Below, piece by piece: positions 1 to 64,000 of a stretch of DNA of 64,000 nucleotides. Each line of letters starts with the position of its first letter. The stretch's first letter is position 1. The stretch comes from Acidimicrobiales bacterium. Lineage in GTDB: Bacteria; Actinomycetota; Acidimicrobiia; Acidimicrobiales; JBBRAZ01. The stretch is from positions 39,267 to 103,266 of the forward strand of contig JBBRAZ010000002.1 of the NCBI GenBank assembly GCA_038206295.1. Direction: 5' to 3'. A program made the translations under genes and the position numbers. The notes below the pieces were generated by a model. The model made no database searches and had not been told where the DNA came from. It worked only from the letters and a program-made list of their open reading frames with translations.

Positions 1-954
1 ACCTTCGACGGCGCGCCCGACTGGCCCGACGCCGGCCGGCTGTGGTCGCTCGTCGCCCGCCACCAGCTCACGTTCTGCGGGGTGTCGCCGACGCTCGTGC
101 GGGCCCTGGCCGCGGCCGGTGACGAGCACGTCGACGCCGACGCGCTCGGGTCGCTGCGCGCGTTCGGCTCCACGGGGGAGCCGTGGAACGAGGCGCCGTG
201 GTGGTGGCTGTTCGACCGGGTGGGGCAGCGTCGCCTGCCGATCATCAACCTGTCGGGCGGCACCGAGGTCGGCGCCTGCCTCCTGTCGGTGAACCTGCTG
301 GCGGGCTGCGTGCCCTGCTCGGTCGGGGGACCGGCGCTCGGTGTCCCCGTCGACGTCGTCGACGACGACGGACGCTCGGTTCGCGGCACCGGCGCGGTCG
401 GCGAGTTGGTGGTGCGCGGCGCGTGGCCCGGCATGACCCGCGGCATCTGGGGCGACGACGACCGCTACCTCGACACCTACTGGTCGCGCCTCGCCGGCAC
501 GTGGTGGCACGGCGACTGGGCCGAGGTCGACGACGGCGGACACTGGTTCCTGCACGGCCGCAGCGACGACACGCTGAACGTGGCGGGCAAGCGCATCGGC
601 CCCGCCGAGATCGAGTCCGCCGCGGTCGGCGTCGACGGCATCGCCACGGCCGCCGCGGTCGGGCTGCCGCACCCGGTGAAGGGCGAGGTGATCGCGCTCT
701 GGTGCGTGCCGGGCGCGGGACGAGACGGCGACGGCGCGCTGGCCGATGCGGTCGCCGACGCGGTGGTGGCGTCCTTCGGCAAGGCGTTCCGCCCCTCGCT
801 CGTGCGCTTCGTCGACGCGCTCCCGCACACCCGGTCGGGGAAGGTGGTGCGACGCGCCGTGCGGGCCCGCGCCACGGGCACCGACCCCGGCGACCTCTCC
901 ACCCTCGAGAACCCGGCGGCGCTCGACGCGATCGACGCGGTGGCGCTGGCGTGA
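1..954 (+). CDS. AMP-dependent synthetase/ligase (acyl-/acetyl-CoA synthetase-like), C-terminal part; the 5' end lies outside the window
   Basis: Frame 1 is open from base 1 to the TGA at 952-954. Adenylate-forming enzyme motifs are present: STGEPW, GGTEVG, GELVVRG, HGRSDDTLNVAGKRIGPAEIESA, and a C-terminal RSGKVVRR lysine motif. Confidence 0.8.
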   Translation, partial: TFDGAPDWPDAGRLWSLVARHQLTFCGVSPTLVRALAAAGDEHVDADALGSLRAFGSTGEPWNEAPWWWLFDRVGQRRLPIINLSGGTEVGACLLSVNLLAGCVPCSVGGPALGVPVDVVDDDGRSVRGTGAVGELVVRGAWPGMTRGIWGDDDRYLDTYWSRLAGTWWHGDWAEVDDGGHWFLHGRSDDTLNVAGKRIGPAEIESAAVGVDGIATAAAVGLPHPVKGEVIALWCVPGAGRDGDGALADAVADAVVASFGKAFRPSLVRFVDALPHTRSGKVVRRAVRARATGTDPGDLSTLENPAALDAIDAVALA

Positions 955-1949
955 TCGACCTCCACGCCCACGTCGTGCTCGAGGGGGCGCTCGGCGCCGC
1001 CGGCGACCTCGGTCCGTTCCTCGACGACGGCGACGAGGCCGCGGGGCGTCCGCCGTGCTTCCGCGTCGGCGGCTACGAGCTCCACGGCGTGCGCTACCGC
1101 GGCACGCCGTTCATGGACCTGGGCGCCCGCCTCGAGCGCATGGACGCGCTCGGCATCGAGCTGCAGGTGCTGTCGCCCAACCCGCTCACGTTCCTGTCGC
1201 ACGTCGACGCCCCCGTCGCCGCCGGCTTCTGCCGCCGCCACAACGACGAGCTCGCTGCGCTCGTGGCGCACGCCCCCGACCGGCTCGCTGGCTGCGCGCA
1301 GCTCCCCATGCAGGATCCCGCCGCCGCGGTCGCCGAGCTCGAGCGCGCCGTCGGCGACCTCGGGCTCCTCGCCCCCTACCTCGGCACCGACCTCGGGCGC
1401 CCGCTCGACGACCCCGCCTTCGACGACGTGTGGGCCGCGTGCTGCGCGCTCGACGTGCCCGTGCTGCTGCACCCCGCGCCCGACGGCATCGACCGGCCTC
1501 GACGCGACGAGCGCCTGGCGCGCTTCGACGGCGACCTGTGGATCGGCTTCCTGCACGAGGAGACGATCGCGGTGGCGACCCTCGTGCTCGGCGGCGTGCT
1601 CGACCGGCACCCGCGCCTCGACGTGTGCGTCAGTCACGGCGGCGGCGCCACCTCGTGGCTGGCGGAGCGCATGGCGCACGGCGCGCGGACGCGCGGCTGG
1701 GGCGGCGCGGCGCTCGCCGAGGAGGGCGCGGTGGCCGAGCGGCTCGCCCGCCTGTGGTGGGACGCGCACGTCGGCGGCCCGGCGGCGCTCGGCGCGCTGG
1801 TCGCCGCGTTCGGCACCGAGCACCTCGTCGCCGGCACCAACCTCGCCGGGTGGGACCAGACCGCCGACCCGTCGCACGGCGACGCCGCGCTGGCCGACGT
1901 GCTCGACGCCAACGCCCGCCGCCTGCTGCGCCTAGATCGGCGGCGGTGA
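951..1949 (+). CDS. amidohydrolase-2 family metal-dependent hydrolase/decarboxylase (ACMSD-like)
   Basis: The GTG at 951 overlaps the upstream TGA (GTGA). The N-terminal metal motif is VIDLHAHVV. LHPAPDG and SHGGG motifs sit late in the protein. The upstream part of the 183..1949 ORF is Arg-rich shadow sequence. Confidence 0.75.
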   Translation: MIDLHAHVVLEGALGAAGDLGPFLDDGDEAAGRPPCFRVGGYELHGVRYRGTPFMDLGARLERMDALGIELQVLSPNPLTFLSHVDAPVAAGFCRRHNDELAALVAHAPDRLAGCAQLPMQDPAAAVAELERAVGDLGLLAPYLGTDLGRPLDDPAFDDVWAACCALDVPVLLHPAPDGIDRPRRDERLARFDGDLWIGFLHEETIAVATLVLGGVLDRHPRLDVCVSHGGGATSWLAERMAHGARTRGWGGAALAEEGAVAERLARLWWDAHVGGPAALGALVAAFGTEHLVAGTNLAGWDQTADPSHGDAALADVLDANARRLLRLDRRR

Positions 1950-2019
1950 GCAGGGAGGGCCGCGCGCAGCGGCGATCAGCAGGGTCCGCGCCGCCGGCGC
2001 GGCGACGGAGGAGGACGAC

Positions 2020-2775
2020 ATGGATCTCGGGCTAGCGGGTCGACGAGCGCTCGTCGCCGGATCGTCGGCCGGGCTCGGCCTCGAGGCGGCGCGCGCGCTC
2101 ACCGCCGAGGGCGCGCGCGTCGCGCTCAACGGGCGCGACCCGGCGCGGCTCGAGGCCGCGGTCGAGCAGCTGCGCGCCGCGGGCGGCGACGTCGTCGGCG
2201 TGCCCGGCGACGTGTCGACGCCCGAGGGCGCCGCCGCGCTGGTGCAGGCGGCGACCGAGGCGCTCGGCGGCCTCGACGTGCTCGTCGCCAACGCCGGCGG
2301 CCCCCCGTCGGGCACGTTCGCCACGACGACGATCGACGCCTACCGCGCCGCGCTCGAGCTCAACCTGCTGTCGACGGTCGCCATGTGCCAGGCGGCGGTG
2401 CCCGCGATGCAGGCGCAGCGCTGGGGCCGCGTCGTGGCCATCACGTCCATCGGGGTGCGTCAGCCCATCGGCACGCTCATGGCCTCGACCACCGCGCGCA
2501 CCGGCCTCACCGGGTTCCTCAAGGTGCTCGCCACCGAGGTCGCCGCCGACGGCGTGACGGTGAGCTCCGTGCAGCCGGGCGTGCATGCCACCGACCGCCT
2601 GGCGTCGCTGGCGCCCGAGGCGCTCGCTTCGCTGCGCGTCGACATCCCCGGCGGCGAGCTCGGCGACCCTGCCGACTTCGGTCGGGTGGTCGCCTTCCTG
2701 TGCAGCGACAGCGCGCGCTTCATCACGGGCACGAGCGTGCTCGTCGACGGCGGCGCGTCGCGCGGCCTGCTCTGA
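2020..2775 (+). CDS. SDR-family oxidoreductase (3-oxoacyl-ACP reductase-like)
   Basis: 251 aa. It has the glycine-rich dinucleotide motif ALVAGSSAGLG, NAGG, and typical SDR length and C-terminus (FITGTSVLVDGG). Confidence 0.9.
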   Translation: MDLGLAGRRALVAGSSAGLGLEAARALTAEGARVALNGRDPARLEAAVEQLRAAGGDVVGVPGDVSTPEGAAALVQAATEALGGLDVLVANAGGPPSGTFATTTIDAYRAALELNLLSTVAMCQAAVPAMQAQRWGRVVAITSIGVRQPIGTLMASTTARTGLTGFLKVLATEVAADGVTVSSVQPGVHATDRLASLAPEALASLRVDIPGGELGDPADFGRVVAFLCSDSARFITGTSVLVDGGASRGLL

Positions 2776-2812
2776 GCGTCCCTCGTTCGGCGGCCCGCCG
2801 GGTCGCCGGCGC

Positions 2813-3865
2813 TCAGCCCATCGGGTGGGCGGCGAAGAACGACCAGATGGTGTCGCTGGCGTCGATCTCGTCGGTCGCCGGGCCGAGGATCGCCGTGCTG
2901 GCGGCGGCGAACGCGCTGCCGGGCCACGTGTGGCCGGCGCCGTCGAGCACGTAGAGCTCGACGTCCGCGCCGCCCTCGCAGCCCCCGTAGGCCACGACCT
3001 CGACGTGCGTCGCCGCGGCGGTGCTGGACGGCTCGGCGTCGCACCCGTTGCGGCTCGCCCAGGTGGCCGCCGCGTCGCGCACGTCGCCGAACGGCAGCCC
3101 GTCGAACGCCCGGGTGCTGTCCTCGTCCCAGGTGAGGTCCTCGAGGCCCGGGTTCGGCGGCCCGGCGAAGGAGACCAGCTGGTCCTCGGTGCCGTGCATG
3201 GCGAGGACGGGCATCGGGCGGGCCGGGTCGCAGCCCGCCGGGTCCTGCAGGCCCGAGAGCGCGGCGACGGCCGCCACGCGGTCTGCGAGGCGGCACGCGG
3301 CGAGCGAGGTGAGGAACGCCCCGTTCGAGAAGCCGTCCACGTAGACGCGGTCTGGGTCGATGCAGACGCTCTGGCCCACGTCGTCGAGGACGTCCTCGAC
3401 GAAGGCGAGGTCGTCGGGCAGGTCGTCGTGCGGCACGGCGTTCCAGTACGGCATGTCGCCGGAGCCCTGCGGGGTGACCACCACGAAGCCCTCCCGGTCG
3501 GCGACCACCCCCATGTCGCTCATCGCCGCCTGGCCCGCCGCGCCGCTGAGGTAGCCGTGCAGCTCGATCACGAGCGGGACGGGCTCGCCGTCGTAGGTCG
3601 GCGGCACCCACCGCGAGTACCAGCGCTCGGCGTCGTCGCCGGCGACGTCCACCTGCTCGTGCGCCGAGCGCTCGCCCAGCTCGGCGGGGTCCGCGTCGCA
3701 GCCCGCGCCGCCGCCGGGTGCCGGCGCGGCCTCGGTGGTGGTCGGCGCGGTCGTGGCGCCGCCCGTCGAGGTCGACGGGGTGGCGACGTCGTCGCCGCCG
3801 CAGCTGGCGAGCAGCGCCAGGACCGCCAGCAGCGCGGCGATCGACGAGCGCCTCGTGCCGGTCAC
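2813..3865 (-). CDS. secreted esterase lipoprotein, PHB-depolymerase/LpqC-like alpha/beta hydrolase
   Basis: Signal peptide with lipobox (LLASCGG). Nucleophile elbow is GFSNGAF. There is an HGTED segment. Its start overlaps the stop of the upstream carotenoid oxygenase gene by 4 nt. Confidence 0.7.
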   Translation of the reverse strand: MTGTRRSSIAALLAVLALLASCGGDDVATPSTSTGGATTAPTTTEAAPAPGGGAGCDADPAELGERSAHEQVDVAGDDAERWYSRWVPPTYDGEPVPLVIELHGYLSGAAGQAAMSDMGVVADREGFVVVTPQGSGDMPYWNAVPHDDLPDDLAFVEDVLDDVGQSVCIDPDRVYVDGFSNGAFLTSLAACRLADRVAAVAALSGLQDPAGCDPARPMPVLAMHGTEDQLVSFAGPPNPGLEDLTWDEDSTRAFDGLPFGDVRDAAATWASRNGCDAEPSSTAAATHVEVVAYGGCEGGADVELYVLDGAGHTWPGSAFAAASTAILGPATDEIDASDTIWSFFAAHPMG

Positions 3866-5298
3866 GCCGGGTCACCGAACCAGTTGGCGTGGAAGCCGAA
3901 CGGCACGCGGCGCGGCAGGTGCACCGTGGCGATCGGCCCGGCGGCGACGTCGTGCGCGTCGAGCACGACGAGGTCGCTGGCGTCGCGGCTGTCGTCGTAG
4001 ACGATGTTGAGGATCCAGCCGTCGTCTTCGGCGGTGCCGTCGGGGTCCGGGGCGAAGACGTTCTCGCCCACGTGGCCGTGCGGGCCCGATGACCACATCG
4101 TGCGGCTGCCGTCGGTCTCGTCGTACTTGACGATGGTGTCGAAGTCGCCGATCGGGCGGTCCGGCTCGGTGAACGCCGACATGTACAGCCACCGGGCGCG
4201 CACGCCGTTGTAGTCGTCGTTGATGCGGTTGAAGTCGCCGGGGAGGTCGTCGATCGGCTCCCAGCCGGCGGTGCCCTTCGCCAGGTCGACCCAGAAGCGC
4301 GCCGGGCGACCGGACTCGCCGTCGGTGGTTGACTCGTCGAGCGGGGCGTCGGGCTCGATGCCGAAGTCGGGGGCGTCGAAGCGCGAGCCGGACAGCTCGA
4401 GGCGGTCGCCCTCCACCCAGCCGCTCCAGAAGTGCTGGATGTGGCCCGGCTCCACCTCGTACCAGGTGACGTCGTCCGCGCCGCCGAGCCGCGGCATGAC
4501 GCCGATCCGGGTGCCGTTCTCGGGCTTCCACGACACCATCGGGCCCTGGCCGATCGTCTCGACGTTGAACACGATGGGGGAGTCGAGGAAGACGGTGTGG
4601 TGCTCGGTGATCACGAAGTCGTGCATCATCACCGGCGCCGGCAAGTCGATGGCTGCCTTGTGCACCAGCGCACCGGTCGCGTCCACGACGTAGTACCGCA
4701 GGTACGGGGCGAACATCGAGTAGGCGAAGAAGAACATCTCGCCGGTGCGCGGGTCGAGGCGGGGGTGCGCGGTCATGGCGCCGCGGAGCTTCCCGCCGAA
4801 GTCGTACTCGCCGATGGTGTCGAGCTGCGGCGTCACCTCGGTGGGCAGCCCGCCCTCCCACAGCGCCAGGTAGTGGCCGGCGTGGCGGATGATGTGCGTG
4901 TTGGCCGGGTTCTTCACTGGCCCGGCGTCGCCGGTGAGCGCGGCGTCGGGGAAGTCGAGCACGTTGCCGAGGCCCGGGTACACGGCGTGGCCCAGCGCGA
5001 CCTCGGCGCCGAGGCCGCGCGAGCGGATCCACCGGTTGCGGTACGAGACGCGGCCGTCGCCGAACGTGACGCCGTGCAGCATCCCGTCGCCGTCGAACAT
5101 GTGGTAGCGGCCGAGGGGCTCGAAGGCCGGGTTGGGGCCGTTGCGCACGAAGCTGCCGCGCAGCCCCGCCGGCAGGTCGCCGGTCACCGCGCAGCGATCC
5201 ACGTCGAGCTCGTCGCCGACGGGGAACAGGTTCCCCGCGAGCGCCGGCTGGTGGCCGGCGTTGGTGACCGTGCTGGTGAGGGTGTGGAGGTCGCTCAT
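3862..5298 (-). CDS. carotenoid oxygenase family protein (carotenoid/apocarotenoid cleavage dioxygenase)
   Basis: 478 aa. Family hallmarks are NGPNPAFEP...YHMFDGDGMLH, ANTHII, MMHDF, and a C-terminal LVVLDA...GPIATVHLPRRVPFGFHANW. Confidence 0.9.
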   Translation of the reverse strand: MSDLHTLTSTVTNAGHQPALAGNLFPVGDELDVDRCAVTGDLPAGLRGSFVRNGPNPAFEPLGRYHMFDGDGMLHGVTFGDGRVSYRNRWIRSRGLGAEVALGHAVYPGLGNVLDFPDAALTGDAGPVKNPANTHIIRHAGHYLALWEGGLPTEVTPQLDTIGEYDFGGKLRGAMTAHPRLDPRTGEMFFFAYSMFAPYLRYYVVDATGALVHKAAIDLPAPVMMHDFVITEHHTVFLDSPIVFNVETIGQGPMVSWKPENGTRIGVMPRLGGADDVTWYEVEPGHIQHFWSGWVEGDRLELSGSRFDAPDFGIEPDAPLDESTTDGESGRPARFWVDLAKGTAGWEPIDDLPGDFNRINDDYNGVRARWLYMSAFTEPDRPIGDFDTIVKYDETDGSRTMWSSGPHGHVGENVFAPDPDGTAEDDGWILNIVYDDSRDASDLVVLDAHDVAAGPIATVHLPRRVPFGFHANWFGDPA

Positions 5299-5356
5299 GG
5301 TGTGGGTCCCGTCGTGTGGGGGGTGGAGGGGTCGTGCGCGGGTGGCGGGCGTCGGG

Positions 5357-7081
5357 TCACTGCTGGATCTCGTCGAGCTCGGCGGCGACCTCGCGGATCG
5401 CGCCGTGCAGCTCGGTGGGCACCTTCGCCATGAGCTCGTCGCTCAGCTCGTCGGAGAAGCGCAGGCGCTCGGCATCCGCGAGCTCGGTGCTCGCCGGCAT
5501 CCACGAGGAGTGCAGCACCAGCGGCACGCACTCGTTGTTGGTGCCCTTGAGCACCGCGATGGGCCCGGCGCCGACCGCGGCGGCGTCGAACAGCTCGACG
5601 CGGAACCCGTCGTCGGAGCACACGGGTTGGATCACGTAGCCGTCGTGGCCGCCGGGCTCGCCGCCCGCGTAGGCGCTCTGGCCCGGGGTGGCGCCGACGT
5701 TGCGCGGGGCGAAGGTGGGCGAGGTGATGTGGTCGCCGAGGTCGCTGTACTCCCAGCGGGCCTTCAGCTCCATCGAGCCCCGCTCGAAGGTGGCGAGCAC
5801 GCCGGGCGTCTCCTCGCGCACCTGGTCGAGGTCGATGCGGCCCTCGTAGAGCTTCGCAGCGCGCTGGGAGATGTTGCCGGGCCGGCACCCCTGGTAGCTG
5901 ACGTGGTGCAGCGTGGGGTTCGTCTGGCCCTCGACGCTCCAGTCCATCGCGGAGAGCTGCAGGTTGAACGTCCAGTCGCTCTTGTAGATGCCGCGCTCGA
6001 TCGCCTTGCCGGTAACCGGGTCGAACAGCACCTCGACGATCGTCTCGGGCGCCATCGCCATGTTGTAGAGGCCGACCGCGGCCGGGTCGACGGGGTTGCC
6101 GTTGACGTCGAGGTCACCGGGCTTCAGGTAGAGCGCGAGGTCCATGAGGTCCATGCCCTCCCACACCACCGAGATGCCGTCGCGGTCCTCCCAGCGGGCG
6201 TAGAAGTGGCCGGTCGGGGGCGACATGCGCAGCGCCACCGGGGTGATCGGCGTGCCCGATGCCAGCCCCTCGAGCTGGTCCTTGCGCACCAGCCACACGT
6301 CGACCTCGTCGTCGATGGTGAGCTCGCGCTCGCCGCCGAACATCTCGGCCGGGTCGGGCTTGAAGTTGCCGGAGTCCGCCAGGATCACCCAGTCGCGAGT
6401 CTGGCTCACGGTGTGGGTCGAGCCGCCGAAGGCGATGCCCTCCAGCGGCCACCACTTCACCTGGGTGCCATCCGCGCGGTTGTAGCGCACGACGGCGGGG
6501 CGCATGCCGAAGGTGGGCTCCATGACGAAGTCGAGCTTCACGCTCCACAAGCAGTCGCGGTCGGGGTCCGCGACGGGGTGCGCGCTCGAGAGGATGAAGG
6601 GGAGCACGCCGGGCATGTCCATGGAGCTGCCGCCCCACGAGTCGAGGTGGCCGACCTCGGCCACGAACTCCATGGTGTCGGGGTGCAGCTCGACGGGCCG
6701 GCCGGCGTCCCAGGTGGTGTAGAGGCGCCCGCCCCACGGCAGCGGCGCGGTGTTCGACGCGTTGGTCGAGCCGAAGGGCGACTGGTAGCCGATGCCGCTG
6801 GGGGCGAAGTGCTCGGGCATGCGGTTCCACAGCCGCTTGCCGGGCGTCTCGATGGAGCGCACCTGCCAGGCGAAGCGGTCGGGCGCTGCGCCACGGGTGC
6901 CGGCATCGAGCGACAGCCGGCAGATGGAGCCCCAGTTGAAGATGGCGTAGTCCATCTTTCCGTCGTTCTGCGGGCTCGAGAACACCATGTCGCCGCTGAT
7001 GTCGCTCGGCCACGTGCCGGCGACGACCTCGAGCTCGAAGTCCTGGTGGGCGGCGGTGGTGAGCGTGCGTGGTGCTGGCAT
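5357..7081 (-). CDS. divergent carotenoid-oxygenase-family (beta-propeller dioxygenase-like) protein
   Basis: 574 aa. The C-terminus (GYVIQPVCSDDGFRVELFDAAAVGAGPIAVLKG...LVLHSSWMP) follows the same pattern as carotenoid oxygenase C-termini. It sits in tandem with 3862..5298. The assignment is weaker than for its neighbour. Confidence 0.55.
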   Translation of the reverse strand: MPAPRTLTTAAHQDFELEVVAGTWPSDISGDMVFSSPQNDGKMDYAIFNWGSICRLSLDAGTRGAAPDRFAWQVRSIETPGKRLWNRMPEHFAPSGIGYQSPFGSTNASNTAPLPWGGRLYTTWDAGRPVELHPDTMEFVAEVGHLDSWGGSSMDMPGVLPFILSSAHPVADPDRDCLWSVKLDFVMEPTFGMRPAVVRYNRADGTQVKWWPLEGIAFGGSTHTVSQTRDWVILADSGNFKPDPAEMFGGERELTIDDEVDVWLVRKDQLEGLASGTPITPVALRMSPPTGHFYARWEDRDGISVVWEGMDLMDLALYLKPGDLDVNGNPVDPAAVGLYNMAMAPETIVEVLFDPVTGKAIERGIYKSDWTFNLQLSAMDWSVEGQTNPTLHHVSYQGCRPGNISQRAAKLYEGRIDLDQVREETPGVLATFERGSMELKARWEYSDLGDHITSPTFAPRNVGATPGQSAYAGGEPGGHDGYVIQPVCSDDGFRVELFDAAAVGAGPIAVLKGTNNECVPLVLHSSWMPASTELADAERLRFSDELSDELMAKVPTELHGAIREVAAELDEIQQ

Positions 7082-7141
7082 GGTTCCCCCGGTGTGCGTG
7101 GCGCCGTCGTCGGCGAAGCCCGTCGGCTAGCCTGGTGAACA

Positions 7142-7999
7142 GTGTTTACCACAGGGGGAGCAGCACGCGAAGGGGGTCCGTCGGCGGCCCTCGGTGCGCA
7201 GGTCGCGCCCCTCTCGCGTCGCGGGCTGCGCGGCCGCCGGGCCCTGAAGCGCTTCCTCTATGCGCAGATGGCGCTGCGCCAGGGCCTCATGATCGCCCTC
7301 GGCAAGGAGCAGCCGCTCCTGCCGTTCACCGTGGAGGCCGAGCCGCCGTCGGTGTACTGGGTCTTCCGCATCCGCGCCGATGCGGTCGACGGGCTCGCAG
7401 CGCGCCTCGGCCTGCCCGAACACCTGGTGCCGGTGCCGATCAGCTGCCTGGAGGGGGAGGAGCCCGCCCACCTCCTCACGCTCAACGTGTACCGGGTGTC
7501 GGGCCTCACCAACGGGGTGCGCGCCGAGTGGTCGCTGTACGTCAGCGACGCCGGCAGCCCGCCGCGCTACCTCATCGTCGACGCCCGCTCGTCGACCACG
7601 TCGATGGACCCGATCAGCATCATCACGAAGGCCACGCCGGTGACCCACGAGCGCGACGGCGACGTGTTGCGCACCGTCGTGGGCGACCGGGCGAGCGCGT
7701 TCCGCTGCACCCTGCAGCTGCCGAGCGGCGAGCAGCCCCCGCTGGTGCGCGCGGCGCCGGCGTGGGTCACCGCCAACGACTCGATCTACTGGGGCAACGG
7801 CGTCAGCGATCGCACCTACTACGACGCCGGCATGGCCGACGCCCGCCAGATCGACCTCCCGGCCGCCGCAGCGACGATCGATGACGGCACGCCGTGGGCG
7901 ACGATCGTGGATCCCGATCCCGTGCACGTCCTGGTCCTCCTCGACAAGATCGAGCTCGTGATCTCGCCGTGGGAGAACATCGACCGCCTCCGCCGCTGA
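7142..7999 (+). CDS. hypothetical protein (start uncertain; GTG 7142 or ATG 7268)
   Basis: The composition is non-shadow, unlike the overlapping Arg/Pro-rich ORFs. It is divergent from the oxygenase pair and directly upstream of the Rieske oxygenase gene. Confidence 0.5.
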   Translation: MFTTGGAAREGGPSAALGAQVAPLSRRGLRGRRALKRFLYAQMALRQGLMIALGKEQPLLPFTVEAEPPSVYWVFRIRADAVDGLAARLGLPEHLVPVPISCLEGEEPAHLLTLNVYRVSGLTNGVRAEWSLYVSDAGSPPRYLIVDARSSTTSMDPISIITKATPVTHERDGDVLRTVVGDRASAFRCTLQLPSGEQPPLVRAAPAWVTANDSIYWGNGVSDRTYYDAGMADARQIDLPAAAATIDDGTPWATIVDPDPVHVLVLLDKIELVISPWENIDRLRR

Positions 8000-8041
8000 A
8001 CCTTCGCCGCCCGCACCACGACCGATCCACGAGGGGACCCC

Positions 8042-9256
8042 ATGGACACCGACGTCGAGCAGATGATCCGCACCCGCATCGAGGGCGAGAAGGCGCGCAC
8101 CGCTCCGCCGCCCGAGGCGATCCCCGTGCCGCTGATCCCGACGGAGCGCTACACCGACCCCGCGTTCTACGCGCTGGAGATGGAGCGCATCTTCCACCGC
8201 ACGTGGCTGTTCGCCGGCCACGAGAGCGAGTGGCCCGAGTCCGGCTCCTACCGGCAGTTCGACCGGTCCGGCTCGCCCCTGGTCGTGGTGCGCGGCACCG
8301 ACGGCGAGCTGCGCGCCTTCTACAACTCGTGCCGGCACCGCGGCGCCCCGGTGACCCGCGACGCGTGCGGCACCTCCAAGCGCCTCACCTGCCAGTACCA
8401 CTCGTGGTCGTACGACACCGAGGGCGTGCTGCGCGCGGTGCCCGACCAGCGCTCGTTCGCCGGCATCGACAAGGACGAGCTCGGGCTGGTGCCCGTGTCG
8501 TGCGAGACGTGGGAGGGCTGGGTGTTCGTGAACGAGGACGCCGACGCCGCGCCGCTCATCGACCAGCTCGGGGCGATCACGACGCTCATGGCCGACATCG
8601 ACGGCCCGTCGCTGCGCTCGGTGGAGCGCCGCGTGCACCGCGTCGAGGCCAACTGGAAGCTCATGGTCGACGCCTTCCTCGAGGTGTACCACATCCGCAC
8701 GATCCACCCGGAGAGCGCGGCGCTGCTCTACGACGACCAGTCGGTGACCGTCGCCATGCTGCCGGGCGGCAACAGCCGCCTCACCGTCGAGAAGCGCGAG
8801 GCGCTGCGCGACTTCGCCATGGTGCCCGAGCACCTCGACAACCCGTCGGTGCCGCTGCTGTGGCGCCAGACCTCCACGTCGTTCGGCATCTTCCCGAACC
8901 TGGTGGTGCCGATGGACTCCGGCGCGTTCACCGTCATGTGCATGTGGCCGGTCGACGAGCGCACCACCGATCTCGAGCTGTGCTGGTACGCGCCGGCGTG
9001 GGAGGGCGACGACGTCCCGCCGGAGTACGTCGGCCTGCTCGATCTCTACGACACCGTCATGGCGCAGGACCAGGCCAACATGGCCCCGATCCAGGCATCG
9101 ATCGAGTCGCCCGGTGCCCGGCCGTTCCAGCTCGGGTGGCACGAGCGGCTGCTCCACCACTTCCAGCGCGCCGTCGACCTCGCCATCGGTGAGGACCGGC
9201 TGCCGCCGGGGACCGCGGTGTCCGGGGAGCTCGACCGCTTCGTCGAGCCGATCTGA
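8042..9256 (+). CDS. aromatic ring-hydroxylating (Rieske non-heme iron) oxygenase, alpha subunit
   Basis: Rieske [2Fe-2S] motif CRHRG-x17-CQYHSW. The catalytic-domain region is EVYHIRTIHP. Confidence 0.9.
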   Translation: MDTDVEQMIRTRIEGEKARTAPPPEAIPVPLIPTERYTDPAFYALEMERIFHRTWLFAGHESEWPESGSYRQFDRSGSPLVVVRGTDGELRAFYNSCRHRGAPVTRDACGTSKRLTCQYHSWSYDTEGVLRAVPDQRSFAGIDKDELGLVPVSCETWEGWVFVNEDADAAPLIDQLGAITTLMADIDGPSLRSVERRVHRVEANWKLMVDAFLEVYHIRTIHPESAALLYDDQSVTVAMLPGGNSRLTVEKREALRDFAMVPEHLDNPSVPLLWRQTSTSFGIFPNLVVPMDSGAFTVMCMWPVDERTTDLELCWYAPAWEGDDVPPEYVGLLDLYDTVMAQDQANMAPIQASIESPGARPFQLGWHERLLHHFQRAVDLAIGEDRLPPGTAVSGELDRFVEPI

Positions 9257-10263
9257 TGACCGCCGCAGGTCCACGCCGAGGGCCCGCAGCGCTCGCGGCC
9301 TGCGCGGTCGCCCTGCTGGCGGTGGCGTGCGCGAGCGACGACGGCGCGGGTGAGGAGGGCGCGTCGACGACCACGGCATCGGAGGCGAGCACGACCAGCA
9401 CCACCGTCGCCGAGTCCCTCGAGCAGCTGCCGGAGCCGGTGCAGGTCCTCGACATCGACGGCACCGAGTACACCTTCGACATCAGCCCGGACCCGGCATC
9501 GGGCATCCGGCCGGGCTGGACGCTCATCCGCTTCCACAACGTCGGGGCCGAAGCGCACCAGGTGATGTTCGCCCGCCTCAAGGACGGCGTCGACCTCGCC
9601 GAGGTGGCCGCCGCCGGCGCCGGCGACTCGTCGGGCGCGGGGGCGATCGAGTTCGTCGACATGATCGGCGGGGTCAGCTACATCGATGGCGGCCACGACC
9701 TCACCGCGCTGGTCGACCTGCCCGAGGGCACCGTCATGGCCATGTGCTACGTGCCCGACGCCGAGGGCGTGGCGCACGCCCTGCAGGGGATGTCGACGCT
9801 GCTGGCGGTCGCCCCGCCCGCCGCCGGGGTCACCACCTCGGTGTCAGGTGGTGACGCGGAGGACCCGGCGACCACGTCGCGCGACGTCGTCGGCACCATC
9901 GAGATGGCCGCCGACGGGTACCGCTTCCCCGACGAGGTGGGCCCCGGCTGGTACCACGTGGTCAACACCGACACGGCCGACCCGGCGCGGGGGCTGCACG
10001 AGCTGTCGCTGATGCGCCTCGGCGAGCCGGTGCCCGACGACGACATCGATGCGCTGGTGGCCGACCTCGCCGCCAACATCGCACCGAGCGTCCCGCTCGA
10101 GGCGGTCGGCGGGCTCGGTGCCATCTCCGCGGGCTTCGACGGGTACCTCTACCTGGACCTCGATCCCGGCCAGTACCTGGCGGTCGACTTCATGCCCGAT
10201 CCCCGCGACCCACGCCCCCACATGCTCGACGGCTACGTCGGCACGTTCACCGTCGCGCCCTAG
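9256..10263 (+). CDS. secreted lipoprotein, function unknown
   Basis: Its ATG overlaps the upstream TGA (ATGA). The signal peptide has the lipobox LLAVACAS. A Ser/Thr-rich linker follows. Confidence 0.65.
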   Translation: MTAAGPRRGPAALAACAVALLAVACASDDGAGEEGASTTTASEASTTSTTVAESLEQLPEPVQVLDIDGTEYTFDISPDPASGIRPGWTLIRFHNVGAEAHQVMFARLKDGVDLAEVAAAGAGDSSGAGAIEFVDMIGGVSYIDGGHDLTALVDLPEGTVMAMCYVPDAEGVAHALQGMSTLLAVAPPAAGVTTSVSGGDAEDPATTSRDVVGTIEMAADGYRFPDEVGPGWYHVVNTDTADPARGLHELSLMRLGEPVPDDDIDALVADLAANIAPSVPLEAVGGLGAISAGFDGYLYLDLDPGQYLAVDFMPDPRDPRPHMLDGYVGTFTVAP

Positions 10264-10283
10264 TCACCCGCCGCGTCGCCGCC

Positions 10284-10392
10284 CCTGTGCGTAGGTGCGT
10301 GCGCGAAACACTCACTCAGGTACGCACAGGCGCGTGGGGCGGGCCTCGGTGCGTAGGTGAGTGCGCGAAACAGTCACTCAGGTACGCACAGG
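10284..10392. repeat. two tandem copies of a ~46-bp imperfect palindromic element between convergent genes
   Basis: Copy 1 (10284-10330) is CCTGTGCGTAGGTGCGTGCGCGAAACACTCACTCAGGTACGCACAGG. Copy 2 (10348-10392) is nearly identical. Each is bounded by the inverted ends TGTGCGTA / TACGCACA. Confidence 0.8.
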
Positions 10393-10417
10393 GGCTTGGG
10401 TGCGGGGGCCTGGTGGC

Positions 10418-11452
10418 TCAGGTCGGGCAGAGGGCCCAGAGGTCGAGGTCGAGCAGGACGCCCGGCGCGTACTTGTCGTCCTCGCCGCGCAGCGTCATGG
10501 ACTCGTCGCGCCCTGCCGTCGCCACGAGGCGCAGGCGCAGCGCGCCGACGCCGGGTGCCGCCACCTCGGCCTTGTCGATCACCTCGGACCAGGCGTACAC
10601 CGTCGTGCCGGCGAACGCAGGCGCGGTGTGCGCGCCGGCGTTGATCGCCGCGATGAGCTGCGCGTTGGCGAGGCCGTTGAACGACAGCGCGCGGGCCATG
10701 GAGATGATGTGGCCGCCGTAGATGAGGCGGGTGCCGTCGGGGCGGGCCTCGGTGTTGAAGTGCACCTTGGCGGTGTTCTGCCACAGGCGCGTGGCCATCA
10801 TGTGCTCGGCGTCGGTGAGGGTGACGCCGTCGACGTGGTCGATCTTCTCGCCCACCGCGTAGTCGCCCCAGCGGTGCGGCTCGCCCGCGGCCCCGAAGTC
10901 GTAGCTGGCGAAGGTCAGGCCCTCGGGGACGACCAGGTCCTCGGGAGCCATCGCCGAGGCGAGCTCCGGCACCACGGCGTCGGGCGCCGGCGCGGCGTGG
11001 TCGCGCTTGTTGACCATGACCCAGCGCGCCCAGTCGATGGCGGTGCGGTCGAGCTGGTCGGTCGCGGTCGAGCGCACGTAGACGACGCCGGTGCGCCCGT
11101 TGGAGTTCTCCTTGAGACCGATGACCTCCGAGCGGGTGCGCAGCGTGTCGCCGGGGTGGACCGGTCGGTGGAAGCGGAGCTCGGCGTAGCCGAGGTTCGC
11201 CACGGCGTTGAGCGACACGTCGGGCACGGTCTTGCCGAAGGCGATGTGGAACCCGAGCAGCTCCTCGACCGGCGCCGGGTCGAGCCCGCACGACGCTGCG
11301 AACGCGGCGGATGACGGCAGGGCGAAGCGCGTCGGGTACAGCGCGCCGTACAGGGCCCGGTCGCCCTCGGTGACGGTGCGCGGCGTGGCGTGCTCGATCA
11401 CCTGGCCCAGTTCGAAGTCCTCGAAGAAGTTGCCGGGGTTGGTCTTGCTCAT
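10418..11452 (-). CDS. MaoC-family (double hot-dog) enoyl-CoA hydratase, mesaconyl-/2-methylfumaryl-CoA hydratase-like
   Basis: 344 aa. The N-terminus NFFEDFELGQVIEH is typical of MaoC dehydratases. The length fits a double hot-dog fold. Confidence 0.8.
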   Translation of the reverse strand: MSKTNPGNFFEDFELGQVIEHATPRTVTEGDRALYGALYPTRFALPSSAAFAASCGLDPAPVEELLGFHIAFGKTVPDVSLNAVANLGYAELRFHRPVHPGDTLRTRSEVIGLKENSNGRTGVVYVRSTATDQLDRTAIDWARWVMVNKRDHAAPAPDAVVPELASAMAPEDLVVPEGLTFASYDFGAAGEPHRWGDYAVGEKIDHVDGVTLTDAEHMMATRLWQNTAKVHFNTEARPDGTRLIYGGHIISMARALSFNGLANAQLIAAINAGAHTAPAFAGTTVYAWSEVIDKAEVAAPGVGALRLRLVATAGRDESMTLRGEDDKYAPGVLLDLDLWALCPT

Positions 11453-11533
11453 CGGTCCCTCGCTGCTGCGTCGGTGAACGGCCAGAACCTACCGACCCGA
11501 CCACGCGCCGGGCGAGGCGCCGAAGAACGGGGG

Positions 11534-13720
11534 ATGGCGCGGCGGCAGTACGGTGAGCGTCCGATGAGCGACTCCTCCCCCTGGGCCTCTGGCCGACCGG
11601 CCGCGTCGCTCGTCGACGGCGGCGGCCCCGTCACGCTGGTGGAGGGCTCGTCGTTCTGCCTGTCGGGGCGCACCGGCGACATCGACGCCAGCCTCCCGCA
11701 GGGGCTCTTCCTCCTCGACACGCGGCTGCTCTCCACGTGGTGCCTGCTCGTCGACGGTCGCGCTCTCGAGCCGCTCGCGGTGTCGCACAGCGCCCCGTTC
11801 CAGGGCACGTTCCTCGGGCGGGTGCGCACCGACGTGGGCCGCGCCGAGAGCGACGTGGTGGTGTTCCGCCGCCGCAGCGTGGGGCGTGGCATGCGCGAGC
11901 AGCTCTCGGTGCGCAACTACGGCTCGGCGCCGGTGTCGGTGCGCCTCGAGCTGTTCGCCGACACCGACTTCGCCGACCTCTTCTCGGTGAAGGAGCTGCG
12001 GGCGCAGGTGCCCGACGGGATGCGCGCCTCGTGCGGACCGACGCAGCTGGCCTTCGAGCAGGACTCGCCCCGCGGGCTGCTCGAGGTGCACGTCGCTCTG
12101 TCGGAGGAAGCGGAGGTAGCGCCCGGCCACGCCACGTGGGACCTCGAGCTCGAGGCGAAGGGCACCGCCGAGCTGTGCGTCGAGGTGCACCTGCGCGTCG
12201 CCGGCCAGGGGTTCGATCCTCGGTTCCGCTGCGGCGAGGAGGAGCACGACGCCGAGCCGATGGCGCGCCTGGAGCAGTGGCGAGCGGGAGCGCCGCGGCT
12301 TCGCACCGACCACAAGATCCTCGAGCGCGTCGTGGCGCGGTCCATCGAGGACCTGGGCGCGCTGCGCATCTTCGATCCCGAGCACCCCGACACGCCGGTG
12401 ATCGCGGCGGGGGCACCGTGGTTCATGACGCTGTTCGGCCGCGACTCGCTGATCACCGGGTGGATGAGCCTGCTGGTCGACCCGTCGCTGGCGGTCGGCG
12501 TGGTGGAGACCCTGGCGCGCCTGCAGGGCACGACGGTCGACCCGGATTCGGAGGAGGAGCCGGGCCGCATCCTGCACGAGGTCCGCTTCGACACCTCCTC
12601 CAGCCTGTCGCTCGGCGGCGGGTCGATCTACTACGGCACCGTGGATGCCACGCCGCTGTTCGTGATGCTGCTGGGCGAGCTGGGGCGCTGGGGCCTCGCC
12701 GATGAGGTGGTGCACCGGCTCCTGCCCGCAGCGGACCGGGCGCTGGAGTGGATCGAGCGCTTCGGCGACGAGGACGGCGACGGCTACGTGACCTACGAGC
12801 GCTCCAGCGAGGGGGGGCTCGCCAACCAGGGGTGGAAGGACTCGTGGGACGGCATCTCCTTCGCCGACGGTCGCCTGCCCGAGGCGCCCATCGCCCTGTG
12901 CGAGGTGCAGGGCTACACCTACGCGGCGTACCTGTCGCGCGCGTACTTCGCGCTCGACGCCGGCGACGGCGCCACCTTCGACCGCTATCGCGACAAGGCC
13001 GCGGCGCTCAAGGAGGCCTTCAACCGCGACTTCTGGCTTCCGGACCGCGGCTGGTTCGCGCTCGGGCTCGACGCCGAGCGCGCACCGATCGACGCGCTGG
13101 CATCGAACATGGGCCACTGCCTGTGGACGGGCATCATCGACGAGGACAAGGCCGCCGCGGTCGCCGAGCGCCTGCTGTCGCCGGAGATGTTCAGCGGGTG
13201 GGGGATCCGCACGCTGGCCTCGACGATGGCCCGCTACAACCCCGTCAGCTACCACAACGGGTCCGTGTGGCCACACGACAACGCGCTGATCGTGGCCGGG
13301 CTCATGCGCTACGGGTTCATCGAGCAGGCCCACACCGTGATCGAGGGGCTGCTCGAGGCGGCGGACGCGATGGGCGGGCGACTGCCCGAGCTGTTCGCCG
13401 GCTTCGACCGCGACGAGCTGCCGGTGCCGGCGTCGTACCCGGCGTCGTGCGTGCCGCAGGCGTGGGCCGCGGGCGCGCCGCTGCTGCTGCTGCGCTCGAT
13501 GCTGCACCTCGACCCGTGGGTGCGCCGGGGGCGGCTCCACGTCGCGCCGACGCTGCCGCCGGGCGTCGATCGCCTGGAGCTGCGCGACGTCGCGCTGGCC
13601 GGTCGGCGGGTCACCGTGCGCTGGGCCGATGGTGTGACCGAGGTCGACGGTCTCGACGACATGGTCCTCGACCGGACCCCACGGCCCGCGTCCAGCCGGG
13701 CGCTCACCCTCGAGCGCTGA
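11534..13720 (+). CDS. amylo-alpha-1,6-glucosidase / glycogen-debranching-enzyme family protein
   Basis: The ATG at 11534 is preceded by GGGGG. The motif AGAPWFMTLFGRDSLI and the C-terminal (alpha/alpha)6-type region (NQGWKDSWD, WPHDNA) are present. Confidence 0.85.
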   Translation: MARRQYGERPMSDSSPWASGRPAASLVDGGGPVTLVEGSSFCLSGRTGDIDASLPQGLFLLDTRLLSTWCLLVDGRALEPLAVSHSAPFQGTFLGRVRTDVGRAESDVVVFRRRSVGRGMREQLSVRNYGSAPVSVRLELFADTDFADLFSVKELRAQVPDGMRASCGPTQLAFEQDSPRGLLEVHVALSEEAEVAPGHATWDLELEAKGTAELCVEVHLRVAGQGFDPRFRCGEEEHDAEPMARLEQWRAGAPRLRTDHKILERVVARSIEDLGALRIFDPEHPDTPVIAAGAPWFMTLFGRDSLITGWMSLLVDPSLAVGVVETLARLQGTTVDPDSEEEPGRILHEVRFDTSSSLSLGGGSIYYGTVDATPLFVMLLGELGRWGLADEVVHRLLPAADRALEWIERFGDEDGDGYVTYERSSEGGLANQGWKDSWDGISFADGRLPEAPIALCEVQGYTYAAYLSRAYFALDAGDGATFDRYRDKAAALKEAFNRDFWLPDRGWFALGLDAERAPIDALASNMGHCLWTGIIDEDKAAAVAERLLSPEMFSGWGIRTLASTMARYNPVSYHNGSVWPHDNALIVAGLMRYGFIEQAHTVIEGLLEAADAMGGRLPELFAGFDRDELPVPASYPASCVPQAWAAGAPLLLLRSMLHLDPWVRRGRLHVAPTLPPGVDRLELRDVALAGRRVTVRWADGVTEVDGLDDMVLDRTPRPASSRALTLER

Positions 13721-13857
13721 GCCCCCGGGAGGAGATGCGGGGTCGTCCCCGTACGCTTGGGTGACCGAGTGCCCTAGTCGAACGGGCCCTGCACGTGATC
13801 CTCTGCAAGTGGGTAGAGGCGAGGTTGCTCGTCAGCCCCCGAGAAGCGAGGACAGAG

Positions 13858-14901
13858 ATGCGAATCGCGATGATCGCCCCACCGTGGGTGGCCGTCCCTC
13901 CGCCGGCCTACGGCGGCACCGAAGCCGTCATCGACCAGCTCTGCCAGGGCCTGGTCGCTGCCGGACACGAGGTGACGCTGTTCGCCACCGGCGACAGCAC
14001 CTGCCCGGTGCCGGTGCGCTCGGTGTACCGGGATGCGAACGGCATCGACATGGGCAACGCGGCGATCGAGCTGCGCCACGTCTTGTTCGCGCACGGGCAG
14101 CTCGGCGAGTTCGACGTCGTGCACGATCACACCCTCGCCGGCCCCGTCCTGGCCGCCGCCAGCGGCGACCTGGCGCTGGTCACCACCAACCACGGCACGT
14201 TCAACGACGAGCTGGCCGCCATCTACCGCCAGGTGGCCAACCGGGTGCCGGTCATCGCCATCTCGGCACGCCAGGCCGCCGGCGCCGGCGACATCCCGAT
14301 CGCCGCGGTCATCCACCACGGCGTCGACGTCGACGCGTTCCCCGTGGGTCCCGGTGGCGACGGCCTCGTCTTCCTGGGGCGCATGGCGGAGTCCAAGGGC
14401 GTGCACCTCGCGGCCCGCGCCGCTCGCGAGGCCGGGGTGCCGCTGCGCATCGCGGCGAAGATGCGCGAGGCGCCGGAGTACGAGTACTTCGAGCGCAAGG
14501 TGCGTCCGCTGCTGGGTGACGGCGTCGAGTACCTCGGCGAGGTCGGCTTCGACGAGAAGCTCGAGCTGCTCGGCGGGGCCCGTGCGCTGCTCAACCCCAT
14601 CCAGTGGGAGGAGCCGTTCGGCATGGTGATGATCGAGTCCCTCGCGGTGGGCACCCCGGTGCTCACGTTCCCGCTCGGCGCCGCGCCCGAGATCGTCGAC
14701 CACGGCGTGACGGGCTACCTGAGCGACACGTGGGACGAGCTGGTCACCAGCATCGACGGCGCCTCGGCGCTCGATCGCGCCGCGTGCCGCGCCGCGGTCG
14801 AGGCGAGGTTCTCGACCGCACGCATGGTGTCGGACCACCTGGCGCTGTACCAGCAGACCATCGCCGCAGCCGCCATCCGCGGCGTCGTCACCGCCGCCTG
14901 A
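13858..14901 (+). CDS. glycosyltransferase family 4
   Basis: The N-terminus MRIAMIAPPWVAVPPPAYGGTE and the EPFGMVMIESLAVGTPV (E-x7-E) motif are present. Confidence 0.9.
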   Translation: MRIAMIAPPWVAVPPPAYGGTEAVIDQLCQGLVAAGHEVTLFATGDSTCPVPVRSVYRDANGIDMGNAAIELRHVLFAHGQLGEFDVVHDHTLAGPVLAAASGDLALVTTNHGTFNDELAAIYRQVANRVPVIAISARQAAGAGDIPIAAVIHHGVDVDAFPVGPGGDGLVFLGRMAESKGVHLAARAAREAGVPLRIAAKMREAPEYEYFERKVRPLLGDGVEYLGEVGFDEKLELLGGARALLNPIQWEEPFGMVMIESLAVGTPVLTFPLGAAPEIVDHGVTGYLSDTWDELVTSIDGASALDRAACRAAVEARFSTARMVSDHLALYQQTIAAAAIRGVVTAA

Positions 14902-14907
14902 GGATCA

Positions 14908-16134
14908 TCACCTGGTCCACAAGGCGGAGATCGGCACGGCCCACACGTCCGGGCCGATGGGCAGGACGTGGCGTCCGGCGTAGAGCACCAGCCCGCGCCG
15001 GAGCCTCGACGCGTAGCGCGCTCGGAACGCGTCGATCCCCGCGGTTGCGCCGCGGGGCACCTCGCGGGTGCGCTTGACCTCGATCGCGACGAACCCGCCA
15101 TCTCGTTCGATCACGAGGTCGACCTCGTCGCGGTTGCGGTCTCGCCAGTGGAAGAGCCCGTCGACGCCGCCCAGCCACTCGATCTGCGTGGCGATCTCGT
15201 TCACCACGAACGACTCGAGCAGGGCCACGCGGCGATCGTCGCTGATCCCGCCGGGGTCGGGAGCGACGAGGATCGGATCGGCCATGTGCAGCTTGGGCAC
15301 CGCTCGCTCGGTGTCGGTGGCCTTGAGGCGCAGTCCGGGCAGCCGGCGGATGAGCCCCATCTCCTCGAGGAGGTCGAGGTAGCGCGCCGCCGTGCGGCGG
15401 TCGATGGCGAGGTCGGCGACCAGGTGCGAGATCACCAGCTCGTGGCCGACGACGCCGGCGATGCCGTCGAGGAGACGAACGAGGCGCCGATGGTCCACGA
15501 CGTGATCGGACTCGGCGAGGGTCTGCGGCACGATGCTGCGCAGGTAGTCGCGCCGCCACCTCCGCTGGTCGGCGTCGGACGTCACGAGGAGTGGGAAGCC
15601 GGTGGCGGCTGCCTCCTCGTCGTAGGTGGTCGCGGGGAGATCGGCGACCGCGAGCGTGCTCGGATCGCCCGACAGCAGCACCTCGAGGGTCGCGTCGGCG
15701 TGGCCGTGGCGCTCAGCGGCGTTGAGCGGACCCAGCTCGAAGCGGGTGAGGCGACCGGCGAGCGGGTGGGTGCCACCCATGGTGGGCAGGTCGACGCGGG
15801 TGGATCCCGTCAGGAGGAAGTGGCCGGGCCGTCCGTCCGCGTCGACCGCCTCCTTGATCGGCACGAGCACCTCGGGGACGAGCTGCGCCTCGTCGATGAT
15901 CGTGCCGAAGGGCAGGGACTCGATGAACAGGAGCGGCGAGGCGTGTGCAGCGGCGCGAACGTCGGGGTCGGCGAAGGTGACGGAGCGTTGGTAGGTGCCG
16001 TCGTCGGCGAGGCGCTGCACCAGCGTGGTCTTGCCGCAGGCCCGTGGCCCGATGAGCACCGTCACCGGCAGGCCACCCGAAGCGGCCCGGCGGATCGCGG
16101 GGAGCAGACCCCGGTCGATCCATGCTCGGCTCAT
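14908..16134 (-). CDS. AAA-type ATPase with DUF4143-like C-terminal domain
   Basis: Walker A is GPRACGKTT. Walker B-like is GTIIDEAQ. It is a paralog of the partial gene at 63638. The start is taken at MSRAW (16134); an in-frame GTG at 16158 is an alternative. Confidence 0.8.
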   Translation of the reverse strand: MSRAWIDRGLLPAIRRAASGGLPVTVLIGPRACGKTTLVQRLADDGTYQRSVTFADPDVRAAAHASPLLFIESLPFGTIIDEAQLVPEVLVPIKEAVDADGRPGHFLLTGSTRVDLPTMGGTHPLAGRLTRFELGPLNAAERHGHADATLEVLLSGDPSTLAVADLPATTYDEEAAATGFPLLVTSDADQRRWRRDYLRSIVPQTLAESDHVVDHRRLVRLLDGIAGVVGHELVISHLVADLAIDRRTAARYLDLLEEMGLIRRLPGLRLKATDTERAVPKLHMADPILVAPDPGGISDDRRVALLESFVVNEIATQIEWLGGVDGLFHWRDRNRDEVDLVIERDGGFVAIEVKRTREVPRGATAGIDAFRARYASRLRRGLVLYAGRHVLPIGPDVWAVPISALWTR

Positions 16135-16140
16135 GCCGGC

Positions 16141-16232
16141 AATGTACCAGACCGCCACGAGCGGATGTCATTTTCCGCCAGCCTCGAATGTACATTTCGG
16201 CCAGGATTGGATGTATATTTCAGCCAGCGAGC
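16141..16232. repeat. four tandem 23-bp direct repeats abutting the ATPase start codon
   Basis: Units start at 16141, 16164, 16187 and 16210. The units are AATGTACCAGACCGCCACGAGCG, GATGTCATTTTCCGCCAGCCTCG, AATGTACATTTCGGCCAGGATTG and GATGTATATTTCAGCCAGCGAGC. Confidence 0.85.
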
Positions 16233-17224
16233 TCCCCGCTGTCGTAGGCCTCGGCCAGGAGGTGGACCGAGCGCACGCGGTCCTCGATGGTGAGGGCGTT
16301 GAGCACGACGATCACCTCGTCCGCGTCTGCGTAGCGCCGGAAGTCCTCGAGCTCGGCGGCGACGCGCGCCGGGGTGCCGACCGCGGTGTGGCGCATCATC
16401 CCGGCCACCTGGTGGCCCTGCGGCGAGGCGACGAGCTGGTCGATCTCCTCTTCGGTGAAGCGCCGACCGCCACCCAGGAACGACGCCACGCGCCGTCGCT
16501 TCACGCGCTCGAAGGTGGCGGCTGCCTCGTCGGCGGTCTCGGCGATCACGACGTTGATCCCCGCGGCGACGTGCGGCCGCTCGAGCGCGGCCGATGGCTG
16601 GAAGGTGCGGCGGTAGAGCGCGACAGCGCGCTCGAGGTCGGCGGGGGCGAAGTGCGAGGCGAACGCGTACGGCAGGCCGAGCTGGGCGGCGAGCTCGGCG
16701 CCGTACAGCGACGACCCGAGGACCCAGATCGGCACCTCGGTGCCGGCGCCGGGCACGGCCTTCACCCCGGCGACGATGCTCTCGCCGGCCAGATACGCCT
16801 GGAGCTCGAGGACGTCGTGGGGGAAGGTGGCCGCCGCGTCCCACGTGCGGCGCAGGGCGAGGATCGTGGGCTGGTCGCTGCCCGGTGCCCGTCCGACGCC
16901 CAGCTCGATGCGTCCGGGGTGCAGCGTGGCGAGCGTGCCGAACTGCTCGGCGATCGCCAGCGGCGAGTGGTTGGGGAGCATGATCCCGCCCGCCCCCAGC
17001 GTGATGGTGGAGGTGTGGGCGGCGACGTGGGCGATGAGCACCGCGGTGGCCGAGCTGGCGATCGACGACATGTTGTGGTGCTCCGCGTACCAGACCCGTC
17101 GGAACCCTCGGGCCTCGGCGGCCTGGGCGAGGGCGACGGTGCCCGCCAGCGCCTCGGCCTCGGTGTCGTCTCGCCCGACGACGGCCAGGTCGAGGATGGA
17201 CAGCGGGACCGAGGTGGAGCTCAT
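16220..17224 (-). CDS. LLM-class (luciferase-like) flavin-dependent oxidoreductase
   Basis: 334 aa. The N-terminal region LSILDLA...AEARGFRRVWYAEHHN is typical of this family. Confidence 0.9.
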   Translation of the reverse strand: MSSTSVPLSILDLAVVGRDDTEAEALAGTVALAQAAEARGFRRVWYAEHHNMSSIASSATAVLIAHVAAHTSTITLGAGGIMLPNHSPLAIAEQFGTLATLHPGRIELGVGRAPGSDQPTILALRRTWDAAATFPHDVLELQAYLAGESIVAGVKAVPGAGTEVPIWVLGSSLYGAELAAQLGLPYAFASHFAPADLERAVALYRRTFQPSAALERPHVAAGINVVIAETADEAAATFERVKRRRVASFLGGGRRFTEEEIDQLVASPQGHQVAGMMRHTAVGTPARVAAELEDFRRYADADEVIVVLNALTIEDRVRSVHLLAEAYDSGELAG

Positions 17225-17349
17225 GCCCGAACGCTACGGCCCCCTGTCCGGACTTCGGCGCTGCAACACCGCATGGTGGGCTCCTGCGCCGAAGAACGCC
17301 GGGCGCGCCGAGGCCGGGGCGCCGTGGTGGCGCCCCGGCCCCGCCGGTG

Positions 17350-18612
17350 TCACGAGTAGGAGACGTGGAGGGTGACCGGCACCGAGAAGTTGAACCAGTG
17401 CGGGTCGCCGTAGCCCGGGGGCAGGGCGCCGTCGCCGGCCGCGGGTGCCAGGGTGCGCTGGACGGTGGTGCTGGTCCAGTGGTTGGTGCCCGCCGGGATC
17501 GTGTCGAGGTCGATGTCGATCGACGTCGAGTTCCACGCCAGGCAGGCGTCGTCGTCGTGGCCGTGCGACGCCTGGCCAGCGGCGGTCCAGAACTGGGGCA
17601 GCTCGCAATCCCAGCCGCGAGTCACCCAGAAGTCGAGGCCGACGGTGCGGGGCAGGTCCTTGTAGAGCAGGATGCCCTGGTAGCCCGGCGTGGCGGACTT
17701 GATCGGGCCGTCGAGGCCGAGGTACCAGCCGGTGTGGTCGATGCCGCTCGGCCCGCCGACGATCTCCAGGTCGCCGAACTCGACGAAGACGTCTCGCTGC
17801 GACAGCGTCGTGAAGTGGCCCCAGGCGTACGAGGTGTGGCCGTGCTCGTCGGTGGCGGCGACCATCGCGTGGTAGGTCGTGCCCGGCTCGAGGTGGTCGA
17901 GCGCCCAGAGGTGCTTCGTGGTGCCGTGCGGCGTGGTCTCGAAGTGGGTGTCCTCGTACTCGCCGTCACCATCCAGGTCCGCGATGGCGCTGATGAACAT
18001 CTCGGTGGGGACGGTGGTCTCGACCACGAGCAGGGCGCCGAAGCCTCGGGCGTAGGCGTCGCCGCGCGAGATGCACTGGTGCGAGCAGCTCGGTGCGACC
18101 GCCAGGCCGGTGGGGCCGCCGCCGATGGCGGGGGTGCCCTGCGGAGCGGGCGGGGCGACGAAGTCGAAGCCGGCGGGGACCGGGCCGTCGTCGTCCAGCT
18201 CGCCGATGGGTTCGCTCGGTCCGCTCGGCGGCGGCGGGGTGCCGCCCCCGGGGAGCGTCTCGTGGACGGGCGCCGCGGCCGGGGTGGGCTGCGGGTCCTG
18301 GTCGCCGGGCGATGGTGCGCCGGGGGTGTCGGTGCCTGCCGGCTCGCCGCCGAGGGCGAGGGCCGTCGGGGTGTCGGCCGGGGAGGTGCGGGCAGCAGCC
18401 ACGGCCTCGGAGACCACGTCGATGGCGGGGCCGAGGTCGATCGTGCTGTCGGGGCGCTCGCCGGGACGCTCGGTGGGGCGCTCGGCGACGGTCGTGGTGC
18501 TGGGGGAGGCGGTGGCGACGGTCGTGCTGTCGCTGCCGCCGAGGGCGACGGCGCCGCCGGCGGTGGTGGCCACCAGGGCGATGGCGGTGGCGATGGTGCG
18601 GGTGCGGTGCAT
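17350..18612 (-). CDS. secreted protein of unknown function (Pro-rich linker)
   Basis: It has an N-terminal signal-like segment MHRTRTIATAIALVATTAGGAVA and a low-complexity Pro/Thr region. A globular C-terminal half follows. Confidence 0.65.
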   Translation of the reverse strand: MHRTRTIATAIALVATTAGGAVALGGSDSTTVATASPSTTTVAERPTERPGERPDSTIDLGPAIDVVSEAVAAARTSPADTPTALALGGEPAGTDTPGAPSPGDQDPQPTPAAAPVHETLPGGGTPPPPSGPSEPIGELDDDGPVPAGFDFVAPPAPQGTPAIGGGPTGLAVAPSCSHQCISRGDAYARGFGALLVVETTVPTEMFISAIADLDGDGEYEDTHFETTPHGTTKHLWALDHLEPGTTYHAMVAATDEHGHTSYAWGHFTTLSQRDVFVEFGDLEIVGGPSGIDHTGWYLGLDGPIKSATPGYQGILLYKDLPRTVGLDFWVTRGWDCELPQFWTAAGQASHGHDDDACLAWNSTSIDIDLDTIPAGTNHWTSTTVQRTLAPAAGDGALPPGYGDPHWFNFSVPVTLHVSYS

Positions 18613-18838
18613 GGGGGGCTCCTCTGGTCGGTGTCGACCCCTCCAGTGGGGCCGTCACCACTCCTGACCGACGACCCCCGATCCCCTTACACCCCGCCCC
18701 GACCCAACCGTCCCCCGGCGTGTTGCGGTGTCCCAACCTCGATCTGACCCCCAGAAAGTGCTCCATATGGACACTGAGCACCGCAATTTGGGGAGTCGGT
18801 GTGGGAGGGGTCGGCCCTCGCCGGTCGGGGGTCGCGGT

Positions 18839-19300
18839 TCAGGGGCGGGGGGTGCGCAGGCCGTCGCCGGCGCGCCAGGCCGCCCAGGCTCCCGTCGACC
18901 AGAGCGCCCACGCCACGAGGACGGGCTGGAACACCAGCCGCACGGCGCGCGCCGTGTCCGAGTCGAGCCCGAACGCGTCGTCGCCATCGACGAACTGCGA
19001 GATGTTGCCGGGGAAGACGGCCACGAAGAACGCGGCGACGACCCAGCCGACGAGCACCCGCTGGCGAGCGAGCAGGATCAGCGCGGCGCCCAGCACCAGC
19101 TCGACGACGCCTGACACCACGACGATGACGTCGGGGTCGAGCGGCATCCAGTCGGGCACCTGGGCCTGGAACTCGGTGCGAGACGAGAAGAGGCGCCCCC
19201 TGCCCGCGGCGAGCAGCGCGACGCCGAGCAGGATGCGCAGCGCGAGCTGCACGCGGCGCGTCGCGGTGCTCGACTCGGCCTCGGCTCCCGAGGCGCCCAT
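18839..19300 (-). CDS. DoxX-like small integral membrane protein
   Basis: It has four hydrophobic segments and a VFPGNISQ motif. Its ATG (19300-19298) overlaps the upstream stop by 1 nt (ATGA). Confidence 0.55.
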   Translation of the reverse strand: MGASGAEAESSTATRRVQLALRILLGVALLAAGRGRLFSSRTEFQAQVPDWMPLDPDVIVVVSGVVELVLGAALILLARQRVLVGWVVAAFFVAVFPGNISQFVDGDDAFGLDSDTARAVRLVFQPVLVAWALWSTGAWAAWRAGDGLRTPRP

Positions 19301-19962
19301 CAGGTGACCGGCTGCTTCCAGGCGTTGAGGTAGGTGACGTCGCGCACCGATCGGAGTGGCGCGGGGTGGAAGTCGTCGCCGGTGTAGTAGCCGACGGCCA
19401 GCAGGCAGACCTGGGTGACCGTGGAGGGGATGCCGAGGTGCTCGGCGACCTCGGCCTCGTGCTCGAGGTGGAACGTCGTCCACGCCGAGCCGATGCCTCG
19501 GGCGCGCGCCGCGAGCTGGAAGCTCCACACGCCGGGGAGCACCGAGCCGTAGTAGGCGGCGGCCTGGCCCTGCGAGCTCTCCGGTGGCGGACGATCGAGC
19601 CGCATCGCCAGCACGAGGGCGGGGACCTCGGCGAGGTGGTCGACGAGGAAGGCGGCCGAGTCGAGCACGCGGCGGCTCCGCTCGTCGGCGGCGATCTCGG
19701 CGTTGAACCTGAGGTAGGGGCGGCCGACGTCTGCGAAGCGCTCAGCGATGAACGCCTTCGTGTCGGGGTCGTCGATGATCAGCCACCGGTTGCGCTCGAG
19801 GTTGCCGCCCATCGGCGCGTGCCCGGCGAGCTCGATGCAGGCCAGCAGCTCGTCGTGGGGGACGGGTCGCTCGAGGTCGAGGCGCTTGCGCACCTGCTTG
19901 GTGGTGGTGAGCAGCCGATCGACCTCGTCGAGGTCGAAGCCGGTGCGCTCGTTGGTGGCCAT
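19300..19962 (-). CDS. nitroreductase family protein
   Basis: RKRLDLERPVPHDELLACIELAGHAPMGGNLERNRWLII is typical of FMN nitroreductases. The start is taken at MATNE; the ORF opens at 20016. Confidence 0.85.
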   Translation of the reverse strand: MATNERTGFDLDEVDRLLTTTKQVRKRLDLERPVPHDELLACIELAGHAPMGGNLERNRWLIIDDPDTKAFIAERFADVGRPYLRFNAEIAADERSRRVLDSAAFLVDHLAEVPALVLAMRLDRPPPESSQGQAAAYYGSVLPGVWSFQLAARARGIGSAWTTFHLEHEAEVAEHLGIPSTVTQVCLLAVGYYTGDDFHPAPLRSVRDVTYLNAWKQPVT

Positions 19963-20020
19963 CGCGGGCTCCCGTCGTCGTGTCGCTGGGGTGAGTCTGC
20001 CCGCGACCCTGGTCACGGCC

Positions 20021-20839
20021 TCAGTCGATGAGGGTGTTGGCGAAGATCTGCCACGCCAGGAGGCTCTTGGCGACGAGGCTCAGCACGATGTAGGTGCTCT
20101 CGCCGAACGCGTAGTCCGCCCATCGCCCCACCCGGCGGTACTGCAGCCACTGGTTGACGGCGAAGCAGTTGAACAGGACGAAGATCGTCCCGATGATCCC
20201 GTAGACGAAGCTCGGCGGGCCCTGGCCACCCGGCTGGCTCACGTTCACCCACAGGTAGGTGGCGATGGCGAGCCACGGCCCGATGCCCGCGATGCACCCG
20301 AACCAGAACGGCGCCCACCACGTCTTCGTGCGCTCGGGCGGGTTCGCCACCTCCATGATCCAGCCGAAGAGGATCATGGCCACGTTGGCGAACGCGATGG
20401 CGATCAGCGCGGCGAGGTCGGTCACGCCGGTGACCAGCGCGATGAGCACGATCATCAAGGTGGCCGACAGCGAGTACTCGACCCATCGGAACCGGTTGCG
20501 CCCGGCGCGCAGCTCCTCCGCGTAGCGGGGGAAGCCCACCGGCGACGCGATCAGCAGGTGGAAGAGCGCGGAGAGGAAGAGGAAGCCGGCGGTGGCCAGC
20601 CCGATCGGCACCCCGCCGAGGTCGTTGAGGTTGCCGTCGGCCAGCGGGGTGCCGGGCGGGCCGTTGAGCGCCAGGCTCGAGACCGAGAGCTCGAAGTCGT
20701 TCGACAGGGCGACCATGGCCAGCCCCGACACCAGGTGCACCGCGCCGGCGACGCTGTTGCGCATCCGGAGCTTGCGCAGCCGGTCGTCGCTGATGACGTG
20801 CTGGGAGTCGTCGCTCGTGTCGCTGCGCTGGTCGGCCAT
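20021..20839 (-). CDS. heliorhodopsin (retinal-binding 7-TM photoreceptor)
   Basis: Motifs shared with heliorhodopsin 48C12 as I recall it: ALSNDF, LNGPPGT, SALFH, FRWVEYSLSA, ILFGW, FWFGCIAGIGPW, FVYGII. The Schiff-base lysine context is YIVLSLVAKSLLAWQIF. Confidence 0.9.
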   Translation of the reverse strand: MADQRSDTSDDSQHVISDDRLRKLRMRNSVAGAVHLVSGLAMVALSNDFELSVSSLALNGPPGTPLADGNLNDLGGVPIGLATAGFLFLSALFHLLIASPVGFPRYAEELRAGRNRFRWVEYSLSATLMIVLIALVTGVTDLAALIAIAFANVAMILFGWIMEVANPPERTKTWWAPFWFGCIAGIGPWLAIATYLWVNVSQPGGQGPPSFVYGIIGTIFVLFNCFAVNQWLQYRRVGRWADYAFGESTYIVLSLVAKSLLAWQIFANTLID

Positions 20840-21016
20840 CTGGTGGTCCTCGTCGTCGCGGTCGGTCTCTGCGGGAGGCGACGAGGCTCAGTATGCCGGG
20901 GGGACTCGGCTGGTCCTACGGCTGGGTGGCTTGTGTGCGAGAAGGGCCGCTCCCGACACAGTGGTGCGCTCGCCGTTCGAGCGGCGCTGGCTCAGCAGCG
21001 CGTCACGATGGCCGCG

Positions 21017-21373
21017 TCACCCGAAGATCGAGATCGCCGTCATCAAGATGCCGAGCGAGGCGAACGTACCGACGCTGCACCTGTACAGCGCGGTGTTGAT
21101 GTCGGCGCGGACCGTTTCCTCGAACTTGTCGAAGCGGAGATCCACGCGAACCTCGAATGCGCGCAGGTCGGCATCGACGGTGTCGATGCGGTGGCCGAGG
21201 CGCTCCTCGGTGCTGCGCAGGTCGCCGCGGACTTCGGCGATGTCGGCTTTGGTGGCGACGTCGGCCCAGCCGACGGGTGGGAGGTGCTCGGCGAGCGTCA
21301 TCGCCTCATCCTCGCCGATCGCGGCGCGGAGCGCCTCGAGCATCGTGTGGCGGCTCGCTTCGGTGATGGCCAT
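21017..21373 (-). CDS. small tail-anchored coiled-coil membrane protein, paralog A (DUF1640-like)
   Basis: The RBS is AGAAGGA. The segment VATKADIAEVRGDL is present. It has one C-terminal TM helix (GTFASLGILMTAISIFG). Confidence 0.7.
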   Translation of the reverse strand: MAITEASRHTMLEALRAAIGEDEAMTLAEHLPPVGWADVATKADIAEVRGDLRSTEERLGHRIDTVDADLRAFEVRVDLRFDKFEETVRADINTALYRCSVGTFASLGILMTAISIFG

Positions 21374-21473
21374 CGTCGCGGGTCCTTCTGGTTGGACGGT
21401 CGGGAGGGAGGCTCGGGGGAAGGGAGCTCGGCCACGGATGCCTCCAAGGTGTGCTCGCTCGGCGTGGCGACTG

Positions 21474-21542
21474 CCAACCGGCGGTTGTGCTCATCGTAGC
21501 AGGGGGGTGCGACGTTCTCGCCCGACACACGTGAGAAGTGTG
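21474..21542 (-). promoter_or_regulatory. conserved 69-nt upstream element, copy A (putative promoter plus palindromic operator or 5' stem-loop)
   Basis: About 61 of 69 positions are identical to 24660-24728 by hand alignment. In gene orientation it reads CACACTT-N37-TACGAT-N5-CACAACCGCCGGTTGG. Confidence 0.5.
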
Positions 21543-21559
21543 GATCGCTCGGCGCGAGC

Positions 21560-24094
21560 TCAGCCTTCGATGCGCTCGGCGACGAGCTCGATGAGCTGCT
21601 GGAAGGTGGGGCGGTTGGTGGTGCGCATCGTGTCCTTGATGAGCCCGGGCTCGAAGCCCGTCCGCCAGCCCTCGGCCAGCCACGTCTCGGGGTCCTCGCT
21701 GCCGTGCTCCTCGGCCAGGTCCGCGGCCACCGTGTCGATGGCGGCCCACAGGTCCGCCTGGCAGTCCTCGATCACGCCGCCTCCGCAGTACTGGAGGTTG
21801 AACGGCCCGTCGACGTCCTCGCCGAGCAGGGTGCGCAGGTCCTTGTCGAGGATGCTGGCGCCGTTGGAGCCCCGCAGGCCGCGGCGCTCGTAGACGTTGG
21901 GGCTCTGCTCGCCGAAGACGGGCTCGATGGCGGCGAGCACCATCGGCTCCCACAGGGCCTCGACGATGGCGGGCCCGGCGTGGTCGAACGTGCCGTCGTC
22001 GTCCGCGTCCAGGGCGGGGGCGTCGTCGGCCACCCACTCGTCCAGCAGGTCGACGACGGCCTGGGCCTCGGCCGACGGCGCCTCGCCGCCGGCAAGCAGC
22101 TCGCTGACCACGGGCCACACCAGCGAGTTGGGCAGCTCGGTGGCGGAGCGGTTCATGACGCCCACCACCCCGGCGAGATCCGTCTGCTCGGGCCACTGGT
22201 CGAACAGCTCGACGCGGTGCACCGAGCCGAACGACTCGCCGTCGCCGTGCATGAACCCGGGAGCGGACTGGTTGTTCCAGTTGAGCAGCCGGTGGTCGTC
22301 GCCGGCGGTGCCGTGCGGGTGGTCGTCGCGCTCGAGGAAGCCCTGCCACTCGTAGTCGCCGGTGCCGAGCGTCGGCAGGCGGCGATCCAGACCCTCGGGT
22401 CGCACGGGCAGCTGGCCGGAGGAGAAGTAGGCGACGTCGCCGCGCCCCACCCAGCCCCAGTTGAACGTGAACCCGAACCGGTTGGCGGTGTCGTAGAACG
22501 CGTCCGCGGTGGCGGCCTCGCCCTCGGTCATGCGCTTGAGGGCGGCGAGGTTCATGGCGTCGCGCCCGAAGGTGGAGCGCTTGCGGGTGAGCGCTACGGG
22601 CCGGCCGTCGGAGGTGGCGGTGGCGATGACGGGGCCGTGCACCGAGGTGGGGTAGCTGACGGGCTTCCCATCCAGCGTGCCGGCGTCGAAGATCTCGAAC
22701 GGGCGGCACTCGCCCTCGAACTCGTAGTGGTCCGACTCGATCGTGGGCTCGGCGCCGTCGGGCTCGCAGAGGATCTCGGCGTACACGTCGCGCACGTCGT
22801 GGCCGGCGGAGGTGAGGCTCCAGGCGTAGTCCTGGGTGCGCCCGATGAGGATGTACATGGCGAGGCCGGGCACCGCAGCGCCCTGGGCCTCGATGCCGGG
22901 GCCCGACAGGTGGATCTGCTGGACGATCTCCGGGTAGAAGTAGCCGAGCTGCGGGCCGAGCACGCCGAGCGTCGTGCCGTTGACCGATGCTTCCTGGTCG
23001 ACGAGCAGCCAGTTGGAGGCGTGGCGGTCCGGCGGCTGCTGAGCGGCCTCGAAGCGGCCGTCGCCCGCGGCGCCGCCGCCGCCGGCGGTGGCGTCGAACG
23101 AGGTGATGCTGCCGGCGTCGATGGCGACCGATCCGGTGACCTCGCCGCCGGTCAGTGCCGGGTAGTCGAAGGTCTCGGTCAGGGTGGTGGGGGCCTCCGG
23201 GTCGCCGATGAGCATGACGTCCTCCCATGCCTCGCGGCCCGGGCCCTCGCCGAGGCCGCCCTGGAGGGTGGCGAGCAGCTCGGCGTTGTCGGCCTCCGAG
23301 CCGCCGCCGGCGCCGAAGATCGACCCGATGAACGACGTGGCGCCGATGATGTCGTTGACCGTGGCGGGCGCCTTGCCGGGGTCGTTCTCGGCCCAGTAGG
23401 CCGAGGCGCCATCGGCGTAGGCCTGGGCATCGGCGACGATCTCCTCGCCCTCGGGGCCGAGCTCCTCGACGAGCAGGTCGACCTGGTCGGTCAGCAGCTG
23501 CTCGGTGGCCTCGCTCGGGATGAACTGGCGCGCCGAGGTGACGAGGCCGAAGGCGTCGACGCCGGGGATGTCGGCCACCGCGGCGCGCGACGGGCCGCGG
23601 GCGAGGTCGAGCAGCAGGCCGCGGTCGCGCGCGGTCACCCAGCCGGCGCCGAAGGCGAGGTCCTCGCGGGTCTCGCCGGTGATGTGGGCGACGCCGTAGG
23701 AGTCATACAGGATCGTGACGCCGTCGCGGCCGGTGGGCTCCTCGTTGGTGTCGCCGACGGGGGCGAAGTCCTGCGGGAGGAAGTGCTCCTCGATGTCGGC
23801 GTCGGTGACCTCGCCGCGCAGTGGGGTGAGGCCGTCGTAGAGGGGGAGCTGGTCGAGCGAGTGCTCGGTGGTGGGGATGCCGCCGTAGTTGCCGGGCGGG
23901 AGGATGTAGAAGGAGCGGTCGACGGCGTCGGGGCTCTGGCCCGTGCCGGCGGTCGTGGTGGTGGCCTCGTCGGCCGACGGCGTGTCGTCGTCGGAGCACG
24001 CGGCGGCGAGCAGCGCCGCGACGGTGAGCAGGGCCGCAGCCCGGGCTCGCTTGGAGGCCCGAGTCGACGGGCGAGGTTCGAAGCTTCGGCGCAC
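21560..24094 (-). CDS. penicillin acylase (penicillin amidase / Ntn-hydrolase) family protein, secreted lipoprotein
   Basis: 844 aa. Lipobox is LLAAACSDD. The Ntn nucleophile context is HASNWLLV. Confidence 0.85.
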   Translation of the reverse strand: MRRSFEPRPSTRASKRARAAALLTVAALLAAACSDDDTPSADEATTTTAGTGQSPDAVDRSFYILPPGNYGGIPTTEHSLDQLPLYDGLTPLRGEVTDADIEEHFLPQDFAPVGDTNEEPTGRDGVTILYDSYGVAHITGETREDLAFGAGWVTARDRGLLLDLARGPSRAAVADIPGVDAFGLVTSARQFIPSEATEQLLTDQVDLLVEELGPEGEEIVADAQAYADGASAYWAENDPGKAPATVNDIIGATSFIGSIFGAGGGSEADNAELLATLQGGLGEGPGREAWEDVMLIGDPEAPTTLTETFDYPALTGGEVTGSVAIDAGSITSFDATAGGGGAAGDGRFEAAQQPPDRHASNWLLVDQEASVNGTTLGVLGPQLGYFYPEIVQQIHLSGPGIEAQGAAVPGLAMYILIGRTQDYAWSLTSAGHDVRDVYAEILCEPDGAEPTIESDHYEFEGECRPFEIFDAGTLDGKPVSYPTSVHGPVIATATSDGRPVALTRKRSTFGRDAMNLAALKRMTEGEAATADAFYDTANRFGFTFNWGWVGRGDVAYFSSGQLPVRPEGLDRRLPTLGTGDYEWQGFLERDDHPHGTAGDDHRLLNWNNQSAPGFMHGDGESFGSVHRVELFDQWPEQTDLAGVVGVMNRSATELPNSLVWPVVSELLAGGEAPSAEAQAVVDLLDEWVADDAPALDADDDGTFDHAGPAIVEALWEPMVLAAIEPVFGEQSPNVYERRGLRGSNGASILDKDLRTLLGEDVDGPFNLQYCGGGVIEDCQADLWAAIDTVAADLAEEHGSEDPETWLAEGWRTGFEPGLIKDTMRTTNRPTFQQLIELVAERIEG

Positions 24095-24177
24095 AGTTCC
24101 CCCTGCGGTCGGCCTACGCAGCCGAGGCTAACGGGGGGCGGTGCGGGACCGACGACAGGGCCGGCGGGTGGGGCAGC

Positions 24178-24612
24178 TCAGCCGAAGGCGGCAGCGACTG
24201 CCGTGCCGACCGCGACCGCCGTGAGGATCGTTCCGATCGTCTGGATGTGCAGCCGCTTCATCTCGTCTCGCAGCGATCCGTCGAGCGATGCCATCTCCGT
24301 GCGGAGCGAGCCGCTGAGCGTGCCCATCTCCGTGCGGAGCGAGCCCATCTCCTTGCCGAGCGAGCCGCCGAGCGTCGCCATCTCGGTGCGGAGATTGCCG
24401 CCGAGCGTGGCCATCTCGGTGCGCAGCTCGCCGCCGAGCGCGGCAACCTCGACGCGGACCTTGGCGAGCTCCGCCTCGAGATGGTCCTTCGTGACGAGCT
24501 CGTCCCGGTCGTGCGTTGGGAGCTCTGCCATGAGGGCCTCCGACACCTCCTCGCCGAAGACAGGCACGAGGTGCTGATGAACGATGGTGCGGTGCTGCTG
24601 GGACAGGGTCAT
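24178..24612 (-). CDS. small tail-anchored coiled-coil membrane protein, paralog B, with internal 11-aa repeats
   Basis: The start at MTLSQQHRT has the RBS GAAGGAA. The C-terminal TM helix is IGTILTAVAVGTAVAAAFG. Confidence 0.7.
   Translation of the reverse strand: MTLSQQHRTIVHQHLVPVFGEEVSEALMAELPTHDRDELVTKDHLEAELAKVRVEVAALGGELRTEMATLGGNLRTEMATLGGSLGKEMGSLRTEMGTLSGSLRTEMASLDGSLRDEMKRLHIQTIGTILTAVAVGTAVAAAFG
24259..24444. repeat. in-frame tandem repeat inside paralog B (five 33-nt units plus one 21-nt unit)
   Basis: On the + strand each unit starts with CATCTC, at 24259, 24292, 24325, 24346, 24379 and 24412. The repeat encodes LGGxLRTEMAT-type 11-mers. Confidence 0.85.
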
Positions 24613-24659
24613 CGTGATGGTTCCTTCGCCTGAGGTCAAGGGGTCGAGGGGAAGTGACG

Positions 24660-24728
24660 CCAACCGGCGGTTGTGCCCACCGTAGCAGGGGGGTGCGACG
24701 ATTCCGATCGTCACACGTGAGAAGTGTG
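24660..24728 (-). promoter_or_regulatory. conserved 69-nt upstream element, copy B
   Basis: It has the same length and end motifs as copies A and C. It ends 47 nt upstream of the start codon at 24612. Confidence 0.5.
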
Positions 24729-24811
24729 AAGGACCTGGGGGCGATCCACGGCACACCAGTCATGTTGCGAACAGTCGTTCCATATCTGAGCGACGGAGGG
24801 GTCGGCCCCTC

Positions 24812-25345
24812 TCACTCGGCGGTTGGGCCCTGGCGGGCGAGGATCCCCTCGAGGAGGAACGAGACTCGCGCCTCGATCGGCCGGGTTCCGTAGAAGCGCT
24901 CGACGAGGTCGAGTCCCTGGTCGACGTCCTCGATGCCGCAGAGGTCGGCGAGGAGCGCGATGTCGTCCTCGTCGCGAGCGACCCGACTCGCGAGGAGCTT
25001 CGTGGCGAGCATGTACTCCGGCGACGCGGCGGAGACGGTGAGGTTGTCGCCCTCGTAGACGACGCGACGCGGTCCAGGATCGTCTCCAGGGAGGAACCCC
25101 TTCACGCTGTCGTTCAGCCAGTCGTGGTCGAGATCGTCGTGGTGCTCCGCGACACGCTCGGCCGCGTCGCGGATCTCCGACGAAGGTCGCCAGATGCCAT
25201 CCACGTCTCGGGTGGCCGGACGAGCGTCGTAGGCGACTGCCATCGCGGCGCCGCCGACGATGAACAGGTCGCCGCGGACCCCGTGCACGGCCAGCTCGGA
25301 GTCGAGCTCGCCGAAGAGCTCGAGGATGCGCTCCTTGGTCAGCAC
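24812..25345 (-). CDS. nucleotidyltransferase-fold protein (DUF6036-like), putative toxin partner
   Basis: The NTase-type motif is FIVGGAAMAVAYDARPATRDVDGIW. It lies 8 nt downstream of the HTH gene. Confidence 0.6.
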   Translation of the reverse strand: MLTKERILELFGELDSELAVHGVRGDLFIVGGAAMAVAYDARPATRDVDGIWRPSSEIRDAAERVAEHHDDLDHDWLNDSVKGFLPGDDPGPRRVVYEGDNLTVSAASPEYMLATKLLASRVARDEDDIALLADLCGIEDVDQGLDLVERFYGTRPIEARVSFLLEGILARQGPTAE

Positions 25346-25352
25346 GCCGACC

Positions 25353-25937
25353 TCACACGTTCACCAGCGAGGCGCGGTGGATGTACACGCCGTGTCGCTG
25401 GAACGAGACCGGACTCCCTGCGTACTCCGACGCCCGCAGCGACCTCATGGGCGTCACCCACCACGCACGGTCGAGGAATCGATCCGGCTCGTCGACCCAG
25501 GCCGGTGCCGGGAGGCTGACGCGGACGGCGAGCCACTCCGCCAGCGCGGCGAGGAACGCGTCCCAGCGCCGATCGCCGGTGGGCGGCGGTGGGGTGAGGA
25601 GCGGCTCCACCCCCGGGGTTGCCGCACGGAGGAACCGCGAAGCCAGCTCCGCCGAGCGCCGGACGGGGGTTGCGATGTCGTCTGGGTCGGCGTCGACGTC
25701 GGCGCTGATGGCGCGCGCCAGTCCTGCGAGCGTGGACGGGTCGGTCACGCTGCGCACGTCCAGGCGCTCGCCGGTGGCTGCAACCAGGCGCGCCAGCATC
25801 GCGACGGTGGGCTCGAGGCGTCCCCGCTCGATCCGATGCACCGTGCTGGGCGAGACCTGCGCAGCGTGCGCCAGCTCCCTGATGGACAGGTGAGCGCTGG
25901 CTCGAGCCTCGATGAGGACCGCCGATGCAGTGGACAT
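25353..25937 (-). CDS. XRE-family helix-turn-helix protein, putative antitoxin/regulator
   Basis: The HTH is SIRELAHAAQVSPSTVHRIERGRLEPTVAMLARL. Only the last 194 codons of the 25353..26786 ORF look genuine. Confidence 0.7.
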   Translation of the reverse strand: MSTASAVLIEARASAHLSIRELAHAAQVSPSTVHRIERGRLEPTVAMLARLVAATGERLDVRSVTDPSTLAGLARAISADVDADPDDIATPVRRSAELASRFLRAATPGVEPLLTPPPPTGDRRWDAFLAALAEWLAVRVSLPAPAWVDEPDRFLDRAWWVTPMRSLRASEYAGSPVSFQRHGVYIHRASLVNV

Positions 25938-25986
25938 GCTGTAAGCGTATACGCCTACAGCATCGGAGGAAACCCTCATCTGTGGG

Positions 25987-27027
25987 TCAGCAGCCGATGC
26001 CGTTGGCTGCTTGTGCTTGGCGGACGCGCAGGTCGGCGATCTGGGTCTGCAGCGAGGTGATGGCCTGCACGAGCGACAGGCGGCGGGCCCGCTCGCCGCG
26101 CAGGAGGTCCTCGGCCGTGGCCCGCACGCCGGCGTTGGCGGGAGTGGCCGGCATGGCTGCGAGCTGGGCTTCGAGCAAGCGGATCTGCCCCTCGACGGCG
26201 CGCACCTGCGCCTCGAGCGAGGCGCGCTGGCCCTGGAGCGCTGCGATGGCGGCGTCGTAGGCCTGGGTGGTGGCGTCGCACGGCGAGGTGATGCCCGCGG
26301 GACGCGAGCCGGCGACCGTGAGCAGCTGCGCGGGTGGGCGTGCGCCCGGCCGTGGTGGGGTGGATGCCGTCGGGGCCGGGCGTGAGGCGAGGCGTACAAC
26401 GCCGCGGACCGTGTGGCCGCGCACGATGATGCCGCCGACGACTGCGTCGCCCCCGGCGGCGAGCGGCTCGTCGATGCGCACCAGCGCGTCGGTGGGGCCG
26501 GCGGCGCGCAGCTGGTGCTCGCCGTCGGCGATGTCGGTGCCGGTGATCGTGACGTCGATCGGCGCCACCCTGCCGTTGCGAGCGGCGGTGGGCTCGATGG
26601 GCGGCCCTGTGAGGCGCGCGGCGCCCTCCGCGCTGCGCAGGTCGAGCGAGCCGTCGTCGCCGGCGGTGCCGGTGAGCCAGATGCCGCGCTGGCCGTCGCA
26701 GAGGTAGGCGACGGCCCCGCCGTCTCGGATGCCGAGCGCCACGAAGGGTTCGCCCGGCGCGTCGACGGCGTCGATGAAGCGTGCATCGAAGACGTCGATG
26801 TCGTGGGCGCCGGCGAGCGCGTCGAGTAGCTCGTCGTGCTGCGGACTGACGGACGTGGCGGGCGCGGTGTCGGTGGGCGCCGGGGAGTGCTCGGTGGTGG
26901 GCGCGGCGGGGGAGGTCGTCGAGGTGCTGGGCACAGCGTCGGGGTCGTCGTCGGCGGCGCACGAGGCGGCGATCGCCGCGGCGAGGAGCGCGCAGACGGC
27001 GCCCTTCACGCACCGACCTCGTCGCAT
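25987..27027 (-). CDS. lipoprotein of unknown function with C-terminal coiled coil
   Basis: Lipobox is AAIAASCAAD. The C-terminal heptad-like region is ALQGQRASLEAQVRAVEGQIRLLEAQL. Confidence 0.6.
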   Translation of the reverse strand: MRRGRCVKGAVCALLAAAIAASCAADDDPDAVPSTSTTSPAAPTTEHSPAPTDTAPATSVSPQHDELLDALAGAHDIDVFDARFIDAVDAPGEPFVALGIRDGGAVAYLCDGQRGIWLTGTAGDDGSLDLRSAEGAARLTGPPIEPTAARNGRVAPIDVTITGTDIADGEHQLRAAGPTDALVRIDEPLAAGGDAVVGGIIVRGHTVRGVVRLASRPAPTASTPPRPGARPPAQLLTVAGSRPAGITSPCDATTQAYDAAIAALQGQRASLEAQVRAVEGQIRLLEAQLAAMPATPANAGVRATAEDLLRGERARRLSLVQAITSLQTQIADLRVRQAQAANGIGC

Positions 27028-27069
27028 GGCGGGAACCCTACGTCCGCCGTTGAGGGGCCGGCTGGCTCG

Positions 27070-27321
27070 CTACTTGGTGATGAACCCGACGAGGGCCATG
27101 CCGCCGATGATCGACCACACCACCGCGTACAAGGTGCGGATGTTGATGTCGTACATCGCACTCGTGAGCTTGGCGATCTCTGTGTTCACGAACCCGCTGG
27201 TCGCGGGCTTGTCGTGGTCCGTTAGGGGGAGCTCCTTCATGAGGGCCTCCGTCTCGGCGTCCCCGAGGATCGGCGCCAACTTCCGGTAGATGGTCGTGCG
27301 GTGCTGCGGGGAGAGGGCCAT
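27070..27321 (-). CDS. small tail-anchored membrane protein, paralog C
   Basis: The start at MALSPQHRT has the RBS GAAGGAG. The N-terminus resembles paralog B (M.LS.QHRT...EALM.ELP). It has a C-terminal TM helix. Confidence 0.65.
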   Translation of the reverse strand: MALSPQHRTTIYRKLAPILGDAETEALMKELPLTDHDKPATSGFVNTEIAKLTSAMYDINIRTLYAVVWSIIGGMALVGFITK

Positions 27322-27368
27322 CGCGAATGCTCCTTCACGTGATGTCGAGGCGCCGGCAGGTGGTTGCG

Positions 27369-27437
27369 CCAACCAATGGTTGTGGATACCGTAGCGCCCC
27401 GACGCGGCGGATCAGACGCTTACAATCAATAAGTGTG
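27369..27437 (-). promoter_or_regulatory. conserved 69-nt upstream element, copy C (divergent interior, conserved ends)
   Basis: It has the same 69-nt length. CCAACCAATGGTTGTG...ACCGTAGC...AAGTGTG is conserved. It lies 47 nt from the start codon at 27321, in a divergent intergenic region. Confidence 0.45.
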
Positions 27438-27547
27438 GAGATGGATCGATGGTCGAGGTGCAGCCTCTCGCGGCGCACGGGAGGTGCAAGTTCCGGGGTT
27501 GCGATTCTTTCGAATTGAGATACCCTTCGCTCGAGGAGGTTGTCACC

Positions 27548-28012
27548 ATGGCGACGTCGGCAGATGAGCGGACGATCCTGCCCCCCACTGAGTCGCTCCA
27601 GGAGCTCCAGGCATTGCTCGCACGGCAGGACGCCGCGCCGACGACCACGCTCTCAGGACCGAACGGCGAGCACCTCGTGCTGCCCCCTGAGGTGTTCGAG
27701 GTGCTCCGAGGCATCGTGGAGGCCATGGCCAGCGGCCAGGCGGTCACCATCGCGCCGGTGCACCAGCGGCTGACGACCCAGGAGGCGGCGGATCTGCTCG
27801 GCATCAGCCGCCCGACGCTGGTCAAGCTCCTCGAGGCCGGCGAGATCCCATTCGAGCAGCCAGGGCGCCACCGACGGGTTCGCCTCGCCGACGTGCTCGC
27901 CTACCGAGACCGCGCATCGGAGATGCGGCGAGAGGCGCTCGACCGGATGGTGGCGATCGCTGACGAGGCAGATATGTACGAGCGCACCGCTGCGCCACGA
28001 CGCACGCGCTGA
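27548..28012 (+). CDS. excisionase-family HTH DNA-binding protein, putative antitoxin
   Basis: The RBS is GAGGAGG. The HTH is LTTQEAADLLGISRPTLVKLLEAGEIPF. Confidence 0.75.
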   Translation: MATSADERTILPPTESLQELQALLARQDAAPTTTLSGPNGEHLVLPPEVFEVLRGIVEAMASGQAVTIAPVHQRLTTQEAADLLGISRPTLVKLLEAGEIPFEQPGRHRRVRLADVLAYRDRASEMRREALDRMVAIADEADMYERTAAPRRTR

Positions 28013-28018
28013 CCATCG

Positions 28019-28582
28019 GTGCGCTACACGGTCGTGCTCGACACGTGCGTCCTCTATCCGGCGCACCTCCGCGACACGCTCCTCCGGCTGGCTGAGCGAG
28101 GCTTGTATCGAGCGCTGTGGTCGCCGGACATCCTCGTGGAGCTTCGCCGCAACCTCATCGACGTGGGCATCACCCCCGTCGACGTTGATCGCCTGATCGC
28201 GGAGATGGGCTCGGCATTCCCCCATGCGTCGGTCTCCGGGTACCGATCGCTGATCGATGGCCTCACGTGCGATCCGAAGGATCGCCATGTCCTTGCCGCA
28301 GCGGTTCGCGCCGATGCCTCGGCGATCATCACCATGAACACCTCGGACTTCCCACCCGCGAGCGTCGACCCGTTCGACATCGAGGTGACCGATCCCGACC
28401 ACTTCCTGCTCGACCAGCTCGACCTGGCGCCCGAATCGGTCGTCGATGAGCTGGCCCGCCAGGCGGCAGCGAACAAGCGCGAGCCGAAGAGCGTCGCAAC
28501 CTTGCTTGATGCGCTGGCACGAGCGGGGGCGCCGGCCTTTGCTGACGAGGTCCGACGCGGGCTCCAGCGCTCGACGCGCTGA
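28019..28582 (+). CDS. PIN-domain ribonuclease, putative toxin
   Basis: The N-terminal acidic motif is VVLDTCVLY. DRHVLAAAV and a distal D are also present. It starts 7 nt after the HTH gene. Confidence 0.8.
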   Translation: MRYTVVLDTCVLYPAHLRDTLLRLAERGLYRALWSPDILVELRRNLIDVGITPVDVDRLIAEMGSAFPHASVSGYRSLIDGLTCDPKDRHVLAAAVRADASAIITMNTSDFPPASVDPFDIEVTDPDHFLLDQLDLAPESVVDELARQAAANKREPKSVATLLDALARAGAPAFADEVRRGLQRSTR

Positions 28583-28652
28583 GGCAGGCGGCCCCCCAGC
28601 GCCTCCGTCACGGCGTGGCCGTACTGTCCTGTGGGTCGACGGGAGGGGGCGC

Positions 28653-30458
28653 GTGTACCGCACGGGTGGCGAGGGTGGCGATGACGGGGTGCTGGTGGCG
28701 AGCCCGTCGGATCTCGTGTCGTTCCTCTCGTGCGTCCACAAGACGTCCCTGGACCTGCGCGTGGCCGCCGGCGAGCTCGACGCGCCGGTCGAGGACGATC
28801 CCGACACCGCGGTGCTGCAGCGACGTGGGCTCGAGCACGAGGCCGCGTACCTCACCTCCCTCGTCGAGCGCGGCGCGGAGGTGGTCGAGGTCCCCGACGA
28901 CCCGCTCGTCGGCTCCGACGCCGACCCAGGCGACGGCGGCCGATCCCTCGACCGCCTGCGGGCGCGGGTCGAGCTGACGAACGCGGCCATCGCGTCGGGC
29001 GCAGACGTGGTGTTCCAGGCCACGTTCCTCGACGACTCCGATCCTGCGGTGTGGTGGCGTGGCCACGCCGACTTCCTCACCCGCACCACCGACGCCCACC
29101 CCGACACCGGCCGACCCGCCTACGAGCCGGAGGACACGAAGCTGGCCAAGCACGTGAAGCCCGGCGCGGTGGTGCAGCTGAGCACCTACGGCGAGCTGCT
29201 CGGCGCGGTGCAGGGCGTCGAGCCCGAGCACCTGCACGTCGTGCTCGGCGGCCGTGACGTCGAGACCGTCGCCAGCCGTGACGTCGGCAGCTACGTGCGC
29301 CTCGCCCGGGAGCGCTTCGAGGCCACGGTCGCCGATCCGTCCGCCACCTGCCCGGAGCCGGTCGCGCACTGCGGCAGCTGCCGGTGGCGCACGGTGTGCG
29401 ACGACCAGCGCCGAGCCGACGACCACCTCAGCTTGGTGGCGGGCCTCGGCCGCGAGCAGCAGCGCAAGCTCGTCGCTGCGGGCATCACCACGATGGCGCA
29501 GCTCGCCGAGGTGGCCGAGCGGGAGCGTGCCTCGTGGCCGAACGTTCCACGTCTCAGCGACACCACCTACGAGAGGCTCGTCGCGCAGGCCCGCCTGCAG
29601 GTGGTGCGCGGCGGTGCGCTCGACGAGCCCCCGCCCACCGAGATCCTGGAGCCCTCGGGCCCCGACCGCGGCCTCGAGGCGCTGCCGCCCCCGTCGCCGC
29701 ACGACCTCTACTTCGACATGGAGGGCGATCCGTTCGTCGGCGACGGCGGCCTGGAGTACCTGTTCGGCATCGGCTGGTTCGAAGGCGATGAGTGGACGTT
29801 CCGGGGGTTCTGGGGCCACACCCCCGCCGAGGAGAAGGCGGCGCTCGAAGGCCTCGTCGACCTCGTCGTCGAGCGCCGGGCGCAGCACCCGGACCTGCAC
29901 GTCTACCACTACGCCCCCTACGAGCCAGCGGCGCTCGGGCGCCTCATGGGCCGCTACGGCACCCGCGAGGACGAGATCGACGACCTGCTGCGCGACAAGG
30001 TGCTCGTCGACCTCTACCGGGTCGTGCGCCAGGGGGTGCGCGTCGGCGCCGAGTCGTACTCGATCAAGAAGCTCGAGCCGCTCTACATGGACGCCCGCGA
30101 CGGCGACATCACCGACGCCGCCACGAGCATCGTGGAGTACGAGCGGTGGCTGGAGGAGGGCGACCAGGCGATCCTCGACGCCATCGAGCGCTACAACGAG
30201 GACGACTGCCTCTCCACCGCGCTGCTGCACCGCTGGCTCGAGGAGCAGCGCACCCGAGCGGAGACCGAGCTCGGCGTGGCACTCGAGCGCCCGGCGCCAG
30301 CGGTGCGACTCGGCGCGGCGAGCGACGACGCGTCCGGCGACGCCGCACCCTCCTGGCTCAAATGGGAGTCACATCCTCGAGTTGCAGGAAGGCGTTGCCT
30401 CGCCAACGCGTCGGCCGCCCCGCGCAGCGACGTTGGCACCCAATCAAACGCTCGATGA
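28653..30458 (+). CDS. RecB-like (TM0106-type, Cas4-like) nuclease fused to an RNase-H-like exonuclease domain; possibly 3'-truncated
   Basis: The GTG at 28653 is preceded by GGGAGGGGG. The N-terminus is SPSDLVSFLSCVHKTSLD. The motifs YEPEDTKLAK and HCGSCRW are present, followed by YFDMEGDPF...VYHYAPYE. Confidence 0.7.
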   Translation: MYRTGGEGGDDGVLVASPSDLVSFLSCVHKTSLDLRVAAGELDAPVEDDPDTAVLQRRGLEHEAAYLTSLVERGAEVVEVPDDPLVGSDADPGDGGRSLDRLRARVELTNAAIASGADVVFQATFLDDSDPAVWWRGHADFLTRTTDAHPDTGRPAYEPEDTKLAKHVKPGAVVQLSTYGELLGAVQGVEPEHLHVVLGGRDVETVASRDVGSYVRLARERFEATVADPSATCPEPVAHCGSCRWRTVCDDQRRADDHLSLVAGLGREQQRKLVAAGITTMAQLAEVAERERASWPNVPRLSDTTYERLVAQARLQVVRGGALDEPPPTEILEPSGPDRGLEALPPPSPHDLYFDMEGDPFVGDGGLEYLFGIGWFEGDEWTFRGFWGHTPAEEKAALEGLVDLVVERRAQHPDLHVYHYAPYEPAALGRLMGRYGTREDEIDDLLRDKVLVDLYRVVRQGVRVGAESYSIKKLEPLYMDARDGDITDAATSIVEYERWLEEGDQAILDAIERYNEDDCLSTALLHRWLEEQRTRAETELGVALERPAPAVRLGAASDDASGDAAPSWLKWESHPRVAGRRCLANASAAPRSDVGTQSNAR

Positions 30459-30506
30459 GAAGTCGTTCTAGAGTCCTGACGAGGAAAGTGAACCCACGAG
30501 GGCAGG

Positions 30507-31328
30507 TTGATGACGCTTCACGTCGAGTCTAGAGAGCGCCCTCGCACGTGGGGTCGTGCCGATGGCCGGCCCAGTGCCATGGCCTTGCTTGACTACGCCA
30601 ACTTGGTGTCAGAGGAGTCCGAGCGGGACTCGCCGCTCATGAGCCACCTCATGATAGGGCTGGTACGGGCGATATCAGGGTTGGCCCCACAGATCGAACA
30701 CCTCGAGATTCGCGCCTACGGCGGATGGCTAAACGAAGGAATAATTACGTCGAGTGCCTCGAAGGCAATGCGGGCGCTTGAAGGCGCTAATCCATTCCCA
30801 GTTACCCATCCTGCAAGACGTCACGCATTGCTACACGGTGAAATACGCATCGTGAATACGCTGCTTAGCCTACCGCATGTGGAGTTTGGCGAGACATATC
30901 GAATGCGCAAGCGCCCTCCAAGGATCAGGCTAGCCAAGTCGCCAGTACCCGATCGATGCCTTGCAGATGCCACGTCATGCCCAGCTGCCGTTCTTAAGCG
31001 CTTCACTAAGTCCGCCAGTAAGACATGCCCGACACCCGACTGTTCCGTTACGTGCGGCGAAGCCTTCATGACCTTCGAACAGAAGATGGTCGATACCATG
31101 ATTGCCTGCGACCTCATCGAGGCTAGCCAATCGGCAGACCTAGCCCTCGTTGCTGTCCTGACGTGCGACACTGACTTCCTACCCCCACTGATCTACGCTT
31201 CGTCGACGGCTTCAGCTCAAGTTGCGGTAGTCACTCCCGATCGTTGTTGGCGTTCCGCCCACATCGAGATGCTTCAGCGAGCTGGAGTCAGACTTCTACC
31301 AGAAGAAGGTTCAAATGGCGACGCTTGA
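30507..31328 (+). CDS. NYN/LabA-like (PIN-fold) putative nuclease with Cys-cluster insertion
   Basis: The NYN-like acidic motifs are ALLDYANL, VDTMIACDLIE and VLTCDTDFLPPLI. The inserted Cys cluster is C-x6-C...C-x4-C-x3-C. Candidate starts are TTG 30507 and ATG 30510, after GAGGGCAGG. Confidence 0.6.
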   Translation: MMTLHVESRERPRTWGRADGRPSAMALLDYANLVSEESERDSPLMSHLMIGLVRAISGLAPQIEHLEIRAYGGWLNEGIITSSASKAMRALEGANPFPVTHPARRHALLHGEIRIVNTLLSLPHVEFGETYRMRKRPPRIRLAKSPVPDRCLADATSCPAAVLKRFTKSASKTCPTPDCSVTCGEAFMTFEQKMVDTMIACDLIEASQSADLALVAVLTCDTDFLPPLIYASSTASAQVAVVTPDRCWRSAHIEMLQRAGVRLLPEEGSNGDA

Positions 31329-33621
31329 TGACGTAAAGGCTGACCTCGCAGCATTTGCCGACGACGACGAAGACCTAATCATTGATACAAGTGGGCAAAT
31401 ACTATTTGTGCGCGGCGGCAGAGAGGTTTCATGTTTTTATGAGGAAGAGCCGGATGGACGACGAACCATTACCGTTGACAATCAGAGGATGTCGTACCGG
31501 GATTTTGTGGTCCGCTACCTTGCCCAACTTGATGTATTTGCGGAACGGCTAATCGCCAAGCGGTCGAGCCTCGGGCCGTTCGTTGATGGGCCGGCGGTTC
31601 TTGACTCACTCGTATCCGAGACGAGCCAAGGTTCTGCTGTCACACTTCTTGATGCTGAGTGCGCAAGGTCTTCGGGCTTCTCAGCCCGGGTCTGCTTCAT
31701 TACTGCAGATGCTGGACACGGTAAGACTGCCCTACTCAGACACTATCAGGACCAGTGTGCGCGTCGCTTCTTGACTGGGGAATCGCCGTTCCTCTTCTGG
31801 CATTTAGACCTGCAAGGCCGACAACTCCTACGGCTCTCAGAGGCACTGATGGGCGACCTCGGCGACTTGCGTGTTCAAGGGCTATGGATGCCCGCGGTGA
31901 TCCGCCTTCTCCAACACCGAGCGCTTGTACTGGCGATCGACGGATTCGACGAGCTCGCCGCTGAACAGGGCGGAACGGATGCGCTCGGTGCGCTGGCTAT
32001 GCTTGTCCAGCAGATGGATGGTAGCGGTACTATTGTTGCCGCCTCCCGTCGGACGTTCTTTGACACGGAGGACTATTTGAAGCGGTCAGCACTATTCCGC
32101 CGATCGCTGGTTGCCGCCTGCGAGTTCAATCAGATTGCCTTGGAGTCATGGGGATCGACTGAGGCGATCCAGTATCTGACCGAGTGCGTGGATGATGGCA
32201 ACAGATTTGACGATCCTGCTGCGATGTATCGAGAGATTGTTGATGCGCTGGGCGGTGACGTTGAACACCCAATGGTCACCAGACCGTTTCTCCTGACGCA
32301 CATTGCTCGAGGCCTGCTCCGTTATCAGGTGCCGGCGCGGGATTTCGTTAGGCCCATCGCAGATCCAATGGGCGGAGTCGCGGAAGTCGTGGGTGCATTC
32401 GTTGAGCGCGAAGTTGCCACGAAGTGGCGCTATAAGGACACTGGCGAGCCGTATCTCACTCGGGAGCAGCACATGCGGCTGCTGTCGGACGTTGCTGAGG
32501 AAATGTACCGAGCCCAGAAGGATCGGCTAGATCTGGAGATCGTCGAGACGCTAGCGATTATTCTCTTGGAGGAGTGGAGCGTAGAACCGAGCCGACGTCA
32601 GCAGATAATCGAAATGGTAAGGATGCACGTTCTATTGACCATTCCTTCGGATGGGGACGGGCGGAGCCGTAGCTTTGACCACCCCGAGTTTCGTGACTAC
32701 TTCATCGCTGTAGCACTTAAGGGACATCTCGATCGTGTCATAGATGGCGCGCCCTTTGGCGATCTTTCGAGGTACCTAAGTACAGCACATTTAAGCGACT
32801 CCACCGCTCGCTATGTGCGGCGGATGATTGACCTTGACGGGGCTCGTGCACAGCATCTCATTGGATCGCTAGCAAATGCAGTCGAATCCGAAGTCCGACC
32901 GACCTTCCTTCATGGAAATGTAGGAACATTGGTGGCGGCGATCCTTGACGGGCTTGAAAGCGAGGAGACGCTCCTGTTTGATGCCCCGGCGATCTTTACT
33001 GGCGTTGTTCTCGAGCGAACCCGACTAGCTAATGTCAATCTGTCGAGGTGTGTATTGGTTAACCCGAGCTTTCTAGGCGCCCGCTGGTTGGATGTGCGAT
33101 TCATCGACTGCGCGCTCGGTGATGTGACGCTTGACACGTCGTCCGAGTTTCGTGGGGTGTCGTTCGACTCCTGTGCGGTGGATGGCGTTCGGGTGGTACA
33201 GGGGGGGCAGGAGGTCGACCGCGAGTATGCGCCTTCCAGAATCCGTATGTTGCTGGAGAAGCATGGGATTTCGTGGTCGGACAGCGTAGACGCGTCGGAC
33301 GAGACTCCAGGCGTTCGTGATCCACATCCAGATAGCGATCTTTCGAAGCTCGCGCACCGGTTGTTGCGGCTCTTCAATCGGACAACAGTGGTCACCGATG
33401 AGATTATTCGAATCAGATTTCGGCATGACCACCAGAGGGTCTTGGATGAGCTTGTTCCGCTCCTTGTCGATTGTGGTGTGATCAAGGCTGGTACCTGGCG
33501 GGGACGAGGCTCACAAAGGATCTGGTCGCTGCAGTATCCGATCGATGTTGTGCTGGCAGCTGAGGATGATTCGGACATCGGCGATCTCGGAAGGTTCTGG
33601 CAACTTGCCGCAAGCGGCTAG
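31315..33621 (+). CDS. NACHT-type STAND NTPase with pentapeptide-repeat-like C-terminal region
   Basis: Walker A is ADAGHGKT. Walker B is LVLAIDGFDEL. AASRRTFF and FDHPEFRDYF are present. The C-terminal segment is RLANVNLSRCVLVNPSFLGARWLDVRFIDCALGDVTLD. It overlaps the upstream gene by 14 nt. Confidence 0.8.
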   Translation: MATLDDVKADLAAFADDDEDLIIDTSGQILFVRGGREVSCFYEEEPDGRRTITVDNQRMSYRDFVVRYLAQLDVFAERLIAKRSSLGPFVDGPAVLDSLVSETSQGSAVTLLDAECARSSGFSARVCFITADAGHGKTALLRHYQDQCARRFLTGESPFLFWHLDLQGRQLLRLSEALMGDLGDLRVQGLWMPAVIRLLQHRALVLAIDGFDELAAEQGGTDALGALAMLVQQMDGSGTIVAASRRTFFDTEDYLKRSALFRRSLVAACEFNQIALESWGSTEAIQYLTECVDDGNRFDDPAAMYREIVDALGGDVEHPMVTRPFLLTHIARGLLRYQVPARDFVRPIADPMGGVAEVVGAFVEREVATKWRYKDTGEPYLTREQHMRLLSDVAEEMYRAQKDRLDLEIVETLAIILLEEWSVEPSRRQQIIEMVRMHVLLTIPSDGDGRSRSFDHPEFRDYFIAVALKGHLDRVIDGAPFGDLSRYLSTAHLSDSTARYVRRMIDLDGARAQHLIGSLANAVESEVRPTFLHGNVGTLVAAILDGLESEETLLFDAPAIFTGVVLERTRLANVNLSRCVLVNPSFLGARWLDVRFIDCALGDVTLDTSSEFRGVSFDSCAVDGVRVVQGGQEVDREYAPSRIRMLLEKHGISWSDSVDASDETPGVRDPHPDSDLSKLAHRLLRLFNRTTVVTDEIIRIRFRHDHQRVLDELVPLLVDCGVIKAGTWRGRGSQRIWSLQYPIDVVLAAEDDSDIGDLGRFWQLAASG

Positions 33622-33718
33622 GGATGGTTTGGCCGAAGTACTTGATTGGCGTCCATGCCAGATCATGTGAAGGTGAAGGGGTGAACCATTTCGTGTGATG
33701 GGATGGCGCGCTTCAGCG

Positions 33719-35005
33719 TTAGGCGTCGTCCGGGTGGCGGAGTGTGGTTGAGGGTCTTGTCCACGGTGTGTCTGATTGGTCGTGGACTGGCTCAACGGTG
33801 GTCGTCGAGTGGGCGGCGACCTTCTGCGCGATGGTGTCGAGCCGAGCCTCCATTCCCGCCGGCCGTTCGGTGAGGTCAAGGCGCCATGATTGGATGTGGA
33901 TGCCCTGGTGCCTGATCGTGACAGGTGGGTTATCAATGCTCTCAACGCTTGGGTGTCCGACGTAAATGAGTGCTGCGTTGGAGATGTTGTGCGCAATTGC
34001 GTATGCGAGTACCTGGACGTTGTGTTGTATGGAGCCAACGCCCTCGCCTAGGAGGACGTACTTCACATCTGCGACGAAGGCCACGTTCGTTCCGTAGGTG
34101 ACCGTGAGGTCCGGCTTGAGCATTAGTCGATGCTCGATGTCAAGGTATGTATGGGTATCGCCAGGACCCTCCACCGCAAGTTCCGGGTTGATCCGCCGAA
34201 GGCGATCCCTGAGCCCTTCCTCGACGAACACCTCGAAGAGGAAGTTCATGTCGACGAGGAACGAGTAGCCGCGGACACCTCCAGATGCCTCGTCGAAGGC
34301 GAGGTGGCGGAGCAGAATTGAGGCGAGGTGAATCGCGCGGCCGTAGTGCTGGTTCAGCCTCGTTGGCTCCCAGCGTTTGAGCGCGTCGAGGTTGGGCGCG
34401 ACGAGGCTGACGTCTTCGAGAAGCGCTAGATGTCTCAGCAGCCTGATTCGGGCCCGATCCGGAACGCCTGCGACTGCGAGGACGTGAACCACCGCCGCCT
34501 TGAGTGCCTGGTTCAGCATCTCGTCAGGCGTGAAGTCGTCGTAGCGAACCGCGATTGGCACAGGGATCGCTGGCCGCCGAAGTTGGGCAGCGAGATCGAT
34601 GCGGCCCCGCAAGGACACGAGGCGTTCCTCGCGCTGGACGTAGTCATGGAAGAGCCCGCCGCCGAGTGCTTCATCTAGCGATTCGACGAACATCAGTACG
34701 GCGCCTGCGAATAGGTCGTCAGAGACAGCGCTGGTTGCCTCGTCGCGGTACCACCACTCACGCGATTTGGTGACGCCGAGCATGTAGAAGACAGTCGACA
34801 AGTCCGCCTTCGGCCGAATTGACAGCTCGATGTCGCCGAACCGGATGGTGCCGACACGTGCCTGCGCCCTCACGCGCCAGCGGCCCGGCCGTTCGCCTGG
34901 CTCGATCTGGACTGGGCGCTGCGGGTGAGCGAGCAGGCTTGCCAGCTCGTTTGGCGCAAGCGCGAGCTCCTCAACCTCCCACTCGTTGATGGTGATTCGC
35001 CTCAC
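33719..35005 (-). CDS. mcrC: McrC-like restriction endonuclease subunit
   Basis: 428 aa. It has a PD-(D/E)xK-like motif (KPDLTV...FVADVKY). It overlaps the McrB-like gene by 4 nt. Confidence 0.8.
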   Translation of the reverse strand: MRRITINEWEVEELALAPNELASLLAHPQRPVQIEPGERPGRWRVRAQARVGTIRFGDIELSIRPKADLSTVFYMLGVTKSREWWYRDEATSAVSDDLFAGAVLMFVESLDEALGGGLFHDYVQREERLVSLRGRIDLAAQLRRPAIPVPIAVRYDDFTPDEMLNQALKAAVVHVLAVAGVPDRARIRLLRHLALLEDVSLVAPNLDALKRWEPTRLNQHYGRAIHLASILLRHLAFDEASGGVRGYSFLVDMNFLFEVFVEEGLRDRLRRINPELAVEGPGDTHTYLDIEHRLMLKPDLTVTYGTNVAFVADVKYVLLGEGVGSIQHNVQVLAYAIAHNISNAALIYVGHPSVESIDNPPVTIRHQGIHIQSWRLDLTERPAGMEARLDTIAQKVAAHSTTTVEPVHDQSDTPWTRPSTTLRHPDDA

Positions 35006-37893
35006 GCGCCCGGAGTAGCGGCAGGAGCGACCGTGGCCGGCGCATCGGCCTCGGCATCTTGGGCTGCGAGCTCATCGATGGCCCCATTGCCTGGGCCGTA
35101 GGCAGACCACATCGTGGCGAAGTCGAACTTGGTTGCTCGGTCGGGCTGACCGAAGAAGACGTCGTCGATCAACGGGGTGATCCGGTACTTCCAGATTCGG
35201 CGGAGGCGCTCCTCGTCGAGCGTGCCCTCCTTGATCATGAAGTAGCTCGGACCGAGGACGAGGTGGCTCCCTTGCAGCTCGGACTTCAGCCGCTGATTGA
35301 CGCCGTCCACGAAGGTGGCGATCCAGTCTGGCTGGCCGTTTGTCTCCAGCCAGCGACTGAGGAGACCGGCAAGAGGGTTGCCATCGGCTTCGTCTGGAAC
35401 GAAGGGAACGAACTGGAAGCGGCGACGCAGCGCAGAATCGATGAGGGCGATCGACCGGTCGGCGGTGTTCATGGTCCCGATGATCCAAAGGTTCTCGGGA
35501 AGCTGGAAGGACTCCGACGGGCGGTAGAGGGGTCGAACCTCGCGGTCGCGGTACTCCAGGAGGAAGAACAGCTCTCCGAGGACCTTCTGGAGCTGCGCTC
35601 GGTTGATCTCGTCGATCACGAGCACGTAGGTGTTGTCCGAGTCGGCGGCGGCGTCCTGGGCGATCAGGCGGAGGGGCCCATCTTGGAGCACGTACCCCAG
35701 AGAGCCGTCTGCCCTGTTCTCTGGCCTGTACCCCTCGAAGAAGTCCTCGTAGCTCGTCGACGGGTGGAACTGGACGAGCATGTGACGCGACGGGTCGCCT
35801 GCGATCGCCTCGGCGAGCTCCTGTGCGACGAACGTCTTCCCAGTTCCTGGCGGCCCGTAGAAGATGACCTGCTTCGTCTCGTTGAGGAGGGAGACGATCT
35901 CGTCGAGGAAGCTCCGGTCGAGGAGCAGCGACTTCGCTGCGGCATCGATCGGATCATCAAGACTGGGCATGTCGACGGCGTCACCGTCGTCACTGCTCAA
36001 TCCCGAGCGATCGAGAAGCCAGTACAGGAATCGGCTCTGGATCCATGCATCTTCTGGCAGCACAGGATCCAGAATCCCTCGCAGGACATCGTTGGCCTGA
36101 ACGTGGCGTTCGCCAGCTGGCAGCGTGAGAGGCGGCACCGGCAGACCGAGCTGTGCCAGAGCGGCAGCCTTGCCATTCGGCCCGCCGAACGGGAACACGG
36201 GCAAGAACCGCTCGGGCTGGCATACCGCGAGCAGCTTCATGATGACGGAGTCCTTGAAGCCGCGAAACCCGAGGTCTGCGTCATCGAGCACGCGGTTGAT
36301 GCGAGCCTCGATCGGCTCGACCTCGTCCCACAGCAGGTAGTGCACCGTCTGCAGGAACCGATCTAGCTCAGCTGTCGACGCGTCGCGAAGTGTTGCGTTG
36401 AGGATCGACTGGGGCCCTGGGTTCCCGTAGACCTTGCCGTTGATGAGCTTTCGCAGCTCGGCGAAGTCGAGAGTTGCGAGATGTGCCGACGAGAGCATCG
36501 CTGCATACCTCGAGCGTTCACGCTCGTTCGTGTCGTCATCAGCGTTGGGATAGCCACGTTCCGCCTTGAACTGAGCAACGAGTTCCTCGAGCGTGGTGAT
36601 GTCGAAGGACGCGGAGTCCCCAGGCGCAGGTACTGGCGCTTCGCTTGTGCCCTGCTGCGCCAACGGGTCTGTGGGTACATCGCTGAGTTCCTCGATCGCA
36701 GCGAAGACCGGACGGAGCTCTTGAGCGATCGACACCACCTGCTGGCGGAGCTCGTTGATCGATGTTGCAGCATCAATCGGAACCTCTCGACCGAACAGCA
36801 TCCGACTTGGAGTCGGAGGGAGGTCGTCCCGGCTCGTCCAGCTCCAGGTCAGCTGGTCTATCCCGGTTGGTAGTGATGCTTCGACGGCGGCGACTGCTCG
36901 AGCCGTGAACCCCTTGCCGTTCTTCCGCAAGTACGGATTGAGTGCTACCAGGACTCTTCCAGGCTCGACGACCAGCACCAGCGCCCCAGTCGGGCGGCCG
37001 CCGGAATCGGGTGTCCAGGCGACCCAGGCGTCTCCTCGAAGCCGCTTTCGCTCCGGCACCCAGTACTCGGACGGCGTCGAGACCTTCACCGAACGGCCGA
37101 GCGCGAGGGCCACGTCGTCTCGCAGTGCGCGCCCTACGCGGTCCACGTCAGCGAGGACGACGGAGATGGCCGCCTTGCTCGAGTTGTATAGCGCCGGATC
37201 ACCGTCCGTCGGTTCTCGCGGATGGTCGAACACGCTCGCGCAGCGGGCAGGGCCGGTTGGATCGAGGCCAACAGCCTCTTGGTGATCGTGGAACCAGGCG
37301 AGAACCTGCTCGACGACAGGCCACGGTCCGAACTCAGCGCACTCGTCACGAAACGTGAGGTAGCGCTCGGCTTGTGCGGTGCTCGGGTAGCTACCTCCGA
37401 CGAACTTCAGTGAGATGAGCGCATTCTCGGCACTCGGCCACAGCGCTGGCCATCGGACGCTGTCCTGGAGCCACCAGAACCACGACAGGAGGAAGGCAGC
37501 TCGCCCCACTGCTGCTGCGCTCCCGCCTTCACGCAGCTTCTCGGTGTACGAGACGAGCGACTTGATGGCTGCAGCAGCCTCGTCGTCGGACTGCGGGACA
37601 GCGAGTGCAGGGATCAGCACCGCAACAGCCTCGGCGGCGTCTCCATCGTTGACGAGCTGGTTGAGGTACATCATCCCGTTCGGCCCGTTGAAGCCGAACA
37701 CCTGCTTCGACACGGCCCAGGAGTTCATGGCGGCTCGGAACGCCTTCGCGTCGTGGTTGGCGCGGAACGTCGCAACTGCTTCAAGAGCTTCTGGTCTCGC
37801 GTCATCCCGAAGCGCGGCGGCGTCCTCCGGGGTGCGGCGACTGGGATCGGCGAGCCACGCCCCGTGGATCTGAGCGAAGCGCAGTGACCGCAT
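35002..37893 (-). CDS. mcrB: McrB-family AAA+ GTPase with ~560-aa uncharacterised N-terminal extension
   Basis: The McrB motifs are FYGPPGTGKT, FHPSTSYEDFFEGYRP, VIDEINRA and IIGTMNTADRSIALIDSALRRRF. The start is taken at MRSLRF (37893) because the ORF extension to 38202 overlaps the methyltransferase gene. Confidence 0.85.
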   Translation of the reverse strand: MRSLRFAQIHGAWLADPSRRTPEDAAALRDDARPEALEAVATFRANHDAKAFRAAMNSWAVSKQVFGFNGPNGMMYLNQLVNDGDAAEAVAVLIPALAVPQSDDEAAAAIKSLVSYTEKLREGGSAAAVGRAAFLLSWFWWLQDSVRWPALWPSAENALISLKFVGGSYPSTAQAERYLTFRDECAEFGPWPVVEQVLAWFHDHQEAVGLDPTGPARCASVFDHPREPTDGDPALYNSSKAAISVVLADVDRVGRALRDDVALALGRSVKVSTPSEYWVPERKRLRGDAWVAWTPDSGGRPTGALVLVVEPGRVLVALNPYLRKNGKGFTARAVAAVEASLPTGIDQLTWSWTSRDDLPPTPSRMLFGREVPIDAATSINELRQQVVSIAQELRPVFAAIEELSDVPTDPLAQQGTSEAPVPAPGDSASFDITTLEELVAQFKAERGYPNADDDTNERERSRYAAMLSSAHLATLDFAELRKLINGKVYGNPGPQSILNATLRDASTAELDRFLQTVHYLLWDEVEPIEARINRVLDDADLGFRGFKDSVIMKLLAVCQPERFLPVFPFGGPNGKAAALAQLGLPVPPLTLPAGERHVQANDVLRGILDPVLPEDAWIQSRFLYWLLDRSGLSSDDGDAVDMPSLDDPIDAAAKSLLLDRSFLDEIVSLLNETKQVIFYGPPGTGKTFVAQELAEAIAGDPSRHMLVQFHPSTSYEDFFEGYRPENRADGSLGYVLQDGPLRLIAQDAAADSDNTYVLVIDEINRAQLQKVLGELFFLLEYRDREVRPLYRPSESFQLPENLWIIGTMNTADRSIALIDSALRRRFQFVPFVPDEADGNPLAGLLSRWLETNGQPDWIATFVDGVNQRLKSELQGSHLVLGPSYFMIKEGTLDEERLRRIWKYRITPLIDDVFFGQPDRATKFDFATMWSAYGPGNGAIDELAAQDAEADAPATVAPAATPGA

Positions 37894-37961
37894 CTGTCGT
37901 TCTGCGACAGAAGGTCGATCAGCTCTCACCCGGGTACCTCGTCTCTTCCGACGCCATCGCC

Positions 37962-40667
37962 CTAGACCTCGAACACCTGGAGGACCTCGTCCCCGTAGTC
38001 GTTGATGACCTTGACTGCGATCTTGCCGGTAGCGGGTCGGTCGAAGGGGGTCGACTCCGTGCGGTAGAGCGTCGCCCAGACCTCCTCGTCGACCTCGGCC
38101 TTCAGATCGCTCTTGAGCCGCTTGTACGGATCCTGCCCTCCGGTGAAGTAGCAGTGGCGCACGAAGAACGACTCCTCGTTGTAGCTGGTATCGATCATCC
38201 ACAGCGCGATGTGGTCGGTGTCGCGGCTGCGCACCTCGCCGGTGGTCGGGTCGAAGACGTCGACGCCGTGCAGCGTGACGACGAGCTGCCCGTCCGATTG
38301 AGGAGCGATCTCGATGTCGGGTTCGCCGAAGACGGTGAACAGGTTGCCGGCACCGGTCTTCTTCAGATCGTCGCCCATCACAAGGTCGCTGTTCATGCGC
38401 ACGAGCAGCACGGGTACGCGGCCGAGCTTGCGCTCGCCGGCCACGCTGGCGAAGTCGTCGTCGGTGGTGACCGCCACGCCGGCGGCGCCGAGCGCGGTGG
38501 GGTCGAACGCGAAGCCGAGCACGCAGAGCAGGTCGATGTCACCGGCCTTGATCGCCTCTTTGACCGCCGCCTTGATGAAGGTCTGCCCGACCGTGCCGTA
38601 CTCGGGGCCGATGGAGATGCCGATGCGGTCCGGTACGTCGTCGGCTTCGTCTTCCCCTGCGCCACGTCGCAGCGCGACTGCTTGGACGTACTCACCGGCG
38701 TAGGCCTCGACGGTCTCGATCTCGAGGCGCTCCTTGCGTCGGCCGTTCTGGATGCCGGCCTTCTGGAGATTGGCAAGGATCATCTGCTCGAACGATGCTG
38801 CGGAGGCGTCCGCAGCGGCGACCTGCTCGCTGGCTGGCTGCGCGGGACCACCGGCGAAGGCAAGGGAGCGGTGCGGCGAGAGGCTCTCGACGGTGAACGG
38901 TCCGGCCACTCGGACGCGCTTCTTGTCGATGTACGGCCTGTCGTAGAGGAGCTCGAAGTCAGCGTGGCGCTTGATCGCCGCGTCAATATCCTCCCTGGAC
39001 ATGCCCTCCTTAACGTCGGGGTTGTTGGCGATCGACTTCAGCGTGATGTGCTGCACCCGCTCGTAGACGAACCCATGCCGGATATCATCGGTCGGCTGTG
39101 AGGCAGCGAGCGTTGAGCCGGTGACAGCAGCTTCCTTCGCACGCCCCTCGGCCGAGTCGGCCAGAAGGTAGTACGGGAACTTCGCTCCCATGATCCTCTG
39201 GCGCGCAAGCGCCAACGCGACACGCGACGTGTCCACGGTGATCCAACGGCGACCCCATTGCTCGGCAACCGCGGCGGTCGTGCCTGAGCCGCAGGTCGGG
39301 TCGACGACGAGGTCACCAGGATCGGTGCACATGAGCATGCATCGCTCGATGACCCTGGTGTTCGTCTGGACGACATAGACCTTCTCGTCAGTGAACGCGC
39401 CGGTTTGCGTATCGGGCCAGACATTGTTGTACTCCGCCAGCGGGAAATCGTCGAGAAATCGAACGTAGGCGAGGGACCTCTGGGTCGGCGCACCGAGGCG
39501 ACCGGCAAGGGCGAGCCGCTGCATGCCATCAGCGTTTGTCTTCCAGTGGCTGCCGCGCCCGGGGTGGAAGCGAACACCGCCGAAGTCGAACTCAACGGTA
39601 CCGCTAGGTGTCGAACCCTGCGAGGTGAGGTTGTCATGCCGATAGACCTGAGAACCCCTCGGGAGGGTGGTCGGGTCAACTCGTTCAGTCGAAAGCATGG
39701 GCCGACGGGTTCCGTCGGTCATTTCAACGCGCCGATACCTAGCGCCGACGTCGTCCGCCAATGTTCTCCTGCGGTAGGTGCGCCGATACTTGAGTTGCCC
39801 GGTATCACGCGCGTACCAGATCACGAAGTCGCCGCTGCGGCCCAGCGCTGCAGATTGGGTGAACCCACTCGTTGTGGCAAAGCTAATCAGTGAGACGAAG
39901 TTCTCGCTGCCGAACACCTCGTCCATCAAGCAGCGCACGAGATGGACGTTCTCGTCGCCGATCTGTACGAAGATCGACCCGCTCTCCGTCAGCAGATCTC
40001 GCGCCACGAGCATCCGATCGCGCAGGTACCCGAGGTATGAGTGGATGCCGAGCTCCCAGGTGTCGCGAAAGGCCTTGATCTGCTCGACCTCGCGTGTGGC
40101 GTCTTCTAGCTTGCCGTCTTTCACGTCGCGCTTGCGCGTCGAGAGCTGCCAGTTGCTGCCGAACTTGATGCCGTAGGGCGGGTCCAGGTAGATCATCTGC
40201 ACCTTGCCGCGAAGGGCCTCGCGCTCCGCCAGGCTGGCCATGACGGCCAGTGAGTCGCCGAGGATCATGCGGTTCGACCAGTTCGACTCGTGCTGGTAGA
40301 AGTCGACGAGGTCAAGGTCGCCGAGACCATCGAAGGAGTCGAACAGCGTCAACTCGGGCTCCGACTCTCCGGCGGCTGCGGTGGTGCGCAGGTTCTCGAT
40401 CAGTACCCGCGGGTCGATCTTCTCCTGGATGTAGATCGGCGGGACGGTCACCTCCAGTTCGTCAGCGTCGTCGTCCTTGCCCTTCCACACGAGCTGCGGG
40501 TCGAGGCTCGGGTCACGATCCCAGCGCAGCGTGATCGGCTCCTCGACCTCTGGGGTCACGAACTCCTGCGCGTCGGCCGTGGGGATGTTGGCGCGCTTGT
40601 CGGCGTGCACGATGGCCTCGACGGGCTTGGGTGCCTTCGGGGCGGCGGCCTTCTTGCGGGCGGGCAT
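37962..40667 (-). CDS. DNA methyltransferase, beta-class N6A/N4C (Type III Mod-like), 901 aa
   Basis: Motif IV (IYLDPPYGIKF) precedes motif I (VVDPTCGSGTTA). Confidence 0.9.
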   Translation of the reverse strand: MPARKKAAAPKAPKPVEAIVHADKRANIPTADAQEFVTPEVEEPITLRWDRDPSLDPQLVWKGKDDDADELEVTVPPIYIQEKIDPRVLIENLRTTAAAGESEPELTLFDSFDGLGDLDLVDFYQHESNWSNRMILGDSLAVMASLAEREALRGKVQMIYLDPPYGIKFGSNWQLSTRKRDVKDGKLEDATREVEQIKAFRDTWELGIHSYLGYLRDRMLVARDLLTESGSIFVQIGDENVHLVRCLMDEVFGSENFVSLISFATTSGFTQSAALGRSGDFVIWYARDTGQLKYRRTYRRRTLADDVGARYRRVEMTDGTRRPMLSTERVDPTTLPRGSQVYRHDNLTSQGSTPSGTVEFDFGGVRFHPGRGSHWKTNADGMQRLALAGRLGAPTQRSLAYVRFLDDFPLAEYNNVWPDTQTGAFTDEKVYVVQTNTRVIERCMLMCTDPGDLVVDPTCGSGTTAAVAEQWGRRWITVDTSRVALALARQRIMGAKFPYYLLADSAEGRAKEAAVTGSTLAASQPTDDIRHGFVYERVQHITLKSIANNPDVKEGMSREDIDAAIKRHADFELLYDRPYIDKKRVRVAGPFTVESLSPHRSLAFAGGPAQPASEQVAAADASAASFEQMILANLQKAGIQNGRRKERLEIETVEAYAGEYVQAVALRRGAGEDEADDVPDRIGISIGPEYGTVGQTFIKAAVKEAIKAGDIDLLCVLGFAFDPTALGAAGVAVTTDDDFASVAGERKLGRVPVLLVRMNSDLVMGDDLKKTGAGNLFTVFGEPDIEIAPQSDGQLVVTLHGVDVFDPTTGEVRSRDTDHIALWMIDTSYNEESFFVRHCYFTGGQDPYKRLKSDLKAEVDEEVWATLYRTESTPFDRPATGKIAVKVINDYGDEVLQVFEV

Positions 40668-40683
40668 GAGCTGCGGTGGTCTC

Positions 40684-43600
40684 CTACGTCAGCGCGCCGG
40701 CCAGCATGGCCGACGACTCAAGGTTCTTGATGGCTCGATCGATGCGGTGCCGGACGGTGTCCATGTCGCCAACCTCCAGGAACGCCCAGGTGCCCCAACC
40801 GCCGTGGTTATTGACTGCCGGACACCACTGGTCGCGTGCCGCTGCAGCCTTCGCCTTCGTGGGGCCGGGCGACTTCTGGCTTCCGGACACTTCGATGATC
40901 AGGGTGCGGGCCTCGCCGCCGGGGCCGTCGGCGAGGCGAGCGAGGAAGTCAGGCACGTAGATGTGACTGCGTCCCTCGTGCACGTACGGGATGTGGAAGC
41001 TGAGGTGATCGTTCTTCACGTAGGCAACCACCTTCGGGTGCGCCTCGAGGATCGCCGCCACCTTCTCCTCCCATGCGTTGCCCTTCTGGCCGTCGAGGGT
41101 GACGTGGCTGACGTGGGATTTCGTCGTTTCGATCACGTACTTCCGCGTGACGAAGTCGACGCCAGCGGTCGAGCCATGGGGGTCGTTGCCACGGAGCATC
41201 GGCCGCAGCACCTGCTCGCGGTGCTCGTCGCTGTCGACTCTCACCAGCGCCTCGTAGACCTTCTCGGCTGCGCGGTGGCAAGCGGCGTCGGAGAGGAGCA
41301 GCCCGGGGAACGCGTCGGGGTCGTAGGTGACGCACCGGTCGAGCCACACCTTGGTGAGGTCGACGAGCTGAGGGAATAGCCAGGGGCGAGGGTCGCCATC
41401 GAGGGTCGGCAACCGGCCGACGAGGATGCTGGCGATCTTGTAGGCCACCTGCTGGGGGCGGGCGTTCCGATGCTCCTCGAGGTCGATCTCGTCGGATGGG
41501 CCGACGATGCCCTCCATCTGCACCCACGTGGCGACCTCGTTGCGGCTCACGTTGAACCACGCGTGCTCAGACTCGAAGTCCGGGTGGAGCGGTTGGTCAG
41601 GCATCTCGATGCGGTAGCCGTCGAGCTTCGGGAACCGGATCTCGAGGGCGGCGCGATCGGGGAGGGCCTGCACGAGCACGGCAGGTTTCTTGGGCAGTGG
41701 ATCGCCGACCTTCCGATCGGAAGGAATGAACGCGAACGGGACGCCGTACACCTCCGCGTACTCGGGCTCGAAGAAGCCCTCCTCGTTGACGGCGTAGCTC
41801 CGGCGGCGCAGCCCGCGGCCCACGACCTGCTCGCAGAGGAGCTGGCTGCCGAACCGGCGGATGCCCAGGATGTGCGTGACGGTGTTGGCGTCCCACCCCT
41901 CTGTGAGCATCTGCACCGACACGACGCAGCGCACGTGCTCACCGAGCTTCCCCGGCTTGCCGACTGTGTTCATCACCTCGCGCAGGAGGTCCTCGTCGGT
42001 GAGCTTGTCCGGATCCCCTCCGGGGGTGCGTCGTCGGTACTCCGCCTTGAAGGCCTCGATCTCGTGCGCCGCTGCTCGCTTCAGGTCGTCGGGGAACGAG
42101 TCGCCTGCCTCCAGAGCCGCGGAATCGATGAGGATCGTCGGCGGTCGCACAAGCCAGCGCCCGTCCTCATCCACATTGGACAGGAGGGGGAGGCGTCCGG
42201 GCCTCGGGATTGTGGTGCCGTCGTCGCGCTCCACGTCCACTCCAGCAATCCAGTCGAAGACGAGCTTCGACACCACCGTGTTCGGGCACACGACGATGAA
42301 CACGGGCGGTGGCTCACCGAGCTTTGCCAACTCGTTCTGGTAGCGGGTGAACGATTTCTGGTAGCTGCGGTAGAGGGACTCGAGGGCACCCTGGAGAGCC
42401 TCGGGAGGTACCCAGCCCTGCGCGCCAGCCGCGGAGTCGACCTGAGCAGACTTCGCGGCTCGCGACTTTGGGAGCTTGTCGCCGACGTGGTCCCACAAGC
42501 GGAGGTAGCTGACCACGTCGCCGGCTGCGTCATCGTCGACGGGCACCCGCGGGATCTTCACGATGCCGCTCTCGATGGCGTCCATCAGCGAGAAGTCGCT
42601 CACCGTCCAAGGGAAGATGAACCCCTCGTTGTAGCCAGAGCCCTTCAGGTAGAAGGGCGTGGCCGAAAGGTCGTAGATGGTCTTGATGCCGATCTTCTTG
42701 CGGATGGCCTGGAGGCCCTTGAACCAGACGCGGGCATCAGCGTTGCGCTCCTTCGCCTCCTTGTCGGCGGATGGAACGGACTCGTCGGCATCGAGAAGCC
42801 GGTCCTGGTAGCAGTGGTGCGCCTCATCGTTGAGGACGACGATCTCTCCCTGCTTGGACTGCGTGCCGCCGCTGAAGCCCCGCATGAGATCGCTGACCAT
42901 GTCATCGGGCGTCTGCTTGAACGGGTCGACGTCCTTGCCGCGGTTGAGGATCTTGCGCGTGTTGGCTGCCACCCCCTTGATCTCCTTGCGGTCCTGCAGG
43001 AGAAATGCGTGGTAGTTCGTGATGAGGATGTCGGCCTCGCGGAGGTGAGGGGCGAGGTCCGGCGGGACGAGGTCGAACTTCCGGTAGTAGTTGTCGGGGT
43101 CCGCCGGGTCGAGAACTCGCAGCCTGTCCCGGATGGTGATGCCAGGGGTGACGATGAGGAAGCGCTTCGCGAACCGGGCGTCACGCGGGCTGGTGACCTT
43201 GTTCGCGGTCTGCCAGACGATAAGCATCGCCATCACGAGGGTCTTGCCCGACCCCGTCGCCATCTTCAGCGCCACGCGGGGCAGGCCATCGTTGTGGGTC
43301 GCGTTCTGCTCGTCGATGCCGACGCGGAAGTCCGGTTCCCCCTTCCGTCCGGCAACCTCAGCGAGGTAGATGGCGGTCTCGGCTGCTTCGCGCTGGCAGA
43401 ACAGCATCCGCTCGTCGCGAACCGGGGGAAGCGCCGCCCAGTGGAGAAGGAGGTTGCGCGTTACTGGTGTGACGCCGAAGTAGCCGTTGGCCCGCCACAG
43501 CTCGACGCGGTTGCGGATGAGGTTGATGAGCTGGTTGTGCTCGCGGCGTTCGCCGGTGGCATCGAAGTCGAGCTCGTCCTCGACCACCGATGGGGTGCCA

Positions 43601-43782
43601 CCCGACTTTGCTGCGGCGCGGCGCTTGCCCTTCTTCGGTGCGGGGATCGGGATGAACGACTCGCTCGGCCGGCGACCGGGCACCAGTACACCGGTCGGAC
43701 CGGCCGGACCGATCTCGAAGTGCTGCTCCGGTGGGTCGTAGGGCGAGTTCAAGATCGGATTGTCCAGCGCCCCCTCAGCCAC
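40684..43782 (-). CDS. Type III-like restriction enzyme Res subunit (SF2 DEAH helicase plus C-terminal PD-(D/E)xK-like nuclease)
   Basis: The helicase motifs are MATGSGKT, NDEAHH, SATP, TEGWD and QVVGRGLRR. The C-terminal nuclease-like motif is YVPDF...IIEVSGSQK. Confidence 0.85.
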   Translation of the reverse strand: MAEGALDNPILNSPYDPPEQHFEIGPAGPTGVLVPGRRPSESFIPIPAPKKGKRRAAAKSGGTPSVVEDELDFDATGERREHNQLINLIRNRVELWRANGYFGVTPVTRNLLLHWAALPPVRDERMLFCQREAAETAIYLAEVAGRKGEPDFRVGIDEQNATHNDGLPRVALKMATGSGKTLVMAMLIVWQTANKVTSPRDARFAKRFLIVTPGITIRDRLRVLDPADPDNYYRKFDLVPPDLAPHLREADILITNYHAFLLQDRKEIKGVAANTRKILNRGKDVDPFKQTPDDMVSDLMRGFSGGTQSKQGEIVVLNDEAHHCYQDRLLDADESVPSADKEAKERNADARVWFKGLQAIRKKIGIKTIYDLSATPFYLKGSGYNEGFIFPWTVSDFSLMDAIESGIVKIPRVPVDDDAAGDVVSYLRLWDHVGDKLPKSRAAKSAQVDSAAGAQGWVPPEALQGALESLYRSYQKSFTRYQNELAKLGEPPPVFIVVCPNTVVSKLVFDWIAGVDVERDDGTTIPRPGRLPLLSNVDEDGRWLVRPPTILIDSAALEAGDSFPDDLKRAAAHEIEAFKAEYRRRTPGGDPDKLTDEDLLREVMNTVGKPGKLGEHVRCVVSVQMLTEGWDANTVTHILGIRRFGSQLLCEQVVGRGLRRRSYAVNEEGFFEPEYAEVYGVPFAFIPSDRKVGDPLPKKPAVLVQALPDRAALEIRFPKLDGYRIEMPDQPLHPDFESEHAWFNVSRNEVATWVQMEGIVGPSDEIDLEEHRNARPQQVAYKIASILVGRLPTLDGDPRPWLFPQLVDLTKVWLDRCVTYDPDAFPGLLLSDAACHRAAEKVYEALVRVDSDEHREQVLRPMLRGNDPHGSTAGVDFVTRKYVIETTKSHVSHVTLDGQKGNAWEEKVAAILEAHPKVVAYVKNDHLSFHIPYVHEGRSHIYVPDFLARLADGPGGEARTLIIEVSGSQKSPGPTKAKAAAARDQWCPAVNNHGGWGTWAFLEVGDMDTVRHRIDRAIKNLESSAMLAGALT

Positions 43783-43941
43783 GCATGCACACTACGCGGC
43801 TGCTGTGACAGCCGCTCCAGAGGGCATACCCCCGTGCCACGATCTCGCCATGTGCATCGAGGTGAGCTGCGTCGACGGCCGTCGGCGTCCTGGTGAGGCC
43901 GGATTGAACGGAATATCGATCAATTGTCCGATAGATCGAAC

Positions 43942-44556
43942 ATGAGTATCCTTGGGCACATGGATCTCCAGCGGCCCCACAACGACCTCGGCATGGGCAC
44001 GACCGGCGACGTGCTCATGGCGTTGCTTCCCCTCGCTGCACCGGTGTCGGGTCGTCAGATCGCGCAGCGCGCCGACCGGTCGCCGTCGCAGGTCGCTGCG
44101 GTGCTCGGTGATCTGGTCCACGCGGGCATCGTCCGAGCGACGCCGGCACCTCCGTCGATCCTCTACGAGCTCATCCGTGAGCACGTCCTCGTGCCCGCAC
44201 TCGAGGCGATCGCGGCGAGTCGGACGAGCTGGCGAGATCGGGCGGCACTGCTCATCGGCAGCTGGTCCATAGCCCCTGGCGCTGTCGTCGTGTTCGGCTC
44301 AGCGGCGACCGGCGCAGCTCATCCCGGTAGTGACATCGATGTGCTCGTCGTGGCGCCCACGCGCGCTGCTGCATCCCACGACACCTGGCAGCAGCAGCTG
44401 CTCGAGCTGCGAAGCTCGATTCACGCGTGGACGGGCAACGACGTCGAGATCGTGGAGATCACGCGCAACGCGCTGCGCAAGAACGCGCGCCTGCACGGCG
44501 ATGTGCTGCGCGACGGCGTCGTGCTCGCTGGCACGCTGCCAGGACGCGCCGCGTGA
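43942..44556 (+). CDS. winged-HTH plus minimal nucleotidyltransferase (MNT) protein
   Basis: The NTase motif is FGSAATGAAHPGSDIDVLVV. An alternative TTG start lies at 43924. Confidence 0.75.
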   Translation: MSILGHMDLQRPHNDLGMGTTGDVLMALLPLAAPVSGRQIAQRADRSPSQVAAVLGDLVHAGIVRATPAPPSILYELIREHVLVPALEAIAASRTSWRDRAALLIGSWSIAPGAVVVFGSAATGAAHPGSDIDVLVVAPTRAAASHDTWQQQLLELRSSIHAWTGNDVEIVEITRNALRKNARLHGDVLRDGVVLAGTLPGRAA

Positions 44557-44960
44557 TGGCCCGAGGTGGAGGGCGACCGAAGCCGTGCTCCGTGCAGGAT
44601 GCGATCGCCCGGCTGTCGAAGGCCGAGCAGTTCCTCCTGCTCGCCGGGCTCGCCGTCGACGACGCTGCGCTGCGTTCGGCAGAGGCGTCCAACCTCGTCC
44701 TGGCCGGGATCGCGGCCTCCGACGTCATCTGCTGCGCGCGATTGGGTCGACGATCTGGAGCGGCCGACCACACCGCTGCGGTGGCCATGCTCGCCACCGT
44801 CGATGTCTCGGCCGCGAAATCTCTCGACGCGCTGCTCCGCCTCAAGTCCGTCGCCCAGTACGACACGGCGAATCCGACCGCCCAACAACTGCTGTCAGCG
44901 CGTCGCGCCGCTCAGGCGTTGGCAGCTGCGGCGAGGCGAGCCCTCGCTGAGGTGGATTGA
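44556..44960 (+). CDS. HEPN-like (SAV_6107-type) protein, partner of MNT
   Basis: Its ATG overlaps the upstream TGA by 1 nt. The segment LAGIAASDVICCARLGRRSGAADHTAAVAML is present. Confidence 0.6.
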   Translation: MARGGGRPKPCSVQDAIARLSKAEQFLLLAGLAVDDAALRSAEASNLVLAGIAASDVICCARLGRRSGAADHTAAVAMLATVDVSAAKSLDALLRLKSVAQYDTANPTAQQLLSARRAAQALAAAARRALAEVD

Positions 44961-44994
44961 CCGGTGCTCCACTGGTCCGCAGACGGCACTCGGC

Positions 44995-45906
44995 TCAGGA
45001 CCCGCCGAGGTCCTCGTGCAGGTTCTCCGTGAGGCGGGCGCGGACGTGGTCGGGGATCTCGACTGCGCGTCGGGCGGCCACGTCGAAGGCGAGGCTCACG
45101 ATCGTGAAGGTTCCCGCCACGGTGCCGTCGTCGACGTCGAGGACCCAGTGCCGCGACACCATGGTCTTGGCGGCGAGCGACACCTCGGCACCGAAGCTCT
45201 GCACCCGGTCACCGACGCGGGGCATCTGACCCCACGTGAAGCGCATCTCCATGGTCGCCCACCCGATCCGGATGCCATCGGGGCCTTCGTGGAACGGCTC
45301 GAAGGCGGCGCCCTCCGTCGGGATGCCACCCCACACGAGGTCCGGCAGGCGAACGGCCTCGACGTAGCCGTCGCCGTCTGCCTCCGCCTCGGTGATGGCG
45401 CGCACCTCGCGCATCGCCAGGCCGCGGCGCTGCAGCTCGGCGAGCGCGGGTGCGCTCGCGTGCACGTCCTCGTCGAGGCGGATCGATCGCGGCGTGCCGT
45501 GCTCGCCGATGGCGACGAGGCGCGATGCCGCGGCACGCGCCACGCCGCCGGGGATGGCCACCGCGGCGCGGGTTGCCCGGTCGACGACCTCGAGGCCGAC
45601 GACGAACGCCGCCGCGACGTCGCCGGTGTCGACGTTGCGCAGCTCCTCGTAGAGCCGGACGCGACCTGCGTCCACGTCGACGACGCCGCCGTGCACCTCC
45701 AGCGGCGCGCCGACGAGCTGCTCGTGGTGGTGGCGCACGTAGTGATCTCGGTGCACCAGCGCCCGGTCACCGTCGTCGAGGAGGCCGAGCGAGGCGGCGA
45801 GCACCCGGGCGCCGGTCGCGGCGTGCATGCCGTAGAAGCGCACGTTCATGTGCCCGAGGTGGTCGATCTGATCGGGCGTGACCTCGGTGCTGTGCAGCAG
45901 CTCCAC
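44995..45906 (-). CDS. acyl-CoA thioesterase, double hot-dog (4HBT-like)
   Basis: The motif VTPDQIDHLGHMNVRFY is present. At 303 aa the length fits two hot-dog domains. Confidence 0.7.
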   Translation of the reverse strand: MELLHSTEVTPDQIDHLGHMNVRFYGMHAATGARVLAASLGLLDDGDRALVHRDHYVRHHHEQLVGAPLEVHGGVVDVDAGRVRLYEELRNVDTGDVAAAFVVGLEVVDRATRAAVAIPGGVARAAASRLVAIGEHGTPRSIRLDEDVHASAPALAELQRRGLAMREVRAITEAEADGDGYVEAVRLPDLVWGGIPTEGAAFEPFHEGPDGIRIGWATMEMRFTWGQMPRVGDRVQSFGAEVSLAAKTMVSRHWVLDVDDGTVAGTFTIVSLAFDVAARRAVEIPDHVRARLTENLHEDLGGS

Positions 45907-46043
45907 CGCTCGTTCCCCCTCGTGCCGGCTGCGACGTTCCTACCCGGGGCGCGGAGCGCCTCACAAGGTGAGCGGTCGCGGGACCTGCCCGCGGTGGGCG
46001 CCGGCCGCACCCGCCATCTCGGGTGGCGCACCCGACCCGGGGA

Positions 46044-46544
46044 TCAGTCGTCGCGCTGCTCGGCCTCGATGACGATGCGCACCGTCACCTCCGGGTGGAC
46101 CCGCACGGCCAGCAGCTTCGGTGGATCGAGCCCCCAGTTGCGCACGTCGAAGGTCTGCTCGCCCTCGATGCGCACGCCGTCGGTGGTCGGCGTGACCACC
46201 AGATCGCCGGCGACGTCGCGGTCGGTGCCACGGAATGAGATGCGACCGCGCACCTCGACCCGTGCGCCGTCCACGTCGTCGAGCGCGGTCACCTCGCCGA
46301 CGATCAGCGGGTGTCGCCGAGCGTCGACGCGCCGACGGGTCTCTCGATCGACGAGCGGGTTGCCCGAGCGGAGGCGGTCGACGGCGATCTCGACCCGCCC
46401 GGCCACCGGCCCCGACACCGCGGCACCATCGAGCGCCGCCTCGAACCAGCCCGTGAGGCCCGTGGCCGACGCTCGGATCGGGTGCACGCTTGACGACCCG
46501 TCGATCCACACCTGCGACCGGTCCGGATCGATCACGTAGCGCAT
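46044..46544 (-). CDS. YceI-like polyisoprenoid-binding family protein
   Basis: 166 aa. The N-terminus is YVIDPDRSQV. Its beta-rich pattern and length are typical of YceI. Confidence 0.7.
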   Translation of the reverse strand: MRYVIDPDRSQVWIDGSSSVHPIRASATGLTGWFEAALDGAAVSGPVAGRVEIAVDRLRSGNPLVDRETRRRVDARRHPLIVGEVTALDDVDGARVEVRGRISFRGTDRDVAGDLVVTPTTDGVRIEGEQTFDVRNWGLDPPKLLAVRVHPEVTVRIVIEAEQRDD

Positions 46545-46727
46545 CGCTCCGAGGCTACGGCCACCGCCGGCACGCCCGCTGATGTCCTACCCCCTGCGTA
46601 GGTTGCACTGCTGTTGCAGCGCGCTTGTGTTGCCGAGGTCGCTGTCCGATTGCCTCCCGAGGTGATGCCGTATGCTCAGTGGACAACTACTTTCAGAAAT
46701 TGCTGAACACTGCTATAGATTGAAGAT

Positions 46728-47750
46728 ATGGCAAGCCGGACGGCAGCGCGGCAACGGATCACGCACGATGACCAGCGGATCGTGGCCATGGCCACTGCAG
46801 CGGGCATCGCTGCTCAGCTCGGCGACGAGCGCGAGGTGACTGTGGGTGACCGGACGTTCCCACTCGAGATCGTGTCGGCCGACCGACGAAGCGTGGACAC
46901 GATCCTGGCGCAGCTGAACGCGGTGCCCGATGGCGCGGTTCGCCTCGTCGTCGGCACCACCAGCCCCGGGCTGCGCGCCGCGCTCGAGCGACGCCGCATC
47001 TCCTGGCTCGACGCGCGCGGCGTTGCGCACCTCGTCGCGCACGGGGTGGACCGCACCTTCGGGCAACCGAGGCGCCTCGATGTGGCCTCGGCTCGAGACC
47101 GGCCTGGTCTCCGCCTGGGCCACGCAACCGTGCGTGCTGTGCAGCTGGTGCTCGACGGTGCACTCGAGCAGTGGGGGGTCAGCGTGCTCGCCGACCGCTC
47201 TGCCATCAGCATGGGCAGCGCGTCGAACCTCCTGCACGGCCTCAGCCACCTGGGGTTCCTCGAGGCGGTGGGCGTCGCTCCGCACCTCCACTTCGAGGTC
47301 CGGGACCGCGCCGGCCTGGCCGAGTGGTTCCTGGCCCAGCCGGCGGTGCGAGCGCGCCGAGCCCGGGCCGAGGCGTTCGTCTACGCCCGAGATCCGCTGG
47401 ACCTGGCCCGCCGGCTGGCGCGTTCGACGATCGCCGACCAGATCGCCCTCAGCGGGGGCCTGGCAGCGGTGGTGTCAGGAGCCGGCATGACGGCGGTGCC
47501 CACCGCACGCGTCTGGGTCGACCCGACGCTCGATCTCGTAGATGCCATCGATGCACTCGAGGTCGACAGCACCAGCGCGGCGCCCAATGTCGTGCTGCTC
47601 CAGGACATCGGGCGGGTCGCGACGCTCGATCGCCGCGTCGTTGACGCGATCCCGGTGGCGCCCCCGAGCCGGATCTGGGTCGATCTGCACGACGAACCCC
47701 GCGGTGAGGACCAAGCCGTCATCTACCGAGAGACGTACGGTGCGTTCTGA
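46728..47750 (+). CDS. hypothetical protein, possible AbiEi-like antitoxin/regulator (inferred from context)
   Basis: It overlaps the downstream AbiEii-like gene by 11 nt. It is preceded by an AT-rich 180-bp intergenic region. Confidence 0.5.
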   Translation: MASRTAARQRITHDDQRIVAMATAAGIAAQLGDEREVTVGDRTFPLEIVSADRRSVDTILAQLNAVPDGAVRLVVGTTSPGLRAALERRRISWLDARGVAHLVAHGVDRTFGQPRRLDVASARDRPGLRLGHATVRAVQLVLDGALEQWGVSVLADRSAISMGSASNLLHGLSHLGFLEAVGVAPHLHFEVRDRAGLAEWFLAQPAVRARRARAEAFVYARDPLDLARRLARSTIADQIALSGGLAAVVSGAGMTAVPTARVWVDPTLDLVDAIDALEVDSTSAAPNVVLLQDIGRVATLDRRVVDAIPVAPPSRIWVDLHDEPRGEDQAVIYRETYGAF

Positions 47751-48642
47751 CGGCCATCGCATCGACGACTACAACCCGGCCACATCCGCGCTCCTCAGAA
47801 CCGAGGCGGTCCGCCTCCTGCGCGGCCTCGGCTTCATGGCGGAGCACCTGACGCTGATCGGTGGGATCGTGCCGGGCATGCTCGTGTTGGATCCGGCCGG
47901 GAGCCACGCCCACATCGGAACCTCGGACCTCGACCTCTGCCTGTCGGTCGCGCTGGCTGAGGGCAGGACCGGCCAGTACGAGGTCGCCGAATCGGCCCTG
48001 CGCGATCTCGGCTTCGTGCCGGCGGCGCTCGACGGCTCGGCACGCATCCTCTATCCGGCGTGGCGGTGGCGACGAGAGAGCGACGGCGTTCCTGTGGTCG
48101 TCGAGTTCCTGTGCCCGCTCACCGGTGACCGACCAGCCGGTCACGTCGTCGGTGAGCAGCAGCTGGCGACCACCTCGCTCGGCGAGAGGCTCGGCGCGCT
48201 GGTGCTCACCGATGGTGCGCTCATCAGCCACGATCGCGTCGAGGTCGACACCACCGTCGTGCTCGATGACGGCGAGCTCACGTATCCGCTGCCCGTGGCC
48301 GGGTACGCCTCGTTCCTCGCCACCAAGGCCACCGCTCTGCAGCGGCGGAACAAGCGGAAGGATGCCTACGACGTCGTCTGGCTTCTCGAAGCGCACCCCG
48401 ATGGGCCCGAGGGTGTCGCCGCTGAGGTCCGACGCTCGAAGATCTGGCGCGATCCGTCGCTTCGCTCGTCGCTCGAGCAGCCGTATCGCGTGCTGAAGGA
48501 GCAGTTCGACACCACAACAAGCAATGGTGCCGGGGCCTACTCGATGTTCCTTGCCGCAGACGGGACTGAGCGTGAGCGCGCGCACCTCCGAAGTCGATCG
48601 GTCGGCGCGGTCCGGATCCTGTGCGGTGAGCTGCAGATCTGA
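47740..48642 (+). CDS. AbiEii/AbiGii-like nucleotidyltransferase toxin family protein
   Basis: The motifs LTLIGGIVPGML...IGTSDLDLCL and RNKRKDAYDVVWLL are present. The start is taken at GTG 47740. Confidence 0.65.
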   Translation: MRSDGHRIDDYNPATSALLRTEAVRLLRGLGFMAEHLTLIGGIVPGMLVLDPAGSHAHIGTSDLDLCLSVALAEGRTGQYEVAESALRDLGFVPAALDGSARILYPAWRWRRESDGVPVVVEFLCPLTGDRPAGHVVGEQQLATTSLGERLGALVLTDGALISHDRVEVDTTVVLDDGELTYPLPVAGYASFLATKATALQRRNKRKDAYDVVWLLEAHPDGPEGVAAEVRRSKIWRDPSLRSSLEQPYRVLKEQFDTTTSNGAGAYSMFLAADGTERERAHLRSRSVGAVRILCGELQI

Positions 48643-48763
48643 GGCGGCGGCCGATCGCTTCGTCTCGGTCACGTCTGCGGGCGGAAGGGAACCAGGGCGC
48701 CGACGTCCGGCGACAACACGGACGACCCCCGGCGTTGTCACACCCCCCTCCTATGGTGCGGCC

Positions 48764-50170
48764 ATGGGCAAGGACAACAGGGCGCGACGCGCCGCGAAGG
48801 CGAAGAAGCGGGACCGCGCGCAGCGCGGTCCCCAAGGCGAGGCCGCTCGCTCGGCCGGCGGCCAGCGCGCGTCCGGTCGCCCGTCATCGGCCGACGGCGG
48901 GGCACCGCAGGGCGCCGGCCCCGCCGACCACGATGCGCTCCGCCAGGCGCTCGTCGTGGCTGCCCGCGCGCAGCGCGGCAAGAGCCCCGTGGCCGGACAG
49001 GCGATCGCCCGTCTGGCTGATGCCGACCAGCCCGCGCTGCTGCGCGCCGCGGAGGCGCTGCTGCTCGAGATCGTGGCCTCGGCGTGGGAGGGCGGGTGGC
49101 AGCCCGCCGAGCTGCACCGCCAGGCCCGCCGCGCCACCGCGAACGCCACTGCCGCTCGCGCGGTGCACGAGGCGATCGTCGCGGACGACGCGCAGCGCCG
49201 CGCCACCACGCTCGACGCTCGGTGGATGGCGCAGATCGCGCAGCTCGAGCTGCTCCCCAGCAACGGACGCGCCGGATGGCTCCGCCGGTGGCGCGACGCG
49301 GCGGGGCTCGTGGCGCCCGAGGTGGCGCGTGCGCTGGTGGACGCGGTCGCATCCATCGCCTTCGTCCCGCCGCTGGCCGTCGTGTTGCCGCGCCCCGGGC
49401 ACCCCGAGGACGCCGCACGCGTCGCAGCTGGCGTCGACACCGACGACGCGCAGGGAGCGTCGAGCGACCCGGTGCTCGAGAAGATCCGCGCACTGCTGGC
49501 CAAGGCCGAGTCGACCACGTTCGACGCAGAGGCCGCCGCGTTCACCGCCAAGGCGCAGGAGCTGATGGCGCGCCACGCCATCGACGCCGCGCTGCTCGAG
49601 GCCACCTCCCCGACGAACGAGCGTCCGGTGCAGGTCCGCCTGCCCATCGACGCCCCGTACGCGGACGTGAAGGGCCTGCTGCTGCAGGTCGTTGCCGAGG
49701 CCAGTCGGTGCCGCGCGGTCGGTCACGCCGACCTGGGGTTGAGCACGGTCATCGGCTTCGCGGCGGACATCTCGGCGGTCGAGATGCTGTACACGTCGCT
49801 GCTCGTGCAGGCGCAGACCGCGCTGGCCGAGGCAGCGCGCCACGCACCACCCGGCACGCGCACGCGCAGCCAGTCGTACCGCTCCGCGTTCCTGCTGGCC
49901 TACACCGAGCGCATCGGTGAGCGGCTCGACGAGGTGAACCGCGCGGTGGTCGACGCGGCGGTCGCCGAGGTGGGCGACTCGTTCCTCCCTGTTCTGGCCG
50001 ACCGCAGCACCGCTGTCGACGACTGCATCGACGAGGCGTTCGGCAAGCTGACCTCGTCGCGCGTGCGCGGCGGGTGGGACGCAGCGGGCTGGGCCGGCGG
50101 CAGGCGCGCAGCCGACGACGCCCGCCTCAACGCCGGCGACCTCGCCACCACCACCTCCGCCTCGAAGTAG
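48764..50170 (+). CDS. DUF2786-domain protein
   Basis: The DUF2786 signature is VLEKIRALLAKAESTTFDAEAAAFTAKAQELMARH. It has a basic N-terminus. Confidence 0.7.
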   Translation: MGKDNRARRAAKAKKRDRAQRGPQGEAARSAGGQRASGRPSSADGGAPQGAGPADHDALRQALVVAARAQRGKSPVAGQAIARLADADQPALLRAAEALLLEIVASAWEGGWQPAELHRQARRATANATAARAVHEAIVADDAQRRATTLDARWMAQIAQLELLPSNGRAGWLRRWRDAAGLVAPEVARALVDAVASIAFVPPLAVVLPRPGHPEDAARVAAGVDTDDAQGASSDPVLEKIRALLAKAESTTFDAEAAAFTAKAQELMARHAIDAALLEATSPTNERPVQVRLPIDAPYADVKGLLLQVVAEASRCRAVGHADLGLSTVIGFAADISAVEMLYTSLLVQAQTALAEAARHAPPGTRTRSQSYRSAFLLAYTERIGERLDEVNRAVVDAAVAEVGDSFLPVLADRSTAVDDCIDEAFGKLTSSRVRGGWDAAGWAGGRRAADDARLNAGDLATTTSASK

Positions 50171-50300
50171 CGCGAGAACCTCGCATGATCTGCCGACGGC
50201 GCGGGACTCGGCGGAGTCGCCTCGACGTCCAATAGCCTGAGCGGCCTCGCACGCCATCACCGAGGAGCCCCACCATGCCCGTCGACAGCGTCGCGATCTG

Positions 50301-50903
50301 ATGCCGAGCGATCCCGAGCTGCTCGACGCGGCGCTCGACGCGTTCGCGGCCGCGGGCTACGACGGCACGTCGGTGCGCGAGCTCAGCCGCACGCTCGGCG
50401 TCAGCCACAACTACGTCCACCAGCGCTTCGGATCCAAGGAGCGGCTGTGGTTCGCAGCGGTCGACCACGGGTTCTCGCGCCTGGCAGCGGACCTGCTGAG
50501 CATCCGCCTCGACGACGCGGCGGACGACCTCGACCGTCTGCGCGCCAGCGTGGTGCGCTACGTCGAGTCGATGTCGCTGCGCCCCGCGCTGCTGCAGATC
50601 ATCAGCATCGAGGCCACCACGCCGGGCCCGCGCCTCGACCACCTCTACGACAGCTACATCGAGCCGGTGCGCGTCTTCGGCGAGGAGCTGCTCGGCCGCC
50701 TGCACGCGGCGGGCCGGGTGCGCACCGATTCGGTCGCGCTCATGTACTTCATGATGACCCACGGCGCGGCGGGCCCCCTGGCGCTGCCGGCGCTCGGCGA
50801 GCGCTTCGGCATGGCCGTCGACCCCACCGACGAGGAGGCGGTGCGGGCGCACGCCAGAGCGGCCGTCGACGTGCTGTTCGACGGGCTCATCATCGATCAA
50901 TAG
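50301..50903 (+). CDS. TetR/AcrR-family transcriptional regulator
   Basis: The HTH is GYDGTSVRELSRTLGVSHNYVHQRFGSKERLW. Confidence 0.9.
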   Translation: MPSDPELLDAALDAFAAAGYDGTSVRELSRTLGVSHNYVHQRFGSKERLWFAAVDHGFSRLAADLLSIRLDDAADDLDRLRASVVRYVESMSLRPALLQIISIEATTPGPRLDHLYDSYIEPVRVFGEELLGRLHAAGRVRTDSVALMYFMMTHGAAGPLALPALGERFGMAVDPTDEEAVRAHARAAVDVLFDGLIIDQ

Positions 50904-50956
50904 CACCGCTGACCTGGGGCGTTGACAACTGTCATGGCGTGCGCCACACTCGGCGG

Positions 50957-51895
50957 GTGCAGCCTCTCGATCGCATCCGCGCCGACATCGTCACCCAGCT
51001 CGAGCTCGTGGGCGGTCGCCACGACGAGCCCGGCGTCTACGACGGCGAGCCGGGCGACCCCGGCCTCGCCGACGGGCCCGACAGCATCTCGTGGCGCATC
51101 AACGGCGACCTCGGCATCGTCGGCGCAGCCGGCATGGCGGCCATCGTCATGGAGATCCTGCACCCGTCGGTGATGGCCGGCGTCAGCACCCAGTCGACCT
51201 TCCGCACCCAGCCCCTGCGCCGCGCCCAGAACACGCTCGGCTACGTGCTGCGCACCACGTTCGGCTCCACGCCGGCGGCCACCGACGTCATCGAGCGGGT
51301 CAAGAAGATCCACGGCCGGGTGCGCGGCGTGCGCCCCGACGGCGTCGCCTACGAGGCGCTCGACCCGCTGCTCATCGCCTGGGTCCACACCTGCATCCCC
51401 TGGGCGATCATGACCGCGTACGACCGCTACCGCGCGCCCCTCACGCTCGCCGAGAAGGACCAGTACCTGCGCGAGCAGGCGGTCATCGGGCGCATGGGCG
51501 GCGCGGACGTCGTGCCCGAGAGCGTCGCCGAGCTCGAGGCGTTCGTCGAGGAGGTGCGCCCGCACCTGGCGGTCAACGAGCAGACCCGCGAGTTCATCCG
51601 CTTCCTCGCCGAGGGCGCCATCGGCGACCAGACCGTCGGCGCCCGCGAGCGCGCCGAGCGCTGGTACGGCATCCGCAGCTCGATGCTGCTCATGCCCGAG
51701 TGGGCGCAGGACCTCACCGGCCTCGCGCACGGCAGCCGCGCCGCGCGCCTCGCCGCGCCGCTGCTCGAGCGCCGCAAGGCCGACCTCGTGCGCTGGGCCT
51801 GCCCGGTCCTGCCCTGCGAGGAGATGGCGCGGCGCCGCGCCGCTGGCGCCCCCGCGGTCGCCGCGACGGAGGTGCTGGACGGTGTCGCGGTCTAG
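50957..51895 (+). CDS. MpaB/DUF2236-family oxygenase
   Basis: The segments ISWRINGD...MEILHPSVMAGV and KKIHGRVRG are present. The start is taken at GTG 50957. Confidence 0.75.
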   Translation: MQPLDRIRADIVTQLELVGGRHDEPGVYDGEPGDPGLADGPDSISWRINGDLGIVGAAGMAAIVMEILHPSVMAGVSTQSTFRTQPLRRAQNTLGYVLRTTFGSTPAATDVIERVKKIHGRVRGVRPDGVAYEALDPLLIAWVHTCIPWAIMTAYDRYRAPLTLAEKDQYLREQAVIGRMGGADVVPESVAELEAFVEEVRPHLAVNEQTREFIRFLAEGAIGDQTVGARERAERWYGIRSSMLLMPEWAQDLTGLAHGSRAARLAAPLLERRKADLVRWACPVLPCEEMARRRAAGAPAVAATEVLDGVAV

Positions 51896-52463
51896 CTGAG
51901 CTGAGCATCAGCGCAGCTACCTCGGCCTCGCTGATCGGCCGGAACCCGTTGGCGTCGACGCCGACGTTGATCATGCGACCGCGCTGCGCCCAGCGTTCGT
52001 GGACGTGCCCGTGCAGCAGCCAGGAACCGCGGTCGATCGGTCGATGATCGCGGTACCGGTCGCGATCGTGGCTGTCGCCTCGGTAGGGGAAGTGGCAGAG
52101 CTGGACATCGGTGTCCTCGACACGCGTCGCACGCTCTCCCTGGTGGACCTCGTGGAAGCCGGCGTCGAGGTACCGGTCCGTCCAGCCCTCGGAGCGGCGG
52201 CCGTGGCCATGCCAGCACCGATCGTGGTTGCCGGCGAGGAGGAGCTTCCGCCCGTGCAGCTCCCTCACGAGAGGAAGGGTGTCGGCCAGCTTCCCGAGGG
52301 CGAAGTCTCCGAGCACCCACACCTCGTCATCGTCGGCGACCACCTCGTTCCACCGATCGATGAGAGCGCGATTCATCTCTGCTGCGTCGCTGAAGGGGCG
52401 GCCGCAGTACTCGATGATGTTGCGATGACCGAGGTGGAGGTCGGCCGTGAACCACGTCGTCAT
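51714..52463 (-). CDS. metallophosphoesterase (calcineurin-like) with anomalous Arg-rich C-terminal extension
   Basis: The metallophosphoesterase motifs are FTADLHLGH, VLGDF, GNHD and LHGHVH. The ORF runs 181 nt into the convergent MpaB gene. Confidence 0.8.
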   Translation of the reverse strand: MTTWFTADLHLGHRNIIEYCGRPFSDAAEMNRALIDRWNEVVADDDEVWVLGDFALGKLADTLPLVRELHGRKLLLAGNHDRCWHGHGRRSEGWTDRYLDAGFHEVHQGERATRVEDTDVQLCHFPYRGDSHDRDRYRDHRPIDRGSWLLHGHVHERWAQRGRMINVGVDANGFRPISEAEVAALMLSSARPRHRPAPPSRRPRGRQRRGAAPSPRRAGPGRPSARGRPCGARAAARRGARRGCRARGR

Positions 52464-52689
52464 GGTCGGACACGATCCCATCTACACGCGTCGGGTTGGT
52501 CACGACTTTCGGGTTGTGCTGCGGTGATCGGGCTCCGAGCAGGGATCGACGACTCGTGCACCGATGGGAGCGTCGGATGGATGCGCAAGAGCGCGGACGT
52601 CTGCTTGCCGGTCCGGGCGACGGCAGTCCTACAACACCACATTGTGGACGCCCCCTGGACTGTCACACCCCACCTCTAGCGTGCATCTC

Positions 52690-53193
52690 ATGAACGATCC
52701 ACGAGACGCGGGGTACGCACTCGCCTACGAGGTCGGTGTGCAGGCCATCACCCAACAGGCGGAGACCATGAGGGAGACGCGCGATCGCGCGGGCTCGCTC
52801 ATGTCTGCTGCTGCGGTCGCTGGGGGCCTCGCTGCCGGCTTCGCCTTCAACGCCGACCATGCAGCAGCCATCGGACTTCCGGGAACGATCGGCGGTGTCC
52901 TCGCTGTCGCAGGATTCATGGGTGTAGCCGTCTCAGCAGTGCTGATCTGGTCTCCGAACGACGTCGTCGTGGTGCAGGACGGCGGCGTCATCATCAACGC
53001 GTACATCGAAGGCGACCCCCCGCTCGAGCTATCGCAGATCCACCGAGAGCTCGCCCTGTGGATGGGCAACGATGCTGATGAGAACCGGGAGGCGCTGGCT
53101 GTACAGTCGAGAACGTTCACGGTCGGTCTGACGGCCTTGCTGGTTCAGATCGTCGGGATCGTCATCGCGATCGGAGATGTGGCATATGGCTGA
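52690..53193 (+). CDS. hypothetical membrane protein
   Basis: It has three hydrophobic segments. The ATG at 52690 follows an AT-richer intergenic stretch. Confidence 0.55.
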   Translation: MNDPRDAGYALAYEVGVQAITQQAETMRETRDRAGSLMSAAAVAGGLAAGFAFNADHAAAIGLPGTIGGVLAVAGFMGVAVSAVLIWSPNDVVVVQDGGVIINAYIEGDPPLELSQIHRELALWMGNDADENREALAVQSRTFTVGLTALLVQIVGIVIAIGDVAYG

Positions 53194-53383
53194 GCAGACG
53201 CACACCGAGCACCTTCCTCCGCCAGCGACGATGCCGCCGACCCCGACTCGCCCCAACCCGGGCATGTCTGAGCGGCGGGGTGCTCGCCCCTCATCGGGCC
53301 GCAAGCGCAGATCGATCTTCAGCGTCTGGCGACGACCTTCTCGCCCGGCCAGCGCCTGACTCGGCTATGCCTACTCCCGTCCC

Positions 53384-54526
53384 TCAGGGCGACGGTCGGC
53401 CGGCGGCGAGGGCTTCGCGCACGGCGTCGTAGGCCGGCTTGGGTTGCAGCTCCGCGTCGAACAGCAGCGGCCTCGTGCCGGGCTCGAGGAACGAGTCCAG
53501 CCAGGTGTCGCCGTCGTCGAACCCCCAGAACGTGATCGACGAGCAGCCGGCGACGGCCAGGCACGAGCGCACCACGTGCGCCATCGTGTCGGCCTGCACC
53601 TCGAGGGTCTGCTCGGGCTTGCGCAGCGGGAAGTCCAGCTCGGTGACGGCCACGTCGAGGCCCAGCGCGTCGAGGCGCACCAGCAGGTCGTCGAGGACGG
53701 CCCAGTCAGGCTCGCCGGCGAAGAGGTGCACCTGCAGCCCGACGCCGTCGATCGGCACACCCCGCTCGACGAGGTCCTCGGCGAGCGCGACCAGCGCGTC
53801 GGCCTTCGCGGGGACGTACTCGACGAGGTTCTCGTTGAGCACCAGCATCGCCTCGGGCCAGATCTCGTCGGCCATGGTGAACGCCTCGGCGATGTAGTCC
53901 TCGCCGAGCACCTCCCGGAAGTGGTTCGCGGGCTCGAGCTCGCCGGCGTTGGTGAGCGGCTCGTTGACCACGTTGAGGCGGTCGACGCGCTCGCCGTAGC
54001 GATCGTGCAGCGTCGAGAGGTGGTCGCGCAGCACGGCGCGCAGCGCCTCGGGGTCGTTGATGGCCCGGACCCAGTCGGGGAGGACCTGGCGGAGCGCGGG
54101 CGGGTCCCACAGGAAGTGGGTGAGGGTCATCTCCATGTCGTGCTCGTCGGCGAACTCGACGACGCGGTCACCGCCCTCGTACGCCCAGTCGTCGGGCTCG
54201 GGGTGCACGACGCTCCACAGCAGCTCGTTCTCGTTGGTGATGGCGGAGAACTCGCGCTGCTGGAGCCCGATGCGCTCGGGCGTGGAGAACTTGCCGGCGG
54301 TGCCGACCAGGACGTCGGAGAGCGCTCCCGCTTCCGCCAACGTGCACGTCTCGATCGGGATGCAGCTGTCCGGCGCGCTTGTCGGGGGAGCGCTGGTCGA
54401 GGGGGCGGCTGGAGCCGACGTCGTGGGACCGCCCTGCTCGGAGGTGCCGGTGCACGCCGCGGCGAGCGCGAGCGTCGCCGCCAGGACGGCGGTGGCGGCT
54501 CGGCGTCGGGGGCGTGGCCGGGACAT
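53384..54526 (-). CDS. glycoside hydrolase family 10 (endo-1,4-beta-xylanase-like), lipoprotein
   Basis: The GH10 acid/base motif is LNVVNEP. The nucleophile motif is VTELDF. Lipobox is LAAACTG. Confidence 0.8.
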   Translation of the reverse strand: MSRPRPRRRAATAVLAATLALAAACTGTSEQGGPTTSAPAAPSTSAPPTSAPDSCIPIETCTLAEAGALSDVLVGTAGKFSTPERIGLQQREFSAITNENELLWSVVHPEPDDWAYEGGDRVVEFADEHDMEMTLTHFLWDPPALRQVLPDWVRAINDPEALRAVLRDHLSTLHDRYGERVDRLNVVNEPLTNAGELEPANHFREVLGEDYIAEAFTMADEIWPEAMLVLNENLVEYVPAKADALVALAEDLVERGVPIDGVGLQVHLFAGEPDWAVLDDLLVRLDALGLDVAVTELDFPLRKPEQTLEVQADTMAHVVRSCLAVAGCSSITFWGFDDGDTWLDSFLEPGTRPLLFDAELQPKPAYDAVREALAAGRPSP

Positions 54527-54590
54527 CGCCGGCAACCTAGCCGGGACGTCAGCGGCGACCCAGGCCTCAGGTATTGCTACACTTTTGCCT

Positions 54591-56819
54591 ATGTTGTCGC
54601 ATAACTCACAGCCGTCGTCGACCTCCAGCCGTCCCGCTCCTGTTCGTGGCGGCTGGTCGCCGCGCCGCTCGCGCCCGGCGCTCGTGGTGGTCGCGCTGCT
54701 GGCCGCGACGCTGGCCGCGTGCTCCGGTGACGACGCGCGGGACGCGGCGACCACGACCACGCAGGCTGCGGCCCCCGCCGGCGACCTGCTGGTGGTGGAC
54801 GTCGAGGCGCTGAGCATCGAGGAGCAGCTCACCTTCGCGGCGCTCCAGGGCATCGTGAACCGCGACGCCCCCACGCTCTACCTCGTGGGTCTGCGCAGCG
54901 CGCAGGACTTCGACGTGGATCCCTCCGGCGAGGTCTGGCTGACCGACGCCGTCGACCTGCCCACCGAGCGCATCGAACCCGACGAGGCGCTGCGCCGGCT
55001 CCTGCCGCGCACCGAGGGCCTCGTCGTGTGGGACCCCGAGGTCCCGTACGAGAGCCAGGACGTCGCCACGACGATCGCCGGCCTCGAGGACCTCGTCCCT
55101 GTCGACCCGGCCACCGCCGAGCGCCTCACCGAGGACTTCGGCGTCGAGGTCGTGCGCGACCTGCGCGACCTCGAGCTCACCACCGGCTACGAGTTCATCG
55201 AGTGGGCCCTCGACGAGCTCGAGCCTGCCGAGCCCTACCCGTTCCCGGTGTGGACCGGCCGGCCGCGCAACGGCAAGCCCATCCAGCCGGGCCTGCGCGA
55301 CTGGGCCGTCATGCACCGAGCGTTCGTGTTCGACGCCGACCCCGCCGCCGAGGGGGCCCTGCTGCGCCGGGTGCTCGACCTGTTCCCGGCGGGCACGCCC
55401 GTCTACGGCTACCCGTTCTTCGACACCGAGGTGTACGCCAACATCGGCCTGCCGGTGAACGAGTCGGTCGCCGCGGGGATCGTTGCGGAGGAGGGCCACT
55501 GGCTGGTCCCCACCACCGACGCCGCCAACCTCTCGGTGCACGTGCACCAGGGCCCCGCCACCGCGAAGGCGCCCTGGGATGACACGCCGCGCACCCCGGA
55601 CCCGGACACCACCTACGTGGCGTTCACCATCTCCGACGGCGACGCCATGGGCTACAACGAGACGCTGCTGCGCCACCTCCACCTCGACGACCTCGACGAG
55701 AGCTCGGTGCCCGTCGGCGTGAGCATCTCGCCCTACCTCGCCTCCGACGCGCCGCGCCTGTGGGACTGGATGATCGAGAACGTCCCCGACCAGATCCGCT
55801 TCGTCGCCGGGCCCAGCGGCGCCGGCTACGCGTACCCGTACGCCATGTCGGACCTCGACGGCTACCTCGACCACAGCAAGGCGAGGCTCGACGAGCTCGG
55901 CCTGCGCTCGACGTGGATCCTCGAGCCGCCCCTCACCCCGTCGCCGACCCTCGACGTGCTCGAGCGCTTCGTGGCGCGCACCGACCCGTCGCTGCTGCTC
56001 ACCGACTACGGCGGCAGCCCGCCGGAGCCGCCGACGGTGCAGTTCGTCGACGGCGTGCCCGTCGTGCACACCGTCACCATCTCCAACGACTCGATGGACA
56101 TGGCCGCCATCATCCGAGCGGTGGCCGCCACCCAGCCCCCCGGCGCCCGCTTCGTGTCGATCGGGCTCATCGCGTGGGGCGTGAACGCCGAGGACGCTGC
56201 GGCCGCGATGGCCGAGCTCGGCGACGGGTTCGAGGCCGTCCCCACCGACGCCTTCGCCGGCTACCTGCGCGGCGCCCACGCCGAGGGCTACGAGGGCAGC
56301 GGCGAGCCGCCGCGGGTGCCGCCGGCGCCCGAGCCGGGCCAGTGCCGCGCCACGGTCACCACCATGGATGCCACCGGCGATCCCTTCGCTCGCCGGTTCC
56401 TCGCCTCGCTGCTCGCCGCCACGTCGCTCGACACGTCGCTCGCCGTCGAGGCCACCTCCGGCGGGGCGACGATCAGCGTCGACACCGACGCCCTGGCCGC
56501 GGACGCCCTGGCGTTCGCCGCCAGCAACTTCGCCCTGGCGTATGGCCCGAAGGCCATCGAGACCGCGGACATCGACGTCGCGCTGCGCGACCTGCGCATC
56601 GACGGCACCGACCTCGTCGCCACGAGCGACCTCGAGGTGGCCACCGACGCGCCCGAGGGCCGCGTCGAGGTCGAGCTCGAGGGCGACGCCCCTACCGGCG
56701 CGCTCACCGACCCGCAGATCACCGCCGAGCTCGACGTCACCGCCACCTACGACCCCGGCGACGGGCCCATCGAGGTGTCGGTGTTCGGCCCCGTGGCCTG
56801 CGCGCCCGCGGCGCCCTGA
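54591..56819 (+). CDS. GxGYxYP-family putative glycoside hydrolase, lipoprotein
   Basis: The eponymous motif is GPSGAGYAYPY. Lipobox is LAACSGDD. Confidence 0.75.
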   Translation: MLSHNSQPSSTSSRPAPVRGGWSPRRSRPALVVVALLAATLAACSGDDARDAATTTTQAAAPAGDLLVVDVEALSIEEQLTFAALQGIVNRDAPTLYLVGLRSAQDFDVDPSGEVWLTDAVDLPTERIEPDEALRRLLPRTEGLVVWDPEVPYESQDVATTIAGLEDLVPVDPATAERLTEDFGVEVVRDLRDLELTTGYEFIEWALDELEPAEPYPFPVWTGRPRNGKPIQPGLRDWAVMHRAFVFDADPAAEGALLRRVLDLFPAGTPVYGYPFFDTEVYANIGLPVNESVAAGIVAEEGHWLVPTTDAANLSVHVHQGPATAKAPWDDTPRTPDPDTTYVAFTISDGDAMGYNETLLRHLHLDDLDESSVPVGVSISPYLASDAPRLWDWMIENVPDQIRFVAGPSGAGYAYPYAMSDLDGYLDHSKARLDELGLRSTWILEPPLTPSPTLDVLERFVARTDPSLLLTDYGGSPPEPPTVQFVDGVPVVHTVTISNDSMDMAAIIRAVAATQPPGARFVSIGLIAWGVNAEDAAAAMAELGDGFEAVPTDAFAGYLRGAHAEGYEGSGEPPRVPPAPEPGQCRATVTTMDATGDPFARRFLASLLAATSLDTSLAVEATSGGATISVDTDALAADALAFAASNFALAYGPKAIETADIDVALRDLRIDGTDLVATSDLEVATDAPEGRVEVELEGDAPTGALTDPQITAELDVTATYDPGDGPIEVSVFGPVACAPAAP

Positions 56820-56841
56820 GCGACGCTGCGGGCAGGCCCGC

Positions 56842-58314
56842 TCAGAGGCGGTCCAGCACCTCGGCCGCGGCGCGGTCGCCGCTGCGGATCGCACCCTCCA
56901 TGTAGCCGCTGCGGGTGTCGGTGTGCTCGCCGGCCATGTGGATGTTGCCGACGGGGGCGCGCACCGCATTCCAGAAGCGGTGCACCTGGCCAGGTGCGAA
57001 CGCCACGTAGGTGCCGTTGGAGAACTGCTCGGTGTGCCACATCACCGACGCCGAGCCGACGACGTCGCCGGTGGGCTCCATGAGCTGCGTCACGTCGCGC
57101 TGCGCATCAGCGATGCGCTGCTGCGCGCTGCGGTTGCCTGCCGATGCGCCGGCCGGGCCGCCGGTGTACGTGGTGAGGATGCCGCCGCGGCCGTCCTGGC
57201 CGATGGTCGCCTCGTAGAGCGAGCCGATGTCGAGGTCGGTCGTGGCGTCGCCCGACCACCCTTGGTCGCTCCACCACCGCCGGTCGTACTGCAGCATGGT
57301 CTTGCCGCCGAGGCCGTAGCCCAGATCGGCGATCGCCCCGGCGAGGTCGCGCGGCAGCGGCGCATCGAACTCGACCGAGCGCAGCGGCGCCAACGGCGTG
57401 GCGAGGATGACGTGGCTCGCCGCCACCGTGCCGTCGTCGGTGTGCAGCACCACGCGGTCGCCGCGGTCGTCGATGCGCCGCACCGGTCGCCCGGTCTCGA
57501 CGCGCTCGACGCGCTCGGCGAGCAGCTGGGCGATCTGCTGGGAGCCGCCGCGGATCCGCCAGGCCTCCGAGGCTGTCTCCTCCCAGTTCGTGGCGCTGAC
57601 CTGGAGGTAGTAGAGCCACGACAGGTCGTAGGGGTCGACCATGTACTCGTCGAGCACGACGTGGTCGACGAGGAACCGTGCGCCGGCGGAGAGGTCGAGC
57701 GCGTCCAGCGCGTCGCCCACCGACAGGTCGTCCAGCTCAGCGGCGCCCTCGGAGCGCGTCGGGTCCTCGACATCGATGGCATCGACGAGATCGCTGACCG
57801 CGGAGCGGAACGTGGGCATCCCCTCCAGCGCGCCCGGCGTTCGGATGAAGTACTCGACGAGCTCCATCGTACGGCCCCCGCGCCGCAGCAGCAGCGGGGT
57901 CTCCGCGTCCTCGCCCGAGTCGTCGAGCTCGAGGCCGAGCTCGTCCACGAGCTCGCGCAGGCGAGTGTGCTCGCCGTTGACGAACTCGCCCCCAGCGTTG
58001 ACGTACTGGTCCTCGGCGAACGGCTCGCGCAGCGTCCAGGTGCGTCCGCCCACGCGCTCGCGGGCCTCGAGCACACGGACCGCCACCCCCTCGGCGGCGA
58101 GCCGCGTGGCGGCGGTGAGGCCGGCCAGGCCGGCCCCGACGATCACGACGGGATCCGGGCCCCGCGGCCCCGCGGTCGTCGACGTCGGGCTCATCGAGGT
58201 GCTGGCCGAACCGCCGTCGTCCGCGCAGGCACCGAGGGCGAGCGCGGCAGCGCCTGCGCCCGCACCGGCCAGGAACCAGCGCCGGGTCAGCTCGTCCGCG
58301 GTCGGGCGCGCCAT
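56842..58314 (-). CDS. flavin-containing amine oxidase family protein with TAT signal/lipobox
   Basis: The twin-arginine signal is TRRWFLAGAG...LGAC. The FAD motif is VVIVGAGLAGL...EARERVGGR. Confidence 0.85.
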   Translation of the reverse strand: MARPTADELTRRWFLAGAGAGAAALALGACADDGGSASTSMSPTSTTAGPRGPDPVVIVGAGLAGLTAATRLAAEGVAVRVLEARERVGGRTWTLREPFAEDQYVNAGGEFVNGEHTRLRELVDELGLELDDSGEDAETPLLLRRGGRTMELVEYFIRTPGALEGMPTFRSAVSDLVDAIDVEDPTRSEGAAELDDLSVGDALDALDLSAGARFLVDHVVLDEYMVDPYDLSWLYYLQVSATNWEETASEAWRIRGGSQQIAQLLAERVERVETGRPVRRIDDRGDRVVLHTDDGTVAASHVILATPLAPLRSVEFDAPLPRDLAGAIADLGYGLGGKTMLQYDRRWWSDQGWSGDATTDLDIGSLYEATIGQDGRGGILTTYTGGPAGASAGNRSAQQRIADAQRDVTQLMEPTGDVVGSASVMWHTEQFSNGTYVAFAPGQVHRFWNAVRAPVGNIHMAGEHTDTRSGYMEGAIRSGDRAAAEVLDRL

Positions 58315-59240
58315 CAGCGCGCCGTTCCGTCGCCGAGCACGTCGTCGAGGAACGCGTCGCGCGAGGCGGCGAACGCTCGCACCACCGGTGCCCTCCGGGC
58401 GATGCCGTCGAACGCGTGGAACGCGCCGGGCACGACCTCGAGCTCGCACCTCACCCCGGCCTCGCGCAGGCGCTGCGCGTACGCGACATCCTCGTCGTGG
58501 AACACGTCGTTGGTGCCGACGCCGATCCACGCCTGCGGCAGCCCAGCGAGGTCGTCGTGGCGTGACGGTGCGGCGAGGCCCGAGATGGCGGGTGAGCCCG
58601 GCGGTCGACCGAGGTACGAGGCCCAGCCGAAGCGGTTGGACGCGTTGTCCCACCCCCGCACGTCGAGCCGGTCGTAGCTGGGGTCGACTGCCGTGCGGTC
58701 ATCGAGCATGGGGTAGGTGAGCACCTGCGCGACGGGCGCGACCTCGCCCCGGTCGCGCGCCAGCAGCGCGAGCGCGGCGGCGAGCCCGGCGCCCGCGCTG
58801 GCCCCGGCGATGGCGACGCGCGTCGCGTCCACCTCCGGGCGCGCTGCGAGCCACACCAGCGCGTCATGGCAGTCGTGCAGCGGCGTGGGGAACGGGTGCT
58901 CGGGAGCAAGGCGGTAGTCGACCGCGGCGACGAGGGCACCGTGGTGGCGAGCCAGGCGCGCACACAGCTTGTCGTCCTGCGCGGCATTTCCGATGACGTA
59001 GCCGCCGCCGTGGATCCACAGCACCGCCGGGAGCGGGCCGTCGGCGGCGCCGGGGTGGTGCAGCCGCACGCTGACCCCACCGACAGGCAGCACCTCGACG
59101 CCATCGCGCGGGCGATCGGCCAGCGCGAGGAACCGTCGTACTGTCGAGAGCGAGCGCGGTCCGATGAGGTGGCGGGGCAGGACGCGCGCGATGCGCCGGA
59201 GATCCGGGTGCACCGGGTCGCCGGTGCGCGGCGCGCCCAT
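58314..59240 (-). CDS. alpha/beta hydrolase (HSL-type esterase/lipase)
   Basis: The oxyanion motif is HGGGY. The nucleophile elbow is GASAGAG. Its stop overlaps the downstream start (ATGA). Confidence 0.85.
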   Translation of the reverse strand: MGAPRTGDPVHPDLRRIARVLPRHLIGPRSLSTVRRFLALADRPRDGVEVLPVGGVSVRLHHPGAADGPLPAVLWIHGGGYVIGNAAQDDKLCARLARHHGALVAAVDYRLAPEHPFPTPLHDCHDALVWLAARPEVDATRVAIAGASAGAGLAAALALLARDRGEVAPVAQVLTYPMLDDRTAVDPSYDRLDVRGWDNASNRFGWASYLGRPPGSPAISGLAAPSRHDDLAGLPQAWIGVGTNDVFHDEDVAYAQRLREAGVRCELEVVPGAFHAFDGIARRAPVVRAFAASRDAFLDDVLGDGTAR

Positions 59241-59246
59241 CGGGGG

Positions 59247-60683
59247 TCAGCTCTCGTCGCAGCCCGATGGCGGCGGATCGCCGGCGAAGCGCGCGGTCAG
59301 CCACGCGGCCGCGTCCTCCGCGGAGTCGGCCATGACCTCGTCGTGGCCGGCGCCGGGGTAGGTGCGGTACTCGATCGGGGCGCCGCTCTCGCACAGGTCG
59401 GCGACGAGCTGCGCGGTGATCGGTGGGAGGACGTCGGGGTCGGCCTCGCCCTGCACCACCAGCATCGGCCCCTGCACCTCGGCGGGGTCGTATGCCGCCC
59501 ACTCGGAGAGCACCTCGGCGAGGCGCTCCCCGACCTCGGGACCTGTGAGCATGTCGGCGGGATCGATGTCGTCGAAGCCGGGGACGGCCTCCTCCCAGCA
59601 CCCGTGCGTGAGCAGCGCCTCGCGCGTCTTGGCCACCGGGCCGAGGGCGACCCGCGGGTCCAGGTCCGGCGCGACGCCGGCGACGGCCTCGAGCAGCAGC
59701 ACCGCGTAGCCGCGGCCCTCGATCTGGAACATGAACGGGGCATACGTGCCGAGCGGCGGCGTGGGTGCGGCGACCACCGACCCGGCGTACTCGAGCTCGG
59801 GCAGCGCGTCGGCGGTGCGGGCGTCGGTGGCGAGCGCGGCGAGGCCGCCCTCGGAGTGGCCGACGGTCGCCCACTGCGAGGTGAGCGGCCCGGCCTCGTC
59901 GAGCTGGTGCGCGGCGGCGACCGAGTCGATGGTGGCGTGCGCCAGGTCCTCGCTGCGGTGGTAGGTGTGCACGCCCGGCGTGCCGAGGCCGTGGTAGTCG
60001 GTGGCGGCGACCACGAAGCCGGCGTCGAGCAGGCTGCGGCCCTCCGCTCCGTAGTCGTCGTAGAAGAGGTTGCCCGTGGCGCTCGGCGCGCAGCGGTCCG
60101 CGATGCCGGTGGTGCCGTGCGCCCACGCCACCACGGGGCGGCCGCCGTCGGGGGCGGGGCCCTCGGGGACGAGCACGATGCCGCTCACCACCGCGGCCAT
60201 GCCCTCGGCGTCGGTCGAGCGGTAGAGGACGCGCCAGCCCGACGCGCCGGCGAGCGGTCCGGTGAGCTCGACCTCTTCGCTGCGCAGCACGTCGCCCGGC
60301 TCGGCGTTGGCGACCTCGTCGGCATCCAGCGTCGTGACGTCGTAGAAGGCCGGATCGGCGGTCGCCTCGGGGCTCGGGCCGTACGGGCGGGGAGCGTCGG
60401 GCAGCGGCACGTCGGGCGCGCCCCAGTCGCTCGGGTGCTGCGCCGGGATGATGTACGCCTCGCCCTCGGGCGTGGTGCCGCCGGTGGAGGTGGTGACACC
60501 GTCGATGCTCTCGGGCGACGTCGAGGTGGTGGTGCTGCTGGTGGTGGAGTCGCTGCTGCACGCGCCGGCCAGGAGGGCCATGGCGACGAGTGCGGCGGCA
60601 CCACTGGTGCGGGTGGAGAGGTTCACGGCGTTCACCGTATCCAAGTGGCGGCTGCGGATCTCGGTGGATGGCGTCGCGCACAC
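59247..60683 (-). CDS. secreted lipase-family alpha/beta hydrolase (start uncertain; GTG 60626/60635 possible)
   Basis: Lipobox is LLAGACSSD. The nucleophile elbow is GHSEGG. The C-terminal acid/His region is GEADPDV...GAGHDE. Confidence 0.7.
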   Translation of the reverse strand: MCATPSTEIRSRHLDTVNAVNLSTRTSGAAALVAMALLAGACSSDSTTSSTTTSTSPESIDGVTTSTGGTTPEGEAYIIPAQHPSDWGAPDVPLPDAPRPYGPSPEATADPAFYDVTTLDADEVANAEPGDVLRSEEVELTGPLAGASGWRVLYRSTDAEGMAAVVSGIVLVPEGPAPDGGRPVVAWAHGTTGIADRCAPSATGNLFYDDYGAEGRSLLDAGFVVAATDYHGLGTPGVHTYHRSEDLAHATIDSVAAAHQLDEAGPLTSQWATVGHSEGGLAALATDARTADALPELEYAGSVVAAPTPPLGTYAPFMFQIEGRGYAVLLLEAVAGVAPDLDPRVALGPVAKTREALLTHGCWEEAVPGFDDIDPADMLTGPEVGERLAEVLSEWAAYDPAEVQGPMLVVQGEADPDVLPPITAQLVADLCESGAPIEYRTYPGAGHDEVMADSAEDAAAWLTARFAGDPPPSGCDES

Positions 60684-60741
60684 TGGACCATCGAGCGGAG
60701 GAGGTCGTCTAGAAACATATACCTCTGTCTATACTTCTCCC

Positions 60742-60993
60742 ATGGCGATCAGCATCAAGAACGCCGAGGCCGACCGGCTGGCCCGTGAGCTCGCCGCAAC
60801 GACGGGGGAGTCGCTGACTGAGGCGATCCTGCAAGCGTTGCGCGAGCGGCTCGCTCGGCAGGAGCGGGCCCGCGGGCGCGGCATCGCAGGTCGACTCGAG
60901 CGGTTGGGGCGGGAGTTCGCTCAGCTGGAGGTGATCGACGCCCGCAGCGCGGATGAGATCCTCGGCTACGACTCCCACGGGTTGCCGACGTGA
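60742..60993 (+). CDS. vapB: VapB-type antitoxin (FitA/Rv0623-like)
   Basis: The N-terminus is MAISIKNAEADRLARELA. It overlaps the PIN gene by 4 nt. Confidence 0.8.
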   Translation: MAISIKNAEADRLARELAATTGESLTEAILQALRERLARQERARGRGIAGRLERLGREFAQLEVIDARSADEILGYDSHGLPT

Positions 60994-61400
60994 GCGCAGC
61001 CGACGTGGTGGTGATCGATACCTCTGCGGTCATCGCGATCCTCCAGGAGGAGCCGGGTGCCGCGGTGCTCGCCAGGGCGATGGAGAACGCTCACGTCCGT
61101 CTGCTCAGCGCCGCATCGTTCGTGGAGGCAGGGATCGTCCTCGAGGCTCGGGTCGGTCCAGCAGGCCAGGGCATGCTCGAGCGCTTCGTCGCCGATGGCG
61201 AGGTCGAGGTCATCTCGCTCACGCGGGTCCACGCGCGGGCCGCGGTCGACGGCTTCCGTCGGTATGGCAAGGGTCGCCACCCGGCGGCGCTCAACCTGGG
61301 CGACTGCTTCGTGTACGGATTCGCCGTGGAGGAGGACGCCACGGTCCTCTGCACCGGCGATGACTTCGCCCTGACCGACATCCCGGTCATCGCGGTGTAG
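60990..61400 (+). CDS. vapC: VapC-type PIN-domain toxin
   Basis: The PIN motifs are VVIDTSAVIAIL, LNLGDCFVYGFA and LCTGDDF. Confidence 0.9.
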   Translation: MSAADVVVIDTSAVIAILQEEPGAAVLARAMENAHVRLLSAASFVEAGIVLEARVGPAGQGMLERFVADGEVEVISLTRVHARAAVDGFRRYGKGRHPAALNLGDCFVYGFAVEEDATVLCTGDDFALTDIPVIAV

Positions 61401-61438
61401 CTGGACATCCGACGAGCAGCACGACGATGTGGTAGTCC

Positions 61439-62152
61439 GTGGGCATGCTGTTCAGTGCGCACGTGGTCGACACCGCACCGCTGACGGGACTGCGACGCTC
61501 CACCCCGCAGTCCGACGACGTCCCTGGCCTGCGCTCGGCGCGCACCGCGCTGGCCGCGCCGTTCACCCCTGGCGTGCTGCCGCGCCCCCAGCTCGGCCGC
61601 GAGGTGATGCTGGCGTGCTGGACCGACGAGGCGTCGCTGGACGCGTTCCTCGATGGCCACCCGACCGGTCGAGCCTTCGCCGAGGGCTGGCAGGTGCGCA
61701 TGGAGCTGGCCCGTGCGGTCGGCGTGTGGCCCGGCATCGACGACGACATGGACGCCGCGGCCACCAACCAGCGCACCGACGGGCCCGCGCTCGCCATCAC
61801 GATCGGCACCGCGTACCTGCGCTCGATCGTGGCGTTCTCGCGGGCCAACAGCCCGCTGGAGGACCAGTTCCTCGTCACCCCCAGCGGTCTGTGGGGCACA
61901 GCGATGTCGAACCTCCCGCAGCGCCTCGTGGCCACGCTCACCATCTGGCAGAGCGCGGATGCCGCAACCGACTACATGCGCTCGGGGGCGCACGGCGACG
62001 CGGCACGCACGCACTACGACCCGCAGAAGGACCCGACCGGGCACACCTTCACCACCGGCGGCGGGTTCTTCGGCTTCCGGCCGCTGTCGACCAGCGGCTC
62101 GCTCGGCGGGCGCAACCCTCTGCCCGCAGCGCTGCTCGCCGACCTGCTCTGA
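61439..62152 (+). CDS. hypothetical protein, tentatively spheroidene-monooxygenase (CrtA)-like family
   Basis: It is about 237 aa. The segment TLTIWQSADAATDYMRSGAHGDA resembles my recollection of the CrtA C-terminal region. The call is weak. Confidence 0.4.
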   Translation: MGMLFSAHVVDTAPLTGLRRSTPQSDDVPGLRSARTALAAPFTPGVLPRPQLGREVMLACWTDEASLDAFLDGHPTGRAFAEGWQVRMELARAVGVWPGIDDDMDAAATNQRTDGPALAITIGTAYLRSIVAFSRANSPLEDQFLVTPSGLWGTAMSNLPQRLVATLTIWQSADAATDYMRSGAHGDAARTHYDPQKDPTGHTFTTGGGFFGFRPLSTSGSLGGRNPLPAALLADLL

Positions 62153-62238
62153 TCGGCGCGATGCGCTGATCGCGTTGGGCCCGGTCCATCGAGCGCACCT
62201 ACCGTGAGCGCCGGGACGAGAGCAGCTGGGGGACGACG

Positions 62239-63390
62239 ATGAAGATCCGGTCACTCGCCGCGTGCGTGGCGCTGACGATGGTGGCGGGCGCGTGCGCCGG
62301 CGCCGAGGAGTCGTCCACGGCGACGGTTGCCGAGCCGACCACGACCGCGGTCCCCTCCGACGCGACCGCCACGTCCACCACCGTGGAGGGTGCCGCCGAG
62401 GATCCGACGGACATCGAGTGGGTGCAGCACCCCGGTGGTGAGGGCTGCGGCTGCGCGGACGGCAGCGACTTCCACTTCTGGTCGCGCACCGCGGACCCCG
62501 AGCGCGTCGTCCTCTACTTCATGGGCGGCGGCGCCTGCTTCAGCGCCGAGACGTGCGCCTTCTCCGGCGGAACCTACGTCTCGAGCGTGGCCGACACCAT
62601 GGACGCCGACTCGGGCATCTTCGACTTCGCCAACCCGGCGAACCCGCTGCGCGACTGGTCGGTCGTGTTCGTCCCCTACTGCACCGGCGACGTGCACATC
62701 GGCACCGCGGTGCACCGCTACACCGACGACCTGGAGGTGGCGCACATCGGATCGGTCAACGCCGCGAGCGCGCTCGACCACCTCGTGCAGAGCTTCCCCG
62801 ACGCGAAGGAGGTCTTCGTGACGGGCTCGAGCGCAGGCGGGGTGCCGGCGCCGATGGTCGGCGGGCTGGCCGCGGACGCGCTGCCCGACGCCGAGATCAC
62901 GGTGCTCGCGGATGGCTCCGGCGCCTACCCCGACAACCCTCCGGTCAACGCCGCCATCGGTGGGCTCTGGGGCACCTTCGAGGCGGTCCCCGACTGGCCC
63001 GTGAACGAAGGCCTCACGCCCGAGGACTGGAGCATCCCGGCGCTGTTCGTCCAGGCCGGCCTGCACGCACCCGACGTGCGAATGGCGCGCTTCGACAACG
63101 CGTACGACGAGGTGCAGTCGAGCTTCTCTCGCCTCTCCAAGATCGGCGGCGGCGACCAGCGCGAGGTGATCCTCGGCAACGAGGCCGGCATCGAGGACGC
63201 CGGCGTGCCCGTGCACCGCTACCTCGCCCCGGGCACCGACCACACCATCCTCGGCTCCGACGCGCTGTACACCCTCGAGGTCGAGGGCGTCTCGTTCCTC
63301 GACTGGCTGACGCGCTACGTCGGTGGCGAGGACGTCGAGGACGTCACCTGCACCGATTGCGGCAGCCCCGCTCCCGCCGAGGACGGCTGA
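62239..63390 (+). CDS. pectin-acetylesterase-family (PAE/Notum-like) secreted hydrolase
   Basis: Lipobox is MVAGACAG. The motifs YFMGGGACFSAETC, YCTGDVH and TGSSAGG are present. Confidence 0.7.
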   Translation: MKIRSLAACVALTMVAGACAGAEESSTATVAEPTTTAVPSDATATSTTVEGAAEDPTDIEWVQHPGGEGCGCADGSDFHFWSRTADPERVVLYFMGGGACFSAETCAFSGGTYVSSVADTMDADSGIFDFANPANPLRDWSVVFVPYCTGDVHIGTAVHRYTDDLEVAHIGSVNAASALDHLVQSFPDAKEVFVTGSSAGGVPAPMVGGLAADALPDAEITVLADGSGAYPDNPPVNAAIGGLWGTFEAVPDWPVNEGLTPEDWSIPALFVQAGLHAPDVRMARFDNAYDEVQSSFSRLSKIGGGDQREVILGNEAGIEDAGVPVHRYLAPGTDHTILGSDALYTLEVEGVSFLDWLTRYVGGEDVEDVTCTDCGSPAPAEDG

Positions 63391-63434
63391 TCCGTCGAAG
63401 CAGCAGCAGCGCTGCAAGAGGACGGCCGCGAGGA

Positions 63435-63526
63435 CCGCGTGAAAGCGCGACTGAAGGCCGCATGAAAGCGCGAGTGATGGCCGCGTGAAAGCGCGAGTGA
63501 CGGCCGCGTGAGAGCGACGGGCGTAC
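63435..63526. repeat. tandem 23-bp direct repeats upstream of the second DUF4143 ATPase gene
   Basis: Units are CCGCGTGAAAGCGCGACTGAAGG (63435), CCGCATGAAAGCGCGAGTGATGG (63458), CCGCGTGAAAGCGCGAGTGACGG (63481) and a degenerate unit at 63504. Confidence 0.85.
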
Positions 63527-63637
63527 CACAATCCCCGTGTTGTCCGGGGGATCGATTCCCAGATCTGTTAACTATCTCTCCATGGATTTGGTAATTAGTG
63601 GTACCCGAGAATGCTCATTTGCAGGTAGTCTCGGGCC

Positions 63638-64000
63638 ATGGACCTGATCGACCGGCACCTGGGGGGACCTCTGCGGGACGCCCTGGGGTCGTTCCGCGTC
63701 GTCGTGCTGCACGGGGCTCGGCAGTGCGGGAAGACCACCCTCGCCAGGGCGGTGGTCGAGGAGCGCGGCGGCACCTACGTCACCCTCGACGATGACGCCG
63801 TGCGTGCAGCTGCGCTCGCCGATCCCCTCACCTTCCTCACGACCCAGCCGCTTCCGCTCGCCATCGATGAGATCCAGCTGGGCGGCGACCGTCTTATCCG
63901 CACCGTCAAGCAGGTCGTCGACGCCGACCCCGAGCCGGGGCGCTACCTCCTCACCGGCTCGACGAACTTCCTCACCGTGCCCGTGTTCAGCGAGTCGCTC
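63638..64000 (+). CDS. AAA-type ATPase (DUF4143 family), N-terminal part; continues beyond the window
   Basis: My translation is MDLIDRHLGG...VVLHGARQCGKTTLA...AIDEIQ...YLLTGSTNF. It is collinear with the protein encoded at 14908..16134. Confidence 0.8.
   Translation, partial: MDLIDRHLGGPLRDALGSFRVVVLHGARQCGKTTLARAVVEERGGTYVTLDDDAVRAAALADPLTFLTTQPLPLAIDEIQLGGDRLIRTVKQVVDADPEPGRYLLTGSTNFLTVPVFSESL

Follow-up and report, generated by a model that had tools for sequence, protein, structure and literature searches.

The window, that is, the whole stretch of DNA that was analysed (64,000 nucleotides), very probably encodes an intact and canonical bacterial heliorhodopsin (HeR) of the 48C12 type. 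That the protein is a heliorhodopsin, and that its chromophore pocket is complete, is supported by two family profile models, a sequence search of solved structures, a residue-by-residue map, a predicted fold and a predicted membrane topology. The gene order in which the HeR gene is found, on the other hand, is private to the window genome among the loci examined, and the likeliest reading is that it arose by chance in a region that is prone to rearrangement.

The gene lies on the minus strand and its immediate surroundings on the 5' side are as follows:

20021 to 20839, minus strand: HeR coding sequence of 272 amino acids, with an ATG at 20839 and a TGA stop at 20023-20021
20847 to 20851, minus strand: GAGGA ribosome-binding site, 7 nt 5' of the HeR ATG, read from the sequence
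20840 to 21016, minus strand: intergenic region of 177 nt 5' of HeR, the presumed promoter region, read from the sequence

The ATG at 20839 is the start codon of the gene, and the GAGGA site supports this assignment. The GC content at third codon positions (GC3) is 0.98, a value typical of coding sequence in a genome with approximately 72% GC; it resembles that of the neighbouring genes, and the possibility that the gene was acquired horizontally, of which there is no sign, was discarded. Neither a sigma-70 consensus nor a terminator was found in the 177-nt upstream region, the 117 nt between 20900 and 21016 do not fold better than shuffled sequences (z=0.05), and a search of Rfam around the HeR gene returned no family.

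The first-pass annotation described the reading frame as a heliorhodopsin of 272 amino acids, recognisable by four short motifs, that matches the prototype 48C12 along its length, and it proposed an alignment to heliorhodopsin references as a check. Each of these points is borne out. The Pfam model PF18761 (Heliorhodopsin) matches the protein with E=1.9e-95 and 319.2 bits, against a cut-off of 26.7, over positions 1-242 of its 242, and the NCBIfam equivalog NF038020 ('heliorhodopsin HeR') gives 299.2 bits, against a cut-off of 100, over profile positions 1-244 of 244, so that both profiles are covered completely and exceeded clearly in score. The Pfam model of the type 1 rhodopsins (Bac_rhodopsin) reaches only 17.6 bits with the same protein, which is under its cut-off of 24.6. 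When solved structures were searched by sequence, residues 21-271 of the window protein aligned to residues 9-254 of the 48C12 chain (E=2e-69, 50.4% identity), and each of the four quoted motifs was found, in register with the expected residues of 48C12.

The agreement extends to the level of individual residues. In a MAFFT alignment in which 26 positions of 48C12 were mapped, 25 are identical in the window HeR. The Schiff-base lysine of the seventh transmembrane helix, which had been located in the motif SLVAKS, is K258 (K241 in 48C12) and is invariant in the 77 relatives compared (77/77); the glutamate counterion of the third helix, located in FRWVEYS, is E121 (E107 in 48C12) and is likewise invariant in the relatives; and the two conserved histidines, placed in AVHLV and SALFH, are H35 and H94 (H23 and H80 in 48C12). 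The roles of these four residues in 48C12, and those of N16, Q26, S76, Y92, R104, S111, E149, E230, S237 and W246, have been described previously (PMC9726877). Apart from the lysine, the glutamate and the two histidines, 21 of the 22 further mapped positions are kept. The hydrogen-bond network formed by N16, S76, Y92, R104, S111, E149, E230, S237 and W246, with its three serines, is identical in its entirety. The same is true of W105, Y108, N138, M141, W173 and Q213, which were included in the map and which we take to be positions of the retinal pocket. Finally, the residues of the lateral fenestration are also present, as F178, C182, G185, F223, N224 and A227 in the window HeR, corresponding to F162, C166, G169, F206, N207 and A210 in 48C12.

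The sole exception among the 26 positions is Q26 of 48C12, which is replaced by Ser38 in the window HeR (codon at about 20726-20728, minus strand). Serine occupies this position in 71 of the 77 relatives, and threonine or glycine in the remainder; since the replacement is shared so widely, it represents a trait of the clade and not a defect of this particular protein. In 48C12, Q26 connects H23 to the extracellular residue W246 in a hydrogen-bond chain that has been proposed to take part in signalling (PMC9726877). The presence of serine, or of threonine or glycine, at this position therefore means that a large clade of Acidimicrobiia and other Actinomycetota would lack the link described for 48C12.

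The predicted structure leads to the same family. An AlphaFold2 (AF2) model built on an alignment of 48 sequences has a mean pLDDT of 90.2 and a pTM of 0.85, and it predicts seven long helices, the first two of which are joined by a long outer loop that forms a beta-hairpin (strands 50-57 and 70-78). When this model was compared with the PDB by means of Foldseek, the top match of the predicted structure was 48C12 (6su3_A; TM 0.87/0.92, rmsd 1.7 Å), followed by TaHeR (TM 0.81-0.82), while the type 1 rhodopsins were left far behind (TM of about 0.5-0.6, E of about 1e-4). Another way of looking at the model is to consider how the positive charges are distributed along the chain: with helix boundaries taken from the AF2 model, 13 lysines and arginines are counted in the N-terminus and the loops between helices 2-3, 4-5 and 6-7, as opposed to none in the loops 1-2, 3-4 and 5-6 and the C-terminus. 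According to the positive-inside rule, this difference (13 versus 0) predicts an inverted topology in which the N-terminus faces the inside of the cell. The orientation with the N-terminus inside is the feature that distinguishes the heliorhodopsin family.

Of the heliorhodopsins with known structure, 48C12 (from a freshwater actinobacterial fosmid; PDB 6SU3, 6SU4 and 6UH3) is the closest in sequence, and its three depositions are all found with E of about 2e-69. The 50.4% identity calculated by MAFFT covers the full solved chain, and the two proteins share not only the lysine, the glutamate and both histidines, but also the network and fenestration residues named above. Besides the replacement of Q26, the differences noted are the acidic N-terminal tail, which is 12 residues longer in the window HeR, and two short insertions, one in the loop of the beta-hairpin and the other in the 4-5 loop; the part of the protein that remains outside the match to 48C12 is this acidic tail of 20 residues. 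TaHeR, from a Thermoplasmatales archaeon (PDB 6IS6 and 7U55), belongs to the same family and has the same fold (E=2.9e-53, 40% identity), but it comes from an archaeal host and is farther from the window HeR than 48C12 is. The eukaryotic protein Cv06 is found in the same sequence search with E=1.5e-36.

By extrapolation from 48C12, at 50% identity, the window HeR would be expected to form a pigment, to undergo a photocycle and to transport no ions. If it operates in the manner of 48C12 and its relatives, all-trans-retinal would be bound at K258, light would drive the isomerisation of the retinal, and the proton of the Schiff base would pass to the water cluster of E121, H94 and H35 without leaving the protein. 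The slow photocycle, with a long-lived intermediate, would then alter the cytoplasmic face through the network N28-Y106-E247-R118-E163, and the altered face would modulate a partner protein rather than pump ions (PMC9726877, PMC9529153, PMC9769723, PMC11109279).

The notion that heliorhodopsins do not transport ions has an exception, given that one branch of the family transports protons, as does the viral protein V2HeR3 (PMC9448325), and a light-driven or light-gated proton transport by the window HeR has to be weighed for this reason. It is extremely unlikely. The window HeR groups with 48C12, at 50% identity, and 48C12 releases no proton to the bulk (PMC9726877). V2HeR3 shares the Pfam family with the window HeR but is assigned to another subfamily, and the fenestration motif that the window HeR possesses is reportedly missing in the viral subfamily that contains the transporters (preprint 10.1101/2025.11.27.691015).

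The same preprint, from 2025, makes a different proposal, according to which most heliorhodopsins carry a second, xanthophyll antenna (10.1101/2025.11.27.691015). Applied to the window, this would make the protein mainly a pigment of two chromophores, with an external xanthophyll bound at the lateral fenestration. The motif proposed for the fenestration and the carotenoid site consists of aromatic residues at positions 162 and 206, small residues at 166 and 210, G169 and N207 (10.1101/2025.11.27.691015), and all of its residues are present. This motif is nevertheless found in 91% of heliorhodopsins according to the same source, so that it does not distinguish the window HeR from the others; the preprint rests on docking and sequence motifs and reports no structure of a heliorhodopsin with bound carotenoid; and the 64-kb window contains no genes of carotenoid biosynthesis. 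As a description of what the protein mainly does, the proposal is considered improbable, and it is compatible with a sensory role, which it does not exclude.

The role favoured for the window HeR is the sensory one, for which there are several precedents. The first-pass annotation regarded the family as known, which is correct, and its physiological role as still open, which holds only in part, for roles have been shown for individual members (PMC9529153, PMC9769723, PMC11109279, PMC9448325). Heliorhodopsins have been found to regulate glutamine synthetase (AbHeR; PMC9529153), a photolyase (TfHeR; PMC9769723) and the ABC transporter OmrDE (OcHeR; PMC11109279). These proteins belong to the same family as the window HeR, whose cytoplasmic loops are likewise rich in arginine and lysine, and by analogy its mode of action is probably also a light-dependent regulation of another protein, exerted through contacts with the cytoplasmic loops. 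Unlike the neighbours of these three heliorhodopsins, the neighbours of the window HeR are neither known partners nor conserved.

With regard to its distribution, the protein is by no means rare. At least 7,980 homologues with E<=1e-20 were found among the 8,000 candidates that were scored in a search of a collection of 5.8 billion proteins. One of them (P0001) is 100% identical over the 272 amino acids and is public on an NCBI contig of 177 kb, and named relatives from Ilumatobacter and other Acidimicrobiales, at 66-73% identity, carry the annotation 'heliorhodopsin HeR'. Given that an identical protein is public and that NF038020 recognises it, the gene is already known and can be named automatically by standard pipelines, and its identification amounts to routine annotation in a well-characterised family. 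Nearly all of the nearest relatives come from Actinomycetota (Acidimicrobiia, Ilumatobacter, metagenome-assembled genomes of Thermoleophilia, and Intrasporangiaceae) and the GC content of the window is about 72%; the host is probably a high-GC member of the Actinomycetota, similar to the Acidimicrobiia, and the evidence is consistent with a monoderm organism.

The genes that surround HeR, and the spacer that separates it from the next gene, are the following:

19963 to 20020, minus strand: spacer of 58 nt from the HeR stop to the nitroreductase ATG, read from the sequence
19300 to 19962, minus strand: nitroreductase-family flavoprotein of 220 amino acids (Pfam PF00881, E=1.6e-17)
18839 to 19300, minus strand: DoxX-family small membrane protein of 153 amino acids (Pfam PF07681, 30.6 bits, cut-off 23.6)
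21017 to 21373, minus strand: protein of 118 amino acids with no family match, upstream of HeR after the 177 nt
21560 to 24127: penicillin-amidase-family gene
24178 to 24759, minus strand: second small protein with no significant family match, on the other side of the penicillin-amidase gene from the 118-residue protein

The nitroreductase gene has a GGGAG site 6 nt 5' of its ATG. Its product scores above the cut-off of none of the NCBIfam equivalogs (BluB 45.8 bits against 150, with FbiB also under its cut-off) and finds only weak nitroreductase matches in the PDB. To judge from its sequence, it is a widespread and uncharacterised flavoenzyme of actinobacteria. Relatives that are 74-84% identical occur in dozens of metagenome contigs from soil, sediment, freshwater and marine environments, and the enzyme is better conserved than HeR among their respective relatives. 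The 118-residue protein appears, by eye, to be helical with a hydrophobic C-terminal tail.

The arrangement of these genes invites the idea of an operon. The stop codon of the nitroreductase gene and the ATG of the DoxX gene overlap as TGATG, so that the two are probably translationally coupled. In the 58-nt spacer no terminator was detected, and its folding is no better than that of shuffled sequences (z=-0.47). The lack of a terminator in the spacer, together with the overlap of the two genes that follow, makes a transcript that spans HeR, the nitroreductase and DoxX plausible, and the co-transcription of the three genes is possible on this basis.

From here it could be proposed that the three genes, which lie on one strand, constitute a light-regulated redox operon specific to this lineage, in which HeR modulates one of the two products encoded downstream. 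Precedents exist in which a heliorhodopsin acts on what a neighbouring gene encodes (PMC9529153, PMC9769723, PMC11109279), and a theme of redox and stress functions has been proposed for the neighbours of heliorhodopsins (Bulzu et al., PMC8612252), with which the nitroreductase, DoxX, AhpC, ferritin, HSP20 and glyoxalase genes found near the window HeR and its relatives would loosely fit, as a theme of oxidative stress rather than as a sign of linkage. If such an operon existed, the redox module would add a fourth kind of partner to the three described for HeR (glutamine synthetase, photolyase and the ABC transporter). The comparison with other genomes, however, speaks against it.

The first comparison started from HeR and covered 80 loci in reference genomes whose heliorhodopsins are 62-73% identical to the window HeR. 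A tblastn search with six neighbours from the window (the nitroreductase, DoxX, the upstream 118-residue protein, the amidase and the next two genes) gave no matches within 10 kb of HeR in the 80 loci, and a phmmer search with the nitroreductase, DoxX and the 118-residue protein against the flanking reading frames within 5 kb, in the same 80 loci, retrieved only the window itself. The adjacency is thus missing in 80 of 80 related loci, and it is also missing in the three closest relatives that were looked up: next to the heliorhodopsin that is 83% identical (P0003) there are genes for an alpha-amylase, a glyoxalase, a Rieske oxygenase and AhpC, and next to two that are 73% identical there are a ferritin gene (P0007) and an HSP20 gene (P0008). 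The second comparison was the reverse of the first and started from the nitroreductase, in 80 metagenomic loci (L084-L163) with relatives 62-84% identical. HeR was found upstream of the nitroreductase in none of the 61 loci with enough flanking sequence, and DoxX was found downstream in none of 60. A module formed by the nitroreductase and DoxX independently of HeR was ruled out by this last result (0/60).

The clustering of the flanking reading frames around the 80 HeR loci gives a similar picture. HeR and its antisense shadow aside, the neighbour families each occur in at most 12 of the 80 loci. Some modest clusters do recur, among them those of an enoyl-CoA hydratase, a pyridine-nucleotide disulphide oxidoreductase, an enolase-superfamily enzyme, a short-chain dehydrogenase (SDR) and MatE, and these are syntenies at the level of the lineage. 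The largest apparent cluster of neighbours is in fact the antisense shadow itself, a long reading frame opposite HeR that occurs in 79 of the 81 clustered sequences (the 80 loci plus the window, in which it spans 20259-20525 on the plus strand). This shadow is a by-product of high GC content and codon bias and not a gene, although programs that search for open reading frames could miscall it.

In the literature, ten groups of recurrent HeR partners have been defined, namely glutamine synthetase (GS), NAD synthetase, photolyase, MerR, TerC, ABC transporter, SDR, alpha/beta hydrolase, DUF2177 and DUF2238 (Cho et al., 2024; PMC11109279). None of the ten adjoins the window HeR, the SDR and alpha/beta-hydrolase genes of the window being at least 16 kb away from it, and the nitroreductase and DoxX are outside these groups. 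Considering the absent conservation in both directions, the absence from the frequent neighbour groups and the unstable character of the region, a light-regulated redox operon is judged quite unlikely. In the same way, the two adjacent products, the nitroreductase-family protein and DoxX, are very unlikely to include the partner of HeR. More elaborate is the proposal that HeR was recruited beside the two genes and is co-transcribed with them as a new light-regulated membrane redox module, with a carotenoid-cleavage oxygenase of the window possibly supplying the retinal, and this is considered highly unlikely.

The reading of the adjacency as accidental is therefore maintained. The first-pass annotation had expected every new genomic context of a heliorhodopsin to be informative, and in this case the expectation finds little to sustain it, for the neighbours are not beside HeR in any relative examined, nor is HeR beside the relatives of its neighbours. 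A private gene order lends no support to any particular partner of HeR. The surveys published so far are in line with this result, since they find recurrent operon partners for only a minority of heliorhodopsin genes.

The region as a whole has features that point to a flexible part of the genome. An island of 14 kb with low GC content (57-66%, compared with about 72%), at about 30.4-44.6 kb of the window, contains a series of defence genes, and further genes of interest lie around it:

31315 to 33621: STAND/NACHT NTPase
33719 to 35005: McrC
35002 to 38202: McrB-like ATPase of the AAA_5 family
37962 to 40667: methylase of a type III restriction-modification (R-M) system
40684 to 43782: Res helicase, partner of the type III R-M methylase
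43924 to 44556: nucleotidyltransferase
27395 to 28582, 47542 to 48642, 60957 to 61400, 24812 to 25360 and 14908 to 16167: genes resembling toxin-antitoxin systems or mobile regions, placed outside the island

The presence of the defence island and of the toxin-antitoxin-like genes nearby implies that HeR is located in a flexible, rearrangement-prone region. The genes of the last line are scattered and include a pair of HTH_17 and PIN_3, AbiEii, PIN, a DUF6036 nucleotidyltransferase and a DUF4143 ATPase. No tRNA genes were found in the 64-kb window.

A heliorhodopsin requires retinal in order to form a pigment, and the genes of the window that could bear on its supply are found at some distance from HeR:

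3862 to 5442, minus strand: carotenoid-cleavage oxygenase of the RPE65 family, with a probable ATG near 5298 (Pfam PF03055, E=4.7e-129)
5357 to 7126, minus strand: second RPE65-family copy, in tandem and extremely divergent (Pfam 1.3e-18)
8000 to 9256: Rieske ring-hydroxylating oxygenase, beside the RPE65-family pair
56842 to 58698, minus strand: flavoprotein with the amine-oxidase fold and a TAT signal, similar to CrtI/HpnE only in its FAD-binding N-terminus

The first oxygenase is 14.6 kb from HeR and is intact, and its translation contains the histidine-ligand motifs HMFDGDG, AHPR, MHDF and GFHANW. Its best matches in the PDB are a carotenoid 9,10-dioxygenase (4.9e-70) and the apocarotenoid-15,15'-oxygenase of Synechocystis (1.1e-55), and it is closer to the former, to the plant NCED and to the retinal-forming Synechocystis enzyme than to the lignostilbene dioxygenases; it is under the cut-off of every NCBIfam equivalog. 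The divergent second copy finds no match in the PDB or NCBIfam. The first oxygenase may be considered a candidate source of retinal for HeR, as a weak lead. A catabolic role directed to aromatic compounds or apocarotenoids is equally likely, because no more than 1-2 of the 80 HeR loci have such an oxygenase nearby and because the Rieske oxygenase is beside it.

A search for blh or crt genes in the 64-kb window found none. The flavoprotein at 56842-58698 was examined as a possible CrtI desaturase and ruled out, since its score of 39.7 bits falls far short of the cut-off, which is 238. It lies among genes for secreted esterases, lipases and glycoside hydrolases, which extend from 53384 to 63390.

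Follow-up and report, generated by a model that had tools for sequence, protein, structure and literature searches.

In this analysis of the window, by which we mean the whole 64-kb stretch of Acidimicrobiales DNA, a non-coding element of 69–70 bp was found upstream of each of three small genes, and we consider it somewhat probable that it is a compact promoter-operator module acting at the DNA level through palindromes predicted to bind protein. The shared promoter-like module is real but is an ordinary kind of feature, and it would most likely act as a lineage-specific switch co-regulating three small genes for membrane-anchored coiled-coil proteins of an uncultured actinobacterium. We favour joint regulation of the three genes, since the pattern is consistent with a promoter carrying protein-binding palindromes. 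The preliminary description had proposed either a regulator-binding site or an RNA structure; the pattern is that predicted for the former, and neither an Rfam match nor covariation was obtained for the latter.

The three small genes, A (21017..21373), B (24178..24612) and C (27070..27321), were confirmed on the minus strand as open reading frames with ATG starts, each having homologues. On the same strand, alignment and profile searches placed 69-nt element copies upstream of each gene, as had been described, at 21474..21542 (A), 24660..24728 (B) and 27369..27437 (C); copies A and B were also recovered by repeat search, and copy A reaches 70 nt when the conserved C at 21473 is included. The computed alignment of A and B gave 61 of 69 identical positions, no lower than the hand count of about 88% made earlier, with A-C and B-C identities of 39/69 and 43/69. 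An independent repeat search reported a direct repeat of 70 nt at 89% identity (21473-21542 and 24659-24728), and this element was the sole blastn match between the entire A and B loci (E 1.4e-22). Similarity stopped sharply at either edge of the element and no significant nucleotide similarity was detected by blastn between the two coding regions, in line with the heavy coding divergence noted earlier behind near-identical elements. The element ends 47 nt from the ATG in copies B and C, the distance originally given, and 100 nt from it in copy A. All three genes have the Shine-Dalgarno sequence GAAGGA 9 nt ahead of the ATG (A, 21383..21388; B, 24622-24627; C, 27331-27336; minus strand, by motif reading), where ribosome-binding sites had been described.

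Every copy faces its gene and has the same order of blocks: an inverted repeat IR1 (CACA-N9-TGTG), a spacer, the hexamer TACGRT and a second inverted repeat, IR2 (CACAACC-N3-GGTTG). The CACACTT, 37-nt spacer, TACGRT and CAACC-N3-GGTTG recognised previously are likewise found in all three window copies. On the minus strand, IR1 lies at 21526..21542 in copy A (CACAC-N7-GTGTG), at 24712..24728 in copy B (profile and motif reading) and at 27421..27437 in copy C, where it reads CACA-N9-TGTA with one arm mismatch, the orthologues having TGTG. The -10-like hexamer is TACGAT in copy A (21493..21498) and, by motif reading, TACGGT in copies B (24679..24684) and C (27388..27393), all on the minus strand; its opposite strand, ATCGTA or ACCGTA, is not -10-like. 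The IR2 block occupies 21473..21489 in copy A (CACAACC-GCC-GGTTGGC), with the palindrome CAACC-N3-GGTTG at 21475-21487 over the presumed transcription start, and motif search and profile placed it at 24659..24675 in copy B and 27368..27384 in copy C (CACAACC-ATT-GGTTGGC), again on the minus strand. The centres of IR1 and IR2 are 53 bp apart in every copy, or about five helical turns. Both palindromes open with (C)CACA; since their likeness is limited to this left half-site, the idea of one regulator at both is weakly based. A TTGACA-like -35 hexamer was not found 16-18 nt upstream, where the aligned region is not conserved, and a sigma-70 consensus scan of 20800-27700 returned no promoter site; many actinobacterial promoters are missing a -35. 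Neither IR1 nor IR2 is known to match the operator consensus of IdeR, LexA, KstR, CRP/GlxR, NrdR or Rex.

The element is also confined to these loci within the window. Three sites in the 64 kb match CACAACC-N3-GGTTGG exactly, every one inside an element copy. A fourth appears only with two mismatches, and when up to two are tolerated chance alone would give 1.02 matches. An nhmmer profile of the element recovered the three copies only (E 1e-17 to 1e-23), the next match having an E of 0.6. Searches with this type of pattern gave zero matches in viral contigs and JGI metagenomes and 11 in GTDB representatives, for which our own arithmetic, rather than a tool, estimated about 17 by chance; IR1 was absent from the single GTDB match inspected. 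The motif is absent from the public collections scanned, with GTDB matches at roughly the chance number.

Four further copies were identified in close relatives (L004a, L005a, L005b and L017a), and all seven align over 69 nt without a gap. Across the seven copies no arm of IR1 or IR2 changes, barring one base in copy C, but the centres vary (GCC, ATT, TTT or GCT in IR2). The hexamer is TACGAT or TACGGT in six of the seven copies and CACGAT in L005b, and the 27-nt spacer is invariant in length, with sequence identity between lineages down to 8-13/27. Among the orthologues of copy C, 26-27 of 27 positions are identical in the block from the -10 to IR2, compared with 12-15/17 in box 1 and 15-23/25 (60-92%) in the spacer; for C versus L004 and L005 only, the leader is identical at 35-41/47 positions and the coding sequence is 89-93% identical. 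Copy C sits in a divergent intergenic region in which nothing but the element is conserved, and the promoter of C must therefore lie there. These observations support the view that selection acts on the element as a genuine, self-contained non-coding unit, although the phylogenetic depth is small because the seven copies come from about four close genomes. L005b, the positional orthologue of copy B, is identical to it at just 45/69 positions. This, together with the free variation of the spacer in orthologues, indicates that the 88% identity of A and B reflects copying or gene conversion within the genome, and the two copies appear to have been recently homogenised or copied there. The earlier proposal that the element is more conserved than the coding sequence consequently holds for the -10-to-IR2 block in the C lineage, but it overstated constraint for the A-B pair.

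In the promoter-operator reading, TACGRT would serve as a -10 of the actinobacterial kind (TANNNT), a -35 not being recognisable, and transcription would start about 7 nt downstream of it, within CACAACC. In the leaders of 11 of 12 distant B/C-type relatives (the other, L030, has TTCGCT), including relatives without the element, a conserved C-rich box is preceded at 5-9 nt by a TANNNT hexamer, which supports TACGRT as a -10 and places the start just downstream. The -10 would then lie between IR1, at about -56 to -40, and IR2, at about -1 to +12, both of them palindromes whose arms are fixed while the centres are free. A single DNA-binding regulator, dimeric or tetrameric, or else a pair of regulators, bound at IR1 and IR2 could switch the three small genes jointly, and genes downstream of these may be switched too. 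Occupation of IR2 would block RNA polymerase, whereas IR1 may serve in cooperative binding or looping, or as an activator site.

The module is lineage-specific and lies upstream of older leaders that are specific to each family. The B leader has a C-rich, anti-Shine-Dalgarno-like box, CTTCCCC (24648..24654, minus strand), that is common to distant B/C-type relatives and older than the element, and the A leader (21415..21445, minus strand) has a GGAG...CTCC hairpin and CTTCCCCC box that resemble the A-type leaders of distant relatives. The C-rich box, kept in leaders A and B, is missing from leader C. In distant B/C-type leaders the box pairs with the Shine-Dalgarno sequence, and the two change together (CCUUCGA with UCGAAGG, CCUUCCU with AGGAAGG, CCUCC with GGAGG), with pairing probabilities not clearly above those of composition-matched shuffles. 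The boxes of leaders A and B likely damp translation.

Invariant arms by themselves do not tell a role in DNA from one in RNA, and IR2 may instead form a CAACC-loop-GGUUG stem-loop at the extreme 5' end of the mRNA, shielding it from 5'-end-dependent decay or modulating translation with the leader. The transcript would then start at or just before CACAACC, and IR1 would either have no role or be a weak hairpin at which upstream transcripts end. A fixed stem with a variable loop is consistent with this, as is the folded leader of B, whose 5'-end hairpin gains C-G and G-C pairs beyond a bulged A. In three relatives (L033, L025 and L031) unrelated extra sequence lies between the -10 and the C-rich box, that of L033 folding as a 5' hairpin, and C-type leaders have a second hairpin, GGCGC...GCGCC, that overlaps the 3' arm of IR2 and is retained in L005a and, via shifted pairing, in L017a. 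However, the IR2 hairpin alone reaches -4.7 kcal/mol with a 3-nt loop, is present in only some leader MFE folds and missing from several, and would have a truncated stem since the usual 7-nt distance from the -10 puts the start inside its 5' arm. No compensatory change occurs in the seven copies, though adjacent bases vary freely. The covariance check proposed earlier gave no support to an RNA structure, as RNAalifold on six copies gave a covariation term of +0.61, both palindromes never varying and one pair of a weak middle helix showing a double change. Rfam had no match in the window at gathering score and none in 20 related loci at E<=0.1; at E<=1, the interval 20900-27600 gave nothing but a chance miRNA match within the amidase gene. 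A stem-loop also leaves IR1, which is upstream of the -10, the invariant IR1-IR2 spacing and the conserved non-pairing CA and GC flanks unexplained. We therefore regard an RNA role of IR2 as unlikely.

Three other explanations are less probable still. The promoter might be read by an alternative (ECF-type) sigma factor or depend on a dedicated activator; weakly conserved bases resembling GAAC/GGAT, about 17 nt ahead of CGRT, would then be its -35, with the palindromes being secondary. The housekeeping -35 is indeed absent, and GAGAAC (A), CGGAAT (B) and CAGAAC (L005a) are found about 17 nt upstream of CGAT/CGGT, which we take to resemble the AAC...CGT pattern of ECF promoters. We consider this doubtful, as the putative -35 is not conserved (CTGATC in C and L004a, different again in L005b), the best-conserved bases are a TANNNT-type hexamer and the palindromes, and TANNNT also occurs in distant relatives without the element. 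Comparably improbable is that the element spread through mobility or repeated recombination rather than regulation, either delimiting a recombining small-gene cassette on its 5' side or being a recombination target. The content of these loci does differ among close relatives: in L017 the C gene is joined directly to the amidase gene, in L005 a B-type element comes 39 nt after C, and in L004 and the window a lipoprotein gene follows C. Where L005 and the window differ by an indel, its end coincides exactly with the CACAC edge of element B. A-B similarity has sharp edges, and the A and B elements (61/69) are closer than B is to its positional orthologue (45/69). Against this, the element has neither terminal inverted repeats nor target-site duplications, its 5' end, CACACTTCTC, being unlike the reverse complement of the 3' end, and no recombinase or integrase gene lies nearby among the genes scanned. 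The L017 junction is in 3' flanks rather than at an element, viral and metagenome searches were empty with GTDB matches about at chance level, and a strongly sequence-specific, correctly oriented -10 would be unexpected for a pure recombination site. The features of a MITE or other transposable repeat were not found, the ends of the element not being inverted repeats of each other and three copies only being present in the window. Least probable is a neutral, functionless leftover of a recent segmental duplication, despite a high A-B identity that includes the spacer, a part free of constraint in orthologues. A plain duplication would need to have stopped exactly at the element edges, given that A and B lack significant coding similarity; in the orthologous copies of three other genomes the -10-to-IR2 block is better preserved than the coding sequence, and copy C has the same blocks at 57-62% overall identity. 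This explanation is largely refuted by the footprint pattern.

Returning to the promoter-operator module, its influence may extend to adjacent minus-strand genes. On the strand of A, and 178 nt downstream of it, lies a heliorhodopsin gene (20021..20839), followed by a nitroreductase gene (19300-20016), a penicillin-amidase family lipoprotein gene (21560..24094) lies 83 nt downstream of B, and a gene for a 346-aa putative lipoprotein (25987..27027) lies 42 nt downstream of C. The first, third and last of these are possibly co-transcribed with A, B and C, respectively. The toxin-antitoxin neighbours are not conserved partners, as the divergent gene is HTH_17-PIN in the window and RHH in L004, and no regulator gene is consistently linked, the neighbouring HTH genes differing between relatives. 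Tentatively, and with low probability, the 70-bp unit could be a portable promoter-operator cassette placed before unrelated ancestral leaders of different DUF1640-like subfamilies, kept alike within a genome by gene conversion and bordering small-gene modules that very close relatives have gained, lost or rearranged. If true, the heliorhodopsin operon, the penicillin-amidase family lipoprotein and another lipoprotein would come under one regulator in this genome.

The proteins appear to be remote DUF1640/CCDC90-like members. The DUF1640/CCDC90 plan comprises a small head, an [aliphatic]-A-T-K-[polar]-[DE] beta-layer motif that starts a long helical stalk, and a C-terminal membrane helix (PMC4786415). 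A (118 aa) has a two-helix head, VATKAD and one long helix, and its AlphaFold model (pLDDT 88.6; helices 5-19, 21-29 and 42-117) gave no significant Foldseek match in the PDB. B (144 aa) has a stalk of 33-nt (11-aa) tandem repeats and LVTKDH, which agrees with the motif in part, and C (83 aa) has a B-like N-terminus, a very short middle and PATSGF, which departs from it; V-A-T-x-x-D is nearly invariant across a 97-member alignment. All three end in a 19-aa hydrophobic stretch (Kyte-Doolittle mean 1.8-1.95), in agreement with the C-terminal membrane segment described, but the coiled-coil middle ascribed to each is almost lacking in C. Likewise, the description of three paralogs is sound for B and C, whose N-termini are related (44% identity over 52 aa, E 1e-11), but A belongs to a different subfamily, being 23% identical to both. 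For the suggested DUF1640 profile (PF07798), A and C had no Pfam match and B scored 18.8 bits, below the cut-off of 33.5; the profile matches 21 of 97 family members (E<=0.01), and one homologue, P0021, passes with 49 bits. UniRef labels two Actinomarinicola tropica homologues as DUF1640, and the family profile matches PDB 6h9l via its ATKEDI repeats. The XhlA suggestion (PF10779) found no match in A, B or C and one in 97 homologues (E 0.002).

Among known systems, the trimeric MCUR1/CCDC90B proteins (PF07798) are comparable to A in its head, motif-led helical stalk and C-terminal membrane segment, whereas the motifs of B and C deviate and C is almost without a stalk. The leaders recall Shine-Dalgarno-sequestering hairpins and 5'-terminal stabiliser stem-loops in their C-rich box and in the 5' hairpin that IR2 could form, but here the leader box is a feature apart from the 69-nt element and predates it. 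Promoter-bearing dispersed repeats, or repeated regulatory regions in concerted evolution, share the unit of about 70 bp, the sharp edges, the structural variation and within-genome copies closer than positional orthologues; unlike them, the element has no terminal inverted repeats or target duplications and is found before one gene family only, in three copies in 64 kb. Actinobacterial -10-only promoters with TetR-, XRE- or MarR-type operators differ in that no cognate regulator gene was identified here. They are nevertheless alike in a TANNNT without a -35, a short perfect palindrome of variable centre right after the -10, an upstream palindrome at fixed helical phasing, and repetition before several genes, in the manner of a small regulon.

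The three small minus-strand open reading frames of the preliminary description (A, 21017-21373; B, 24178-24612; C, 27070-27321) are present as reported in the window, whose G+C content is 70%, and each has the strong ribosome-binding site claimed for it (GAAGGA, 9 nt before the ATG). Upstream of them lie three minus-strand copies of a 69-70-nt element (21474-21542, 24660-24728 and 27369-27437 for A, B and C, respectively), all of which read, in gene orientation, CACACTT, 37 nt, TACGRT, 3 nt and CACAACC-N3-GGTTGG, as had been noted. The element comprises an inverted repeat (IR1, CACA-N9-TGTG), a spacer, a -10-like hexamer and a second inverted repeat (IR2, CAACC-N3-GGTTG). An nhmmer profile identified no copies in the 64 kb beyond these three (E 1e-17 or better; next match E 0.6), and all three exact occurrences of the palindrome pattern in the window fall within a copy. 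The A-B identity of ~88% counted by hand was computed as 61/69 (A-C, 39/69; B-C, 43/69), and an independent repeat search listed copies A and B as a direct repeat of 70 nt with 89% identity. Comparison of the whole A and B loci by blastn produced one match only, the 70-nt element (E 1.4e-22), with the coding sequences showing no significant similarity. The distance of 47 nt from the element end to the ATG was confirmed for copies B and C; in copy A it is 100 nt. We interpret the element, with moderate confidence, as a lineage-specific promoter-operator module common to the three paralogous genes.

Close relatives of protein C number only three or four among about 5.8 billion clusters, and the element is found in front of the C-type gene on the short contigs of every one of them, namely the loci L004, L005 and L017 (88, 81 and 99% amino acid identity to protein C, respectively). 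L005 has a second, B-type copy, L005b (452-520), 39 nt past its C gene, with a degenerate -10 (CACGAT) and an IR2 ending in GGTTGC. L005b is followed by a B-like leader that gives way to unrelated sequence, and no small ORF lies between it and the end of the contig; L005b may be a decaying copy. The alignment of all seven copies is entirely gap-free: CACAC...TGTG of IR1, the GC-TACGRT block and CACAACC-N3-GGTTG of IR2 are invariant or nearly so, and both palindrome centers and the 27-nt spacer are variable. Among the C orthologs, identity is 26-27/27 in the block from the -10 to IR2, 12-15/17 in IR1 and 15-23/25 in the spacer; in the comparisons of C with L004 and L005, it is 35-41/47 in the leader and 89-93% in the coding sequence. 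Judged from these alignments, the pattern is that of a classic phylogenetic footprint, in which the two palindromes and the -10 appear to be strongly selected and their geometry fixed.

The similarity of copies A and B requires a different reading. They match at 21 of 27 spacer positions, including a 16/16 run (CGTCGCACCCCCCTGC), their similarity breaks off sharply at either edge of the element, and the proteins A and B are only 23% identical. Copy B and its positional ortholog L005b match at 45/69 positions overall and 11/27 in the spacer. In addition, copy C and its counterpart L005a have spacers that are 60% identical despite 89% identity of their coding sequences, which indicates that the spacer is unconstrained. 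Copies A and B therefore seem to have been recently copied, or homogenized by gene conversion, in this genome, and such copying would explain why the paralogous copies are closer than the orthologous ones. The earlier statement that the non-coding region is more conserved than the coding region is correct, yet constraint accounts for it only in part (B-L005b 45/69 vs. A-B 61/69). This is a clean example of a regulatory module that is closer between diverged paralogs than between orthologs, and a caution that such identity is not to be read as pure constraint.

Gene order in this neighborhood differs among the close relatives (L017 436-447, L005 413-520 and L004 304-768 vs. window 24143-27068 by blastn). 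In L017, the penicillin-amidase gene (94% identity with window 24143-23086) directly adjoins the C gene, and the 2.9-kb window block of lipoprotein, XRE and DUF6036 nucleotidyltransferase genes, element B and gene B is absent. In L005, the B-type element comes directly after C; in L004, C precedes the lipoprotein gene, whose start is retained (blastn), in a window-like order. The lipoprotein gene was rejected as a general partner of C as L017 has the amidase gene at that place (blastn), and a tblastn search with the lipoprotein was negative for L004, L005 and L017. The heliorhodopsin gene (20021-20839, minus strand; PF18761, E 1.9e-95) lies 178 nt downstream of A and is directly followed by a nitroreductase gene (19300-20016, minus strand); it was rejected as a conserved partner of A-type genes, being found in none of five other contexts (L001, L002, L040-42 and L043). 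By eye, the 3' flanks of A (20966-20993, minus strand) and C (27040-27067, minus strand) both hold GAGCCAGC...C(T)C(G/A)AACGGCG, and all 3' flanks of C, B and relatives hold a CC(A/C)GCCGGC-like motif; these may represent a shared terminator or cassette end.

The window has a high density of toxin-antitoxin-like or defense-like modules, namely XRE with the DUF6036 nucleotidyltransferase (24812-25937, minus strand), HTH_17 with PIN_3 (27548-28582, plus strand), a weak IclR-type HTH (E 3.6e-4, below the Pfam cut-off) with AbiEii (46719-48639, plus strand) and another PIN (60957-61397, plus strand). The third-position G+C of these modules is below that of the flanking housekeeping genes, which together with the module density suggests a variable genomic region. 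A regulon interleaved with the toxin-antitoxin modules had been proposed, but the divergent neighbor of C is an RHH gene in L004 vs. HTH_17-PIN in the window, and this difference indicates that the modules are probably variable inserts, not partners of the element.

Two of the main alternatives are that the element might be a promoter for an alternative sigma factor and that it might have a recombination or cassette-boundary role. A simple sigma-70 consensus scan found no promoter at the elements because a -35 is absent. Independent support for the -10 was obtained from distant B/C-type relatives fetched from metagenomes (L022-L038), none of which has the 69-nt element. In 11 of 12 aligned leaders of these relatives, TA(C/G)NNT is followed by 5-9 nt, a conserved C-rich box (CTTCCCC(C)TTC), about 25-30 nt, the Shine-Dalgarno sequence (SD) and the start codon, the exception being L030 with TTCGCT. 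Chance is unlikely to put a TANNNT at a constant position in G+C-rich DNA, and this hexamer would mark the -10 of the relatives, with the start then just before the C-rich box. As to a boundary role, one end of the L005-window indel coincides precisely with the CACAC edge of element B. In the divergent intergenic region where copy C sits, the element is the only part conserved among orthologs, and from this and the layout of the relatives' leaders we infer that transcription proceeds from TACGRT, probably beginning inside CACAACC. With such a start, IR1 would span about -56 to -40 and IR2 about -1 to +12. Potentially, the promoter-operator module also drives the downstream heliorhodopsin-nitroreductase, amidase and lipoprotein genes.

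The third main alternative is that IR2 acts as a 5'-terminal mRNA hairpin. Copy B seems to have about 17 extra nt, corresponding to IR2, between the -10 and the C-rich box relative to the distant relatives, and three of these (L033, L025 and L031) hold different extra sequence at that same place, which keeps the hairpin reading alive. The IR2 hairpin on its own is weak (-4.7 kcal/mol, 3-nt loop) and is present in only some leader folds. A known RNA family was rejected since Rfam was empty for the window at the gathering score and for 20 related loci at E<=0.1, with no relevant match at E<=1 around the loci. A conserved RNA fold of the element, as the preliminary description had also envisaged, was likewise rejected: covariation is absent, the covariation term of RNAalifold on six copies being positive and hence penalizing (+0.61), although both palindromes never vary in this set and are thus uninformative on pairing. 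IR1 is upstream of the -10 and so would lie outside the transcript of this promoter. Invariant arms beside freely varying bases would fit sequence-specific protein recognition better than an RNA stem, and the same applies to a spacer that is invariant in length and variable in sequence. In every copy, 53 bp (about five helical turns) separate the center of IR1 from that of IR2, and both repeats start with (C)CACA, so that a single factor could conceivably bind both sites, a weak inference because the right half-sites differ (TGTG vs. TTGG). We know of no operator consensus, among those of IdeR, LexA, KstR, CRP, NrdR, Rex and PadR, that convincingly resembles IR1 or IR2.

The module appears to stand upstream of differing, older, subfamily-specific leaders, which would explain the 47-nt and 100-nt distances to the ATG. 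For the distant B/C-type relatives, pairing of the C-rich box with the SD is predicted, and box and SD change together (CCUUCGA/UCGAAGG in L022, CCUUCCU/AGGAAGG in L023, CCUCC/GGAGG in L034 and L029, and GGUCUUCC with GGGAGACC in L033). Composition-matched shuffles often pair with the SD too, making the per-sequence statistics weak. No Rfam match was found for this leader design, which may be an unrecorded SD-sequestering motif of the gene family. Leader B has the C-rich box directly after IR2 (CACTTCCCC, 24648-24654, minus strand), leader C lacks it, and leader A has it (CTTCCCCC, 21415-21422, minus strand) alongside a GGAG...CTCC hairpin (21423-21445, minus strand). The latter is a looser version of the hairpin of A-type relatives, (G)GGAGC-N3-5-GCUCC(C) followed by C/U-rich bases (L001, about 2950-2975; L002, about 2945-2970; L043, about 2455-2480), in which SD-like and anti-SD-like sequences pair with each other ahead of the real SD.

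A wide distribution of the motif was rejected. TACGNT-N3-CACAACC-N3-GGTTGG had 11 matches in GTDB representative genomes, about the chance level (roughly 17 by our own estimate), and the sole match in Acidimicrobiia (L008) is without IR1, at the start of a transporter ORF. There were no matches to a stricter pattern in JGI metagenomes or to the motif in viral contigs. The element was also rejected as a feature of distant family members (L001, L002, L018, L019 and L022-L038; nhmmer E>1), and L040 and L043 had no nhmmer match to it either. The 177-kb contig that includes the window also has a fourth paralog on record, P0023 (107 aa, 53% identity with A), which lies beyond the window.

Protein A has 624 homologs, mostly in Acidimicrobiia-type metagenome bins, whereas B has 18 and C 3. 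The names of homologs in other genomes point to an Acidimicrobiia-like actinobacterium as the source of the window. Two homologs of A from Actinomarinicola tropica carry the UniRef name DUF1640, and an LPPVGWADVATKxD block is nearly invariant in a 97-member family alignment. Of the 97 members, 21 match the Pfam CCDC90-like/DUF1640 profile (E<=0.01), but A and C have no match and that of B is below the cut-off; likeness to XhlA was not supported by the Pfam profile results. In the AlphaFold model of A (pLDDT 88.6), two short helices and a loop precede a single long helix (42-117), and a fold search with this model gave only chance-level matches, none significant. All three proteins have a hydrophobic C-terminus. 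About seven 33-nt tandem repeats (24247-24465, minus strand) encode the stalk of B and specify 11-residue units of the type LRTEMATLGGx. The family profile matches PDB 6h9l via its ATKEDI repeats, and in DUF1640 membrane proteins the stalk opens with the beta-layer motif [aliphatic]-A-T-K-[polar]-[DE] (Hartmann et al., PMC4786415). At the position of this motif, the sequence is VATKAD in A, LVTKDH in B and PATSGF in C. On the basis of these sequence features, A, B and C appear to be remote DUF1640-like members, of which B and C are degenerate.

If correct, our interpretation gives an uncultured Acidimicrobiia-like lineage a cis-regulatory signature as well as a set of genes whose co-regulation can be tested, those for three DUF1640-like membrane proteins and possibly for the heliorhodopsin, amidase and lipoprotein. 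Apart from its probable copying within the genome, the element would be an ordinary promoter-operator arrangement. What sets it modestly apart is the apparent copying or homogenization of the module between diverged paralogs, within a region that is rearranged among close relatives.
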